Shown here piece after piece: positions 1 through 64,000 of a stretch of DNA of 64,000 bases; position 1 is the first letter of the stretch, and each line of letters starts with the position of its first letter. The DNA is from Rebecca billardiae RCC1528 (Eukaryota > Protista > Haptophyta). The stretch covers positions 1,550,001-1,614,000 of the forward strand of contig OZ251238.1 in the NCBI GenBank assembly GCA_965240325.2. Reading direction: 5' to 3'. The position numbers were made by a program, and so were the translations under genes. The notes beneath the pieces were generated by a model. It was not told the origin of the DNA. It did not search any database and saw only the letters and a program-made list of their open reading frames with translations.

Positions 1-564
1 CAATTCATTCATTCTCGAGGAGAATCCGCGTCGCACCCCAATCACAGTCCGGCCCGGCCCGGACCACCACACCATTGGCGGCCCCATCCATGGCAGACTG
101 CGCGGCGCAGACACGCCCAGGCGGCTATGCTCGGAGCAAGGGCCGTGGTCATCACCGCCATCACGGCATCGCGGCAGCGTGCGCGTCGGAGTCGGGTGCT
201 CTATGATGTGTGCGCACACATACACACGGACGAGTACGCCAGCGCCACCGTCTCGTCAGGCCGCGTTGCTGACTGCCGTGTGAGCGCGCAGCGACCAGGC
301 GCGGGCAGGCGTTGCTGCAGGCGAGGCGCGGCGGCCGCGCGCGCCTTCTCGCCCCGCCGCCTAAGCGCACGATGCGCCGCCGCGCATTGCCTGGAATCAG
401 ATGGCGGCTGCTGCTCCGTTGCGGCGCGCCTGGCATCAGCGCGCCGCCCTCAGCCGCGCGGCGCGTGGCGGCGCGCACGGGCCGCTGGAGCGTCCACAGT
501 GCCGCCCGCGTGCGCAGAGGGCGCGCGCGCTGGCCCTCGTCGTCGGCGAGGAAGGAGGCACGCG

Positions 565-2319
565 TCACCGCCGTCTCCTGCGTCGCTTGGCGCGGCCATC
601 GCCGTCGAAGCCTGCCGCGGCTGCCGCCGCCGCCGCTGCTGCGGGGAGGGGCCCCCGGCCGGGCGCGTGGCGGCGCGGCTTGGCGGGCCGGCGGCGCGGC
701 TTGGCGCGCGGCGGTCGGACGCGCGGCGTGGCGGGTGCGCAGAGCACGCTCTCGAACCAGCCCTCGCGCACGCCACCGCCGAACCCGCCCTCCTCATCCG
801 CGCCACCACCGCCGCCGCCGCCGGCGCTCAGCGCGCCGCGCAGCAGCGCGCGCGCGCGCCACCACTCCTGGGCAAGCGCCGCCCAGCGCTGCGGCGTGAG
901 CGAGCGCGCGAGATTGGGCGCGAGATCGCGGCCATCTCCGTCGGCGAGATTGCGCGCGCCGCCGGCCGCGGCGGGGTCGGCGACGTGCGGCGGTGGGCGC
1001 AGCGCCGCGTCGGACGGCGGGCCCGCCGTGCCCGCTAGCACCGACGCGTCGGCGTCGGTGACGCGCGCCGGCGGCGCGTGCACGCACACGCTCGCGGGCG
1101 CGCCGCGCGACGCGTCGGCCTTGGCGCGCCCCCGCCGCCGGCGCCGCGTCGCCGCCACGCCGCCGGCGCCGCCGTCGCCGTCGTGCGCGGGCGCGGCCAG
1201 GGCGAGGCGGAGCAGCGCCCACTCGAAGAAGCCGAGCAGCACCGCCGCGTGCCCGGACCCCGCCGCGCCGCTCCCGCCGCCGCTCCGCAGGAACGAGATT
1301 GCGATCACGCCGTGCGAGATCGAGCCGAGATTGCCCCGCGACGCGTCGCTCAGCCGGCGGCGGCGCGCCCACAGCTTGAGCGCGCGCAGCAGCGGCGCGG
1401 CGCGCGCGTCCGCCGCCACGGCCGCGCGCAGCAGCGCCACGTGCGCCATCGACGCGGCCGGTCCGGCGCTCCGATCCGGAAACACGGCAACGTCCACCGG
1501 GATGGCGAGGGCGGCGCCGCTCCCGGACTCTGGCGTGCCGGACCGCCCGGACTCGGGCGCGCCGGAGCCGGACCGGGCGGCGGCAGCCGCGCTGTGCTGC
1601 TGCCGCCGCCGGCGGCGTGCCGTGCTGCCGCTGTGCTGCTGCGCCGCGCCCGCTGGCGGATGGCCGCCGCCGCCGCGCTCGGCGCCGCCCGCCCCTGCGG
1701 CTGCGGCTGTAGCGGCCGAGACCTCCGAATCTGATGATGACGCCGGCCGAGCCGGTCGCCGCTCTGCGGCCGTGCCGCGCGCGAGGGCGGCTGTGTCCAC
1801 CGTGGCGACGAGCTTGAGGATGGGCACGCGCGCGCGGGCGAGCGGGAGCAGGGCGTGCACGGAGACCGCCGCGCCGAGCGCGGCGCCGCCGTCCGCTCCG
1901 AGGCGCGCCGCCAGCTGCCCGACGGCGCTGCCCGGCCGCGGCACGCGCGTGCGGCGCGCGCCGCGCGCGCCGCGCGCGCCGCCGGCCGCCGACGCGTCGG
2001 GGTAGACGCACACGTCGAGGTCGGCGCCGGCGAGGTGCAACCCGGTGGCCGACGAGCCGAACGCCTCGGCGCGCACGCCCGGGCCCCACAGCGCGCGCGC
2101 CACGCGCTGCACGCCGCGCACGAGCAGCGCGCGCGCCGCGCCGTCCGCCGCGCACGGCGCGTGCGCGCGCAGCGCCGCGTCGATCTGCGCGTCGAGCGCG
2201 GCGGCGCGCTCGGGCGGCGCGGCGGCGGCGGGCGCGGCGGCCCGTTGCGCGCGCGGCGGCCGGCGGCTCAGCCACCGCCGGGCCGCGGCGGCGGTGGCGA
2301 GGCGCGGGGCGGCCGCCAT
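565..2319 (-). CDS. Non-canonical poly(A)/poly(U) polymerase (Cid1/TRF4/TUTase/MTPAP-like nucleotidyltransferase, Pol-beta superfamily)
   Basis: AFGSSATGLHLAGADLDVCV matches the hGS..DxD motif, followed by ARVPILKL and a third Asp in IPVDVAVF. LLRALKLWARRRRLSDASRGNLGS and HVADP..RNLA..NLARSL match the central/PAP-associated region. The Arg/Ala-rich N-terminus lacks acidic residues. Confidence 0.85.
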   Translation of the reverse strand: MAAAPRLATAAAARRWLSRRPPRAQRAAAPAAAAPPERAAALDAQIDAALRAHAPCAADGAARALLVRGVQRVARALWGPGVRAEAFGSSATGLHLAGADLDVCVYPDASAAGGARGARGARRTRVPRPGSAVGQLAARLGADGGAALGAAVSVHALLPLARARVPILKLVATVDTAALARGTAAERRPARPASSSDSEVSAATAAAAGAGGAERGGGGHPPAGAAQQHSGSTARRRRRQQHSAAAAARSGSGAPESGRSGTPESGSGAALAIPVDVAVFPDRSAGPAASMAHVALLRAAVAADARAAPLLRALKLWARRRRLSDASRGNLGSISHGVIAISFLRSGGGSGAAGSGHAAVLLGFFEWALLRLALAAPAHDGDGGAGGVAATRRRRRGRAKADASRGAPASVCVHAPPARVTDADASVLAGTAGPPSDAALRPPPHVADPAAAGGARNLADGDGRDLAPNLARSLTPQRWAALAQEWWRARALLRGALSAGGGGGGGADEEGGFGGGVREGWFESVLCAPATPRVRPPRAKPRRRPAKPRRHAPGRGPLPAAAAAAAAAAGFDGDGRAKRRRRRR

Positions 2320-2715
2320 CGCGCGGCGATGAGGGCGGGTGCGCGAGCCTATCTTTTTCTATTCCCACTGCCAGGGTCGAATAAAGTAAATGCGCGCTGC
2401 CCTGCTCGCCAGCCATAAGGCCATCAATGATCGAACACGAGTATAACTACACGACGACGACGCGCACGCGCAGTACTCAGCTCGACGGCCTTAGACGACA
2501 GATGCTTCATCGGCGTCATCAGTGCCATCCAAACGCATGCACAGCCTCGCACCGCCGCGGCATGGGGCCCGGCGGCACGGTCCTGCGGCGTCGACGGCCG
2601 CCGGCGTGTCCGACGCGCGGACACGCCCGCGGGCCGGCCGCCGGGTGCGGTAGAGTGACGCAGCGGACTCGCCGCCGCCCGTCGGCGCGCGCGACGGCCC
2701 TCCGCGCGCGCGCGC

Positions 2716-4044
2716 CTAGCCGGTGTAGCGCAGCAGCACGCCCTGCGAGCCGAGCACGAACCCCTTCGCCTGGTCGAAGAACTTGATCTTGTAGAAGTTG
2801 GACGGGATGTTGTCCGCCTGCTTGTCGCGCCGCCACGTCTTGCCGCCGTCGGTCGTCGCGAGCAGAAGTCCGGAGCCGCCGACGGCGTAGCCCTCGTCCG
2901 GCGTCTTGAACGCCGCGTCGAGGATGCCGAAGCCGGCGGAGTTGACGTTGAAGTCGTCAAAGTCGAGCGAGACCTGCGCCAGGTCCGCCTGCTTCGCCAC
3001 CGCCAGCCCGCCCGCGTTCGTCGCCATCCACAGCCCGCCCTTGAGGTCGTCCGTCACAAAGCCCATGTTTGAAATGCGCTTGGACGTGGCTCGGTTGTGC
3101 GGCACCCAAAAGTCGGAGCCGGGCTGCCAGGTGAGGAAGAAGTTGCCGCGGGAGGAGACGGCGAGGTACTCGCCCGCCTTGTTCCGCAGCACGTTCGTGA
3201 TCGCGCCCGCGAAGTACGACGCGCCCTGCACGCCCGACGACGAGACGCGGTTGAGCGTCGCTTCGATCGTCTCCTGCACCTGCGCCTTCCAGTCGCGCCC
3301 CGAGGACTCGGTGTAGTAGATGGCGCCCTGCGAGGTGCACATCTCGGCCTTGCCGCCGCCGAGCGCGGTGATCGAGATGGGGTCGCCGGGCAGCTTGGGC
3401 GACAGCGGGATCCGCTCCCACGACTTGCCGCCGTCCTTCGTGTGCAGCAGGATCGACGGCTTGCCCACCACCCAGCCCTCGCCGTCCTTGAACGAAACCT
3501 TCGTGAAGCGGTAGTTGATCTCGTCCTCGGTGTCGAGGTTGGCGAAGGCCTTCTGCGTCCAGCTCTTGCCGCCGTCGGTCGTCTCGAGGAACGTCCCCTT
3601 GTTCCCCACGATCCAGCCGTGCTCCGGCTGCGCCGAGTCGAACTCGACGTCGAAGAGGATCGTCTCGACCGGGATGTCCACCTGCGCCCAGCGCGTGGGC
3701 GGGGCGGCGGAGCCGAAGAGGTCGAGGGCGGCGGCGGGGCGCGCGGGGCCGAAGGCCGAGGAGACGCCCGCCGCGAGCGCCGACGCCGACGCCGCGCGCA
3801 GCAGCTCGCGCCGCGCCGGCTCGGCGCGGTCGCGGTCGCGGTCGCCGCCGCCATGCGCCGCCGCGCGCGCCGCGCCGCGCGGCGCCGCGCCGAGCCTCCT
3901 CGTCGCGGCGGAGAGCGCGGCGGGCGCGAGGCGGCGGCCGGCGGCGGGGCCGCGCACCGCGCCGCGCGCGCCGACCGCCAGCGCCGCGAGCACCGCCAGC
4001 GCCGCCCACGCGCCGCCCGCACGCGTTGATGACGACGGCCGCAT
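2716..4044 (-). CDS. HCF136: Photosystem II stability/assembly factor Ycf48/HCF136
   Basis: BNR/Asp-box propeller repeats (TTDGGKSW, TKDGGKSW, TTDGGKTW) and family motifs GWVVGKPSILLHT, LSPKLPG, AVSSRGNFFLTWQPG, GFVLGSQGVLLRY. Contains the segment VQETIEATLNRVSSSGVQGASYF seen in eukaryotic homologues. Start set at ATG 4044, giving signal peptide + transit peptide + RR Tat lumen signal (ARRELL..PAAA). Confidence 0.96.
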   Translation of the reverse strand: MRPSSSTRAGGAWAALAVLAALAVGARGAVRGPAAGRRLAPAALSAATRRLGAAPRGAARAAAHGGGDRDRDRAEPARRELLRAASASALAAGVSSAFGPARPAAALDLFGSAAPPTRWAQVDIPVETILFDVEFDSAQPEHGWIVGNKGTFLETTDGGKSWTQKAFANLDTEDEINYRFTKVSFKDGEGWVVGKPSILLHTKDGGKSWERIPLSPKLPGDPISITALGGGKAEMCTSQGAIYYTESSGRDWKAQVQETIEATLNRVSSSGVQGASYFAGAITNVLRNKAGEYLAVSSRGNFFLTWQPGSDFWVPHNRATSKRISNMGFVTDDLKGGLWMATNAGGLAVAKQADLAQVSLDFDDFNVNSAGFGILDAAFKTPDEGYAVGGSGLLLATTDGGKTWRRDKQADNIPSNFYKIKFFDQAKGFVLGSQGVLLRYTG

Positions 4045-4391
4045 GATGGCGAGAGGCGCCGACACGCGAGCGACCGGCCCCCGAGAGAAGTCGCGAGGCT
4101 TCGCGAGGGCGGTCATTATCAGCGGGCCCAGCCGCGCTTCGGCGCGTGTGCGGCCGAAGCGCGCGCGGCTCGGCCGGATCGCGCCGGCCGGACGCGCGCA
4201 GCTTCGCGCCGCGCGTTTCTCCGGCGGCGGCGCTGTGGCTTATTGCGCGCAATCACGCAAGGCGTGCGCGCACCGGCCGGCGAGCAAGAGAGCGAGCGCC
4301 CGAGACCGCCCGCCGCCCCGACCGCCGCCGCCCACACACACGCGCGCGCCGCGCCCGCCGAGGAGCACCAACGACGATGACGTGCACGCGC
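4045..4391. promoter_or_regulatory. Probable bidirectional promoter between HCF136 (-) and the small plastid TM gene (+)
   Basis: ~347 bp separate the divergent start codons of two plastid-targeted proteins. Confidence 0.45.
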
Positions 4392-4802
4392 ATGCCGATC
4401 CCGGCCCAGCTCGTCGTCCTCGCCGCGCTCGTCGCCGCCGCCTCCGCGCTCGCGCACCGCGCGCCGCCCACCGCGCTCGGCGGCGCGCGCGCCGCGCCGC
4501 GGCCGTCGGCGCTCGCCGCGCCGCTCCGCCGCGGCGGCGCGCTCGCGAGGCGCGCGCACGTCGTGCTCGCGGAGGGCGAGGAGGAGGCGACGAAGGAGGA
4601 CGACGGCGCGCTCTACGAGCCCGCCACGCCGCCCAAGCCCACCAAGCCGCCCATCTCCAACGCGATGCGCGAGCGGCTGCTCAAGGAGAACCGAGCGCTC
4701 GGCGGCGACCCGGACGCGTCGTCGGGCAACCCGATCCTGGTGGTCTCGATCGTGGTCGGGATCCTCGCGATCGTGGTCGTGGGCGGCGGCTTCGCCGGCT
4801 AG
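4392..4802 (+). CDS. Small plastid-targeted single-pass membrane protein of unknown function (~136 aa)
   Basis: ATG 4392 begins signal peptide MPIPAQLVVLAALVAAASA, then an Arg/Ala/Pro transit-like segment and an acidic linker. ISNAMRERLLKENRALGGDPD precedes the C-terminal TM helix NPILVVSIVVGILAIVVVGG. Codon third positions are GC-biased. Confidence 0.8.
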   Translation: MPIPAQLVVLAALVAAASALAHRAPPTALGGARAAPRPSALAAPLRRGGALARRAHVVLAEGEEEATKEDDGALYEPATPPKPTKPPISNAMRERLLKENRALGGDPDASSGNPILVVSIVVGILAIVVVGGGFAG

Positions 4803-5108
4803 CCGCGCGCGCGGCCCCACCGTGTGGACTCATGATGACCGAATCGCGTTGACAATACTCGTGATTGAGACGGCTGCTGGCAAATCTGCGGAGTGCGGTG
4901 CTGGCTCAGCCCCGTCAGCCGTAACACTCTGCATATCATCATCAGTACAATGATGGCGCGACGACGACGCACGCTCTGCTGCCGTGCTGTCTGCCATCGA
5001 CAGCGCGCTCTATGCGCGGTGAGTATTAGACTGAGCAGACAGAAGTCAGATGACCGCGCGGCCGCGCCGAGAGACTTCATCAGATACAGTCGGGCGGCGC
5101 AGCATGCT

Positions 5109-5128
5109 GTGTATATATATATATACAC
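5109..5128. repeat. (TA)n microsatellite forming a perfect palindrome between convergent gene ends
   Basis: gtgtatatatatatatacac, between stop codons at 4802 (+) and 5269 (-). Confidence 0.8.
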
Positions 5129-5268
5129 GGCTGTAGTCAGTAGTGCTGAGCGCAATGGTGTCGCGCGTCACTTTCACCTGTCCGCTGTCGGAGTCTGAGA
5201 CACTCAGACTGCTGCTGAGACCGAGACCGATCCGCACGCGGACGGCGGGTGAGGTGCGGCCGCCGTCG

Positions 5269-7564
5269 TCAGGCCGCCATGACGGGGGCGGCCGCGGGCC
5301 GCGCCGCGCCGCCGAGCGCGCCGGCGCGCGCCGCCTCGCCCACCACCTCGGCGCCGCCGCTCGGCTCCGCGGCCGCCGGCGCGTCCACGCGCCTGCCGCC
5401 GCCACCCGTCGCCTGCGCGGCGTCCGCCTGGCCGGCGCCGCCGTCGCCGCCGCCGCCGGCCTCGTCGCTGCCGCTCGTGCGCGCGAGCTGCGGCGGCGCG
5501 TCGTGCTCGGGCCACGCCTCGCGCCGCGCGGCGCGCGCGCGCGAGCGCGAGCGCTTGCCCTTGCTCTTCGCGCGCCCCTTGCCGCCGCCGCCGCCGCCAC
5601 TGCCGCGCTTGGCCGAGCGCGCGCGCCGCGCGCCGGGCGAGCTCGCGCGCCGCTGCTCCGACTCGGCGGCGGCGGCGGCGGCGGCGTCGTCGGCGCCGTC
5701 CGCGGCGCGCGGCGGGCGCACGCCGGAGTAGACGACGTTGAGCACGCCGAGCGAGTTGTGCCACGGCAGCACCTCCGCGGCGGAGCGCCGGAAGTTCGCC
5801 GCCACCGCCGCGCGCAGGTGCGCCGGCGGCGGCGCGCCCGGCCCGCTGTGCTCCGCCGGCTGGCGCGCGCCCGGCGCTGAGCCGGGGCGGCGGCGCGCGG
5901 ACGCGGGCGCGGATGAGCCGCTGGCGGCGGCGTCGGGGGCGGAGCCGAGCGCGGCGGAGGCGGCGTCGGGCGCGTGCCGCGCCGGGCCCTCCGACTCGCG
6001 CCGCCGCGCCTCCGCCGCCGCGCGCTGCGCGTCCGGGCCCGCCACGGACACGGCGCGCGCCGACGCGGGCCGCGCGCGCGCCGCGCCGCCGAGCGGCGCG
6101 ATGCGCACCGCGCCGCCGCCGCCGGCCATGTCGGCGTGCGAGCGCACGGCGCGGAGCCGGCCGGGCGGCGGCGCGGCGAGCGGCGGGCGCGACGCCGCGC
6201 TCCCGCCGAGCGCCGGCGCCGACTTGCCGCCAAAGCTGCCCCCGCCGCCGCCCCACTCATCCTCCGACGTCTCGAGCTGGCGCGCCGCCGCCTCGGCCGC
6301 GTCCGCGGCGGTGCGCAGCCGGCGCGCGGCGGCGCGCGCCTTGGCCGCGGCGGTGCCTGAGCCGGCGGCGGGGCCGCGCGGGCCGGCGCCGTCGGGCGGC
6401 GTGGTCGAGCCGCCACGGACCACCGCGCTCGTCGGCGCCGCCGGGTGCGCCGCGAGCGCGCCCACCGGCCCAAGCACTTTCGCGTCGCCCGCGGCGAGCT
6501 CGGCGGCGGAGCGCGGCCGCGGCGGCGGCGGCAGCGGCTCGGCGCCGCCGCCGCCGGCCGCACCCGTGGGGCTGGCGTGGTACGGCGACTTGGCGCGGCC
6601 GCGCGGCGCGCCGCCGCCCACGCCCACCGGCCGGTGCAGCTCGCGCACGAGCGAGCGCTGCTCCGCGCCGGACAGTCCGGACGGCGCACCGGACACAAGT
6701 CCGGGCGCGCCGCCGCCGCCGAGCGCCGACGCGGGCGAGGTCACGGGCTCGGCGCCGGCGAGGCCGAGGCCGCCGCCGCCGAGGTAGCCGTCGGTGTGGC
6801 CGCGCCAGCCCACGCCGAGCGGGCCGCCCGCGACGACGCGCAACGCGCCGCTCCCGCGCGCCGAGCCCGGCCGCGCGCCCACCGTCCACCCGCCCGCCGA
6901 GTAGCCGCCGTAACCGCCGCCGTAACCGCCGCCGCGCTCGCGGCCGGCGCGCGCGGACGCGGGCCGCGCGCGCGCGCCGACCGGCGCGGGCGGCGGGACG
7001 AGGCCGAGGGAGGAGGCCCAGCCCGTGCCGCCGCTACGCCGCCCGCCGCCGCCCGGCCCGTCGTGCAGCTCCGCCGCCGCCAGCGCCGTCGTCGCCGCGT
7101 TGCCCGCCGCGGCCGCGGCCGCGACCGCACGCTGCGTCTCGGCGACGGCCGCGTCTCGAGCGCCCGCGGCGCCGTCGGCGGCGCCGACGGCGTCGCGCGC
7201 GGCGGTGGTGGCGGTGGCGGACTCGAGCGACGCGGCGGCGCGCGCGACCTCCGCCTGCGCCGCCGCGGTCGCCGCCGTCTCCGCCGCCGCCACCGCGCGC
7301 TCGGACGCCGCCGCCGCCGCCGCGTGCCTCGCGTCCAGCTCCGCGCGCGACGCGGCGGCGGCCTCGGCGCCCGCGGCGGCGGCGGCGGCCTGCTCGGCGG
7401 CGGACGCCGCGCCCGCCTCGGCGGCGGCGGCGGACGCCGCGGCGCGCGCGTCCGCGCCCGCCAGCTCCGACGCGCGCGCCGCGGCCTCGTCGCGCGCCGC
7501 CGCCGCGGCCGCCGCGGCCGCGCGCCCGTCGCCGAGCGCGGCCGCGCCCGCCGCCGCGCTCGCC

Positions 7565-7601
<37 letters not shown>

Positions 7602-10600
7602 TCGCGTCGTGCGCGACGGCGGAGACGAGCGACTCGACGGCCGCGCCGACCGCGGCGGCGTCCGCTACCGCGCTCGCCGCCGCCTCCGACGCGGCGGCGC
7701 GCGCGGCCGCGTCGACCGCAGCGCGCGCCGCCGAGCCCATCGCCGCCGCCGCCGCCGCGCCCGCGCCGCCGCCGGCGTGTGACGCGGCGGCGGCGGTGGC
7801 GTCGGCGGCGTCGGCGCCGGCGAGGTGTGCGAGCGCCGCCGCGGCCGCGTCCGCCGCGGCGCGCTCCGCCGCGGCGCGCCGCTCCGCCTCCGCCGCCGCG
7901 CTCGCCTCCGCCGCGGCGCGCGCCGCCAGCGCGTCCGCCGCGCGCCGCGCCGCCGCCTCGGCCGCCGCCTCGGCGGCGGCGCGCGCCTCGGCCGCGGCGG
8001 TCGCCGCCTCCGCCTCGGCGCGCGCGAGCGCCGCCGCCGCCGCCGCGCGCTCCGACGCCGCCGCCGCCTCGAGCTCCGCCGCTGCGCGCGCCTTCACCAG
8101 TTCGAGCAGCGCCTGAGCCTCGGCAAGCGAAGACGACGGCAGCCCGGCACCGCCGCCGCCGCCGCCGAGCGCGGCGAGCAGCGCGGCGAGGGTGGCGGCG
8201 TCGGCGGCGCCGAGCTGCGCCGGCGGCGCGGCGGGCGGCGCCGGCGGTGCCGGCGGCGCGGCGGCGGGCGCCTCGGCCCGCGGCGAGGGCGGCGCCGGCG
8301 CCGCCGCCGCGCGCCGCGCCGCCGCCGCGCGCCGCCGGCCGAGCATGCCGCGCGCCGCGCCGCCGATGGCGGCGGCGGCGGCGGTGCGCTCGGCGGCGGC
8401 GGCGTGGGCGGCGGCGCGCGCGGCGCGGCCGCGCTCGGCGGCGGCGATCGCGCTGGCGGCGGCCGCGCGCGCGGCGGCGCCGCCGCCCGCCTCGCGCCGC
8501 GCGGCGCGGCCGCGCCACGCCGCGCCGAGCCGCGCCGCGGCCGCGCGCCGCGTGCCCGCGGCCGCGGCGAGCGCGGCGCGCGCGGCGCGGCCGCGCGCCG
8601 CGGCGGCGATCGCCGACGCGGCGCCCCACGCCGCGGGCGGGCGGCCCTCCTCGGCCATCAGCTTGCGCGCCGACTGGTGCCGCGAGAGCGTCGCCGCCGC
8701 ATGCTCCCTGGCGGCGGCGCGCGACGCCTCCGCCGCCTCGGCCGCGGCGCGCTGCGCGCGGCCGCGCGCCGCCGCGGCGATGGCGGTGGCGGCGGCGGCG
8801 CGCGCGGCGCGCGGCGGCGCGGCGGCGCGGCGCGCGGCGCGGCCGCGCCACGCCGCGCCCACGCGCGCCGCCGCGGCGTGCCGCTCGGCGCGCTCCGCCG
8901 CCCACGCGGCGCGCGCCGCGCGGCCGCGCGCGACCGCCGCAATCGCCGACGCGGCGCGCGGGCCGTAGAGGGACGCGAGCTCGTCGTCGGCCGCCGGCGC
9001 GGCGGCGGCGGCGGCCGCGTCGGCGACGTGGGCGGGCGCCACGGCGGGCGCCGCCGCCGCCTCCACAGCCGCCGACGCGGCCGCCTCGCTCTCGCGGCGC
9101 ACGCGCGACGCGCGCGCGCCGCGAACCCACGAGCGCGCGATCGCGCCGCGCGCGCCCGCCGTGAGCGTGTGCGCGGCGGCGCGCTCGTGCGCGCGCGAGG
9201 CGGCGCGGCGCGCGCCGAGGCGGCGGCGCGCGTGCGCCTGCACGCGCGTCGCCGCGTCCACGCGCGACGCGCCCGTCGACACGAGCCAATTCGTGAGCGC
9301 GCCGCGCGCCGCGACCGCCGCGGCGCCGCCGTCCGCGTCCGCGTCGGCGCCGCCGCCGCCGTCCGCGCCGCCGCCGCCGCCGCTCAGCAGGTCGTCCAGC
9401 GCGGGGCGCACGCCCGCGGCGCGCAGCGCGTCGGCGACGCGCTCGTCCGCGCCCATCGCGCCGTCGGCCAGCACGTTCTGCACCGTCACCGCCGCGTAGT
9501 GCGCGCTGCGGCGCGGCGGGCGGGCGCGGCGGCGCGGCGCGATGCGGTGCGGTGCGGCGCGGTGCGGTGCGCGGTGAGCGGGTGTGTGCGCGGGCGGCGC
9601 GGGCGGCGCGGGCGGCGCGGGCGGCGCGCGCACCTGCCGTCCCTCGCGCGCGCGCGGAGCAGCTCCGCGCACAGCACCAGCCCGCCCGAGCGCACGACCA
9701 CGTCCGCCGCGCCCACCTGCGCAGCGGCGCACGCAGCGGCGCACGCAGCGGCGGCGGCGGCGGGGCACGCAGCGGCGGTGGCGGCGGACCGCGGCGGTTG
9801 GGGCGTGGCGCCGGTGAGCGGCGGGCGGCTCGGGCGGGGCGGCGTGGCGCGGGCGCGCGCGGGCGCGCGGCGCGCACGTCTGCCGCGTTGGCGCACACGC
9901 ACGCCGCGAGCAGCGGCAGCGGCGACGCCGCGTCGGCCGGCGGCGGCTCAAGCCTGCCTGCCGCGTCCGCGGCGCGCGCGGCCGCGTGCGCGGCGCGGGC
10001 GCGGACGGCGACGGCGTCGAGGGCGACGGCGAGGGCGGCGCGGCCAAAGGGCGTGGGCGGCGGCTCGTCGGCCGCGCCGAAGAGGGCCGACTCCGCCGCC
10101 GTCGGGCCGCCCGCCGCGCACTGCCGCGCCGCCGCGTCCACCTGCGCCGTGTCGGCCGAGCGGTCGCGCGCGCGGCGCGCGTGAGCGGGCGGCGGCGCGG
10201 GCGCGGCGCGGCGCTGGCGGTTTGGGCGGGCGGGGTCGCGCGCGCGCGCGCACGAGGAGCTCCATGAGCGGCAGCGCGCGCAGCGCCGCCGCCGCCGCCG
10301 CCTCCTCCGCCGAGCCCTCCAGCTCCGTCAGCAGCGCCGCCGCCTCCATCGCCGCGCGCGCGCGCATCGCCTCGGCGCGCGCCGTCGTCGCGAGGTCGTC
10401 GCCGGCCGCGGCCGCGTCGGCGGCGGCGGCTTCGAGCGCGTCCGCGCGCTCGAGGGCGGCGGATGCGCGGCCGAGGCGGAGGCCGATCTCGCGGCCGGGG
10501 AGGCGCCGCTCGCGCGCCGAGCGCACGAGCCAGCCGCGCGTCGCCGCCTGCGCGCGTTTTCGAGCGCGCGCGCGCGCGTGTCGGCGGCGGCGCGCGGCAG

Positions 10601-13405
10601 CGGGCGCGCGCGCGGCAGCGGCGCGCGCGCGGGCGCGCGTGCGCACGCACCTGCGCCATGGTGGCGGCGCGGACGTAGCGCATGGCGGGCGCGCCGTGCA
10701 TGTTTGAGAGCGCGCCGCGCGCCGCGACAACCAGCGGGTCCCCCGCCTCCGCCTCGCCACCGCCCTCCTCCTCCTCCTCCGCCCAGCCCGCCAGCGCAAG
10801 CAGTCGCGTCTCGAGCGAGCTCTCAAGCAGCAGCTGCGCCACCGACACGTCTGACGAAACGTCGGGGTCGGCGAGCGCGTTCTGCAGCGCGGCGAGCGCG
10901 TACAGCGTGACCACGCCGTCGTCCGACTCGTTCACCAGGTGCACGCACAGCTCGAGGCCGCCCGAGGTCGTGATCTGCGGACGGCGCGAGATTGCGAACA
11001 GATTGCGGTGGCGCGGGCGCGAGATTGCGCGCAGATTGCGGGGGCGCAGGCGGGGGATGGCGGCGTGAGAAGGCGCGCGGACGGCCGCGAGCGCACCCGC
11101 ACCCGCAGCCGCACGGCCGCAGGGAACGCGCACGCGCGCACGCGCGCGCAGGCTGGGGCGCACTGGGATGCGCGCAGGGGCGGGCGGCGCAGGGCGGGGC
11201 AGGCGCAGGGGCGGGCGCGCAGGGGCGGGCGCAGGGCGGGCGGCGCACGTTGACCGCCGCGCCCATGTCTGCGAGGTTGGCGAGGCAGCAGGCCGCGAGC
11301 GCGATCGAGCCGTCGCCCTCGGCGGTGCCGAGGGTCCACGCCTCCTCGATCAGCGCGAGCAGGTGCGGCAGGCACGACGGCGCCGCCGCCGTGCCCGCGG
11401 GCGCGTCGGCGGCCGAGTGCGGCGCGAGCGCGGCGACAATCAATTCATCCTCCTCCGGCGCAGCGCGCGCCAGGAGCGTAGCAACGGCCACGCAGAGGGC
11501 GTTGCGGCTCTCGAGGTCGGAGGGCGGCGCGGAGCGCAGCCCGGCGGCGAGCGCGCGCGCCTCGGCGGCCGCGCTGCCGTCGGCCACGCCGCCCTCCGCC
11601 AGCTGCTGCTGCGGCTGCGGCTGCTGATGCTGCTGCTGCTGCGGCTGCGGCTGCTGCGGCGGTCCGACCAGCTGTTGGATGGACGTGCGCGGTGAGCGCG
11701 TTGGCGGCCCCTCGCCGAGCGCGTGCAGGCGGGAGGCGCGCGAGGCGCGGGACTGGCGCGAGAGGCGGGAGGCGCGGAGCGTGGGCGAGGCGCCGGCGGC
11801 GGCGGCGGGCGCGGCGGCGGCGGCGGCGGAGAAGGAGGAGCTCACCACGGACGCGGCGGCGGCGGCGGCGGTCGCGGCCGCCGCCTCGGCCGCGGGCGAG
11901 CGCAGGCGCTCTGCGGCGGGCGCCGCCGCGGCGGGCGCGGCGGCGGGCGCGGCGGCGGGCGCGGCGGCGGACGCGACGGCGGCCGCGGCGGCGGCGCCGC
12001 CGAGGCTCTCGCGCCGCTTCTGCTCCACGCGCTGCGCGGCCACGCCCAGCGCGTGCGTCACCGCCTCCGCCTCGATCACCGAATCCCGGCGCACGAGAAA
12101 GCCGCGCGCGACGGCTTGCACGCGCGTGGCCGCGGCGCCGTCCGCGCCGTCCGCGCCGCGCGCGTCGGCGTCGGCGTCGGCGTCGTCGGTGGCGCCGACG
12201 CGGGCCTCGAGGGCGGCGATCTCGCTCGACTCGGCGCGCGAGAGCCGCGGCGGCCGCTCGCGCGGCGGCAGCACCAGCCCGCCGCCCGGCCCCGGGGCAG
12301 AGGCGGCGGCGGCGGCGGCGGCGGCGGCCGCGCCGTCCGCGGCCGCGCCGCCGCCGCCGAGCGCGCCGAGCGCGCGCGGCGTGGGCGGGAGGCGCGAGGG
12401 CGTCTCGGCGGTGGCGGTGGCCGCCGCGTCCGACGCGAGCGCCGCCGCCTCGTTGCTCAGGTGCGTCGCGTCGTACGACCCCGCCACGCGCCGCACGCGC
12501 GCGAGCGCGCGCGCCGCCGCGTGCGCCACTGCCTCGACCAGGCTGGCCTGGCCGTCGGGTGCGGCGGGCGCGGCGGGCGCGGTGCTGGCGTGCGCGTCGG
12601 CGGCGGCGGAGGCGAGCGCGAGGAGCGGCGGCAGCGCGCCCGCCTCGAGCAGCCGCACCACCGCCGCCTCCGCCAGCAGCAGCTTCTGCAGCCCGGCCAC
12701 CACGAGGTAGGCCGTGGGCGCGGCGGCGGCCGAACCAAACTGCGGGCGCTCGGCGGCGGCGGCGGCGCGCGGGTGCGGGTGCGGGCTGGGCGAGCCGCTG
12801 GCGGCGCCGCTCGCCGAGCCGAGCCGGATCGCGCGCTTCGGCGGCGGCGGCGAGTCGCGGTACGGCTCGTCCGCGCCGGGCGCCAGCCGGTGCAGCAGCA
12901 GCGAGTAGAGCTCCACGCCGCCCGCGGCGGTGACGCCGCCGCGCGCGCCGACGGCCGAGGCGTTGCCGAGGAGGGAGAGCGCGGCGTGGAGCGCGCGCAC
13001 GGGCGGCGCGGGCGGGCTGCCGCCCCGCGCGCCGCCGCTCGCGCTCCCGCCGCCGTCGGGCGCGTCCGGCGGCACCGTCGGCGGCGGCGACGCGGGCCGG
13101 CGGTGGAACGTGTGGCCGAGCGCGACAAAGGCCTCGTCGGCGACGGCGTGGGCGAAGGCGACGACGGCGGGGAGGAGCTCCGCCTGCGCCACGTCCGCGA
13201 GCAGCGCCGACGCCGACGCGCCGTCCACGCCGTACAGCCGGCGCGCGACCGCCTCGAGCGCCGCCGCGGCGTCCGAGCGGTCGGCCGCCGCGTCGGCGCG
13301 GCCGCGGAGGAGGGCGGCGGCGGCGAGCACGTCGGCGCGCGCGGCGTCGAGCGGCGCGGGGTCGTCCGGCCGCGCGGACGCCGCCTCTTTCGGCGTGTCG
13401 CCCAT
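5269..13405 (-). CDS. Large (~2450 aa) ARM-like repeat and IQ-motif protein; exons 13405-11249, 10974-10651, 10547-10254, 10141-9878, 9716-9634, 9505-5269
   Basis: Five GT..CAG introns join the ORF fragments in consistent phase. Recurrent ARM-like GGVELYSLLL/GGLELCVHLV/GGLVLCAELL..LQN/VQN units. IQ motifs ATRVQAVARGFLVRR, ATMAQ|AATRGWLVR (rebuilt across intron 2) and ATRVQAHARRRLG, plus many degenerate copies. Ala-rich helical region and low-complexity tail. Confidence 0.72.
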
Positions 13406-13700
13406 GCTGCCGCCGGGCGGCCGGTGTGTGTGCGCGCTGCGCGTGGGCAGGGCCCTGTTGTTGCTGGGGGCTGCTGGAGAGCTTGCTGAGCGCAGCCGCC
13501 GAGTAACCAACGCGCCGCCGGCCGCAGCTGTTTTTTCGCTCGCGCGCCGAGGCGGCCTCCGATTTTATTAGTCGATGCGGGTACGCTTTGACTAGGGGCG
13601 GCCCGACGGCGGCGAAACCGAAAGCCGCGGCGGCCGGCGTTTCATCAACGCCGCCCACTTCATCAGAGCGCGCGCGGCAAGCTCAAAGCATGGCGGCCGC

Positions 13701-16700
13701 TCAGCGCGACGGCGCGCGGTGGTGGCCCTTCTTGTGCTTCTTGCCGCCGGCGTGCGCCGGCTTGCCGCCGCCGTCGTGCCGCTTCTTGTGCGCGCCGCGC
13801 GCCTCGCCCCCGCCCTCGCCGCCGCCCTCGCCGCCGCCCGCCGCCAGCCGCACGCTCGCCGGCGCGGCGCCGGCGCGGCCCGGCTCGAGCGCCGCCGCCC
13901 AGTCCTCGTCCGTGCCGCGGATGGCGTAGCGCGCGAGGTCGGCGCCGAGCACGACGGCGCCCGCGCCGGCGGCGGCGGGCTCCGCCTCCGCCTCCGCGCG
14001 CGCCGCCAGCGCCGCGCTCGCGCGCGCGCCGCCCTCCGCCAGCTCGGCGCCGAGCGACGGCAGCGCGCCCGCGCGCGCCGCCGAGCGCCGCGCCGCCTCC
14101 GCCGCCGGGCCGTCGGTGGGCAGCTCGGCGGCTGCGCGCGCGCGCGGCACGGCGGGGCGCGGGGCAGGGCGTCGCGTGAGCGCGCGCGCGCGCGCGCGCG
14201 GCGCGCACCACGCGCCCGCCACAGCCGCGCCCACAGCCGCGCGCACCCGCGTCGGCCTCGTAGACCGCCAGGACTGTCTGGGACAGCTTCCGGACCGCCT
14301 TGTTGTACAGGGCGAGGAGCTGCGAGGCGGGGAGGCCGAGGCGCGCGGCGGTCTCGTCGACGCTCGACGCGCGCGGGCCGAGCTCCAGCAGGATCGCCTG
14401 CTGCACCGCCGACAGCCCCACCCGGACTCCCGGCTCCGGGCCGATGCAAAGGCTGGCCAGCGTCGGCGCGAGGTCGGCGACGAGCGAGTGGTCGAGCAGC
14501 GAGCGCGCGTAGGCGCGGAGGCGGCCGAGGTCGCGCGGGGTGAGGAGGACGTCGAGCTGCGCGGCGGAGAGCGCGCAGCCGGCCGCGCCGCCGCCCGCGC
14601 CGCCGCCGGGCAGCGGCTGCAGCAGCGCCAGCGCCGTCTGCGCGTCCACGCCCGCGCGCAGCCGCGCGCTCGGCAGCAGCCGCAGCAGCCGCCGCGCAAA
14701 GTCGGCGTGGTACGCGCGCACCCAGCTGTCGTCCGCGCCGTCCGCGTCGCCGAGCGCGCGCAGCAGCAGCGCCGAGTGCTCCCCCGTCAGCTCGTTCGGC
14801 GCCTGCCGCAGGTACACGGGCGCGTACCCCGCCTTGCGCCAGAACTGCAGCAGCGGGTAGGTGACGCCAAACGCGGTGCCGAGGTAGTCGAGGCGCTGCG
14901 GCGGCAGCTCGGCGAGGCGGCGGAGCAGCGGCGGCAGCGAGGACGCGGCGCGCGGCGCGAGCCGCTCCGCGCGCAGCCCGCCGCCACCCGCCGGCGGCGG
15001 CGCGGCGCGCGGCGCGTCCACGTCGACGGCGCCCGGCGGCGCGGCCGCGCCGAGCGCGCCACCGTACAGCGCCTGCAGCTGCTCGAGCGCGCGCCTGCCG
15101 TAGCCCATGCGCGCGAGGTCGGGGTGCGTGGCGATGCGCACGACGCGCGCGCCCGAGAGCGCGGCGAACGCGTCGTCGCAGAACGCCTGCGACACCGTCC
15201 ACGGCAGCAGGTCGCCCGCGGGCGCGAGGCCGCGCGAGCGGCCCGCGTCGAGCGCCGCGCGCGCCACGCGCCCCTCGAGCGCGAGCTGCACGACGCACAG
15301 AATGTCCGGGAGCCGGGCGGCGAGTCCGGCCGCGCCGCCGGCGGGCTCGGCGGGCAGCGGGCCGAGCAGCACGAACAGCCGGTGCTGCGGCGCGTCGGCG
15401 AGCAGCTGCAGGTCGTTGGGCGAGTTCTTGTAGTGCGAGGCCACACAGAGGCCGACCACGCGCTGCAGGAACGCCTCGGACGCGCTGCCGCCACGACCGC
15501 GCGCACGCACACGCACACCGCGCATGGGGGCAGGGCGCCGGTGAGCGCGCGCGCGCGCGTCGGCGCGGGCGAGGGCGAGGGTGAGGGTTTGCGCGCGCGC
15601 GCGCGGGGCGCGCACGGGTGGTAGGAGAAGAGGGCGTCCCTCTCGACCGCGTACAGCTCGCACGCGGACGGGTGCGGGCACGAGAGCACGGGGCGGACGG
15701 AGGCCTGCGCGTCGAGGCAGAGGAGCGCGTGGAGCCACGACTCGACGGCGTCGCCCGCCGCGTACCGGATCGGCTCGTCCAGGCTCACCTCGCGCAGCCG
15801 CGGCGCCGCCGCCGGGCCGGCGGCGCCGCCGCCGCCGCCCGAAGCGGCGCCGCCCGCCGCGGACGGCGCGGGCGCGGCGCCCTGCTCGCGCAGCGACTTG
15901 ATGAGCTTGAGCGAGAGCGCGCGGCCGGTGCCCTCGTACCCCGAGACGGTGGAGGAGAGCACGGTGACCCACGGCCCGAGCAGCCGCCTCACCACCGGCA
16001 GCGGGATCGCCGCCGCCTCGTCGACCACGACCAGCTCCGCGTGACGAAAGACGGCCGCGTCGGTGGGCTGCACGTACGCGACGGTCTGGCGGTGCGCGCG
16101 GAAGACCTCGACGCGGCCGATCACGCGCACGCCCTTGCCGCGGTGGTGCCCCTCCTCCCCGTCCCCGTCCCCGCCGTCCCCACCACCGCCACCACCACCA
16201 CCACCGCCACCACCCGCCGCCAGCTCGTGCACCGCGTAGTCCGCGTGCTCCTGGTACGCGAGCGCGTCCAGCCCTTTGAAGAGAAACTCAAAGACGGTCT
16301 GGATGTTCTCGGGGGCGGGCGCGGTGAGGAAGATGTTGGAGTAGCCGTGGCCCACCGCGGCGGCGAGGGCGAGGCCGAGCGCGGCCGACTTGCCGCGCCC
16401 GCGCGCCGCCGTGAGCGCCACCGTCTGCCGCGCCGCGCGCTCGGCCACCGCCTCGGCGACGCTGAGCAGAGCGCGCGCCTGGTCGGGCGTGCGGCACAGC
16501 GGGAGGAGCGCGCCGGCGATGGGCACGTCGCGCAGCGAGGCGACCACCTCGTCGAGCTCCGCCTGCGCCGCGCCGCCCCCGCCGCCGCCCGCCCCCCCCT
16601 CCCCCGCGCCGTGCGCGCCCTCCCCCAGCGGCAGCACGTTCAGCTCGTCGTCGAGCACGAGGCAGCGGCCGCACGCGGAGAGGGAGAGGAGGAAGCGCTC

Positions 16701-17406
16701 GTTGAAGCGCGGGGCGAGGGCGGCGTGCGCGTGCGTGCGGTACCGCGCGTGCGCGTCCATCGCCAGCGTGTACAGCTGCGTGAGCGACGCCATCGTCTTG
16801 AGCAGCAGCACGACGAGCCCGCCGCCTTCGACCGTCTCGACGACGCGCGCGAGCGTCGACGGCGTGAGCGCCTCAAAGTCCTGGAGGACGGCCATGCCGA
16901 AGGTGCGGCCGAGCACGCGCGCCGAGTCGCGGTAGTACGCGTACGTGATCTCCGTCGCCGAGATGAACAGCTCGAACGGGTCCGCCGCCGCGGACGCGTC
17001 GTCGAGCAGCCCGCGGCGCTGCGCCTTCTTGATCTGGCCGATCCGCTTCTTGCGGTGCGAGGAGAAGCCGAGGTCCTTCTTGTAGCACCAGAGGACGGAG
17101 GGGCGCGCGCGGACGGAGGCCTTCGAGAGCATGTAGTGCAGGTTCACCACCTGCTCCTTGCCGCCGTCGCCCACGAGCACGACGAGCGAGCGGTGGCGCG
17201 CGGCCACGCCGCCCTCGACGAGCGCGCGCACGCGCGCGTCCACCTTCTGCGCGGCCGCGCGCGTTGTTTTGGTGGGGTTTGGGTGGGCGGAGGGGGGAAA
17301 AGGGGGGTGCGTGTGGGCCACCACGCGCCACCGCCGCCGCCGCCGCCGCGCGCGCGCGCGCGGCGTGGTGCGCGCGGCGTGGTGCGCGCGCGCGCGCCTT
17401 GCGCAT
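13701..17406 (-). CDS. NAT10: RNA cytidine acetyltransferase NAT10/Kre33; exons 17406-17398, 17246-15616, 15484-14247, 14131-13701
   Basis: MRK|KVDARVRALVEGGV N-terminus; RPSVLWCYKKDLGFSSHRKKR; LQDFEALTP; Walker A LTAARGRGKSAALG; VVDEAAAIPLP; GYEGTGR; LFSYHP|ASEAFLQR; SHYKNSPNDLQLL; GNAT RVVRIATHP..GYG; C-terminal LARYAIRGTDEDW. Splice junctions restore the frame. Confidence 0.96.
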
Positions 17407-17723
17407 CTCGCGCCAGGCTTTGACTGGGAGGTTGGCTTCGTGGCCCGGCGGCCGCCGTTGTCAGCCGGACGCACGCCGAGCGGCGCGCCCGGACCGCCGT
17501 TCGGGTCTCACTTGAGCCGACTCGGACGACGAAGCCGGCTCGATGAGGAGGACAGATCGCCATCTCCCCGCGTCGCCGCGGTGGTAGATACGTTTTTTTG
17601 GCGGCTGCTGCCCATCCCACAGTGGAGGAGGGCTCGCGCGCTGGCTGTGGAGCGCCGTGTGCACGGCGGGCGCCACCGCGGCTCGCTGGCTTTGGCTGCT
17701 CGGCGCGCGGCGCGCGGGCGGGC
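17407..17723. promoter_or_regulatory. Probable bidirectional promoter between NAT10 (-) and the hydrolase-TIR gene (+)
   Basis: Only ~317 bp separate the two inferred divergent start codons. Confidence 0.45.
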
Positions 17724-19566
17724 ATGCGGCGGCAGGAGCACTTCCGCCTCGTGCTCGTCACCGACCCGGGCCCCGACCCGGACGACGTCAAGGTGCGCCG
17801 CCGCCGCGCGCGCGCGCGCGCGCGCGCGCCCACCCCGAGCCCGCGCCGACCGCCGACCGCCGACCGCCGACCGCCGACCGCGCGCCGCGCGCCGCGCGCC
17901 GCGCGGCGGGGCAGACGCTGCTCGTGGCGGCGGTGCACCACACCACGCGCCCGAGCTTCACCTTCGAGGCCGCCATCGCCAACGGCGGCGAGCAGCCGCT
18001 CGCGCGCGCCAAGCTCGCGCGCTGCCTGCTCGACCACGTCGGCGCGCACGACGTGCCCGTGGGCGTGGGCAGCGCGGGGAAGGCGTACGCGGCGCAGCCG
18101 CACGAGTACGCGATCTCGGGGTACGAGTCCGTCGACGAGTCCCGGCTGCACGACGGCGCCGACCTCCTCCGCCGCACGCTGCGGCGCGCGGCCAAGCGCT
18201 CGCTTACCGTCGTGTGCATCTCGGGGCTGCGCGATTTCGCCGACGCGATCGCGCGCGACGAGGCGGGCGTGCTGCGCGCGGTGCGCGCGGTGGTGGTGCA
18301 GGGCGGGCTCGAGCCCGACGACGCCTCGCCCACCGGCTGGCGCGCCGACTCCTCCGTCAACAACGGCTTTGACCAGCCCGCGGCCGACGCGGTCTACGCC
18401 TTCTGCCTCGGCAAGGGCGTGCCGCTGACCGTCGTCTCGCGCAACGCGGTGCCGCTGCTGCCGATGCAGCTCGCGAAGAGCTTCGCGGAGCGCACGCAGT
18501 GCCCCGTGATGCGCTACCTCGCCGACGCGCAGTTCCTCGGCCTCGAGGGCCTCTGGCTCAAGCTGTGCGAGGGGAGGCTGCCGCCGCGCTGCACCAAGGG
18601 CTGGTACTTTGCGACCTTCTGCGGCGTGGACGCGGCCGAGTTCGCGGCGTCGGGCTTCGAGGGGCTGGGGTCGGACGCGCGGATCTCGGCGCACCTGAAC
18701 GGGTACGTCAAGCCGTACGACGTGCTCGCGCTCATGGCCGCGCTCCCCGACACGCGGCCGCTCTTTGGCGCGGGCGCGCCGCCGGGCGAGCGCGTGCCGC
18801 CCGCGCGCGGCGGCGCGCCGCACCGGCTGCTGCTGCGCGTGGAGGACACGATCGACGTGTCGCACGTGCTCAAGCTGCTGCGCGACGCGTACCACGAGGT
18901 GGTGCTCGCCACGCGCACGCTCGCGCGCGCCGCCGCCGCCGAGCCCGACGCCGCCCAGCGCGCGGGCCACGACGACGACGGCGGCGGCGGCGGCGGCGGC
19001 GCGGGCGCGCGGCACGCGCGCCCGTCCGCGGGCGGCGTGGTCGAGCTGCCGCGCCCGCCGTCGCTCGGCTCGCTCGGCGCGCGGCCCACGCCGCCGGGCG
19101 GCGGCGGCGGTGGCGCCGAGCCCGCCCGCCCGCCCGCCGGCAGCGCCTCGCCGGGCGGCGCCGCGCTCGGCGTCGAGCTGCGGCTGCGCACGCACCTCAC
19201 GCTGCGCTCGCCCGACGCCAAGCACGAGGCGGCGGCGCGCGGCTCGTCCGCGTCGGTGGCGTCGGTGGACAGCGCGGGCTGTGGCGGCGGCGCGCCGCCC
19301 GCCACGCTGCCCGCCGCGCGCGACGGCTCGGGCGCCTTTGGCGCCGCCGGGTGCGGCGCGCTGCCGGGCGCCACGCCGGCGCTGCCGCTGCCGCCGGGCG
19401 CGGGCGGCGGGCCGCCGCCGATCGTCGGCTCGGCGGGGTGCTCCAAGCGGCACGCCGTCGACGCGTCCGGCGCGTTCCCCACCTCGTTCCTCGCCCAGCC
19501 CTCCGAGGGCGTCTTTGCGCGCAAGCGCGGCGCGGCGGCGAGCGCGCTGCCCGGCGCGGCGGCCGC

Positions 19567-19626
<60 letters not shown>

Positions 19627-21952
19627 CGAGCCGCCGCTCTCGATGGCGGAGGTGGAGGAGGGCGGCGAGGACGAGGCGGAGCAGGCGGCGGCGCCGACGG
19701 CGACGACGGCGCCCGCCGCCGCGCCCCGCCCCGCGCGCTGCTCGCGCCCGGCGCGCGGCTCGACCGAGTCCGCGGCCGGCGGCGGCGTCGGCGTCGGCCG
19801 GCACAGCAGCGGCAGCCGGCTCACCGCCGCTGGCAACGAGGGCGCGGACGCGTCCGCGGCGGAGGGCGTGCTGTCGCCCGAGGACATTGACGAGCTGCTC
19901 GGCCGCGCGGTGCGGCAGGTGGCGGCGCGGCGGCAGGGCGTCGCCGCCGCCGCCGCGCGCGCGGGCGCGCTCGCGGCCCTCGTGCTCGCCGCCGCGGCGC
20001 TCGCCGATTCGCTCGCGCTCGCGCTGCTGGGTAGCGGCGGCGGCGGCGGCGGCGGCGCGGCGGCGCTGGGCGCGCCGCTCGCGTCGGCGGCGGAGCCCGG
20101 GCCGTCGGCGCGCGCGCGCGCCGCGGCGCTGCTCGTGCTCACCGACCTCGCCCTCGCCCTCGCCTCCGTCGGCGTCGACGGCCTCGTCGACGTCGAGCGC
20201 GACGGCTCGGCCGCGCGCGTCGGCGGCTGCGCGGCGGTCGTGCGCGCGGCGCACGCGGGCCTCGCGGCCGCGCTCGCGGCCGCGCTCGCGGCGGCGGGCG
20301 ACGCGGCGGGCGGCGCGGCGTGCGCCGCGCTGGGCGGCGCGTACGCGGCGTGCGCGCTCGCGCTCGCGCTCTGCGCCGCGCTCGCCGCCGCGCCCGCCGG
20401 CGGCGGCGGCGCGCGCGCGCGCGCGCGCGCGGCCGGCTGGCGCGCGCTCGGCGCGTGCGCCGCCGCCGAGGCGGCGGTTCTCGGGCTGGGCGGCGCGCGC
20501 GGCTGCTGCGGCGCGGACGGCGCGGCGCTGCTGTGCGCCGCCGCGCTGCTCGCGCCGCTCGCCTGCGCCGCGCTCACCCGCGCCGTGCGCGAGGCCGCCG
20601 CGCGCGCGCTCGCCGCCGCCTTCGAGGCGCGCGGCGCGTACGCGCCGCTCGCCGGGCTGATCGGGTTTGGCGCGCGCGACGAGCTGGCCGTGTCGGCGCT
20701 CGTGCCCGAGGCGATGCGCGTGTTCCGCCCGGTCGCGCTCACGCCGCGCGCGCTGCGCTTCCTCGACCTCTCCACCGGCGGCGGCGCGGGCGCCGCCGCC
20801 GCCGCCGCCGGGCCCGACGCGGGCAGCGCGCACGGCCGCGCGGCGTGCGGCGCGGGCGCCGCCTACGCGGCGACGATCGCGGCCGAGGCGGACGCGGTGG
20901 CGAGCGTGCAGCAGCAGCAGCAGCAGCACGCGAAGCAGGAGGCGGAGGCGCAGCCGCAGGAGGAGGGGACGCCGCCGCGCGGCCGCGCGGCGCGCCGCTC
21001 GGCCGAGCGCCGCGGCCGGCCCGAGCGCGGCTCGGTCGGCGGCGGCGTCGACCGGCTGCTCGCGCCCGTCGCGCACAAGCTCGCGCGCGCGCCCGGCGCG
21101 GGCGGCGGCGCGGGCGGCGGCGCGCCGCTCGCGGACGCGTACGTCGTGCACGCGTGGGCGGACGACGCGGCGGGCAAGGCGGCGGCGCTGCGCGCGTGGG
21201 CGCTCGAGTTTGAGCGCGCGCGCGGCCGCGCGCCCGTCGTCTGGCTCGACGCGCTCTGCGCCGACCCGCTGCTCACCCCGCTCGAGGCCCTCGCGCACAT
21301 GCCCATCTATTTGGCGCGCTGCCGCTCACTGCTGCTGCTCGCCGGGCCGCGGATGACGGATCGGCTGTGGGTGGCGGCCGAGCTCTACTCGTGGCGCGCG
21401 TCGGGCGGGCTGGCGGAGCAGTGCGCGGTGGTGCTCGCCGCGCCCGAGGAGGCCGACGCCGCGCAGCGCGCCGCGCTCTGGGGCGAGGTCGTCGGCGCCT
21501 TCGACGCGTTCCACGTCATGTGGGCCGGCGCCGCCGACGACGACGTGCAGGCGCGGATCGCGCACGCCGTGACGCTCGCGACCGCGTCGCACTTCAACGA
21601 GGGGGTGCGCTCGTACCTCGAGCCCGTGCAGCGCGCGGCGGAGCGCGAGGCGAAGGCGGCGCGCGACGAGGCCAAGCGGCAGCAGCAGCAGCAGGGCGCC
21701 GAGGGCGCGGCGGGCGCCGCGCTGCCGCCGCCCGCCGGCGGCGCCGCCGCCGACGCCGATGCGTCCGCCGACGCGCTCGGCGCGCTCGGCGGCGCGCCCG
21801 GCGGCGCCGCGTCGCGCCGCGGCACCGGGCCGGCGGCGGACGCGGTCGCGGCGGCGACCGCGGCGGGCGGGCGCGCGTCGCGCATCAGCCCGCAGACGCC
21901 GACGCGCTGCCACGTCGGCGGCGCGCTCACCTCCATGTCGCGCGCGCTCATG

Positions 21953-21996
<44 letters not shown>

Positions 21997-22444
21997 GCGG
22001 CGCGGCTCGATGGACGCGCTCGGCCACGCCGGCTCGTGCGGCTCGATGCGCGCCGACCGGCTCTCCTCGTCGATGCGCGCGTCGCGCGCGGCGCACGCCG
22101 CCGACGGCGCCGAGGGCGGCGGCACGGTGCGCGCGCGGCTCAAGTCCACCATCCTCGGCCGCGGCAGCGCGAGCACCGCGCCGGCCGACCCGTCGGCGCC
22201 GCAGCCGCCCGCGGACGCGTCGGCGGACGCCGAGCGCGCGACGCCGCCGCGCCGCTCGCTCAACATCTCGCACGCGAGCGTGGTCTCGGTCGAGTCGGGC
22301 GCCGGGCGCAGCAGCGGCGGCGACGCCGGCGCCGACGCCGAGGGCGGGAGCCGCGGCGGCTCCGCGGCGCACTCGCCCGCGCAGCACGCCGGCGGCGCGA
22401 GCAGCCGGCGCGAGCGCGCCGCGCAGCAGCAGCCGGGCCGTTGA
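17724..22444 (+). CDS. XopQ/HopQ1-like nucleoside hydrolase - membrane region - TIR-like domain fusion (~1530 aa); exons 17724-17792 and 17915-22444
   Basis: Phase-0 GT..AG intron 17793-17914 rebuilds LVLVTDPGPDPDDVK|TLLVAA, the Asp-rich IU-nucleoside-hydrolase metal motif. It is followed by DVPVGVG, VVVQGG, SSVNNGFD, GLEGLW..GWYFATF and YDVLALMAA. Hydrophobic helices at ~19960-20700. TIR-like DAYVVHAWADD..K..L..PVVWLD..C..MPIYLARCRSLLLLAGP...RLWVAAEL at ~21131-21630. The exact start codon is uncertain. Confidence 0.82.
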
Positions 22445-22769
22445 CGACGCTGCCGCCGATCGCTGAGACTGCTGACGATATTTCGGGCTGGCCAGCGGAC
22501 AGTGTACCCGCGGTACCCGCCCGGTTGAGCCTGCTGTCAGCGGCTGCTGTGACGAACTTGATGGCAGGAGTAGTACGTTCATCGCCGCCTGGCAGTAGTA
22601 CGCCGCCGGTACTGACGCACGCCGCCACTAGGCGACGTACTAGCTCCACAGTGAACAGAATGACCTCAAAATGTGTACTTTAGAAGCCCCGCTCGAGCGG
22701 ACACGAAGGGCACAATGGCGGATTGCGGCGGCCCGCCGCCATCCCTCAGTGCCCACCCATCAGGTGTCC

Positions 22770-24520
22770 ATGACCGACGTCACACTCGATCTCGAGAGAG
22801 CAGACCAAGACGGCGAGGCGGGTGACACGACCCACTGCATCCCCGAACTCGGTCGAGAAGACGAAGCGGCGCTACAACGCGCGTGGCAGCAAGCTGCTGA
22901 CGATGCCCGCGGTGAGCGGCTGTCATGCCACCTCGCGCGCGCAGATGCGCGGCGTCCCGAAAACCTTCGGTCGATGTCTCGCGAAAGGGGCCGAATGGGA
23001 GGGAGACACATGTGCGCACCCTCCCTTGAATTTGGAACCGGCATTGACCGGCCAATCTCGCGCGATGTCCCCTGCTGCGCAACCTCTCCGGCGCGCTCGC
23101 GCAGAGGTGATATGGTGCAGTCGCCGCAACTCAAGCTGAAGCACCAGCAGGAGGCGCCGAAGGCCGCGGCGGGTGACAGAACGCTGCCGGAGTAGTACCA
23201 GGTGCGATACGAGGCCGCGCCGTTCGCTCGGCAGTGCAGCTCTCTCTTCTCTTTCGTTGCGCGCCGGATCAATCCGAGGGCGGGCGCGTGGTGAGCAGCG
23301 CAGCTCGACACTGGCCAGTGCTCGCAGAGCACCAGATCCCGAGGATGGACAGCGGCGTGGCGGCGAAGCTGATGGCAGCGATCAGCGCCCCACCGGGCTA
23401 CATCGTACCGCCGGGGTGAGCGTCGGGAGTGATGCGCTCTCTGATGTGGGCGATCGCGAGCGCGCACTTTCTGATGTGCGCTCGTGGATGCAGCTCGAGG
23501 CGGGGAGGGCCATCAGCGGGTGTGACCCTAAGCCGTGCCCTGCTGCGACAGGGGCGGGAGCTGATGGAGGATCCTGTCGCCGACGCAGTAAGCGCGCCGT
23601 TGAGCACCTCGGCCTGCAGGAGTCCGTGCTTCGTTCGTCATCATGGCGAGCAGCGCGCGGAATCTGGGCGCGACGAGCAGCGTGATCGGATGCGCGCGTC
23701 CGGACGAGCCAATCATGTCTTTCGACTTTCAGCACCCTGCTCCGCGGGCCCGTGCGCTTCGGGCAGGAGGCCTCGTCATCAGTCGTCTGATGCCCTGCAT
23801 GACGCTGCCATACTACTACGACACACGTACGCGTGAGTCGCTGTGAGTCATATATCGATGCGATCGTCGCACAGCAGTGGCGCTGCACGGCCGCGGAGCC
23901 CAGGGCTGACGATCAGTCGCGGTGGACCGAGCCGTCGGCAGACGCAAAGTGCGGACACGACGAGGTCGTAGTGCGCGCCGCGTGCGGCCAGGTACCGCCA
24001 GGGCCAGGGCCACGCCCAGCAGAGGATGCAGCACGCGCGTGACGCCATCGTGCCGTGCGAGGGCTACGCCAACGCTGCTCAGGCACCGCAGCAGCCGCAG
24101 CTCACGCTCGGTGCGCGAACTCGTCGGCGGCGTCCGACGACCGCCGCGGAGGTGAAGGTGATGGTGCTTGCTGCGCTCAACGCCTGGTGCGCCTATGCGC
24201 GCGAGCTCAAGCGGTGGACGAGCACGGTCGCGTGCTACCCGCACGTGGTCGTCGCCATCGCCCTTCGCGCCATCGTGCGACTCGGCGGCGCGCTGCACCA
24301 CGCGAGCACACAAGGGTGGGTCTGAGCACGACGGCAAGATCATCGGCAACACGTTCCGCGACCGCGCGTGCCGGCCGGGCGGGCTGAGCTCGAACAGACG
24401 CGGCACGAGCATGCCGCGAGCTGGCCGCGTCGAGCAGGCCGCCAAGCAGGTGATCGTGGGCAAGATCATGAAGAAGCGCACCAACACCGTCGACAAGAAC
24501 GGCCGGCTGCGACTGCGCGC
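22770..24520 (+). pseudogene. Decayed coding-like fragments of unknown origin
   Basis: Short protein-like stretches in shifting frames, interrupted by stops (MTDVTLDLERADQ.., VKVMVLAALNAWCAYARELKRW.., HDGKIIGNTFRDR..VIVGKIMKKRTNTVDKNG). Composition differs from the host genes. No family recognised. Confidence 0.25.
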
Positions 24521-26039
24521 AGCAAGACGGTGCAGCCGGGCGCATCCAGTGGCAGCGGGCCTGCGAGCGAGGTGCGTCTGCGCGAGATCGTCCATGCGCG
24601 TCGCACCGCATCTCCACCTCCGCCATCTGACGCCTGCGCACCGCATGCGCGCGCGGCCGCGCGGTCGCGCGACGCAGGGCGGATTGAGATGACATTTGCG
24701 CGTGTCGCGGGCAGTAACAGACGAGGAGACGAGGTGGCAGGGGCTGGTGAGCGGTGTCTGACGCATGTATTGGGTGGTTGCGCACCTGTCAGTGCCCGTC
24801 CGCGCCGGCTCAGTGTTCTTACTAGGCCGCCGGCCCGCGTCGCGCGGCGGCCACCCTAAAGTACACATTTGGCCGCCATTCTGTTCACCGTGATCCAACG
24901 ACCGGTCCAGACCTCGGGATCTGCACGCCAGTGGGCGGCCCACTGGCGTGCAGATTTCGGGTTTATTTATTCGTCATCAGGTTGGCGCGCGCTGGGGCGG
25001 ACGCTCCCGCCGCCACCTCGCTCTCGCCTTCCGCCGCCAGGGCGAGGCCGCGCGAAGTCCAGTAGATCTTCCGATGGGACGCAGCGGGGCGGTAGCGAAG
25101 CGGTGAACTACTGTCGCTTGCGCGTGGCGCAGCGCGCTTCGCGCCCTAGCACCTCGACGGTCAGCTGCAGGCCCGCGAGAGCGCGAGCGTGCGCCGCCGC
25201 CACATTCAGCCAGAGCCATGCCGCGCCTTGCCTGCCGAGGCAGCAAAGAGGCACGCACGTGAAGCCGCTGGGCACCATGGCGCGCGCCCACGACCGTACT
25301 GTCACATGGCTCACGCCGTCCTGGGATGCGCGCCTCGGGTTGCGCTCAGCGCGCGCATACTTTGCGGGGACGACAGCACGGCTGAAGCCGAGAGGCGGCG
25401 CACACGCCCGTGCGGGCTCAAGGCGCCGAGAAGATGGTCAGACGCGAGTTGCCCGGCGCAGGGCGGCGCAGAAAGGCCCTATGCCTCTGCCCGACCGCGT
25501 GCGCCATCGCCGCGTGCACGTCTACGACTGCGGCGGCGCGGCAGCGGGCGGCGCCTCGCGGCGGATGGCTGTGGCGGGCGCACGCGGCGGGTTTTGAATT
25601 TCTCTCATTTTCCGAGTTTCCCAACTCCTGAGGTCTGGACCGGTTGGATCTGATGATGCTACTCTCGATCTGATTATTCGCGTCATCAGTAGACAGTCGT
25701 ATATAACCGGCCGCGCCGGTCGTCAGCCACGGCGGGACTTCGGACTCGATATCGTCGGCGGGTCCGCCTGGCTGCGCCGACAGCAGACTCGTCATCACTA
25801 TAGCGCAGCTTATTACGACGACGACATGCACATACGTACAGTCGTCGCCGTGCCGGCCGGCCGCAGCTGCTGCGCGCGACTACTGCTATATTGTTCGCTG
25901 CTGCGCTACGCCTACGTCGTACTAATACGGCGCCGGCCGCGTTCGATCAAATACGGTTCAGACTAACGTGACACCGGCCTATATATGGCGCGGCAGTCCG
26001 TCCGTGGATCTGTGGCACGTTTGCGTCCACGTTCTTGCG

Positions 26040-26345
26040 GGGTGCCAGCGGCCGCGCCGCGCTCGAGCTGAGCGCGCGGCGCGCGCGCCCGCCAAGGGCT
26101 GCTTCTGTGGCCTGGCTCAGGCTGCTGCCGAGCGCGGCCCGACGCCATGCGTGGAGCGGGCGCGCGGACGAGCGCCACTAAGCCGTCCAGGCGCCTCGCC
26201 CTCGGTCAACGCTGCCCCCGGGCCCCCCATCCTGCCCTTCATCCAACCTGCGCCTGGTGCGCGTAGTGAGCGGCAACCATCAGGTCCCTCCTCATCGCGC
26301 GTGAGGGCCCGCTCTTGGCGCACAGCTGTCCCGCGTACGATACGC
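26040..26345 (+). repeat. Dispersed copy of the repeat module that is amplified at 50.9-60.5 kb
   Basis: gctgcccccgggccccccatcct...cctgcgcctggtgcgcgtagtgagcggcaaccatcaggtccctcctcatcgcgcgtgag matches ~51130, ~53788, ~54258 and ~60341. Confidence 0.8.
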
Positions 26346-27686
26346 GCCCCCTGCTCACCTGCTGGCGACGCCGCAAGCCAGACTCTGTGCACGTCGCACC
26401 CGGAGCGTCAGGCATCCGCCCGGTCCCAGTCCGAGTCGGTCCCCACGGCACCACATAGTCTGAGGGCAAAATCCCGACCGCGGTGCCCACGCCGCCATAT
26501 GGCTGTGGAGCTCGGCGCGCACGCTTGTTTGGCTCGCATGCGTCACCGCCGACCGCCGATGAAGCGGGCGGCAGCGTGCTCGCGCCTCAGAGTGAGCGAC
26601 TTGGAGCTTGCCGATGCCTCCAGCGCGAGCTGTTGATACCCGTACTAACTACTACCCCCGCTTGCAGTTTGATACACGCCCTCCCCAACCGACAGTGAGG
26701 CTCGTCCACATATCATAGTACATCCGCTCACTGACTCTCCTATCGGCGCGCTGTTCGTCGCATCTATCTGCACCCAGTCCGGGAGGGTTTTGACGACGAC
26801 GTTTAGTGGACGAGGGTGGGGCGAGGACGGCGGGCGCTGGCGAGCCGCAAGGCGGCCGCAGCCCTCATCCAGGCCTCGCAGGCGGACGGCTGAATGCATC
26901 TTCCGACGGCGCTACCATCGGCGACGGCTTCCGTGGGCGGTGACAATTTGCCTGAGCTGCGTGCGATACAGTAGGTGCCGTATTCGCCAATCATGCCTTA
27001 CTGTACGGTCGTGGGCGCGCTCTTCGCGGGCCCACTCGTCCCGATGGGGCGTGGGGCCGCGCCTGGCCCTGTTCACAAGGTGTTTGTGTTCGGGGCAGGC
27101 GAAGGCTCTGTGCCACAACCGGGGTAGGTGGGCAGACAGGGGCTGGCGGCAGCCGAGAGGGGCCGCTTTCCCCCGCCCCCGCTGCTGCGAAGGCGGCGGG
27201 GGTGCGCTGCTTGCCTCCGCAGGCGAGCGGCGCGCAGTTTACGCCGGGCATGTGGACCTGCCCACCCTTCATCTTCCAGTTCTTCCCTTCGGCTGGGGCT
27301 CGATCAGTCGACGTGGCGTCGCTCACAGCGCAGGCAGGTGTTTGGCGCGGCTGCACTCTCGAGGTGGCTGGGATACAACATCCAGGTGCAGCACCCTCCC
27401 CGTGTGGTGTCAGAGCGCGCTCCCGAGCGCGTGCCTCCGAGCGCGGGGCGGCCGCTTGCTGCAATGGCCGCCTCGATGAGGTGCGGCAACGCGCCCCTCA
27501 CCTGCCTGCGCCGGTCTGTTTTGTGGCGGTGTCTTTGTGCAGTGTTGGATGGCGTCAATCACGCCTTAACCAAGTGTGCACGTTAAAACATAGTAAACTG
27601 TATACGTTCTATACTACTAGTAGAGGGTGAAGCCAGATACGGTTTGGGGCAACAATACAGCACAATGTTGAAGCGACGCGCAGTGC

Positions 27687-27749
27687 GGCTTCAGCGCGGC
27701 TTCACGCCCGCTGAAGCCCGCTGAAGCGGGCTGAAGCCGCGCTGAAGCC
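27687..27749. repeat. Inverted repeat / hairpin built from (c)tgaagc units
   Basis: Perfect 18-nt arms ggcttcagcgcggcttca (27687-27704) and tgaagccgcgctgaagcc (27732-27749), extended inward by gcccgct/agcgggc. Confidence 0.85.
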
Positions 27750-29651
27750 AGCATGGACGACGCGCCCGCGACCGTCCGTGCTGCCATTCGCGCCGGCGCC
27801 GTCGCCATCGGCGACAGCCGGCGACAGCCGTCGCCATCGGCGACGGCGACACCCGTGCTCGCGCAGGTCATTCCAGGCCGCGCTCCTTGCCGCCCCTCCC
27901 GCCCCTCTTGGCCCTCGGCGGCCCCCCTCCGGCGGCGGCGCAGCGGCGCCGCCGCTGCCGGCGGCCGCGGCGCCGGCGAGGATGAGGATGAGGATGAGGA
28001 GGAGGAGGAGGAGGAGCCGCCCCGCCGGCGCCGGCGCGCGCAAGAGGAGGAGGAAGAGGAGGAGGAGGAGGAGCCCCGCCGCCCGCGCTCGTCTCGAGGG
28101 CGAGGTGGGAGCAAACGCGAGCGCGTGCCCCGCCCGGCTGGGTTGGGCGCGCCGCCGCGCAGCGGCGCGCCGCTGAGGGCGCGTGATGACGGCGAGGGGC
28201 GAGTGCGGGAATCGCTGCGCGGGACGACCGCGAGGGACCTTGCGGCAAGAGTAGGAGAGCGTCATGCCCCACCTCCCACCCCCAGCTCCACAGTCACCCC
28301 CACGGTCAGCCGCCATTGAGCAACATCGGCGGGCGGAATCTGTGACCTTGATGATCACAGATCAGCCCACCCACCGTGCATGCGCACCGCCGCGCGCGCG
28401 GGCAGCCAGAGATTCACCGCACGGCGACGATCATACGTATACTGTCTCATGTGCGGTAGCCTAAGCGCATAGTCTCATTGCTGGCGGCAGCGGGGTGAGC
28501 GGACCAACCGAGCAGGCCTGAGGCTGCCGACTCCGTCCACGCGATTGCCCTCCGCCGATTCGGGCGACCGGGCGCGGCGCACGGCTCGACGCTCGGCGGG
28601 CTCCGCAGTCGCCATGCAGCTCAGCTCAGCCGTCGCCGCTCGGCGGTCACTGGCGATGGCACCTGCCGACCGCACACCGTGGCTATGTAAGGCATGGCGC
28701 TCTTCCACCAGCACCCCGCCGCTGCTGCCATTTGGAGCCGCAGGTCGCCGCGTCAGCCTGTTGCTGACGAGTGTGCGGCCAGGTAGCCCTGCACCAAGCA
28801 ATGCTGGGCGGGGGCGCAGCGAGACCGCACGTCGCGGGGCCACACGCGGACGGGTCCGCGGCGAAGCACGGGTCGGCACACACTCCTCGCCAACTTGCCT
28901 CCGCCGAAGGGGGCGACTCAACGCCAGGGATCTCCGGATCACTTCACCACGGACGATCCGCCTTCTGCCATGCGGAGGCGCACCAGACGGGTGCTTGCAC
29001 GTGTGCGCGTGCGGCGCTGTGGAGTCAGCAGAGAGGCCAGCGCTCACAGTGTCTACGGCCATCCATTCCTCATCACCCTCGTCCTCGCCCTCGTCGAATT
29101 CCTTGCCAGCCGGCAGCGCGCGCCTCATTCAAATCGCCGCGTGCACGTGGCCCAGGCGGACGCCGGGGGTCGGCGGGCCATCGCGTCAAGGCGGCTGGTC
29201 GGCAGGGCGCGGCACGTCGGCGACCGACTGGGACGCGCCCACTGTCGCCTCGCCACCCGCTAGACTGCGCGGATCGCCGCGACCGTGGCCACCGCGCGCC
29301 CGCTTCACCGGCTTCGTGCGGCTTCGCCGGGCGGCCGCACCCACCTATGCCGGCTTCACGCGAGTCAAACATACCGTCACTGTATTCATCAGCGAGTGCT
29401 TGTTGCCAGCTCCATCTGACCATTCTTCAGTATACGACGCCATCATCGCCGTACTCACGTGCGTACAGTATTCACGCGCGGTTGAGCCCGGTACATACTC
29501 GTCTCCGAACCGCATGTTGATTGCTAGGTCGACCTGTGGTTAAAGCGCACAAGATGCCGCTCGTTCATTTGCGGGCGGGTGGCGAGTTCGGAGCGTGCCA
29601 GCGCCCAGCGCGGTGCATCCTCCGGGTGCGCGCGCGGGCGTGGCTCCGGCG

Positions 29652-32600
29652 ATGCTGCCCCTCCTCGCGCTCGTCGCGCCCGCGATGCACCCCGGCGCGC
29701 TGCTGGGCGCGCTCAGCCCGAGCACGGTCACAAAGCTCGCGTCTGGCACGTCCCACACCTGCGTCCTGTACGGCACCGGCGCGGCCAAATGGTGCGCCGC
29801 GCGGCGCCGCGCCACGCGCACCTCGCGCGCCGCGCCTCACGCGCCGCCTCGCGCGCGCGCGCGCCGCGGCCGACCCTCGCCGCGCCGCGCAGCTTTGGGC
29901 GCGGCGCGAGCGGACAGCTGGGCTACGACGCCACCGCCGACCTCGGCGACGGGCCGAACGAGCTCGGCCTCGCCCTCCCCTTTGTGAGCCTGCCGGACGG
30001 CGCGGCCGTGACCGACCTGTCGGCGGGCGCCGAGCACTCGTGCGCGGTGCTCTCGGACGCGACGGTCCGATGGTGCGTGGCGCGCGCGCGCGCGGAGCGA
30101 CGGGCGCGGCTGGACGCGCGCGCATGCACCGCGCGTGCGGCACGCGCCGCGTGGCCCGCGCGCTCACTGCGCGCGCGCGCACGCATCCATCGAATCGCGC
30201 GCCGCGGCGTGCCGCCTCCGCACGACGATGCGCCGCGCGCCGGCAGCTGGGGCGCGAACGGCAACGGGCAGCTCGGCACGGGCGACACGACGAGCGCGGG
30301 CGACGGCACCGGCCGCGCGATGGGCAACACGCTCCCCGCCGTCAGCCTCGGCGGCTCGGCCGCGGCGCACGCGGTGCGGTGCGGCGCGCACCACACGTGC
30401 GCGCTGACGACCGTGTCGGGCGTGGTCGGCATCCAGTGCTGGGGGCTCGGGTCGAGCGGGCAGCTCGGCAGCGAGTCCACCGCGGACCAGACCGCCCCCG
30501 GCGCGCAGCTCTCCCTCGGCACCGGCCTCAACGTCTCGTCATTCGACGCGCACCTCGGCTCGCACAGCTGCGCCGTGTTCGAGGGCGGCGCGCTCAAGTG
30601 GTGCGCGCGCTGGCGGCGAGGGCGCGCGTGGGCACGCGCGTGTGCGCGCGCCGTGCGGGGCGCCGGCCGGTGCGTGCCGCGCGGCGCGACCGCCGCTCGC
30701 TCACCGCGCGAGCCGCACCCCGCGCGCGCCACGCCCACGCCCCGCGCGCGCCGCGCGCCCGCCGCCGCTCACGGCCCACGCCCCGCCAGCTGGGGCGACA
30801 ACTTCCAGCGCCAGCTGGGCACCGGCGACAAGACGGACTACGGCGGGAGCGCGGGCTCGATGGGCGACAACCTCCCGTTCGCGCTCACCGCCGGCGTCGC
30901 CGAGGTCGGCGTCGGCGTCGCGCACTCGTGCGCGCGACTCAGCGCGGGCGGGCTCAAGTGCTGGGGCCGCGGCACCGACGGCGCGCTGGGCTCCGGCTCC
31001 GCGGCCAACATTGCGAACCCGTCGGCCGCGCCCACGTTCGCGCTGGGCGCGGGGCTGGGCGTCACCGCGCTCGTGAGCGGCGAGCAGTACAACTGCGCCA
31101 TCCTCAGCAACGCCGCGCTCAAGTGGTGCGCGCGCGCGCAGCACGCGGCGCCGGCTGCGCGGCGCCGCGCCGACGCCCGCTCCGCACCCGCCGCGCCGCG
31201 CGCCGCCGCAGCTGGGGCGCCGCCGACGTGGGGCAGCTGGGCACCGGTGACACCGTCAGCCGCGGCGACAGCTCCAACGAGCTCGGCGACTTCCTCCCGC
31301 CGATCTCCCTCGGCGCCGGCCGCAGCGTGACGCGCGTGAGCGTGGGCGCTGCGCACTCGTGCGCAGCGCTGGACGACGGCGCCATCAAGTGGTGCGCGCG
31401 CCGCCGTACCCGCACCCGCACGCGTGCGCGTGCTGCCCGGCTGCCCTCCCGCACGCCCGCCCTGCTGGGTGTCGCGTGGGCGCCGCGACCCTGCCGTGCG
31501 GGGACGGACCCACCGGGAGCCAGCGCCGCGCCGCGGACGCCGCGCGAGACGCGTCGTCTCACGCGCCGCCGCGCGCGCCGCGCGCTGCTACCCGCAGCTT
31601 TGGTCTGGGCGACGTCGGCCAGCTGGGCACGGGCGACACGGCCAACCGCGGCGATACCGCGGGCTCGATGGGGGATGCGCTGCCCGCGATCGGCCTCCCG
31701 CCGCCGCCACCGCCGAGCCCGCCGCCGAGCCCGCCGCCCAGCCCGCCGCCGCCCGACGTTGCGCCTCGCCCGCCGCCCTCGCCGCCGCCCGCGCCGCCGC
31801 CGAGCCCGCCGCCAAGCCCTCCCCCGAGCCCGCCGCCGAGCTCGCCGCCAAGCCCTCCGCCAAGCCCGCCGCCAAGCACTCCACCGAGCCCACTGCCCTC
31901 GCCACCGCCGAGCCCGCCGCCGAGCTCGCCGCCAAGCCCTCCACCGCGCCCGCCGCCCTCGCCGCCACCGCCGGGCCCACCGCCAAGCCCGCCGCCAAGC
32001 CCTCCCCCGAGCCCGCCGCCCTCGCCGCCGCCGAGCCCGCCGCCAAGCCCGCCGCCGCCCAACGTCGCGCCTCACCCGCCGCCCTCGCCGCCGCCCTCGC
32101 CTCCTCCGCCCAGCCCTCCGCCAAGCCCGCCACCGGGCCCGCCGCCATCACCGCCGCCCTCACCGCCGCCGAGCCCGCCGCCGCCGTCACCGCCTCCAAG
32201 CCCGCCGCCCTCACCGCCACCGAGCCCGCCTCCGAGCCCACCGCCACCGTCACCACCACCAAGCCCACCGCCCTCACCACCGCCCAGCCCTCCGCCAAGC
32301 CCGCCGCCTCCGAACCCGCCGCCCAGCCCGCCGCCCCGCCCGCCGCCCTCGCCGCCGCCCAGCCCGCCGCCACCGAGCCCGCCGCCATCGCCGCCACCAT
32401 CACCGCCGCCATCGCCGCCACCATCACCGCCGCCGAGCCCACCGCCGAGCCCGCCACCCTCGCCGCCGCCAAGCCCGCCGCCACCGAGCCCACCGCCGAG
32501 CCCGCCGCCATCGCCACCGCCGTCGCCACCGCTCAGCCCACCGCCGACACCGCCTCCGTCGCCACCACCGAGCCCTCCGCCGAGCCCGCCGCCGCCATCA

Positions 32601-35600
32601 CCGCCGCCCAGCCCGCCGCCAAGCCCTCCGCCGAGCCCGCCGCCTCCGAGCCTGCCGCGGAGCCCGCCACCATCACCGCCGCCATCACCGCCACCGTCGC
32701 CGCCGCCACCGTCACAGCCGCCTAGCCCACCGCCGAGCCCGCCGCCCTCGCCGCCGCCGAGCCCGCCGCCGCCGAGCCCGCCCCCGAGCCCACCGCCATC
32801 ACCACCGCCGTCGCCAGCGCCCAGCCCACCGCCGTCACCGCCACCGAGCCCGCCGCCTAGCCCTCCGCCGAGCCCGCCGCCACCATCGCCACCGCCAAGC
32901 CCGCCGCCATCGCCACCGCCCAGTCCGCCACCATCCCCACCACCTCCAAGCCCTCCTCCGTCACCTCCGCTGAGCCCACCACCGAGCCCACTGCCGAGTC
33001 CACCGCCTAGCCCGCCGCCCAGCCCGCCTCCCTCCCCACCACCGTCGCCACCGCCACCGTCGCCTCCGCCGTTACCGCCACCATCTCCGCCACCAAGCCC
33101 ACCTCCAAGCCCGCCGCCATCGCCGCCACCCCCAAGTCCACCACCGTCGCCGCCTCCCAGCCCGCCACCGTCGCCACCGCCTAGCCCGCCGCCGAGTCCT
33201 CCACCAAGTTCGCCGCCCTCACCACCGCCCTCGCCGCCGCCGAGCCCACCGCCGTCGCCGCCACCGTCACCGCCGCCATCGCCACCACCCAGCCAGCCGC
33301 CCTCGCCGCCCAGCCCACCGCCGCCGAGCCCGCCGCCAAGCCCGCCGCCATCACCGCCACCGATCCCACCACCATCGCCGCCACCGTCTCCGCCACCGTC
33401 TCCGCCACCGTCACCGCCACCCAGCCCGCCACCAAGCCCGCCGCCCTCGCCTCCTCCGAGCCCACCGCTGAGCCCGCCGCCGTCACCGCCGCCGTCGCCG
33501 CCGCCCAGCCCGCCGCCGAGCCCGCCGCCCAGCCCGCCGCCGAGCCCGCTGCCTGCGCTACCGCCATCGCCACCGCCGTCACCGCCACCGTCGCCGCCGC
33601 CATCTCCGCCGCCGCCGAGCCCGCCGCCGAGCCCCCCACCGAGCCCGCCGCCGTCACCACCGCCGAGCCCACCTCCGAGCCCGCCGCCGTCGCCGCTACC
33701 CCCAAGTCCACCACCGTCGCCGCCTCCCAGCCCGCCACCGTCGCCACCGCCTAGCCCGCCGCCGAGTCCTCCACCAAGTTCGCCGCCCTCACCACCGCCC
33801 TCGCCGCCGCCGAGCCCACCGCCGTCGCCGCCACCGTCACCGCCGCCATCGCCACCACCCAGCCAGCCGCCCTCGCCGCCCAGCCCGCCGCCGCCGAGCC
33901 CGCCGCCGAGCCCGCCGCCATCACCGCCACCGATCCCACCACCATCGCCACCACCGTCTCCACCACCGTCTCCGCCACCGTCACCGCCACCCAGCCCGCC
34001 ACCCAGCCCGCCACCAAGCCCGCCGCCCTCGCCTCCTCCGCCCAGCCCTCCGCCAAGCCCGCCACCGGGCCCGCCGCCGAGCCCGCTTCCATCGCCGCCG
34101 CCCAGCCCGCCGCCGTCCCCGCCACCGTCGCCACCGCCGAGCCCGCCGCCGAGCCCACCGCCCAGCCCGCCGCCGTCGCCGCCGCCGCCCAGCCCGCCGC
34201 CGAGCCCGCCGCCGAGTCCCCCACCGAGCCCGCCGCCGTCACCACCGCCTAGCCCACCTCCGAGCCCGCCGCCGTCGCCGCCACCGTCGCCGCCGCCGAG
34301 CCCGCCGCCTAGCCCACCGCCCAGCCCGCCACCTTTGCCACCGCCGAGCCCGCCACCAAGCCAGCCGCCCCGCCCGCCGCCGTCGCCGCCGCCACCCAGC
34401 CCACCGCCCAGCCCGCCGCCTTCTCCGCCGCCGAGCCCGCCACCGTCACCGCCGCCGAGCCGGCCGCCGAGCCCGCCGCCAAGTCTGCCGCCCTCGCCGC
34501 CGCCGTCGCCGCCACCCAGCCCACCGCCAAGCCCACCGCCATCGCCCCCGCCCAGCCCACCGCCCAGCCCGCCGCCCAGCCCGCCGCCATCGCCGCCACC
34601 GCCCAGCCCACCGCCCAGCCCTCCACCCTCGCCGCCGCCCAATCCGCCACCGAGCCCGCCACCGTCACCGCCGCCCTCTCCGCCGCCGTCACCGCCACCT
34701 TCGCCGCCACCGAGCCCGCCGCCCAGCCCGCCTCCACCGCCGCCGCCTTCACCACCGCCGTCACCGCCACCTTTGCCGCCGCCGAGCCCGCCGCCGAGCC
34801 CGCCACCCAGCCCGCCGCCCTCGCCGCCGCCGAGCCCGCCCCCGAGCCCGCCACCGTCGCCTCCGCCACCGAGCCCTCCGCCGAGCCCACCGCCGAGCCC
34901 GCCGCCGAGCCCGCCGCCGTCTCCACCCCCAAGCCCCCCGCCGTCACCCCCGCCATCGCCACCGCCCAGCCCACCGCCCAGACCGCCGCCCTCGCCGCCG
35001 CCCAGCCCGCCCCCGAGCCCGCCACCGTCACTGCCGCCCTCTCCGCCGCCGTCGCCGCCACCTTCGCCGCCACCGAGCCCGCCGCCCAGCCCGCCGCCGT
35101 CGCCGCCGCCTTCGCCACCGCCGTCCCCGCCACCGTCGCCACCGCCGAGCCCGCCGCCCAGCCCACCGCCCAGCCCGCCGCCGTCGCCGCCGCCGCCCAG
35201 CCCGCCGCCCAGCCCGCCGCCGAGCCCGCCGCCCAGCCCGCCGCCCTCGCCGCCGCCCTCTCCACCGCCGTCACCGCCACCATCGCGACCGCCGAGCCCG
35301 CCGCCGAGCCCGCCGCCGAGCCCACCGCCGTCTCCTCCGCCGAGCCAGCCTCCTTCCCCGCCGCCATCACCGCCGCCGAGCCGGCCGCCGAGCCCGCCGC
35401 CAAGTCCGCCGCCCTCGCCGCCGCCGTCGCCGCCACCCAGCCCGCCGCCAAGCCCACCGCCATCGCCACCGCCCAGCCCACCGCCCAGCCCGCCGCCCAG
35501 CCCGCCGCCATCGCCGCCACCGCCCAGCCCACCGCCCAGCCCTCCACCCTCGCCGCCGCCCAATCCGCCACCGAGCCCGCCACCGTCACCGCCGCCCTCT

Positions 35601-38600
35601 CCGCCGCCGTCGCCACCACCTTCGCCGCCACCGAGCACACCGCCCAGCCCGCCGCCGTCGCCGCCGCCTTCACCACCGCCGTCCCCGCCACCGTCGCGAC
35701 CGCCGAGTCCGCCGCCCAGCCCACCGCCCAGCCCGCCGCCGTCGCCGCCGCCGCCCAGCCCGCCGCCGAGCCCGCCGCCGAGCCCGCCGCCCAGCCCGCC
35801 GCCGTCGCCACCTCCGCCCAGCCCGCCGCCGTCGCCGCCGCCCTCTCCACCGCCGTCACCGCCACCATCGCGACCGCCGAGCCCGCCGCCGAGCCCGCCG
35901 CCGAGCCCGCCGCCGAGCCCACCGCCGTCTCCTCCGCCGAGCCAGCCTCCTTCCCCGCCGCCATCACCGCCGCCGAGCCGGCCGCCGAGCCCGCCGCCAA
36001 GTCCGCCGCCCTCGCCGCCGCCGTCGCCGCCACCCAGCCCGCCGCCAAGCCCACCGCCATCGCCACCGCCCAGCCCACCGCCCAGCCCGCCGCCATCGCC
36101 GCCACCGCCCAGCCCACCGCCCAGCCCTCCACCCTCGCCGCCGCCCAATCCGCCACCGAGCCCGCCACCGTCACCGCCGCCCTCTCCGCCGCCGTCGCCG
36201 CCACCTTCGCCGCCACCGAGCCCACCGCCCAGCCCGCCGCCGTCGCCACCGCCGCCGAGCCCGCCGCCGAGCCCGCCGCCGAGCCCGCCGCCCAGCCCGC
36301 CGCCGTCGCCGCCGCCCTCTCCACCGCCGTCACCGCTACCATCGCGACCGCCGAGCCCGCCGCCGAGCCCGCCGCCGAGCCCACCGCCGTCTCCTCCGCC
36401 GAGCCCGCCTCCTTCCCCGCCGCCGTCCCCGCCGCCCTTCCCGCCGCCGTCGTCGCCGCCGTCGCCACCACCCAGCCCCCCGCCCAACCCGCCGCCGGGC
36501 CCGCCGCCATCGCCGCCGCCATCGCCACCGCCGTCGCTGCCGCCGTCGCCACCTCCACCCAGCCCTCCGCCCAGCCCGCCGCCGTCCCCGCCACCGTCGC
36601 CGCCGCCGTCGCCGCCGCCGAGCCCGCCGCCGAGCCCGCCGCCGTCGCCGCCGCCGCCCAGCCCACCGCCCAGCCCGCCGCCGTCGCCGCCACCTTCGCC
36701 GCCGCCCAGCCCGCCGCCTTCCCCGCCGCCGTCCCCACCGCCGAGCCCGCCACTGTCGCCGCCACCCAGCCCGCCACCCAGCCCACCCCCGAGCCCGCCA
36801 CCTGCGCCGCCGCCCTCACCACCACCGTCGCCGCCGCCCTCGCCACCTCCGCCAAGCCCACCGCCCAGCCCGCCGCCCAGCCCGCCCCCGAGTCCGCCGC
36901 CGAGCCCGCCGCCCAGCCCGCCACCCAGCCCGCCGCCGAGCCCGCCGCCGGCTCCGCCGCCGTTGCTGCCACCGTCTCCGCCGCCCAGCCCGCCGCCCGG
37001 CCCACCGCCCTCGCCGCCGCCGTCACCACCGCCCTCACCCCCGCCGTCGCCACCACCCTCGCCGCCGCCGCCGAGCCCGCCGCCAAGCCCACCGCCGAGC
37101 CCGCCGCCAAGCCCGCCACCGTCGCCACCGCCGAGCCCGCCGCCGTCGCCGCCGCCGTCCCCGCCGCCGCCGAGCCCGCCACCGAGCCCGCCGCCGAGTC
37201 CGCCGCCATCGCCGCCGCCGCCCAGTCCGCCGCCCAGCCCGCCGCCCAGCCCACCGCCGCCGCCGCCGCCGCCGAGCCCGCCGCCGAGCCCGCCGCCGTC
37301 GCCGCCGCCGTCCCCGCCGCCGCCGTCCCCGCCGCCGTCCCCGCCGCCATCGCCACCGCCGTCGCCACCGCCGAGCCCGCCGCCGTTGCCGCCGCCGCCG
37401 CCGCGCGTGCTGCCGTTCCCGCCGCCCTCGCCTCCCGCGCCGCCGCCCTCGCCGCCGCCTTCGCCGCCGCCGGCGCTTCCGCCGTCGCCGCCGCCGAGCC
37501 CGCCGCCGAGCCCGCCGCCCGCGCCGCCGCCGTCCCCGCCGCCGAGCCCGCCGCCGAGCCCGCCGCCGAGCCCGCCGCCGAGCCCGCCGCCGCCGAGCCC
37601 GCCGCCGAGCCCGCCGCCGAGCCCGCCGCCCAGCCCGCCGCCGCCCTCGCCGCCGCCAAGCCCGCCGCCGTCGCCGCCGCCGTCGCCACCGCCGCCCAGC
37701 CCACCGCCCTCGCCGCCGCCGAGCCCGCCGCCGTCGCCGCCGCCGCCGAGCCCGCCGCCGAGCCCGCCGCCGAGCCCGCCACCGGCCCCACCGCCGCCCT
37801 TCCCGCCGCCGTCGCCGCCGCCGAGCCTGCCGCCGTCGCCGCCGCCGTCGCCACCGCCATTGCCGCCTCCGCCGCCGCGCACCGAGCCGTTCCCGCCGCC
37901 CTCGCCGCCCTCGCCGCCGCCGAGCCCGCCGCCGAGCCCGCCGCCTTCGCCGCCGCCGAGCCCGCCGCCCTCGCCGCCGCCGAGCCCGCCGCCCACGCCA
38001 CCGCCCTCGCCGCCGCCCTCGCCGCCGCCGAGCCCGCCGCCGAGCCCGCCGCCCTCGCCGCCGCCGAGCCCACCGCCGAGCCCGCCGCCGAGCCCGCCGC
38101 CCTCGCCGCCGCCGAGCGCGCCACCGAGCCCGCCGCCCTCGCCGCCGCCGAGCGCGCCACCGAGCCCGCCGCCCTCGCCGCCGCCGAGCCCGCCGCCAGT
38201 GCCGCCGCCCAGCGCGCCGCCTGCGCCGCCGCCCTCGCCGCCGCCACGCCCGCCGCCAGCGCCGAGCCCGCCGCCGCGCGCGCCGCCCTCGCCGCCCTCG
38301 CCGCCGCCCTCGCCGCCGCCCTCGCCGCCGCCGAGCCCGCCGCGCCCGCCCTCGCCGCCGCCCTCGCCGCCGGGCTCGACCGAGTACGTGCGCGTGTACG
38401 CCGCGGGCGCCGTCTCCGACTTTGCCGGCGCGGACGAGGCCGCGAGGCTCGAGGCCGCCTTCCGCAACGCGACGGGCGTGGACGGCGCGGCGGACGTGGC
38501 GCTGGTGAGCGTGGCCGCTGCGTCGGTCGCGCTCGTGTTCCGCGTGTTCACGCCGGCGGCGGCGCGGTACGTGGACGCGGACGCGGCGCTGCGCGCGCTG

Positions 38601-41600
38601 AGCCGCGCGCAGCTCGCCGCGCGCCTCGGCCTCGCGCTGCCGCAGCCGGGCGGCGGCGGCGGCGGCGGCGGCGGCGCGCCGAACGCGGTGGTGGAGCGCG
38701 CGTGGCCCGGCTGCACCGACTCGGCCGCGGCCAACTTCGACAGCAGCGCGGACGTGCAGCTGGGCGCGGGCGCGTGCGCGTACGCGCCGCCCGCCCCGGC
38801 GGCGCCGGGCTCGCCGCCGCCGCGCGCGCCGCCGCCGCGCCCCGGCTTTGGCGCGCCGCTGCGCGCCGTCGCGGGCGGCGGCGCCGTGCGGATCGCGACG
38901 CCGCCGCACCCGAGCGGGCTGCCGGCCGGCTCGGCGGTCAAGTGGGCGCGCGCGCCGGACGAGGCGGCGGCGGCGTTCGACGAGGGCGCGGGCGGCTGGG
39001 CGGGCGTGGTGGACTGCGCGCCGCCCGCGCACGCCGGCCTCGGCGGCGCCGACGGCGTGCCGCTCCCGCCCGACGGCGCGCTGCGCTGGGCCTTTGCCGA
39101 GGCGGGCGCGTACGCGCTCTGCGCGCGCGCGCCTGCGGGGCCGGAGGCGGCGCGCTGGGCGGTGGCGCCGGGGTTCGAGCTGAGCGTGGCGGCCGTGTTC
39201 GGGCTGGTGGGACCGTCGCACGTGGTGGCGGGCGCGCAGGCGAGCGTCACCCTCGCGGGCGAGCGCCTCGCCGCGGGCGACCTCGTCGCGTGGGCGGCCG
39301 CGGGCGCGGCGGGCTGCGCGGACGCCGCGGCCGCAGCGCCGCTGCTCGGCGGCGGCCGCGCCGCCGCGAGCGCGCCGTTCGCGATCGCGAGGGCGCAGCT
39401 GGGGCTGGCGCTGTGCTACACGCCCGCGCGCGGCGTCGCGCCCGCGCTGCTGCGCAACGTCACGCTCGACGCCGTGCGCGTCGACGGCCCCGCGCTCGCG
39501 CTCGGCGCGGCGGGCGGCGGCGCGGCGCGCGTGCGGTTTGCGGGCGTCGGGCTGGGCGCGCCGGGCGACGGTGCGCTGTGGGCGCGGCCCGAGCCGTCGG
39601 CGGCGGCGGCGTGCGCGGCGGCGGACGCGGCGCGCGCCACGCCCGTCGGGCCCGACGGCGGCGCGGCCTTCGCCTTCGACGCCCCCGCGCCCGACCTGCG
39701 CCTGTGCTACGCGCACCGCGGCGGGCCGCTCACCGCGTACGCGCACGTGCGCGCGCGCGCCGCCGCGGTGCTCGGCCCGGAGGCGGCGCTCGGCGTGGCG
39801 GGCGCGGCGCGCTCGCTGCCGCTCGAGGGCGTGGGGCTGGCGGACGGCGACGCCGCGCGCTGGATCGACGCGTCCGACGGCGACGACGCCGCCGCCGCCG
39901 CCGCGTGCACGCGCGCCGCGCTCGACGCGGACGCGCCCGCCGCGGGCGCGGAGGGCGGCGCGCGCTGGTACGGCACCCCGATGGCGCTCGCGGGCGGCGC
40001 GCTCGCCTTCACGCCCGCGGCGCCCGCCGCGCGGCTGCGGCTGTGCTACGCCTTTGGCGGCGGCGTCGACGCCGACGCCGCCGCGTCGGCGTCGGGGCCG
40101 CCGCCGGTGCTCGCCGCCGCCAACGTGAGCCTGACGGTGGTCTCGCTCGACGGCGCCGAGCTCGGCGCGCCCGGCGGCGGCGCGCCGGTCGCGGCGCTCG
40201 GCGCGGCGGGCGGCTCGCTGGGCGTGCGGCCGCTCGGCGCGGGCGTGGGCGCGGGCGACGAGGCGTACCTCGCGCCGCCCGGCACGCGCGCCGCGGCGTG
40301 CGACGGCGCCGCCGCGCTCGGCGTGCGCGGCGGCGTGGCGCGCGTCGGCGCCGACGGCGTCGTCGCCTTTGCGCTCGCGCCCGGCGGCGGCGGCGTCAAC
40401 CTGACGCTGTGCTACCGCTTCCGGCCGGGGCACGGCGGCGGCGGCGGCGGCGCGGCGTGGGCGGTGGCGCCGCACCCGGCGGGGCGCGTCGACGTGCTCG
40501 AGCTCACGCGGCCGCGCCTCGCCGTCGCGGTGGTGGGCGCGCCGCGCGCGGTGCGCTTCGAGGGGCACGGCGTCGCGCCGGGCGACCGCGCCGCGTGGGT
40601 GTCCGAGCCGGCGGCGTGCGACGCGAGCGCCGGGCCCGCCCCGGCCGCCGTGGGGCCGGCGACGCTCGACGGCGCGCTCCGCGCGGCGTTCGGCGCCGCG
40701 GGCGCGCGCGCCGCGGGGCTCGTGCTGTGCTACCGCTGGGCCGCGCTCGGCGCGTGGTCGCTCGCGCCGGCCGCGCGCCTCGCGGTCGTCGGCTCGGCCG
40801 ACCCGCTCGCGGGCGCGCGCGTGGACGCGGTCGTGCCGCGCGGCGCGGCGATCGGCGCGGGCGCGGCGGCGCGCACGCGCGTGCGCGTGCTCGGCGCCGG
40901 CTTCGACCCGGCCGTCGCGCTGCTCGCGTACTGCGAGTTTGGCGCCGTGCGCGTGCCCGCGGCCGCGGTCTCGGAGGGGGCGGTCGAGTGCGACGCGCCC
41001 GCCGCCGCGCTCGGCGCGGCGGGCGGCGAGCGCGCGCTCTCGGTGCGCGTGGGCGTGGGCGCGGCCGGCGAGGAGGCGGGCGGCGACGGCGGCGGCGTGA
41101 GCTCGGGGCTGCTCGTGGCGGACGGCGCCGGCGACGCGCCCTTTGTGCTCTACAACGCGTCGCGCGTGCGCGTGACGAGCGTGTGGCCGCCGGGCGCGCC
41201 GCTCGGCGCGGCGGCGGGCGTGGCGCTGCGCGTGGGCCTCGCCGAGCTGCTCGAGCTGGGCGCGCCCGCGCTCGGGTTCGGGCCGCCGCTGCACGGCGGC
41301 GCCGAGGGCGGCGTGGCGCTCGTCGGCGCGAGCGCGCCCGACGCGCTGCGCGCGGAGCTGCGCGGCGCCGCGCCGTACGCGCCCGCGTCCGCGCTCGGCG
41401 GCGCGCTCGGCGCGGTGCTCGCGCCCGTCTCCGCCTCGCTCGACGGCGCGACGTTTGGCGGCGGCGGCTCGTTCGGCGTGTACGCGGCGCTGCTGCACGG
41501 CGTGCGCCCGGCCGGCGCGCCCGCGCGCGCGCCGGGCGCGGTGCGCGTGCTCGGCGCGGGGCTGGTCGAGCTCGCGCCGGGCGCGGCGCTCTGCGTGTTC

Positions 41601-44600
41601 CGCCCGCTCGCGCCCGCCGCCGCCGCCGCGGGCTACGCCTTCCGCACGCCCGCCGCCCTCGAGCGCGGCGGCGGCGGCGCGTCGTGCGGCACGCCCGGCG
41701 CCGCGCCGCCCGGCGCGTACGAGATTGCAATCTCGCTCAACGGCGGCGCGCACGAGGTGGGCTCGCTCTTCGAGCCGCCGACGCTCGAGCTGTACGACGC
41801 GGCGCGCGTGGCGGTGCGCGCGCTGCAGCCGCCGGGCGGGCCCGTGCACGGCGGCACCGACGTGACGCTGCTCGGGTCGGGGTTCGCCGAGTACGGCGCG
41901 GGGCTGCTGTGCTGCGTGCTGCTCGGCGGCGACGACGACGCGGCGCGCGCCGGCTGCGCCGCGCCCGCGCGGCTGCTCGCGCCCGACCCGGCGGCGCCGG
42001 CGGAGAGCCGCGCGGCGTGCGTGCTGCCCGCCGCGCGCGCGGGCGCGCGCTCGCTCGAGCTCTCGCTCGGCAACGGCACGGTGGGCTCCACCTCCGCCTC
42101 AGGCGCACTCTTCACGCACTACGCGCCACCCACGCTGCTGGGCGCGGCGCCGGCGCCCGCCGACTCGCTCGGCGGCGCGCTGGTGACGCTGCGCGGCGCG
42201 GGGTTCGGCGCGCTGGGCGACGGCGGCGCGCACGCGCGCGTGGCGTTCGGGCCGGTGCTCACGGCCGAGCCGCCGCTGCTCGCCACCGACCGCACGCTCG
42301 TCGTGCGCGCGCCGTGGGGCGACGCAGGGCACACGCGCGTGCGCGTGTCGCTCAACGGGCAGCAGCTCCACCCGGCGCCGGCGGACGAGGGCGCGCCGTT
42401 CGGGTTTGTCGGGCTGCACCGCCCCGAGCTGCTCGGCGCGGCCTTCTCGGCGGACGGCTCGAGCCTCGAGCTGCGCTTCGACGCGCAGCCCACCGACGAG
42501 GGCGGCGCGGTCGGCGCCGTGCCGTGCGCGGCGCTGCTCGACGACGAGACGAGCGCGGCGCTCGGCGGCGGCGGCGGCGAGGGCGGCGGCGAGGGCGGCT
42601 CGTCGCCGGCGCCGCGGTGCCACTGGTCCACGCCGAGCACGCTCGTGGCACAGCTGGGCGCGGGCACGAGCCTGCGCCCGGGCTCGCGCGTGGCGCTGCG
42701 GCCGCACGCCATCGCGCCCGCGTTCCTCGCCGCGGCGTGCCCGCACCCGCTCTGCGCCAACGGCTCGGCGACCATCCCGCTCGACGCGCCGTGCGCGCCG
42801 CACGCGTGCCCCGCGCCGGTCGCGGCGCTCGCCGGCCCCGCGGCGCTCTCGGTGTGCCCGGACGAGCCGATCGTGCTCGACGCGTCCGGCTCGGGCGGCG
42901 GCGGCATCGCGCCGCTCGTGTTCGAGTGGGCCGCCGACCCGTCGCGCTCCGACCGCGCCGACGCGCTCAACGCGCACCTGCGCGCGCTGCCGCCGTCGAC
43001 GGCGGCGCTGACGGTGCCCGCCGCGCTGATCGGCGGCGAGCGGTACGCGTTCGTCGTGCGCGTCTCGTCCGCGCTGACGGGCGCGGCGTCGGCGCCGGCC
43101 GAGTGGGCGGTGGCGCGCACGGGCGAGGCCGACCCCGCGCTCGCGTTCGACGGCCCGCACGCGCTGCGCGTCCGCCCCGCGTCCGAGCTGTTCGCGCGCG
43201 GCGCCGTGCGGCTCGCCGCGTGCTGGCCGCCGGACGCGCCCTCGTCGCGCGTCGACTTCGAGTGGAGCGTGGCGGGCGTGGCGGAGGCGGGCACGGGGCT
43301 GCGCGCGGACGACGAGGCGGCGGAGGCCGCGCGCGTCAGCGCCCTCCTGCGCGCGGCCGCGACGGACGCGTCCGCGCTGCTGCCGCCCTTCTCGCTGCGC
43401 GCGCGCACCGCGTACACGCTGCGCCTGCGCGCGTGGATGGCGGCGGCGCCGGTCGCGGCCGCGGCCGCGTCGCTCGCCGTGACGGTCGAGCCCGAGGCGC
43501 TGCGCGCGGTGCTCGACGTCGCGAGCCTCACCGCGTCGGCGGGCGGCGCGTGGGCGCTCGACGGCTCCGCCTCGTTCGACCCCAACGTGCCCCTCGCGCT
43601 CGGCGCGGCCGGGCTGCAGTACGCGTGGGAGCTGCAGCGGCGGCGGGCGGCGGGCGGCGGCGGCGCCAACGGCACGGCGGCGCACGCCGGCGGGCAGCTC
43701 GAGGCGGTGGCGCTGCCCGCGGGCGTGGACGGCGCGTCGGCGGTGCTGGCCGTGCCCGCGGGCGCGCTGCCCGCGGGCGAGTACGTCGCCACGCTGCGGC
43801 TGGCCAAGCCGGGCGTGGGCGGCGCGAGCGCGGCCGCCGCCGTGCAGCTCGTGGGCGCGGCGCTGCCGACGATCCGCTTCGAGCCGCGGCGCGCGCGCAA
43901 GCACAGCGCGGCGTGGGCGCTGCCGACCGAGCGGCTGGTGGTGCGCGCCGCGCTGGACGACGCCTCGCTCGCGCGCGAGGCGTCGGGCGGCGCCGCGTGG
44001 GCGTACGCGTGGACGCTCGTGCCGCTCGGCGCGGACGGCGCGCGCGCGGCCGGCGCCGCGCCGATCCCGCTCGGCGGCGCGGCCGGCGCGCGCCTCACCG
44101 CCGCGGGCGGCGCCGCGCCGAGCGTCGCGTTCGTCTCGGGCGCGCTCGCGCCGGGCGGGTCGTACGCGCTGCAGCTGGCCGTGACCGACGCGCTGCTCGG
44201 CGGCGGCGGCGTGCCCGCGCTCGGCTCGACCACGCTCTCGCTCAACCGGCCGCCGCACGGCGGCTGGCTCGAGGCGGCGCCCGCGCGCGGCGACGCGGTG
44301 GCGACGCGCTTTGCGCTGCGCGCGCGCGGCTGGGCGGACGAGGCGGACGACCTGCCGCTGCGCTACGCGTTCTCGTACGCGCCCGCCTCGCCGCCCGCGC
44401 CCGGCGGCGCCGAGCCGGGCGGCACGCCGCTCGGCGAGCGCACGCTCTCGAGCGCCGCCGCCGCCGTGCTGCCGCCGGGCGCGTGGGCGGTCGGCGTGGC
44501 CGTCACCGACGCGCTCGGCGCGGCCGCGCGCGCGAGCGCGGGCGTGGAGGCGCGCGCGCCGGCGGAGGGCGCGCTGCCGTGCGCCGTGCTGCGCGGCGCG

Positions 44601-45544
44601 CTCGCCGACGCCGAGGCCGCCGTCGAGCGCGCGGACGCGGACGGCGCGCGCCAGCTGCTCGGCGCGCTCGCGGCCGCGGCCGCGGGCGGCGGAGCCGGCG
44701 GCGGAGCCGGCGGCGCGTGCAACGCGAGCGCGGCCGAGCCGCCGCCGCCGTCCGAGGCGGCGGTGGTGGCGCAGATGCTCGCGCTCGCGCGGCGCGCGGC
44801 GAACCGCACGCTCTCCACGCCCACCTCGCGGCTGCACGCCGCGAGCGTGCTGCGCGCCGTGCTCGGCGCCGCGGCGCGCGTCGGCGCCGCGGCGCGCGCG
44901 GACGCGCTCGAGCAGGTGGGTGCGATCGCACGGGCGGCGGCGGCGGACGGGCTGGACGGCGCGACGGCGTCGGCGCTGGTCGGCGCGCTGGACGGCGCGC
45001 TCGGCGGCGAGGCCGCCGCCGCCGACGAGCCCGCCGCCGTCGAGGCGGCGCAGCGCGCCGCGCGCGCGTCCGCGCTCGCGCTCGGCGCGGCGCTCGCCGC
45101 CGGCCGCGCGCCGGGCGAGCCGCGCGCCGAGGCGGTGGGCGCGCGCGTCGCGATCTCGGCGCAGCGGCTGGCGCCGGCGGCGCTCGGCGGCGGCGTGGCG
45201 CTCGGCGGCGCGGGCGGCGCGTTCGAGCTCGCGCTGCCCCCCTCCGCGCTCGGCGCCGGCGCGGCCGGCGGCGTCGACGTGCTCGGCGTGGCGTTTGCGC
45301 GCGGCGCGGGCGCGCACCCGCCGCCCGGCGCGGGCGCGCGCGCGCTCGCGAGCGCCGTTGTGGGCGTGACGCTCGGCTCGGCGGCGGACGGCTCGCCGAT
45401 CGAGGTGCGCGGCCTCGAGCCGCCGCTCGTGCTCACCATCCCGCTCCCGCCCGCCGCGCCGCCGCCGCCGGACGGCGAGTCCGTCGCCTGCCACTGGTGG
45501 GACGAGGCGGCCGGCGCGTGGAGCGCCGCCGGCTGCGAGACGGT

Positions 45545-45577
<33 letters not shown>

Positions 45578-48035
45578 GCTGGTGTGCGCGTGCTCGCACC
45601 TCACCGACTTTGCGGGCGTCTCCGTGCCCACGTCGTCCGACGAGCTCGCGGCGGACGCCGCGTCCTTCTCGGTGAACACGCTGCAGGCCGACGACTTCGC
45701 CGCGCTCTCCGACGTCGACCTCTCCGAGAACCCGTACGTGTACGGCCTCGTGCTCGGCATGGCGGCCGCCAACGCGCTCTGCCTCGCGCTCTTCGCGGCG
45801 CGCGACGCGGCCGAGGCGCGCGCGCGCACGCGGCGCCGGCTGGGCGCGAGGCTGGGCACGGCGCTGCGCGCGGACGGCGAGCGCGCCGAGCTGCTCGCGC
45901 GCAAGCTCGAGACCGGGCTCGACGACCTCGACGACTACCTCGCCGAGCGCGCCAACCACGCGGCCGCGCTCATCCAGCGGATCGCGCGCGGCCGCTCGGC
46001 GCGCGCGCTCGCCGCGGACGAGGCGGCGGCCGCCGCCGCGGCGGCCGCGCCGGCGGACGGCGCGCCCGCCGCCGCCGCGGCGGCGCGGCGGCGCTGGCGC
46101 GGGGCGGACCGCGCGTCGGAGCACGGCCTCACGCGCCTCTTCCGCGCCATCGCCGCGCGGCTGCGCACCGAGCACACGCTGCTCGCGCTGTGGTTTGGCG
46201 ACGCGGAGGAGCTGTCGCGCGCCGAGCTGTGCCAGCTCTTCTGGTCGCTCATGTTCCTCGGCCTCGTGCTCTCGTGCATGCTCTTCGCGGCGGAGCCGCC
46301 GCCCGACTCCGCGCCGTCGAGCGTCAGCCTGACGCACGCGCTGCTCACCGCGCTCGTCACCGCCGGCCTCGCCATCCCCGGGCTCGCGCTGCTCCGGCTG
46401 GCGTTCCGGCTCGGGTACGCGCGCATGTCGGGCCCGCTCTCGCGCCGCGTGTTTGCGCACCTGCGCGAGGACGCGCGCGAGGCGCGGCAGCGCTCCGTGT
46501 TCCACACGTCGGTGCGCTCGGTGCTGCAGGCGACGCCGCGCGAGCAGCTCGCCGCGCTCTCGCGCGCCACCTCGCGCGCCAGCGTCGGCGGCGGCGGCTC
46601 CGCGCGCGCCTCGTCGTTTGCCGGCCGCGCCGCCTGGGCCAAGGCGCGCTCGGCGGACGCGCTCGCGCGGCCGCACCGCGGCGCGGCCGGCCGCGCGGCC
46701 GCCGCCGCCGCCGACCGCGTGACGCCCGAGCCCACGCGCGCCGCCGCCGCCGTCGCGCCCGTCGAGCCCGAGGGCGGCTCGCCGCGCGCGCCCGCCGCGC
46801 TCGCGCCCGCGCTCGGCGGCGACGGCTCGGAAGAGGACCGCTCGACGGCCGGCCGCGCGCGCCGGCCCACCGTCGACGAGAGCGGCGCGGCCGTCACGCT
46901 GCCGCCCGTGCCCGGCCAGCCGCCGCGCGTGCTCTCGCAGCGCACGCTGCGCACCGGCCGCTCGCGCTCCGCCGAGCTCGGCGCGCCGCCGCCCACGAGC
47001 GTCGCGGCCGCCGCCGCCGCGGCCGCCGCCGCGTACGCCGCCGCGGAGGGCGGCGAGCGCGCGGCGGCGGCGGAGGAGGCGTCGACGCCGCAGGCGCGCC
47101 GCTCGCGCGTCTCGCCCGACGAGCTGCTGCGCCGCGCCGCGCACGCCGCCGCCTCGCCGCCCGGCGCCGCGCCGCCGCCGCCGCCGCCGCCCGGCCCGCC
47201 GCCGCCGCCGCCGCCGGGCGCGGCGGCACCGCCCTCGCTCGCGCTCGCGGCGGTCGCGGCGGCGCGGCGCGCCGAGTCGCGCGGTGGCGCCGCCGCCGAC
47301 GACGACGACGACGAGGGGAGCCCGCCGCCGATGCTCGGCGCCGCGCGCCCCGGCGGCAGCGTCGTCTCGTTCGTGCGCGACGACGAGCTGCTCACCGACG
47401 GCGGCGCGGTGCTGCGGCACGCGCTCGACGGCCCGACGCTCGCGCTGCTCAAGAGGAAGTTCCGGCTGTACGACGTGGACGACTCGGGCGGCGTGGACGG
47501 CGCCGAGTTTGGCGCGCTGCTCTACGACCTCGGCTTCCGGCTGCGCCGCCGCACCGTGCGCGCGCTCGCCACCGAGCTCGACACGGACGCGAACGGCGTG
47601 ATCGGCTTCACGGAGCTCGTCGCGTGGTACTCCGACATGGTCACCTCCGAGGCGGCCAAGGAGGCGCGGCGCAGCGAGGGGCTGGGCGGCCGGCTGCGCG
47701 CGCTCGCGGCGCGCGCCGCGCCGCCCGCGCGCGTGCGCATCGGCCTCGCGTGGGCCTTCGTCTGGGGCCTCACCGTCGGGATGGCGCTGCTCGCGGTCGT
47801 GTACGCGCGCGCGCTCGGCGCGGCCGCGACGCGCGCGATGATCGGCTCGTGGGGCGTGGCGGAGGTGCAGACGCTCGGCGTGGAGGAGCCGCTCCTGATC
47901 GCGGTCGGCGTCGCGCTGCCCATCATCGCCGAGTGGATGAGCCGCGGCTCGCTCGGCGAGCTCGCCGCCGAGCTCGCCGCCACCACCGTCGGCGTGTGCA
48001 TCCACGGCCTCAAGACGGCGACCGGCATCTGCTAG
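29652..48035 (+). CDS. Giant polycystin-1/REJ-like surface receptor (~5875 aa); exons 29652-29791, 29893-30072, 30247-30600, 30790-31125, 31212-31391, 31598-48035
   Basis: In order: signal peptide MLPLLALVAPA; RCC1/BLIP-II repeats (HSC..KCWG...GQLG); Ser-Pro3 stalk; SEA-like segment; Ig-like repeats; IPT/TIG (PPGGPVHGGTDVTLLGSGF); REJ (VLDASGS, LDGSASFDP, NRPPHGG, GWADEADDLPLRYAF); GPS (CHWWD..WSAAGC..CACSHLTDFA); TM1; IQ; PKD1-like TM2-3 (EHTLLALW..LSRAE); EF-hand pair; further TM helices ending GVEEPL. Exon lengths sum to 17628 nt, in frame. Confidence 0.85.
31698..38372 (+). repeat. Coding (Ser-Pro3/4)n extensin/pherophorin-like repeat, ~2225 codons
   Basis: 12-nt unit such as agcccgccgccg or tcgccgccgccc, with synonymous variation and no stops or frameshifts over 6.7 kb. 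Confidence 0.95.
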
Positions 48036-48624
48036 CGGTTCGTACGCGCACGACGTGAGCGGCCTGGCCGGCGCGCCGAAGCAGTCGGCTGGCCGCCGGT
48101 GGGCCTGCTGCGCAGAGAGTGTGCGCCGGTGGCTCCGGGTCGAGCGACCCCGCTCTCGGGCTTGAACTGCGCGTTCCAAACGGCCTGTGCAAGGACCGTG
48201 CCGTAGGTTGGAGCGCACCGATTCGCAGCGCGGCGCCGCACCCGTGCTCGTCTGCTTGCTGGCGCTTGGTTGGGACCGCAGGCGCGACTGCTGGGCAGCA
48301 CCGCAGCAGCGCAGCGCGCGCGCGCCTCGCGCGTGAATTATCGGTGCCTGCTCCGCTGCGCTTCTATCATATGCTTCAGGAGGGTCTCGTCCACCGCTCC
48401 GAACGCGTACGCCTCAGGAGCAGCACGCGGGAGCACGCCGGAGCACCCGCTTGACATCATCTTGAGCGCATCAGTGCAGCTGCAGACACCAGTTGCCCGC
48501 TACTGCCACTCAGAACTGATGTTGTCACTCAACTGCCACTCGGATGGCGCGGCCGGACTCTGCGCGCCGACGACGTTCGGGCGGTATCGGGGTCGTCGGC
48601 TCGTCGAGGGCGCGCTCCGGTGAA

Positions 48625-49470
48625 GCTGGCGGTGGTGCAGTGCCGCGCTCTCGATACCACCAGTAGCAGATATACATACGACTACTGCTGATGACTCGAG
48701 TCTGACGACGACTCGTGAGACGCAACGTCAGGCCCCTCAGGGGCGCGCCCCAACGTGCACACCTCGCCCGCTAGCCCAACCGCCACTCCGAGGGCGCGGC
48801 GCCGCCAGCCCTGCGCCGACGCGCGGGTGCGGTGGGCTTGTTGGCTGAGGGCGCGCCCCGACCCGCAAGCGGTGGTGCAATGTTGCTCTATACCGTATCG
48901 TATACCGTCGGTAGACCGAGGCTGACCCGTGGGGCGTGGCGCCAGGCCCCTCACGGGCGCGCCCCAGCGTGCACATCTTGCCCGCCGTCACAACTGCCAC
49001 TCTCTGCTGGCGCGGCCGAGCCCTGCGCCGGCGCGCGGGCGGTGGGGGCGTCGGCTGACGGCGCGCTCCGACCCAAGCGGCGGTGCAGTGCCGCTCTATA
49101 CTACCGGTAGGCCGAGGCTGACCAGTGGGGCGCTGCGCCTGGCCTCTCCTGGGCGCGCCCCAGCGCGTGCACATCGGCTTGCCCGCCAGCACAATCGGGC
49201 CACGCGAACTGCGCGGCCGAGCGCTGCGCTAACGCTCGCGCGCTGGGGGCGTGTGCTCAGCAGAGGGCGCCCCGACCCAAGCGGTGGTGCAGTGCCACTC
49301 TATACCACCGGCAGAGCGAGCCTGACTCGTGGGGCGCGGCGCCTGGCCCCTCCTGGGCGCGCCCCAGCCTGTAGATCTTGCCTGCCAGCATAACTGCCAG
49401 CATTTGCAGCTGGCGCGGGCGGTCGGGCTCTGCGCCGACGCCTGGGCGCTGATGGGGGCGTCGGCTGAGG
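48625..49470. repeat. Diverged ~200-bp tandem satellite (family A, about 4 units)
   Basis: gcggtggtgcagtgcc..taccaccggtag..gggcgcgccccagcgtgcaca recurs at ~48630, 48870, 49075 and 49280. Same family as 55.2-56.5 kb. Confidence 0.85.
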
Positions 49471-49479
49471 GCACGCGCC

Positions 49480-49880
49480 AAAGCACTGCGGACGTTCACG
49501 TTGGCCGATGCCCCGCGTACTGCCTCTGGGGGCGTCGCTGGGTGCCGCCACCGCACCCGCTCGGCCCGCCGTGTGCCATGGGCCCGGCGCCTTCCCTCGC
49601 GGCTCCAGTCGTCAGCCGCGAAACGCGCGCTGCATGTGGCGGCCAACCACGCCGGTATAATTGGAAGCGAGCCCTCGCGGTTGCGGCTCTCCCGGGGTCC
49701 ACGTCAGGGGATGCCCCTCGTACCGCCTCTGGGCCCGTCGCTGAGGGCCACCGTCTCCGCTCGACCGCCCGACGCCCGCCGCCTGTGCCACCGGCTCGGC
49801 GCCGCCCGCCCTTGGCTCCAATCAGCCGCGAGACGCACGCTGTGGAGTGTGGTGGCCCACCACTCCGGCAATCGCGGGTA
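49480..49880. repeat. Two-unit ~202-bp tandem repeat (family C)
   Basis: gatgcccc..gtac.gcctctggg at ~49508 and ~49710; ggctcca.tc..cagccgcga.acgc at ~49600 and ~49815. Confidence 0.7.
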
Positions 49881-50009
49881 GTCACGCTTTGCACTCTCTG
49901 GCGCTGACGAGCGCCTGGCTGGCAAGAAGGCTACTCGGACCGGAGGGTACGCCTGTCGAGAGCCCCAAAGCGTGCAAAGAGCATCGCCCCGCGCCAGCGT
50001 GCCTTCTAA

Positions 50010-52150
50010 TGGGGCAGCGCGGCGGCAGCGCGGCCGAGCGAGGGGCAGGCGGTGTGCTCGCGCCGCCGCGATGGCAGCACGTGGGACGTGGCCAGCTGGC
50101 CGAAGCGTGCGTGCTTTGACGGCGTGTGGATCCCCTCGCGCACCACTGCGCCGCGCGACGCGCACGACAGCCGACTTTGGCGACGGCGGGGATGCAGTGC
50201 GGCCATGCTGGTCTTTGAGGCCGGATTTCTCTCGATCGGTTGGTATTTGTTTCGCGACGTCACCGACGACCGTTGGTCGCGGCGGCGCGCGAATTCAGCA
50301 TGGCCTCTCCCCACTGGGACGAGTCTGCATCCAGTGGCGCCGATGGGCGCGAGCCCGCGTCGGACGGGGCTGTCGTGCGCCTGGAGGTACGTGCGTGGAG
50401 TGCCGTATCCGCGCCTGCACCAGCCCAAGGGTGCCCCCGCCCCCGCGCCCCCCCCCCCCCATCTCACTCGTCGTCCGACCTGCCTCCGGCTAGCCCGCGG
50501 TGGGCTCTCCAACAGCTGCGCCCGGCGGTTCGGGCGGGGGATCCGCGATGCTGGGCGTCCACAGGCGAGCCGTCGATGCATCGTGAGCGTCGTCTCGTCG
50601 GCAGCCGTCACCCGCGCCCGCGCCAGCCGCCGCCATGCGGAGTCTCAGTCGCTGCTGCCTGCAAGTAGTGTGTCCCGCTGACCAGTCGGCAGCTGCCGCT
50701 GGCTTCTGCCTTTCTGGCTGGCTAGGTGGCGCAGCACTGCATGTTTGTGTGCGGGCAGTCGGGCCACTTGGACGGCCGAATTGGTGGGTGAACGGGCCAC
50801 GCCAGCGAGGGCATCCCAGCTGGCAGCAAGGGCGGCCTAGTCAGGCGGCTGGAGCGTAGCCAGGCAGCCGCGCCGAGCAGCGCGTCGCGGCTGCCGGTGG
50901 CGCGGCTCTCGCGCAGTGGGGCTTGTGTGTGTGAGCCCGCGTCACGCTGTGCGCGCTGCCGCCGCACCAGGGCCGCCGTGGCCGCGCCGCAGCTCGAGCT
51001 TGGCGCCCGCTGAGTGCTGCTGAAGCCTAGTAGTGCTGAGTGGGCTCGGACGCAAAGCCAGCGCCCCAGAGGCGGGCCGCGCGGCAGGGAGCTCGGAGGA
51101 CGCGCAGCCGTCCCAACGCCTGGGTCGAAGCTGCCCCCGCCCCGGCCCCCCATCTTACTCCTCGCCCAACCTGCACCTGGTGCGCGTATAGTGAGCGGCA
51201 GCCGCTGCGGCGACCAGGCCCGGCACCGCGCGTGAGCGCAGCAAGCTCTCTGCGCACTGCCGCCCCGCGTACGCGCCCACTGCGTCGCCGCTGGGTGCGG
51301 CCGAGACGAGCCCCTTTGAGCGTGACCATCGCGGGTCGTCAGCGGTGGCGAGCGTCTGCTGGCGAGCCTTGGCTGCATCGTGCGCGTCGTCTAGCCAAGC
51401 AGCCATCACCCGCGCCCGCGCCCGCCGCCGCCATAAGTAGCCGCAGTTGCCGCTCGCGGCCTGCGCTGAGTGCTCCGACCACTTGACAGCTGCTGGCCTC
51501 TGCCTTCCGGCTGGCAAGGTGCGACGACGAACCGCGGCGCAGCACGCGGCGGTCCAGCCGAGCGCGAAGCGTAGAACCCAACGGGCTGCTCGCGTGAGGG
51601 CGCACGCGACGACTACGAGCCAGGCTCTGGCGGCGGCTGCAGGACAGAGGCTGCGTCCGGAGCCGTGCCGACTGGCGCAGCCGGCGAGCTCGCGACGCCG
51701 TGCGGCTCGGCTGGTCAGCTCGTCGGACCTGGGCGCCGCACGCGGCGGCGCAACCGAGATCGAGGCGTGGCGCCCCGCGGCGTGCTCGCGCGCGCCCGCA
51801 CGGGCTGCCCGCGCCCCAGGTTCGACCTGTCGAGGCCGCACCGACGCTGCGCCGGCGGCAGCGCGCGCGTGGCCGCCACCGGCCGTGCCGCCCGTGGGCG
51901 CGATTGCAGGCGATGGCAGCACGTGGGTTGGGCCGCGAGCCAACCGAGCGACCGCAGCGCATGCTAGGTCGGCGGCGCGTGGCGCGAGCGCGTCGCGGCG
52001 GTGTCTGGAGCAGCGCACCAGCCCAGCCTGCCCCCGCCCCCGCGCCCCCATCCTCCACCTCGTCCGAACTGCCTCTGGTGCGCGCCATCACGGCCGCGCT
52101 GCGCGCGCTGCTGGGTGTCGCTGCTCGCGCACGCGCCTCGCTTCGAGGGA
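50010..52150 (+). repeat. Composite repeat block whose halves recur in swapped order at 58.5-60.5 kb
   Basis: 50010-51260 resembles 59550-60460 (gtgggacgtgg, ccggatttctc, gaattcagcatggcctctcccca, tggcttctgcctttctggctggctaggtg). 51340-52150 resembles 58490-59280 and 63030-63670. Confidence 0.8.
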
Positions 52151-52339
52151 GAGCGGCCGTCCCTTGCCGTGGCGCGTGGTTGTCGGGACGTCTGTCGGGC
52201 GTGTCCACACGCGTTATCCCGCCCGAGCGCGCCGGTTCGCAGCGCGGCGCGCGCCCACGGTCGGCTAGCCGGCTGCGGTGGCGGGCGCGCGTACGCTGCG
52301 GTTCGCGTGAGCCAGCTGACGGCGATGCGGAATAAGCTG

Positions 52340-53455
52340 CTCTAACTCGCTGCATGGCTGACCGTCGAGGGCGTCGGCTCGGTCGGTTGGAACGCGTCTC
52401 TAGAGGCGGATCCACCCGGCACTTCAACTCGCTTTGGTGCACTGATTCGCAGCGCGGCGCGCCCGCGCTCGGCTCGCCGGCGGTGGTTGGATGCTCATGC
52501 TGCGCGGCGTTGCGCGTGAGGCATCCGTTCGCGGCGAGGCGGCGTCAGCTCTGACTGGTGGCGTGGCTGACCGTCGAGGGGGTCGGGTCGCTCGAACGCG
52601 TACTTAGAGGCGCATCCACCCGGCGCCTCGACTCGCTTTGCTGCACTGATGATTCGCGGCGCGGCGCGCGCGCGGTCGGCTCGCGGGCGGTGGTTGGGCG
52701 CTGCGACCGCGCGGCCGTGCGCGTGAGGCCTCCGTTCGCGGCGAGGCGGCGTCCGCTCTAACTGGTGGCGTGGCGGACCGTCGAGGGGGTCGGGTCGGGC
52801 GGTCGGAACGCGTCCTTTGAGGCGGATCCACCCGGCGCCTCGACTCGCTTTTGCGCACTGATAATTCTCCGCGCGGCGCTCGCGCGGTCGGCTCGACAGC
52901 GGTGGTTGGGCGCTGCGACCGCGCGGCCGTGCGCGTGAGGCCTCAGCTGACGGCGAGGCGGCGTCCGCTCTAACTGGTGGCGTGGCGGACCGTCGAGGGG
53001 GTCGGCTCGGTCGGTCGGAACGCGTCTTTCGAGGCCGATCCGGCGCCTCGTCTCGCTTTGGCGCACTGATGATTCGCAGCTCTGCACTCGCGCCGTCGGC
53101 TCGACAGCGGTGGTTGGGCGCTGCGACCGCGCGGCAGTGCGCGTGAGGCCTCCGTTCGCGGTGAAGCGGCGTCCGCTCTAGCTGGTGGCGTGGCTGACCG
53201 TCGAGGGGGTCGGCTCGGTCGGTCGGAACGCGTCCTTAGAGGCGCATCCACCCGGCGCCTCGACTCGCTCTGCTGCACTGAGAATTCGCAGCGCGCCGCT
53301 CGCGCGGTCGGCTCGCCGGCGGTGGTTGGACGCTGCGACCGCGCGGCCGTGCGCGTGAGGCCTCCGTTCGCGGCGAGGCGGCGTCCGCTCCAACTGGTGG
53401 CGTGGCTGACCGTCGAGGGGGTTGGCTCGGTCGGTCGGACTGCGTCTAGAGGCCG
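52340..53455. repeat. ~210-bp tandem satellite (family B, ~5.3 units)
   Basis: accgtcgaggg at 52361, 52570, 52777, 52989, 53197 and 53409 (periods 207-212). Confidence 0.92.
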
Positions 53456-55179
53456 CCGATCCATCCAGCGGCCGTCAGGGCATCCCCGCATGCGGTGAGG
53501 GCGGCCCACCCAGAGTGTGAGCGCAGTGCACAGCAGCAGCGCCGAGCAGCGCACGCATTACGGCTGCCGATGGCCCTGCTCTCGCGCTTTGGGACGTGTG
53601 AGCCCGCGTTCAGTCGCGCGCGCTCATGCTGCACAGAGGCTGCCGCGACCGCGCCACGCTCAAGCGGAGCGCTCCGCGCGCGCGGCGGCGCCCGCAGAGT
53701 GCTGCTGAGTGGCCCGATGCAAAGCGCACGCCAGGAAGCTGCGGGCGTGGAGCGCCGCAGCCGACCCAGCGCCTCGCACCGGTCGAAGCTGCCCCCACCC
53801 CGGCCCCCCATCTTACCCTCCGTCAAGCCTGCGCCTGGTGGGCCGCCTGGTGGGCCGCGTAGTGAGCGGCAAGCATCAGGGCGCTCCTCATCGCGCGTGA
53901 GCGCCAGCTCATCTGCGAACTGCCGTCCCACTGCGGTCCGGTTGGGCGCGCGCGCCTCACGTCGAAGGAGCGGGCTCGCCTTGCCGCGGCGGCCGAGACG
54001 AGCACTGTCGACGCACTGTCGAGTGTACAGCACACCCGCTGACTTGGCTGGCGCGGCCGAGCGCTGCGTCGACGCGCCGCGCGCGCTCCTGCTGCACCGA
54101 GGCTGCCACGACCGCGCCGCGCTCGAGCGGAGCGCTCCGCGCGCGCGGCTGCGCCCGCCGAGTGCTGCTCAGAGTTAGTGGCCCGATGCAAAGCGCACGC
54201 CAGGAAGCTGAGGGCGTGGAGCGCCACAGCCGGCCCTGCGCCTCGCCCTGGTCAAAGCTGCCCCCGCCCCGCCCCCCCATCTTGCTCTTCGTCATCCAAA
54301 CTGCACCAGGGGCGCGCACCGAGCGGCTCCCACTACTGCGTGCCGCCGCTTGCGCGCGTCGAGGGGTCGATTGCTCTCCAGCCTTGCCAATGCGCGCGCG
54401 CTGATCGTCGACCGCCCGTCTCAGATGGACCTGACGCGCCCCGCGTCGACCTCGCCCCGGCCAGAGCAGCCCCCGCCCCGGCCCCCCATCGAACACTCCG
54501 TCGACCTGCCCTCGGCGTGCGCAGCAGCTGCTGCACCGTCTACGACGACTGCTGCCGTGCGCACTCGTGGTCGTGTACGGTCAGATCTCGGGCCGCGCGC
54601 GCCCGGCGCTGCACCGAGGCCTGCCGCTCGACCGTGCTGACCAGCTCCAGCTGGCCGCACTGGTTGCGGCCGCGCGCGTGTACGGCGCCCGCCTCGCTCA
54701 GCGTGAGCAGGCGCGCGCGACCGGCGGCCGCCGCGCGCACGCACACCGCCTCCAGCGTGCCCACACGCGCGGCGCGAGCACGCGACGCTGTGCCTCTACT
54801 ACCTCGCGCGTGCGGAGGGCGCGGAGCTGCGGTGCAACGCGGCGGCGTGCGCGCCGCGCGACGGCGCGCGCGGGCGCACCGTCCGCGCCGTTGCCTTTGG
54901 CGCGCGCCGCGCGGCGGGGCTGTGCGCGCTGCTGAGTAGACGCGCGCCCGCGCTGCTCGTAGCTGCGGGCCTGGGCGCTGGGGGCGTCGGCTGAGAGGGC
55001 AGTCCGAAGCAAACGGCGGTGCAGTGCCGCTCCACCCCGCCAGTAGACAGAGCCTCTGAGTCGTGGGGTGGTGCGCCCGGCCAGTCCTAAGCGCGCCCCA
55101 GCGTGTCAGCCCTTGCCCGCGCCAGCCGCGCACCGACTAACCGTGCCGCACCGTCGACGATCTCGAATAAGGCGGCTTG

Positions 55180-56485
55180 GCCGAGGTCTGCCGCCGACGC
55201 GCGGATCGACGGTAGGGGCGTCGGCTGAGAGCGCGCCCCGACCCAAGCGGTGGTGCAGTGCCACTCGATCTATACTACCGGTAGGCCAAGGCTGACCCGT
55301 GGGGCGTGGCGTCAGGCCCCTAAGGGGCGCGCCCCAGCGTGCACATCTTGCCCGCCAGCACAACCGCTGACTTGGCTGGTGCGGCCGAGCGCTGCGCCGA
55401 CGCGCGGACACTGGGGGCGTCGGCTGAGGGCGCGCCCCGACCCAAGCGGTGGTGCGGTGCCACTCCATACCACCGGTAGACCGAGGACGACCGGTGGGGC
55501 GTGGCGTCAGGCCCCTCAGAGGCGCGCCCCAGCGTGCACATCTCGCCCGTCAGCCCAACTGCTGACTTGGCTGGCGCGGTCGAGCGCTGCGCCGACGCGC
55601 GGGCGGTGGGGGCGTCGGCTGAGGGCGCGCTCCGACCCAAGCGGTGGTGCAGTGCCACTCCATACCACCGGTAGACCGAGGACGACCGGTGGGGCGTGGC
55701 GTCAGGCCCCTCAGAGGCGCGCCCCAGCGTGCACATCTTGCCCGTCAGCCCAACTGCTGACTTGGCTGGTGCGGCCGAGCGCTGCGCCGACGCGCGGACA
55801 CTGGGGGCGTCGGCTGAGGGCGCGCCCCGACCCAAGCGGTGGTGCAGTGCCACTCCATACCACCGGTAGACCGAGGACGACCGGTGGGGCGTGGCGTCAG
55901 GCCCCTCAGAGGCGCGCCCCAGCGTGCACATCTCGCCCGTCAGCCCAACTGCTGACTTGGCTGGTGCGGCCGAGCGCTGCGCCGATGCGCGGGCGGTGGG
56001 GGCGTCGGCTGAGGGCGCGCCCCGACCCAAGCGGTGGTGCGGTGCCACTCCATACCACCGGTAGACCGAGGACGACCGGTGGGGCGTGGCGTCAGGCCCC
56101 TCAGAGGCGCGCCCCAGCGTGCACATCTCGCCCGTCAGCCCAACTGCTGACTTGGCTGGCGCGGTCGAGCGCTGCGCCGACGCGCGGGCGGTGGGGGCGT
56201 CGGCTGAGGGCGCGCTCCGACCCAAGCGGTGGTGCAGTGCCACTCCATACCACCGGTAGACCGAGGACGACCGGTGGGGCGTGGCGCCAGGCCCCTCAGA
56301 GGCGCGCCCCAGCGTGCACATCTCGCCCGTCAGCCCGGCCAACTGCTGACTTGGTTGGTGCGGCCGAGCGCTGCGCCGACGCGCGGGCGGTGGGGGCGTC
56401 GGCTGAGGGCGCGCCCCGACCCAAGCGGTGGTGCAGTGCCACTCATACCACCGGTAGACCAAGTCTGACCCGTGGGGCGTGGCGT
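55180..56485. repeat. 195-bp near-identical tandem satellite (family A, ~6.7 units)
   Basis: cccaagcggtggtgc at 55242, 55441, 55636, 55831, 56026, 56221 and 56420 (periods 199, 195, 195, 195, 195, 199). A more diverged unit lies at ~54975-55120. Confidence 0.95.
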
Positions 56486-56487
56486 CT

Positions 56488-59130
56488 TCTCTGGCTCCGG
56501 TGAGCAGCAGCTGAGGAATGCCCAGCATACGCCCTTGCTGCCCTTGCGCAGCTGCTGGCGGTCGGCTGGCGTCACGCTCGGCGCATGTGAAGCGAGGGGT
56601 TGGCGCGCGGCACTGGCGCGCTACACCGAAACGGGCCGACCCACGCGCGCCCACGCCCACGCTGCCTGCAGCACCGGCCGGATACCACGCTCGTGCGTTG
56701 CCACGCTCGACGGCCGCAGCGGCCGGCGGACCGGTGCGGGCTGTCGCGTGCGCGCGCACGCGCGCTCGGCGCGGCGCCCTTGGCGGGCGGGCGGCGGGCG
56801 CAGGACTGCGCGATGGAGTGGCTGCGCTGCTCCCGCGCCACTGCGCGGGGCCACGTGCGCGCGCTCGCGCGGAGCGCGCTCTCTCCTCGTCCGCGTGCGC
56901 ACTGCTCGATGGGCGTGCGGTCGTGCCCGAGGTGCAGCGCTTGCGTTGGGCGCGGTGGCGCGGGCGGGTGCGCACCTGGCGCCGCGTGCGGTGTGTGCGC
57001 GCGGAGGCCCTCGTGCCCGCGCGACGGCGCGCGCGGTCGACCTGGCATCGCGGGAAGAGGGATGGCTCCTGACGATGCAGTCTCCTGCGAGGCGGCGGGC
57101 GCCATCGTCCTGCTCTGCGCCTTTTTCCAGGCCGAGCATTTCGCGACGTGCCATTTTGTTTTTCTTTCTCGCCGAGTCGCGCGGCCGCGGGCCGCCGCGG
57201 TCCGCTCTCCGCGGAAGGATGGCCGACCGGCCTTGCCGCACGGGCGCACGAGCACGTCGCCTCACAGCGACGGGCGCGGCAAGAGGGCGCGAGGGCGCGC
57301 TGCGCGGCGGGCACGCGGCGTGCGGCGCGTATGCGCGGTGTCCAGCTCATCGCGAGCTGGCGCACACGCTGCCATTGCGAAGGCGCGGCCGCTGCGACGG
57401 CTCGCGGTCGGCAGGCGTCGCGCTCGAGTGCGGCAGCTGCACGCGAGGCGAGTCTGCGAGCGGCCGGCGCGCCGCGGGCTGGCGCGGGGCGCTGGCGTGC
57501 GTGCGCACGACCCACCGCACGCGCGCCCGCCCGAACGCTGCCTGCCGCACAGGCCGGATGCACCGCTCGTGCGCTGCCACCCTTGGCGGCCGCAGCGACC
57601 GGCGGACGGGTGCTGGCCGTCATGCGCGCGCGCGCGCGCTCGGCGCGGCGCGCGCGGCGGGCGGGCGGCGGGCGCATGCGTGCGCGATGGATCGATGGCG
57701 CTGCGCTCGCGCCACTGCGAGGGGCTGCGTACGCGTGCCCGCGCGTGGCCTGCTCCCTTGCGGTTAGCGTGTGCATAGCTGTGCATGCGGCCGCGACCGC
57801 CGCGGCACGGCGCTCGCTGCTCGGGGAGCAGGCGCGCGGGCGGGTGCGCGCCGGGCGCCGGGCGCCGCGTCTTCGCTGCGGCGCACGCCGCCTCAGCGCG
57901 TGCAAGACCGCGCGCGCCTGCCGTCGCGCGAGCGGGCGCGGGCGGAGCGGTGAAGGCGCCGCTCGCGCCCGGAGGCGATGCCGCCATCGCTCTTTCTACC
58001 GGGCTGGCGGCCGCTGACGAAACGAATCCGTGGTCGTCCGGGCCTTCGTCTTGTGCAGCCAGCATGGCTGCCGAGGCGGCGGTTGGCACGTGCTTTTGGT
58101 CGTTGGCGCTCACGGCACGCTCACGGCGGCGCGGTGGCGTGCTGCGCGAGCGCGTGCTCGCACAGCAGGCACGCCGCGCACTGCACCGCTGCTCGAGACC
58201 GCGAGTGCCGCCGCGCGCAAAGAGTGCCGCCGCTGAGCGCGCGGCCCGCGGCGGCTGTGCTTCCGGCTCGCCGCCGGCGAGCACGCAGGGCTCGGCGCGC
58301 GCGCGCCCTCCGGTGCCAGACGCGACGGCATGCGGCTTGGAGGCATACGCCACACGGCCAGCCCCTGTGCCACCGCGCCAGCGTGAGACTCAGCGCCAGT
58401 GCTCGGTCCGGCCGGCAGCCCGGCCGCCCTCGGCGTGCAGTCGGACGGCCTCGGGGGATGACTGGTTGGGCGGCGGACGAGCGACGACGGGCGCCTACTG
58501 GCGAGCCTTGGCCGCGTCGTGCGCGTCGTCAAGCCAAGCAGCCATCGCCCGCGCCCGCGCCCGCCGCCGCCATTTGTAGAAGTCTCAGTGGCCATGCACC
58601 CTGCGCACGGCGTGCCGACCACGCGGCAGCTGCAAGTCTGGCTGGCGAGGCGCGATGAACCGCTGCGCAGCACGCGGCGTTCAAGCCGAGCGCGAGGCGT
58701 GGGACCTCCCGGGCTACCCGCACGAGGGCGCACACGACGACCCCGAGCCAGCCTCGGGCTGCGGCTGCAGCGCCGAGGCTAGTGCGTCCGGAGCTGTGCC
58801 GGCTGCGCCGAGCGCGCGATGCCGGGCGCGCCCGCGTCCAGAGTGCGGCTCGGCTGGGCTCGTCTGACCTCTGCGAAGCACGCGGCGCCGCGGCCGAGGT
58901 CGAGGCGTGGCATCCAGCGACTATGCCCGCGCGGGCCCGCACGGGCTGCCCGTGCCCCAGGCTCGGGCTGTCGCGGCCGTACCGATTAGCTGGGCCTGGG
59001 GCAGCGCGCGCGGCCGTCGCGGGCCCACCCATCGCGCGCCCGCGTGGGCGCGACGGCAGCGCGTGGGGCGGTGCGAGCCAGTCGAGCGACCGCAGCGCGT
59101 GCTGCTCGGCGGCGCGTGGCGCGAGCGCGC
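56488..59130 (+). repeat. ~2.7-kb direct duplication, copy 1
   Basis: Colinear with 60960-63670: ctccggtgagcagcagctg..aatgcccagcatacgcccttgctg; cgggaagagg.atggctcctgacgatgcagtct; acgaaacgaatccgtggtcgtc; ggaggcatacgccacacggccagcccctgtgcc. Confidence 0.9.
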
Positions 59131-60959
59131 CGCGACCGTGGTTGGCGTCACGCACCGGCTCAGCTGCCCCCGCCCCCGCGCCCCCATCTCCCACCTCGTC
59201 CGAGCTGCCTCTCGGGACGGTGCGCGTCTACGCGCAGCTGCTGGGTGCCGCTGGTCGCGCACGCGCCTCACGTCGAAGGCGCGGCCGCCCCTTACAGGGA
59301 CGCGTGCACGTGGCGATCGAGACGAGCACACTCGAGCGTGGTCAGCGCGGGTCGGCAGTGGCGAGCAGCAGAAGAGCAGTCTCTATGTTGGACGGCCGCG
59401 CACGCCGCCGGGCCGAGCTCTGCGCGCAGACTTGGCGGCTGTTCACGTGCTGCCGACTGGCACCGAGCACTGCACGGCGTCGTGCGATGGATGGAGACGC
59501 GAATGCACCCTCCCAGCACGCGCGCTCGACCGCTCGGCAGTGCACGCGCGCGGCCGCGCGCAGCCGGCAGCGTGTGCGTGGCAGCGCGGCCGCGAGCAAG
59601 GGGCTGGCGGTGCGCTCGCGCCGCCTCGATGGCCGCGCGTGGGACGTGGCGAGCTGGCCGAGGCGCTCTGGGCGCACGCTTCGACGGCGCGTGGATCCTC
59701 TCGAGCACCACTGGGCTGCCGTGCGCGCGCACGCGACGCGCACGACAGCCGCCCTCCGGCGGACGGCGGGGATGAAGTGTGGCCATGCTGATCTTTGATG
59801 CCGGATTTCTCGCCGCCTGGAATATCGCGGTTGGTTACCTTTTTCGCGCGGTGACCGTTGCGGCGGCGCGCGAATTCAGCATGGCCTCTCCCCACGCGGG
59901 GCGGACAAGACTGACGCCGCTGGCTTCTGCCTTTCTGGCTGGCTAGGTGCTGTTGCGCCAAGCGTGGCGCAGCACGGTATGGTTGTGTGCGGGCAATCGG
60001 GCCAGTTGGACGGCCGAATTGGGGTGTGGACGGGCCACGCCCGCGAGGGCATCCCCACGTACAGCAAGGGCGGCCCAGCCAGGGCGGGGGCGCGGCCACG
60101 GCGAGCAGCGTGTCACTGCTGCCGATTGCACGGCTCCTGGCGTGGAACTTGTCGCGTGAGCCCTCGCCCCGCCGCGCACGCTCCTGCGGCACCGAGGCTG
60201 CCGCTCCGCGCCCGAGCAGATCGCGCGGCGCGCGCGGCGGCGCCTGCCGGGTGCTGCTGCTGCTGGCTGGGCCGCGCCGGAGAGGCGGGAGCTGCGGGCG
60301 TGGAGCGCCGCAGCCGTCCCAGCGCCTCGCGCCGGTCGAAGCTGCCCCCGCCCCGGCCCCCCATCTTACTCTTCGTCAAGCCTGCGCCTGGTGGGCCGCG
60401 TAGTGAGCGGCAAGCATCAGGTCCCTCCTCATCGCGCTTGAGCGCCCGCTCTCTGCGCACGGCCGTCGTGCCGCTGGGCGCGCGCGCGCCCCGCGTCGAT
60501 GGAGCGGGCGCGCCTTGCCGCGGCGGCCGAGACGAGCACTGTCGAAGCACTGTCGAGCGCGATCATCGCGGCGGCGAGCAGCGGTCGTGGCTGGCGCAAC
60601 ACGCCGGCCCAGCCCGCCCCCGCCCCCGCGCCCCCATCCTCCACCCGTGCGCGCCATCACGGCCGCGCGGCCCACGCCGCTGGGTGCCGCCGCTCGCGCG
60701 CGCGCCTAGGTTAGGGCGGTCTGGGCGGGCAGGCGGCGATGGCGGGCGTCTCTGCGCGGGCCTTGGCTGCGGCGGGCGCATCGTCTAGTCGAGCAGCAGT
60801 CGCCCGCGCCCGCGCCCGCCGCCGCCGTTTGTAGTCTCAACCTGATTTTGCCGCCGCGCACTGGAGTGTTGCTGCGGGCGTGGTGCGCAGCAGCCGACCC
60901 AGCGCCTCGCACCGGTCGAAGCTGCCCCCGCCCCGGCCCCCCATCGTCCACCTCGTCCT

Positions 60960-63670
60960 ATCTGACTCCGGTGAGCAGCAGCTGCTGAATGCCCAGCATA
61001 CGCCCTTGCTGCCCGTGCGCAGGAGGCTGAGCCGTGCGGTGCGTGATGGCTGGCGGCCCGCGACTGGCGTCGCGCTCGGCGTACGTGAGGCGAGTCGGCG
61101 GGCAGCCTGCGCACCACGGGTTGGCGCGCGGCACTGGCGTGCTACACCGAGACGAGACGACACATGCGCGCCCACGCCCGCGCTGCCTGCAGCACCGGCC
61201 GGATGCACCGCTGGTGCGTTGCCACACTCAACGGCAGCAGCTGCCGGCGGTCCGGTGCGGGATGCCACGTGCGCGCGCGCGCGCTCGGCGCGGCGGCTGT
61301 GGCGGGCCGGCGGAGGGCGCAGGAGTGCGCGATGGAATGACTGCAATGCTCCCACACCACTGCGCGGGGCCGCGTGTGCGCGCTCGCGCGCAGCGCGCTC
61401 TCTCCTCGTCAGCGTGCGCACTGCTCGGTGGGCGTGCGGTCGTGCCCGAGGTGCAGCGCTTGCGTTGGGCGCGGCGGCGCGGGCGGGTGCGCACCGGGCG
61501 CCGCGTGCGGTATGCGTGCGCGGAGGCCCTCGTGCCCGCGCGACGGCGCGCGCGGTCGACCTGGCATCGCGGGAAGAGGCATGGCTCCTGACGATGCAGT
61601 CTCGCTGCGAGGCGGCGGGCGCTGCCATCGTCCTGCTCTGCGCCTTTTTCCTTCCCGCGCATTTCGCGACGCTCCGTTTTGTTTTTGGTTTTCTTTCTCG
61701 CCGGCGCGGTCCGCTGTCCACGATGGCCGACCAGCCTTTCCGCACGGGCGCACGAGCACGTCGCCTCGCCGCAGCGACGGGCGCGGCAAGAGGGCGCGAG
61801 GGCGCGCTGCGCGGCGGGCACGCGGCGTGCAACGCGTATGCATCGTGTCCAGCTCACCGCGAGGTGGCTCGCACGCTGCCGTTGCGAAGGCGCGGCCGCG
61901 GCGACGGCTCGCGGTCGGCATTGCGCTCGCGTGATGCGGCCGCGCGTGAAGCGGGCCGGCGCGCGGCCGGCGCCCCACGGGCTGGCGGGGAGCGCCGGGT
62001 AACACCCACCTGGCCCGTGTCGCGCACGCGCGCGCGCGCGCTGCCCACCGCGCCGGCCAGGGGCGCGGTGGGAATGTTGCCACGCGCGACGGCCCGGGGG
62101 ACGGTCGGGACTGGCCGCCCGCCAGTCGCGCGCGCGCGCGCGCGCCCGGCGCGCGGCGCGCGAGCGGAGTGCGCGTGCGTGCGCGAATGGCCGATGGCGC
62201 TGCGCCCGCGCCACTGCGCGGGGCTGCGTGCGCGTACCCGCGCGCGGCCTGCTCCCCTGTGGACGGCGTGTGCACGCACGGCTCTGCATGCGGCCGCCGT
62301 GGCGCGGCGCCCGCTGCCCGGGGACGGTGGCGCGGGCGGGTGCGCGCCGGGCGCCGGGTGACGCGTCTTCGCTGCGGCGCGCGCCTCCTCGGCCCGTGCG
62401 CGACCGCGCGCGCCTGCCGTTGCGCGAGCGGGCGCGGGCGGAGCGGCGAAGGCGCCGCTCGCGCCCGGAGGCGATGCCGCCATCGCCCATCGCTCTTCCG
62501 TACCGGGCTTGGCGGCGCTGACGAAACGAATCCGTGGTCGTCTGGGCTTCCTTTCCGCGGAGCAGCCAGCATGGCTGCCGAGGCGGCGGTTGGCACGTTG
62601 CTTTTCGTCGTTGGCGCTCACGGCACGCTCACGGCGGCGCGGCGGCGTGCGGCGCGAGCGCGTGCTCGCACAGCAGGCACGTCGTGCGCCACACCGCTGC
62701 GCAAGGCAGCGAGTGCCGCCGCGTGCAGCTGCGCCGCATCAGAGAGCGCAGCCGCCAGGCGCGCGGCCCGCTGTGGAACGGCTTCCTGCCCGCCGCCGGC
62801 GCGCGCCGACGGCGAGCACGCAGGGCTCGGCGCGTGCGCGCCCTCCGGTGCCAGACGCGAAGGCATGCGTCTAGGAGGCATACGCCACACGGCCAGCCCC
62901 TGTGCCACCGCGCCAGCGTGAGACTCAGCGCCGGTGCTCGGTCTGGCCGGCAGCCCCCGGCCGCCCTTAGCGTGCAGTCGGACGGCCTCGGGGGATGGCG
63001 GGTTGGGCGGCGGACGAGCGACGACGGGCGCCTACTGGCGAGCCTTGGCCGCGTCATGCGCGCGTCGTCAAGCCAAGCAGCCATTGCCCGCGCCCGCGCC
63101 CGCCGCCGCCATGTGTAGTCTCGGTTGCCGCGCGCGGCCTGCGCCGAGTGCTCCGACCGCACGGCAGCTGCTGGCCTGGCTGGCGAGGTGCGATGAACCG
63201 CGGCGCAGCACGCGGCGTTCAAGCCGAGCGCGAGGCGTGGAGCCCAACGGGCTGCCCGCACGAGGGCGCACGCGACGACCGCGAGCCAGCCTCGGGCTGC
63301 GGCTGCAGCGCCGAGGCCAGTGCGTCCGGAGCCGTGCCGGCTGCGCCGAGCGCTTGCCACACCGCGTTGCCTGGCGCGCCCGCGCCCCGTGCGGCTCGGC
63401 TGGGCTCGCCGAACCTCGGCACAGCACGCGGCGCAGCGGCCGGCTGCGAGGAGTGACGCTCCGCGACTGTGCCCGCGCGGGCCCGCACCGACTGCCAGCG
63501 CCCCACGGCCGGGCTGTCGCGGCCGTACCGACGCTGGGCCCGGGGCAGCGCGCGCTGCCGTCGCGGGCTGTCCATATCGCGCCCGCGCGGGCGCGACGGC
63601 AGCGCGTGGGGTGGGCAGCGAGCCAGCCGAGCGAGCGCAGCGCATGCTCGGTCGGCGGCGTGAGCGCGTC
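60960..63670 (+). repeat. ~2.7-kb direct duplication, copy 2
   Basis: Diverged colinear copy of 56488-59130 with many substitutions and small indels. Confidence 0.9.
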
Positions 63671-63725
63671 GCGGCCGTGGCTGTCGGCACGCATCTGCCC
63701 AGGCGCCGGACTCGGGGGCCTGCTG

Positions 63726-64000
63726 CAGACCTGCTGGACGCTGGTGGCCAGGAGATTCCGGGGCCAAAGCGCGCAGTCGTCCTTCGCGGTCATCATCATG
63801 TCGTCGTCATTGCGTGACGTGAACGAGCAGGCGTGGCTCACGCTGGAGCTGGTGAGGAGCCTGGGTAACGGGGACAGTCTCGCGCTCGAGAGCGTCGGTG
63901 AAGTCATGGCGTGGCCCGGGATGCGCTCGGCCTCGGACCTGTCCACGCGGCTCGAGGCAGGCACCCTGTATGCCAAGGCGAAGATTGACGCCGCGATCAG
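63726..64000 (+). other. Possible coding segment running off the window end
   Basis: Open frame QTCWTLVARRFRGQSAQSSFAVIIMSSSLRDVNEQAWLTLELVRSLGNGDSLALESVGEVMAW...LYAKAKIDAAI has protein-like composition and begins just after the duplicated block ends. No family recognised. Confidence 0.3.

Follow-up and report, generated by a model that had tools for sequence, protein, structure and literature searches.

The window analysed here, a 64,000-nt stretch of the Rebecca billardiae RCC1528 genome (GCA_965240325.2 OZ251238.1:1550001-1614000), carries a gene on its plus strand at positions 17724-22444. As a first observation, our analysis confirmed that this is one gene encoding one 1,532-residue multi-pass membrane protein, in which a XopQ-like hydrolase and a TIR-like domain are joined. 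Exon 1 (17724-17792, plus strand) contains 23 codons (MRRQEHFRLVLVTDPGPDPDDVK), starts with ATG and ends at AAG|GT, and holds the whole TDPGPDPDD motif of the hydrolase. It is followed by a 122-nt phase 0 intron with GT..AG borders (17793-17914, plus strand), which is a GC-rich simple repeat (7-nt repeat), and by the long exon 2 (17915-22444, plus strand), which runs to the stop at 22442-22444. The splice product reads ...TDPGPDPDDVK|TLLVAAV... and aligned without gaps to 19 homologues. The rebuilding of the invariant family motif at the junction, together with this gap-free alignment, supports the intron. In one Diacronema lutheri paralogue, the annotated intron measures about 103 nt and is positioned 11 nt upstream of the corresponding site. 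The sequence-only reading had proposed that removal of 17793-17914 yields one polypeptide and that the supplied ORF track hides the hydrolase motif. Both proposals held: the family motif was restored by splicing into a continuous coding frame, and exon 1 with its motif does not share the frame of the long ORF.

Long open frames can arise by chance in DNA with 75-87% GC. Such chance ORFs exceed 1,000 aa on either strand of this DNA, and the opposite strand contains one of 1,384 aa. For this reason, we base the case for the gene on codon periodicity and homology and do not rely on ORF length. One frame kept a GC content at third codon positions (GC3) of 0.95-1.00, without a break and with every linker included, all the way from about 17900 to the stop codon; immediately 3' of the stop, the value fell to about 0.6. 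In addition, the order of nucleoside hydrolase, four to six helices and C-terminal domain recurs in 40 other proteins among the homologues retrieved, including complete ORFs derived from transcripts. The continuous GC3, the conserved layout and the transcript-derived ORFs together led us to reject the reading of two separate genes, and we see hardly any chance that two genes or an open-frame artefact of the GC-rich DNA produced this structure. Further in-frame introns may be present within the low-complexity linkers.

The rest of the N-terminal domain, a predicted XopQ/HopQ1-like nucleoside-hydrolase-fold domain, covers aa 24-360 (17915-18925, plus strand) and was defined by profile and PDB sequence matches. 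The aspartate motif, which starts at residue 13, is intact (D14, D18, D20 and D21) and belongs to the non-canonical type of Ca2+/substrate site, in which (T/S)DPxxDPDD replaces DxDxxxDD: the sequence is TDPGPDPDD here and TDPNKDPDD in XopQ and HopQ1. It is unchanged in all full-length family members except P0091. The family profile matched XopQ (7jlu_B) with an E value of 1.5e-41 over profile positions 6-314. In contrast, solved canonical IU-nucleoside hydrolases (IU-NHs) were matched at E values of 2e-10 to 1e-4, and the best of them was aligned only over positions 7-180, the N-terminal half. When the domain's own sequence was compared with the PDB, XopQ (4p5f/4kl0, E 2e-16) was the sole match, and a tblastn search of plasmids with the hydrolase domain of the homologue P0129 returned HopQ1-1/XopQ genes only. 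A scan of a collection of genome contigs with the hydrolase alignment gave no match; the pattern derived from it, PDPDD[VI]K[AT][LI], is specific to the algal family. Judged by these comparisons, the N-terminal domain is specifically XopQ/HopQ1-like, as the sequence-only reading had assigned it, and not a housekeeping IU-NH, a reading that we rejected on the profile comparison, with XopQ far ahead of the canonical enzymes.

An ordinary nucleoside hydrolase of purine/pyrimidine salvage that is tethered to the membrane, with an incidental fold likeness in its C-terminal domain, is thus a very improbable account of the whole protein. The homologues do carry Pfam IU_nuc_hydro (PF01156): paralogues with an intact N-terminus scored 38.9-56.2 bits, above the cut-off of 34.2, and the exon-2 part of the present protein, which lacks the motif-bearing exon 1, scored 25.8 bits. 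Against this account stand the canonical structures, whose match was weaker than that of XopQ by 31 orders of magnitude and confined to the N-terminal half, the XopQ type of the motif, and the inactivity of XopQ and HopQ1 themselves on standard nucleosides (10.64898/2026.06.15.732069).

The type III effectors XopQ, HopQ1 and RipB of bacteria pathogenic to plants (4KL0, 4P5F, 7JLU chain B) are collinear with the algal hydrolase domain over about 310 residues and have the (T/S)DPxxDPDD, NN and YD motifs in common with it. However, the identity between XopQ and the algal domain is only about 26%, and the N-terminal secretion and 14-3-3-binding region of HopQ1/XopQ (about 90-120 residues) is absent from the algal protein, whose motif begins at residue 13. 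XopQ and HopQ1 are secreted effectors, whereas the algal protein is endogenous, membrane-bound and fused to a TIR-like domain, and its hydrolase activity is predicted. In the present protein and most other family members, Val (SVNN) replaces the Tyr of the XopQ AYNN segment, a residue that we take to be the active-site Y279, suggesting that the substrate specificity may differ from that of XopQ. Piechocki et al. 2018 (PMC6019455) described a HopQ1-like clade (HLPs) that has the non-canonical Ca2+ site and occurs in heterokont and haptophyte algae; this description fits the present N-terminal domain. That paper covers the hydrolase domain only, with 0 occurrences of TIR or transmembrane regions, and does not name pavlovophytes.

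The hydrolase is followed by a low-complexity linker rich in Ala, Gly and Pro (aa 361-697; 18926-19936, plus strand). This linker includes a run of 19 Gly residues and has a GC3 of about 0.97-1.0; it is not conserved among homologues, but its coding frame is kept. The membrane block (aa 698-914; 19937-20587, plus strand) contains about six hydrophobic helices according to its Kyte-Doolittle segments, and six hydrophobic peaks were also seen in a profile of 20 family proteins. This agrees with the hydrophobic helices previously noticed at about 19960-20700. The N-terminus has no signal peptide-like sequence, and the bias of Lys plus Arg residues fits a six-helix topology with both termini inside. 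The hydrolase and TIR-like domains are therefore both predicted to be cytosolic from this charge bias, with a helix count taken from hydropathy. A conserved juxtamembrane segment with the family motif APLxxLxGFG ... FRPVxL follows the block (aa 915-976; 20588-20773, plus strand). In a search of the ESM Atlas, the membrane block of P0129 matched no known family but only unnamed clusters from haptophytes, scoring 0.68 at most, and Pfam on whole homologues returned IU_nuc_hydro alone.

The C-terminal domain covers aa 1090-1265 (21113-21640, plus strand) and was delimited by AF2 model, Foldseek, VIA and profile. It is followed by a low-complexity tail (aa 1266-1532) that ends with the stop (21641-22444, plus strand). 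AF2 with an alignment of 69 sequences gave a pLDDT of 96.8 for this domain; the pLDDT from the single sequence was 42.6, and the alignment-based model was used. When this model was compared with the PDB by Foldseek, the best 50 matches were all TIR domains, with E values of about 1e-2 and TM scores to solved TIRs of 0.31-0.44 normalised to the model and 0.09-0.53 normalised to the chain. VIA Z scores reached 10.3 (RPP1, RUN1, SARM1, MyD88) and were at least 8 for 68 chains, and 29 of 30 Swiss-Prot matches were named as known TIR-domain proteins. The WxxxE motif, which in TIR NADases contains the catalytic Glu, is formed by W1175 and E1179 (Glu codon 21380-21382), which lie in helix 85-96, following strand 73-77 (strand C). 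Consistently, the profile matched the TIR domains of TLR15 and SIGIRR at the WCxxEL motif, and W1175/E1179 were aligned to WCxYEL of TLR15. From its position we infer that E1179 is structurally equivalent to E642 of SARM1.

At the sequence level, Pfam TIR, TIR_2 and ThsB_TIR had no match to the window protein at the curated threshold. TIR_2 was matched in 9 of 69 relatives (best E 7e-4) and in 27 of 47 (best E 5e-5), below the 28-bit cut-off where the score was shown. Pfam HET (PF06985) did not match the window protein and matched 6/69 (best E 0.03) and 15/47 (best E 0.0056) of the relatives, weakly and below the gathering threshold. The fungal HET domain has been reported to be a remote relative of TIR (PMC10197012). 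It has the pattern (Y/F)xxHSW...D, WLDxxCxDQ, LPxYxxxC..LLVL in common with the algal family, although all Pfam HET matches stayed under the gathering threshold. There were 1,572 clusters related to the domain, and its neighbours in AFDB and the Atlas had TM scores of 0.80-0.89, those in AFDB being automatically named 'Heterokaryon incompatibility domain-containing'. In protists, the same domain is joined to many different partners. PADLOC returned nothing meaningful for the C-terminal family.

Compared with catalytic TIRs (SARM1; plant TNL and TIR-only proteins such as RPP1, RUN1 and BdTIR; bacterial AbTir, ThsB and SPARTA), the algal domain gave fold Z scores of 8-10 over 112-137 aligned residues, with the same order of strands and helices and with WxxxE in the helix after strand C. 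However, the identity is only 6-13%, the algal domain falls below the Pfam TIR thresholds, and it has an extra helical C-terminal part with the near-invariant residues D131, F133, N162 and R166. The model thus indicates that the C-terminal domain is a TIR fold with WxxxE within a protist TIR/HET-like family. Of the earlier proposal of a TIR-like domain at about 21131-21630, the fold and the Glu stood; to be corrected is the family, as the domain reaches no Pfam TIR threshold and belongs to a protist TIR/HET-like family.

Among the 40 proteins with the same layout are at least 12 paralogues of D. lutheri, proteins of Pavlovales sp. CCMP2436 and of environmental contigs, and one complete ORF from a transcript of Pavlova gyrans. 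The closest full-length relative is D. lutheri KFE25_004819 (59% identical). These relatives place the gene in a haptophyte alga, consistent with the algal origin proposed from the sequence, and they extend the fusion to other pavlovophytes. The architecture is therefore a multigene family in pavlovophytes and not unique to one gene. All hydrolase-linked TIR-like domains fell into one clade (support 0.90), a grouping that suggests a single origin of the fusion. In the sister clade without the hydrolase, the Trp and the Glu of WxxxE are invariant (47/47), which argues that the Glu would be functionally essential in the wider family. Of the 94 sequences in the hydrolase-linked clade, 61 have the Glu and 40 the Trp, and the Glu is present in 36 of the 50 fusions. 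Many paralogues are thus probably not NADases, and the hydrolase appears to be the more constrained part.

According to a June 2026 preprint (10.64898/2026.06.15.732069), XopQ specifically hydrolyses 2'cADPR, a product of TIR domains, and its D120N mutant is dead. XopQ had no activity on 2',3'-cAMP/cGMP in that work, so the sequence-only reading, which had XopQ degrading these nucleotides, has to be corrected to 2'cADPR. By its position in the motif, D120 of XopQ would correspond to D18 here. The conversion of 2'cADPR to ADPR is so far known from XopQ homologues of bacteria only (10.64898/2026.06.15.732069).

Because XopQ hydrolyses 2'cADPR, our leading reading is a six-pass pavlovophyte protein whose TIR-like domain synthesises a nucleotide signal and whose XopQ-like domain hydrolyses it; we hold it tentatively, with a little less than even confidence. 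The protein would cluster in the membrane, and its TIR-like domain would then cleave NAD+ to ADP-ribose-type products, e.g. a cyclic ADPR isomer. The XopQ-like domain would act on 2'cADPR or a related TIR product and hydrolyse its ribose-ribose bond to give linear ADPR. With both activities on one chain, the signal could be local and self-limiting, comparable to c-di-GMP under GGDEF-EAL proteins, and anti-viral or cell-death signalling would be the most plausible setting. The description of the protein as a self-contained immune receptor in the sequence-only reading is an inference. Against the leading reading stand the Pfam TIR thresholds, which the TIR-like domain does not reach, its low Foldseek TM scores to solved TIRs (0.40-0.50), the loss of the Glu or the Trp in many hydrolase-linked paralogues and the Val in place of the XopQ Tyr. 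GGDEF-EAL proteins likewise carry the maker and the breaker of one signal (c-di-GMP) on a single chain and are often membrane-bound. One of their two domains is often degenerate in paralogues, as here; the folds and the chemistry are unrelated, and the likeness is an analogy only.

The unequal conservation of the two domains can also be read in another way. If the hydrolase does the work and the TIR/HET-like domain serves only for assembly or regulation, the protein would be a membrane-anchored hydrolase of 2'cADPR (or a related nucleotide) that clears signals made by the many other TIR proteins of the cell or by invaders, and the C-terminal domain would recruit it to TIR assemblies. The near-invariant aspartate motif, the loss of the WxxxE Glu from roughly one third of the hydrolase-linked domains and the many other partners of the domain in protists agree with this, and TIR domains are known to mediate assembly between proteins (review PMC8635717). 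However, the present copy retains W1175 and E1179, and the Glu persists in most of the fusions, so we regard a pure assembly role as somewhat unlikely. By analogy, the XopQ-like domain may instead be a sensor of ADPR or 2'cADPR, with hydrolysis perhaps as a timer, whose ligand would either gate the six-helix block as a pore or channel or set off TIR assembly. XopQ has been crystallised with ADPR bound (4P5F), and 2'cADPR activates the effector ThsG of type VI Thoeris, which sometimes carries TM helices. An enzyme-derived nucleotide-binding domain is found on the channel TRPM2 (NUDT9-H), and conservation within the algal family extends to the membrane block and the juxtamembrane motif. In contrast, every aspartate of the catalytic motif is kept, which mere binding does not need, and the membrane block has no match to any channel family. 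We therefore consider the sensor role quite unlikely.

Our literature search for a hydrolase-membrane-TIR fusion found no published description, in agreement with the sequence-only reading, which knew of none. A fusion that is conserved and expanded across an algal class supports a functional link between XopQ and TIR from genomics alone. It also suggests that marine microalgae, in which TIR biology has barely been explored, have immune signalling of the cyclic-ADPR type together with an enzyme that ends it. It is possible, although we think it somewhat unlikely, that haptophytes run a 2'cADPR-type TIR pathway with the synthase and a dedicated hydrolase welded together in one membrane family. 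If so, the XopQ/HopQ1 effectors would be the secreted counterpart of an ancient endogenous off-switch of TIR signalling in eukaryotes, and the fusion would add Rosetta-stone evidence, independent of the 2026 biochemistry, for the link between XopQ and TIR.

The family further offers simple, testable proteins for the products of the protist TIR/HET-like domain, a distant relative of fungal HET, which has no known biochemistry. Membrane-anchored TIR proteins of another haptophyte, Gephyrocapsa huxleyi, are induced by virus infection (PMC12489294). Their N-terminal part is extracellular or multi-TM, and the cytosolic TIR behind it has retained the Glu. However, they belong to another haptophyte class, and a nucleoside-hydrolase domain has 0 occurrences in that paper.

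The G+C content is 75-87% across the gene region, so long open frames are uninformative here. A 1,384-aa antisense ORF (17144-21298, minus strand) overlaps the gene. No homology signal was found for this ORF, and the rarity of stop codons at >80% G+C accounts for it. Codon periodicity gave a clear reading frame. One codon position was 95-100% G+C in every 180-nt window from ~17900 to 22444 with the frame constant, and the signal was gone immediately past the stop codon (22442-22444). The periodic frame is that of ORF 17657-22444. The aspartate motif of the hydrolase lies upstream in a different frame, which runs from ATG 17724 to the donor at GAC GAC GTC AAG/GTGCGC, and the acceptor (GGGGCAG/ACG) is located at 17914/17915. 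Splicing of 17792 to 17915 removes a GT-AG, phase 0 intron and yields a 1,532-aa protein. The junction reads TDPGPDPDDVK/TLLVAAV and was aligned without gaps with 19 homologues (consensus TDPGPDPDDVKALLVAA). The sequence-only reading had claimed a single polypeptide after splicing of 17793-17914, with the hydrolase motif outside the frame of the long ORF, and both claims were borne out by the unbroken periodicity, the gap-free junction and the frame of the motif.

An intron is also annotated nearby in KFE25_008828, a paralogue from Diacronema lutheri (~103 nt, GC-AG, phase 1; 1501-1640 of L003, the JAGTXO010000001.1 stretch carrying this gene), so an early intron is a family trait whose exact position differs. 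This intron splits the codon of the motif's third Asp, 11 nt upstream of the site equivalent to the window intron; the offset could be due to intron sliding, independent gain or annotation choice. As indirect transcript evidence, all three modules were also found on complete transcriptome ORFs of relatives, for example P0223 of Pavlova gyrans MMETSP1466 (1,171 aa).

The N-terminal domain had been read as XopQ/HopQ1-like, and profile comparison supported this. A 24-sequence family profile (A2) matched XopQ (7JLU chain B, 4P5F, 4KL0) with an E value of 1.5e-41 over positions 6-314 of 350, whereas the best canonical nucleoside hydrolase reached 2e-10 and matched the N-terminal half only. The XopQ entries 4P5F and 4KL0 were the sole matches of the window's own domain among all PDB sequences (E 2e-16). 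Without exon 1 this domain scored 25.8 bits against the Pfam IU_nuc_hydro cut-off of 34.2; the paralogues with an intact N-terminus passed the threshold. A tblastn search of 72,556 plasmids with the hydrolase domain of a homologue (P0129) returned seven records (~26% identity, 87% coverage); six of the matches fall on genes annotated as hopQ1-1 or xopQ, the seventh on DNA that carries no annotation. In alignments the domain was collinear with HopQ1 from P. savastanoi pv. phaseolicola 1448A and with XopQ from Robbsia andropogonis, sharing (T/S)DPxxDPDD, GG, NN, SF, GLW, W.F.TF and YD, with one conspicuous difference: where XopQ has the Tyr of AYNN, the algal family has Val. HopQ1-like proteins (HLPs) with a non-canonical calcium site are already known from heterokont and haptophyte algae (PMC6019455), so the N-terminal domain by itself is, on sequence grounds, a further member of the known HLP clade.

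The C-terminal domain (aa 1090-1265) was employed in an exhaustive HMMER search, which gave 1,572 clusters at E ≤ 1e-3. The AlphaFold2 model built with a 69-sequence alignment (A1) had a pLDDT of 96.8 and a pTM of 0.91. The best 50 Foldseek matches in the PDB were all TIR domains (RPP1, RUN1, SNC1, SARM1, MyD88, MAL, SPARTA and AbTir among them), at E ~1e-2 and TM scores by the model of 0.31-0.44. VIA-align gave Z scores up to 10.3 (112-137 residues aligned at ~3 Å; 68 chains at Z ≥ 8), and 29 of 30 Swiss-Prot matches bear names of known TIR-domain proteins. The TIR-like fold proposed earlier thus held in the structural comparison. The sequence profile also matched the TIR domains of TLR15 and SIGIRR (E 0.013-0.03), precisely at the WCxxEL segment. 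The Pfam matches in relatives (TIR_2, TIR, ThsB_TIR, HET) were all sub-threshold. Among predicted structures, the closest (TM 0.80-0.89) belong to proteins of haptophytes and dinoflagellates that were named automatically as "TIR domain-containing" or "Heterokaryon incompatibility domain-containing". HET is regarded as a remote TIR relative (PMC10197012), and the domain is best called TIR/HET-like. Its fusion partners among these predicted-structure neighbours are diverse (C-type lectin, TPR, HNOB and methyltransferase domains), and a PPM phosphatase adds to them across AFDB and Atlas neighbours from other haptophytes, dinoflagellates and oomycetes; the behaviour of the domain is that of a promiscuous module for signalling or effector functions.

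In TIR NADases the helix that follows the third strand carries the catalytic Glu. The conserved Glu expected in this domain was found there as E1179, which forms a WxxxE motif with W1175, and the motif together with the secondary structure suggests that E1179 may be the structural equivalent of the catalytic Glu.

The hydrophobic helices noticed between the two domains were recovered as six hydrophobic peaks, an even number, in 20 aligned family members, followed directly by a conserved segment (APLxxLxGFG ... FRPVxL). An excess of Lys and Arg precedes helix 1, recurs in loops 2 and 4 and follows helix 6; loops 1, 3 and 5 are close to neutral, and the N-terminus is not signal-peptide-like. At the level of hydropathy, this pattern fits six predicted helices with both domains cytosolic. 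No known family match for the membrane block was found in Pfam or the ESM Atlas. The remainder of the protein is an Ala/Gly/Pro-rich linker with triplet repeats, GCG x33 at 19527-19625 (Gly run of 19) and GGC x18 at 21953-22006 (Gly run of 14), which are likely length-polymorphic.

The search for the same fusion elsewhere was productive. The order of hydrolase, 4-6 hydrophobic segments and C-terminal domain was identical in 40 other proteins (53 with further cluster members). At least 12 of these are paralogues from D. lutheri; several belong to Pavlovales sp. CCMP2436, and others come from transcripts of P. gyrans or from environmental contigs. The 43 hydrolase-linked domains in a tree of 141 C-terminal domains all grouped within a single 94-leaf clade (support 0.90), the rest of which are mostly short or partial sequences. 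This grouping points to a single fusion with subsequent expansion. The sister clade lacks the hydrolase, and its homology to the hydrolase-linked clade is beyond doubt (hhalign probability 100%, E 2e-63). Its Trp and Glu are invariant (47/47), whereas in the hydrolase-linked clade the Glu is kept in 61/94 sequences, and in 36 of 50 fusions, and the Trp in 40/94. These counts indicate that the Glu matters in the family and that its constraint was relaxed in the fused clade, as in families mixing active and regulatory paralogues. D17, G98, N162 and R166 (domain numbering) are near-invariant in the hydrolase-linked clade (alignment A1), perhaps as part of a second functional site. In contrast to the Glu, the aspartate motif is preserved by all full-length members except one.

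XopQ homologues were recently reported to convert 2'cADPR, a TIR product, to ADPR by cleaving its ribose-ribose O-glycosidic bond with near diffusion-limited efficiency, and aspartate mutants such as D120N were dead (Roth et al., bioRxiv 10.64898/2026.06.15.732069). By motif position, D120 corresponds to D18 of our protein. The same homologues were inactive on 3'cADPR, canonical cADPR, pRib-AMP and 2',3'-cNMPs, which contradicts the degradation of 2',3'-cAMP/cGMP cited in the sequence-only reading; algae and fusions go unmentioned in that work (10.64898/2026.06.15.732069).

The architecture itself, with hydrolase, membrane block and TIR-like domain on one protein, is almost certainly real. Its simplest reading is a putative maker-breaker pair on one membrane protein, which we hold tentatively, at slightly less than even confidence: once the protein clusters, the TIR-like domain would consume NAD+, and the XopQ-like domain would clear its cyclic product, giving a local, self-limiting signal. 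Two variants are less probable. In the first, which is unlikely, hydrolysis would be the protein's chief activity, with the TIR/HET-like domain serving only as an assembly module; in the second, which is less likely still, the domain of hydrolase fold would sense a ligand and gate the membrane block. The sequence-only reading knew of no such architecture, and likewise no XopQ/HLP-TIR fusion was found in the literature searched. D. lutheri members are publicly annotated as "hypothetical", "IU-NH domain-containing" or "TIR domain-containing". What is new here is the incorporation of a signal-degrading enzyme of a known type into a putative TIR signalling protein.

The upstream neighbour, in divergent orientation, is a homologue of the RNA cytidine acetyltransferase NAT10/TmcA (14787-17474, minus strand; Pfam TmcA_N 6e-54, NAT10 helicase domain 3e-51). 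It probably has introns, since the reading frame breaks down towards the C-terminus of the listed ORF.

What the first reader, a model, noticed from the sequence alone, without database searches (positions are those of the whole stretch)
29652..48035. ~5875-aa polycystin-1-like receptor with an RCC1 propeller on a giant extensin stalk, and IQ/EF-hands in place of PLAT and channel domains
Seen: signal peptide, RCC1 repeats, SP3 stalk, Ig-like/IPT, REJ, GPS with an intact HL|T site (45597-45605), TM1, IQ (AAALIQRIARGRSAR, ~45960), TM2-3, a long cytosolic loop with two EF-hands (DVDDSGGVDGAE, DTDANGVIGFTE, ~47470-47620), more TM helices, then stop. Established: PKD1 proteins have REJ-GPS-TM1-PLAT followed by 11 TMs in total, including a channel-like domain. 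No PLAT or channel part is recognisable here. Inference: an autoproteolysed, Ca2+/calmodulin-regulated adhesion or mechanosensory receptor that holds a ligand-binding propeller far from the membrane, possibly linked to the haptonema, flagella or scales.
Basis: partly seen in the sequence, partly recalled or inferred. Interest (0 to 1): 0.75.

Follow-up and report, generated by a model that had tools for sequence, protein, structure and literature searches.

The report
Giant stalked channel-less polycystin-1-like receptor
A very GC-rich haptophyte alga has an intact six-exon gene for a 5,875-residue surface protein: a propeller head on a proline rod about 0.7 micrometres long, anchored by the self-cleaving, five-helix front half of a polycystin-1-type receptor with its own calcium sensor. 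It is one of roughly 100 such genes in a family that no paper I could find describes.

Summary
A six-exon model (29652-48035, +) gives 5,875 codons and one stop. Confirmed parts:
- RCC1 repeats, above Pfam threshold exon by exon
- a 2,231-residue Ser-Pro3 stalk
- IPT/TIG, REJ (3e-23) and GPS, with HL|T exactly at 45597-45605
- five hydrophobic helices and a canonical EF-hand pair

The IQ motif fits the textbook pattern but is below the Pfam threshold. PLAT, PKD_channel and Ion_trans are absent from the whole window. Satellite DNA follows the stop codon.

New here:
- **GAIN fold.** The region before the GPS folds as a true GAIN domain (Z 20-21 to adhesion-GPCR GAINs).
- **Membrane core.** The best structural match of the five-helix core, out of 48,161 chains, is polycystin-1 TM1-TM5 (Z 12.6-13.3). 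The protein therefore looks like the front half of polycystin-1 without the channel half. Sequence profiles did not confirm this link.
- **Not unique.** The genome holds at least 93 REJ loci; 70 carry the same C-terminal EF-hand/TM4-TM5 module. At least 22 loci have an RCC1 head upstream. Relatives exist, unnamed, in Diacronema lutheri, Pavlovales CCMP2436 and Chrysochromulina-type sequences.

This scan already met the same family in other windows of this genome. Function as an autoproteolytic, Ca2+-modulated adhesion or mechano-receptor is inference only.

The parts
29652..29791 (+). Exon 1: start codon, short hydrophobic signal-peptide-like N-terminus (MLPLLALVAPA...), then the closing strands of the RCC1 propeller
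   Evidence: frame and splice sites. RCC1_2, 15 bits, below threshold. The signal peptide is judged by eye only.
29893..31391 (+). Exons 2-5 (29893-30072, 30247-30600, 30790-31125, 31212-31391), encoding RCC1 repeats. Introns at 29792-29892, 30073-30246, 30601-30789, 31126-31211 and 31392-31597, all GT..AG, phase 2, at K|C-W/F-G
   Evidence: PF00415 is above threshold in each of exons 2-5. Paralogue matches to exon 3 cover exactly residues 1-117, which supports the exon boundaries.
31598..48035 (+). Exon 6, 16,438 nt: last RCC1 repeat, stalk, ectodomain, membrane core and stop codon (48033-48035)
31695..38387 (+). Ser-Pro3 (extensin/HRGP-like) stalk: 2,231 aa, 449 SPPP units. About 0.7 micrometres long if it forms a polyproline-II helix at 0.31 nm per residue
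   Evidence: GC skew of -0.4 to -0.5 over the region. The length estimate is inference from the known PPII geometry.
38388..40800 (+). Unassigned post-stalk domain, then six units of about 100-110 aa (38853-40784) that share G.GL..GD...W...C...L.LCY. No Pfam match
40801..43244 (+). IPT/TIG-like repeats. One is above the Pfam threshold at 42150-42374, one is weak near 41820, and the rest are by eye only
43245..44660 (+). REJ domain
   Evidence: PF02010, E 3e-23, 82.6 bits, profile positions 12-450 of 452
44661..45614 (+). GAIN domain (helical subdomain A plus beta-sandwich subdomain B), ending in the GPS motif (45486-45614). The predicted cleavage site HL|T is at 45597-45605
   Evidence: AlphaFold pLDDT about 85-95. 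Foldseek: latrophilin GAIN 4dlq, 4.3e-8. VIA-align: Z 21.4, 20.7 and 19.8 to the Gpr126, GPR110 and BAI3 GAIN domains. Pfam GPS. Motif position. The strand after the cleavage site is low-confidence in the model.
45603..45743 (+). Post-cleavage 'stalk' (TDFAGVSVPTSS...), a candidate tethered peptide, conserved across paralogues and distant relatives
   Evidence: T invariant; F and P at least 90% conserved
45744..45800 (+). TM1
   Evidence: Hydropathy 2.04; confident helix in both models
45957..46004 (+). IQ-like motif (ALIQRIARGRSAR) in cytosolic loop 1, at the position where polycystin-1 has PLAT
   Evidence: The pattern is conserved in 16 of 20 paralogues. Pfam IQ scores only 13.3 bits against a cut-off of 20.3.
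46236..46394 (+). TM2 (46236-46292) and TM3 (46338-46394), preceded by the conserved DH.LT...H(S/T)LLG..F.D.E..RAEL.Q.FW block
46470..47381 (+). Disordered, low-complexity cytosolic loop (poly-Ala, poly-Pro and acidic runs)
   Evidence: No Pfam hit. pLDDT below 50. Its length varies among paralogues.
47448..47633 (+). EF-hand pair resembling one calmodulin lobe, with two canonical Ca2+ loops
   Evidence: EF-hand_7, 5.1e-11. The family profile hits calmodulin at 1e-27. Loop sequences. Structural matches to centrin, troponin C and calmodulin, Z 10-12.
47745..48032 (+). TM4 (47745-47801), TM5 (47874-47930) and a short conserved helical tail. This is the true C-terminus
   Evidence: All paralogues end within a few residues of the same aligned position. 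A Chrysochromulina-type relative matches at its own extreme C-terminus.

Best explanation
This is a real, intact gene for a type-I-start, five-pass surface protein. It is one member of a large haptophyte family of 'receptors on a pole'.

Shown by tools:
- a seven-repeat RCC1 head
- a 2,231-residue Ser-Pro3 rod
- repeat and IPT domains, then REJ
- a true GAIN fold with an intact HL|T GPS motif
- a five-helix membrane core whose best structural match is polycystin-1 TM1-TM5
- an IQ-like motif where polycystin-1 has PLAT
- a calmodulin-lobe-like EF-hand pair in the TM3-TM4 loop
- no channel half

Inferred mechanism:
1. The GAIN domain cuts itself at HL|T. The roughly 5,300-residue outer fragment stays non-covalently attached to the membrane fragment.
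2. The rod, probably glycosylated, holds the propeller head hundreds of nanometres from the membrane, where it binds a ligand or surface.
3. Pull or shear on the head strains or removes the outer fragment and exposes the conserved TDFAGVSVP peptide. That peptide changes the state of the five-helix core, as proposed for adhesion GPCRs and polycystin-1.
4. The cytosolic EF-hand pair, perhaps clamping the IQ helix of the same chain, makes the output Ca2+-dependent.
5. Ion flux, if any, would come from separate PKD2-like channels, of which the genome has about 30 loci.
For: - **Gene model and domains:**
- **GAIN fold:** (Z 20-21).
- **Core resembles polycystin-1 TM1-TM5.** It is the only membrane protein among the top 50 rows.
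- **Topology is self-consistent.** It places the GAIN domain outside and the IQ motif and EF-hands inside, with positive charges on the cytosolic side.
- **Selection on the module.** 70 of 93 REJ loci have the EF-hand/TM4-TM5 module 3.2-6.5 kb downstream. All 20 fetched paralogues keep CxCxHLT[DE]F. The post-cleavage peptide, the block before TM2, the EF loops and the C-terminus are conserved.
- **IQ and EF-hands co-vary.** The four paralogues that lack IQ also have degenerate EF loops.
- **One transcript.** An MMETSP transcript-derived protein (P0010) carries REJ, GPS and EF-hands in a single chain.
- **Head and base belong together.** RCC1 heads recur 11-26 kb upstream of REJ or C-terminal modules on the same strand at 22 loci.
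- **Tethered-peptide model for PC1 and adhesion GPCRs:** PMC9672506.
- **Precedent for a long Hyp-rich polyproline rod tied to a polycystin-type anchor:** Chlamydomonas MST3/PKD2/SIP (PMC11015965).
Against: - No transcript, proteomic or localisation data exist for this gene.
- A GPS consensus does not guarantee cleavage, and the strand after the cleavage site is low-confidence in the model.
- A Z of 12.6-13.3 is borderline for a helical bundle by the tool's own note.
- The family profile found no polycystin-1 chain in the PDB by sequence at E up to 10.
- In polycystin-1 the stalk peptide is proposed to act on the TOP domain of the channel half (PMC9672506), and that half is missing here.
- The IQ motif is below the Pfam threshold.
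- One paralogue (L017) keeps IQ with degenerate EF loops.
- Proline hydroxylation and glycosylation of the rod are assumed.
- No output pathway is identified.
Confidence: 0.6

Rival explanations
1. It is a structural surface fibre rather than a receptor. The family would make membrane-anchored hairs or a glycoprotein coat on the cell body or flagellum. The five helices would only anchor the fibre, the GAIN domain would act as a break-away joint that sheds it, and no signal would be passed.
For: - The rod makes up 38% of the protein.
- About 100 paralogues with swapped heads fit a coat or hair repertoire.
- Chlamydomonas mastigonemes are Hyp-rich polyproline filaments anchored in the ciliary membrane (PMC11015965).
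- No G-protein, kinase or channel module is present.
Against: - A mere anchor would not need five conserved helices, a conserved post-cleavage peptide, canonical Ca2+ loops and an IQ-like helix kept across dozens of paralogues and into Chrysochromulina-type relatives.
- Even the mastigoneme anchor is part of a channel complex.
Confidence: 0.2
2. It is a recognition receptor for gametes, self/non-self, or prey, bacteria and viruses, like sea-urchin REJ proteins and the Ectocarpus male-gamete REJ protein. The large family with shuffled heads would supply recognition specificity, and the base would trigger a Ca2+ response on contact.
For: - REJ-GPS proteins act in sperm-egg recognition in sea urchins (PMC1934368).
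- A REJ-GPS multi-pass protein is male-gamete-specific and positively selected in Ectocarpus (PMC4700764).
- Head diversity across paralogues in this genome.
Against: - No expression or life-cycle data are available.
- RCC1 heads at 22 or more loci are 51-69% identical over the exon tested, which is not obviously hypervariable.
- This differs from the best explanation in what is sensed rather than in how.
Confidence: 0.12
3. The gene model is an artefact. In DNA of 80-87% GC long open frames arise by chance, so the 16.4-kb exon could merge two or more genes or read through hidden introns, or the locus could be a dead copy.
For: Other frames and the opposite strand are open for 2,000-3,100 aa over the same DNA. 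There are no RNA data for this genome in the tools.
Against: - All Pfam domains lie in one frame in the expected order.
- The part after the stalk has no start codon or signal peptide of its own.
- The conserved blocks lie in a single open frame in each of the 20 paralogues fetched (one, L018, loses the terminal module), although the loops between them vary in length.
- The same head-to-base order and spacing recur at 22 loci.
- A Pavlovales transcript carries REJ through to the EF-hands in one chain.
- Catalytic and Ca2+-binding motifs are intact.
Confidence: 0.05

Closest known systems
Polycystin-1 / PKD1 family (human PKD1, PKD1L1-3, PKDREJ; sea-urchin SpREJ1-10)
   Same: REJ domain, then GAIN/GPS with HL|T, then TM1. 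It has a large modular ectodomain with Ig-like/IPT-type repeats. The five-helix core matches PC1 residues 3063-3610 (TM1-TM5) best in the PDB. It has a conserved post-cleavage peptide. Some sea-urchin members also lack PLAT and have only 1, 2 or 6 TM helices (PMC1934368).
   Different: There is no PLAT after TM1; a helical loop with an IQ-like motif sits there instead. TM6-TM11, the TOP domain and PKD_channel are absent. An EF-hand pair is built into the TM3-TM4 loop. The head is an RCC1 propeller and the stalk is 2,231 residues of Ser-Pro3. No sequence-level match of the membrane core to PC1 was found.
Adhesion GPCRs (latrophilin, BAI, GPR126, GPR110, CELSR, CD97)
   Same: GAIN domain fold (Z 14-21) and GPS motif (profile hits at 3.8e-7). 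The same logic of a large adhesive outer fragment on an autoproteolytic joint with a tethered peptide.
   Different: There are five helices rather than a 7TM secretin-like bundle, and no 7tm_2 hit. REJ lies upstream of GAIN, which is a PKD1 trait.
Chlamydomonas mastigoneme core protein MST3 with PKD2 and SIP (PMC11015965)
   Same: An algal surface protein in which folded N-terminal domains sit on a polyproline-II rod hundreds of nanometres long, rich in Ser and (hydroxy)Pro, joined to a polycystin-type membrane domain. The authors propose it acts analogously to PKD1.
   Different: The MST3 anchor is a PKD2-like channel-half domain completed by SIP. Here the anchor is the other, non-channel half (REJ-GAIN-5TM) with EF-hands. 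The lineage differs (green alga against haptophyte). No partner proteins are known here.
Unnamed haptophyte homologues: Diacronema lutheri KAG8462819.1 and KAG8461221.1 ('hypothetical protein' / 'EF-hand domain-containing protein'), Pavlovales sp. CCMP2436 KAJ1633484.1 ('REJ domain-containing protein'), and a cluster containing a Chrysochromulina parva protein
   Same: The same base of TIG-REJ-GPS-TM1..TM3-EF-hands-TM4-TM5. Profile hits reach 2.9e-98, and Pfam gives the same domain set.
   Different: The annotated models are much shorter, about 2,000-2,150 aa. None of the six annotated models whose whole length was scanned has an RCC1 head or a giant stalk. They are 27-36% identical to this protein over the shared base. 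None is described in a paper I could find.
Ectocarpus Esi0130_0068 (PMC4700764)
   Same: A non-animal REJ + GPS multi-pass membrane protein.
   Different: It has 1,427 aa and 6-7 predicted TM helices, with no stalk, RCC1 or EF-hands reported. It is male-gamete-specific. It was not compared by sequence here.

Membership tests
PKD1 / polycystin-1 (REJ) family | REJ domain | tested here: met
   PF02010, E 3e-23, 82.6 bits against a cut-off of 25, nearly full length
PKD1 / polycystin-1 (REJ) family | GAIN domain with GPS motif (HL|T/S) directly before TM1 | tested here: met
   Pfam GPS, 25.7-26.7 bits against 22.5. HLT at 45597-45605. GAIN fold with Z 20-21. Actual cleavage cannot be tested here.
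PKD1 / polycystin-1 (REJ) family | PLAT/LH2 domain in the first cytosolic loop | tested here: not met
   No PF01477 hit in the protein at E up to 1. The genome has only two PLAT loci, neither in the window nor close to a listed REJ locus (compared). Half of the sea-urchin members also lack it (PMC1934368).
PKD1 / polycystin-1 (REJ) family | Eleven TM helices, the last six forming a TRPP/PKD2-like channel-type domain with TOP | tested here: not met
   Five helices, then the stop. No PKD_channel or Ion_trans hit anywhere in the window. Paralogues end at the same position. Satellite repeats lie downstream.
PKD1 / polycystin-1 (REJ) family | TM1-TM5 bundle like that of polycystin-1 | tested here: inconclusive
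   8z6b_A is rank 1 of 48,161 chains: Z 12.6 (13.3 in the other model), 194 residues, rmsd 5.1 A, PC1 3063-3610. That Z is borderline for helical bundles, and no sequence-profile hit was found.
Adhesion GPCR (class B2) | GAIN domain followed by a secretin-like 7TM bundle | tested here: not met
   GAIN is present, but there are only five helices, no 7tm_2 Pfam hit, and no GPCR 7TM bundle among the top structural matches of the membrane-fragment model.
RCC1-like seven-bladed propeller | Seven tandem RCC1 repeats | tested here: met
   PF00415 above threshold in exons 2-5, with partial matches in exons 1 and 6. Seven GQLG-type motifs appear in the spliced reading. The propeller fold itself was not predicted, because the joined sequence was not submitted to any tool.
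Extensin / hydroxyproline-rich glycoprotein | Ser-(Pro)3-5 repeats that are hydroxylated and O-glycosylated; plant extensins also have Tyr cross-link motifs | tested here: inconclusive
   449 SPPP units. Tyr is not among the eight commonest residues of the stalk and no Tyr cross-link motif is visible in its translation, so it is not a classical plant extensin. Hydroxylation and glycosylation cannot be tested with these tools.
EF-hand (calmodulin-like lobe) | Paired helix-loop-helix with canonical 12-residue Ca2+ loops | tested here: met
   EF-hand_7, 5.1e-11. Profile against calmodulin, 1e-27. Both loops have D at positions 1 and 3, G at 6 and E at 12; position 5 is S in the first loop and N in the second.
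IQ calmodulin-binding motif | [FILV]Qxxx[RK]Gxxx[RK] on an amphipathic helix, above the Pfam PF00612 threshold | tested here: inconclusive
   The pattern is met and is conserved in 16 of 20 paralogues. Pfam gives 13.3 bits against a cut-off of 20.3. Binding is untested.

The most novel reading that the evidence does not exclude
Haptophytes keep the two halves of polycystin-1 as separate genes. This family would be the free-standing REJ-GAIN-5TM receptor half, so animal 11-TM polycystin-1 would be a fusion of such a receptor with a TRPP channel subunit. The roughly 100 members, each with a different head on a rod 0.3 to several micrometres long, would form the cell's fine surface or flagellar hairs. 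They would work as mechanical or contact antennae that gate separate PKD2-like channels, and a built-in calmodulin lobe that clamps the IQ helix of the same chain would close a Ca2+ feedback loop.
Probability: 0.2. Interest if true: 0.8.

Novelty: new variant of a known kind. Interest (0 to 1): 0.62.

Why it matters
- **A minimal polycystin-1 base.** Polycystin-1 is a major human disease protein, and the role of its first five helices and how its GAIN-tethered peptide signals are still debated. Here the REJ-GAIN-5TM part stands alone, is repeated about 100 times and carries its own Ca2+ sensor. That offers a simple system to ask what this half does without the channel half, and it bears on how the 11-TM protein arose.
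- **Algal cell surfaces.** The family is a large, unannotated part of the surface proteome of pavlovophytes and probably other haptophytes. Public gene models of the relatives are about 2,000 aa and appear to miss heads and stalks. The family may explain surface hairs, adhesion, or recognition of prey, bacteria or mates.
- **Annotation.** Giant low-complexity exons in very GC-rich genomes are likely to be systematically mis-annotated.

Tried and rejected
- **Own-genome search with the whole 811-aa C-terminal piece** failed twice. A 218-aa piece worked.
- **Family profile A1 against PDB sequences.** It hit only the GPS motifs of adhesion GPCRs and no polycystin-1 chain at E up to 10. The link between the membrane core and polycystin-1 therefore rests on predicted structure alone. 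My recollection that the block before TM2 resembles the polycystin-1 sequence before its TM2 stays an untested lead.
- **ESM Atlas** gave no usable hit.
- **Pfam IQ** is below threshold.
- **Pfam** found nothing in 38403-40199, 44661-45464 or 46470-47381.
- **Literature searches.** 'REJ domain' + haptophyte gave 0 papers. 'GAIN domain' + Emiliania huxleyi gave 0. The listed hits for 'polycystin' + haptophyte were protist-taxonomy and plankton-ecology papers, none on this family. The D. lutheri genome paper mentions neither REJ, PKD nor RCC1.
- **Search for a REJ-plus-channel fusion elsewhere in the genome.** The one PKD_channel hit inside a giant frame (C16, 6,448 aa) is an Ala/Gly-rich protein with no stalk or REJ character. 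I rejected it as a complete polycystin-1.
- **A hidden downstream channel exon** is rejected.
- **One alignment call** failed internally and was repeated with fewer sequences.
- **Spliced protein.** It was joined only inside a script, to check frame and length. The head was searched exon by exon, so the propeller fold itself was not predicted.

Full report
**1. Setting**

The window is extremely GC-rich: 68-88% in 2-kb steps and 80-87% across the feature. There is a strong C-over-G skew from 32 to 38 kb. At this composition stop codons are rare. Off-frame and antisense ORFs of 2,000-3,100 aa cover the same DNA, so ORF length alone is no evidence of a gene. My own hits agree: the closest public relatives come from Diacronema lutheri, Pavlovales sp. 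CCMP2436 and an MMETSP transcriptome.

**2. Gene model**

RCC1-type motifs (GQLGTGD) appear in shifting frames between 29.6 and 31.7 kb. Five intervals begin with GTGCG and end with CAG. Each lies between ...AA(A/G)TG and C-T(G/T)(G/T)-GG, that is, inside K|C-W/F-G. Removing them gives six exons: 29652-29791, 29893-30072, 30247-30600, 30790-31125, 31212-31391 and 31598-48035. The CDS is 17,628 nt, or 5,875 codons with one terminal stop.

I joined the exons only in that script, to check frame and length. PF00415 (RCC1) is above its gathering score in exons 2, 3, 4 and 5, with partial matches in exons 1 and 6. Seven repeats can be counted, and exon 1 supplies the closing strands. Paralogue matches to exon 3 cover exactly residues 1-117 at 17 or more loci, which supports the splice boundaries.

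**3. Ectodomain**

- **Stalk.** It spans 31695-38387: 2,231 residues, 73% Pro, 22% Ser, 449 SPPP units. As a polyproline-II helix (0.31 nm per residue, textbook value) it would be about 0.7 micrometres long. This is inference.
- **Unassigned region.** An unassigned domain and six units of about 100-110 aa follow (38853-40784). The units share a G.GL..GD...W...C...L.LCY pattern and have no Pfam match.
- **IPT/TIG-like repeats.** One is above threshold at 42150-42374.
- **REJ.** It lies at 43245-44660 (3e-23, profile 12-450 of 452).

**4. GAIN/GPS**

Pfam GPS is above threshold.

An AlphaFold model of window:44661-48032 was built with 49 aligned family members (A3). It gives pLDDT 85-95 for a helical subdomain followed by a beta-sandwich. 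Foldseek ranks the GAIN domains of latrophilin, Gpr126, BAI3, BAI2, GPR110 and CELSR1 first (4.3e-8 and weaker). VIA-align gives Z 21.4, 20.7 and 19.8 for Gpr126, GPR110 and BAI3. The GAIN assignment is therefore solid. The strand after the cleavage site is low-confidence in the model, and cleavage itself cannot be shown here.

**5. Membrane part**

Hydropathy gives five peaks, and both models show them as confident helices. With GAIN outside, the topology puts the loops as follows:

| Loop | Content | Side |
|---|---|---|
| TM1-TM2 | IQ-like motif | cytosolic |
| TM2-TM3 | short acidic loop | outside |
| TM3-TM4 | about 450 aa, disordered, then the EF-hand pair | cytosolic |
| after TM5 | about 35-aa tail | cytosolic |

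Basic residues flank the cytosolic ends.

The EF-hand pair is unambiguous. EF-hand_7 scores 5.1e-11, the family profile hits calmodulin at 1e-27, and both loops are canonical. The IQ motif fits the textbook pattern and is kept in 16 of 20 paralogues. It scores only 13.3 bits in Pfam against a cut-off of 20.3, so I treat it as probable rather than shown.

PLAT and PKD_channel do not hit the protein. Six-frame searches of the whole genome place no PLAT, PKD_channel or Ion_trans match in the window.

**6. Is the C-terminus real?**

The last 218 residues have 131 matches in the genome. In an alignment of 20 fetched paralogues, 19 end within a few residues of the same position; L018 is the exception, its C-terminal module lying in another frame. 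A Chrysochromulina-type relative aligns to TM4-TM5 and the tail at its own extreme C-terminus (hhalign probability 89%, E 2.3e-6). Downstream of the stop the GC content falls, and the DNA consists of satellite arrays with periods of 195-212 bp.

**7. Relation of the core to polycystin-1**

By sequence, the family profile (GPS to TM3) finds only the GPS motifs of adhesion GPCRs in the PDB. It finds no polycystin-1 chain at E up to 10.

By predicted structure the picture differs. It scores Z 13.3 at rmsd 5.1 A, with 194 residues aligned between model 337-1082 and PC1 3063-3610.

A second, independent model covers the membrane fragment alone (window:45603-48032, alignment A4, mean pLDDT 68.9). 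There the same chain is rank 1 of 48,161, with Z 12.6 over the same PC1 range, and every other row is an EF-hand protein.

From my own knowledge of the protein, PC1 3063-3610 is the stretch from just after the GPS through TM5. The tool warns that Z below about 13 can be a generic helical-bundle match, so this is borderline. Even so, the hit is to the family already indicated by REJ and GPS, and to the region next to its GPS. I read the core as the counterpart of polycystin-1 TM1-TM5, with moderate confidence.

**8. It is a family, not a singleton**

- PF02010 matches at least 93 loci in the 72-Mb genome, mostly inside giant open frames.
- Seventy of them have the EF-hand/TM4-TM5 module 3.2-6.5 kb downstream on the same strand.
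- All 20 paralogues fetched have CxCxHLT[DE]F and run 857-1,375 aa from the GPS to a stop.
- RCC1-head exons 51-69% identical to this one occur at 19 or more further loci.
- Of 28 RCC1 loci, 22 lie 11-26 kb upstream of a REJ or C-terminal module. In this gene the C-terminal module lies 17.1 kb downstream of the RCC1 exon tested, which is typical.

The genome also has about 30 PKD_channel loci in ordinary-sized frames. It has only two PLAT loci, neither close to a listed REJ locus.

Outside this genome, an exhaustive HMMER search with the GPS-to-TM3 profile finds 180 proteins at E 1e-10 or better. The best are D. lutheri 'hypothetical' proteins and a Pavlovales CCMP2436 'REJ domain-containing protein', whose cluster representative is an MMETSP transcript product. 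They carry TIG/REJ/GPS/EF-hand hits. More distant relatives are metagenomic proteins of 1,000-1,700 aa with a GPS and sometimes EF-hands or IQ, and one cluster holds a Chrysochromulina parva protein. None of the 12 proteins scanned has PLAT or PKD_channel.

After I had reached this picture, the scan's own notes showed that other windows of the same genome had yielded the same base under other heads (FG-GAP, LRR, TMEM132-like, multiple RCC1), together with the same 'about 100 genes' estimate. I treat those notes as agreeing leads rather than as evidence.

**9. How it probably works**

Shown: the parts list and topology above.

Inferred:
- The GAIN domain self-cleaves at HL|T, leaving a giant outer fragment held non-covalently.
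- The rod holds the propeller far from the membrane.
- Load on the head strains or removes the outer fragment and exposes the conserved TDFAGVSVP peptide (T invariant; F and P at least 90% conserved across 49 sequences).
- The peptide then acts on the five-helix core. This follows the tethered-agonist model reviewed for adhesion GPCRs and polycystin-1 (PMC9672506).

One caveat applies. In polycystin-1 the peptide is proposed to act through the TOP domain of the channel half, which is absent here.

The calmodulin-lobe-like EF-hand pair and the IQ-like helix lie on the same face of the membrane. The four paralogues that lack IQ also have degenerate EF loops, although L017 is an exception. An intramolecular Ca2+ switch is my preferred reading, but it is weakly supported.

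A useful precedent is Chlamydomonas MST3. It is a hydroxyproline-rich polyproline rod hundreds of nanometres long whose polycystin-type membrane domain joins PKD2 and SIP, and its authors propose that it acts like PKD1 (PMC11015965).

**10. Comparison and novelty**

The protein meets the REJ and GAIN/GPS criteria of the PKD1 family and fails the PLAT and 11-TM/channel criteria. Sea-urchin SpREJ proteins show that the family already tolerates 0, 1, 2, 6 or 11 TM helices, and five of the ten lack PLAT (PMC1934368). A REJ-GPS multi-pass protein is also known from Ectocarpus (PMC4700764). 'REJ-GPS without a channel' is therefore not new in itself.

What is new as a variant:
- a conserved free-standing five-helix core with a built-in EF-hand pair and an IQ-like motif
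- the giant Ser-Pro rod
- the RCC1 head
- the scale of the expansion

Relatives are deposited but unnamed. I found no paper describing them in a library that lacks most subscription journals. I class this as a new variant of a known kind.

**11. Verdict**

Interest is 0.62. The gene is a solid, representative member of a remarkable but already repeatedly sighted family. Its wider value lies in what the family could reveal about the non-channel half of polycystin-1.

Noticed in passing
window 48901-49399, 52339-53453, 55179-56486: Satellite-like tandem arrays with periods of 204, 212 (or 420) and 195 bp, 2.5-6.6 copies, 79-93% matching. They lie directly downstream of the gene in DNA of lower GC content (70-73%).
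   Followed up: partly
L015, L016, L019, L020 (G000:C17:296300-301700, C37:589400-594700, C13:2713800-2719200, C31:1023500-1029300): A sub-clade of paralogues has lost the IQ-like motif, and its EF-hand loops are degenerate (Gly instead of Glu at loop position 12; Leu at position 6). This hints that the two elements work together. L017 keeps IQ but has degenerate EF loops.
   Followed up: partly
G000:C16:880623-899966 (-), loci L021 and L022: A 6,448-aa open frame, rich in Ala and Gly, carries a PKD_channel/Ion_trans-type match at its C-terminal end. It has no Pro stalk and no REJ character. It may be a different giant channel protein.
   Followed up: partly
whole genome G000: There are about 30 PKD_channel (TRPP-like) loci but only two PLAT loci. 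No locus was seen that combines REJ with PLAT or with a channel domain, so a canonical 11-TM polycystin-1 seems to be absent from this alga. The searches give lower bounds.
   Followed up: partly
L018 (G000:C3:2668300-2672900): In this paralogue the C-terminal EF-hand/TM module is split over two frames (C3:2671855-2672163 and 2672211-2672447). The single-frame reading ends early, which suggests an intron or a frameshift.
   Followed up: no
window 6001-10000 and 20001-22000: Further stretches of 84-88% GC lie upstream of the gene. They might hold other large low-complexity coding regions. I did not examine them.
   Followed up: no
window 32072-39250 (-), 42099-48218 (-), 38702-48058 (+, other frame): Antisense and off-frame ORFs of 2,000-3,100 aa overlap the gene. 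They translate to Arg/Ala/Gly-rich low-complexity sequence and are best read as by-products of the extreme GC content rather than as genes.
   Followed up: partly
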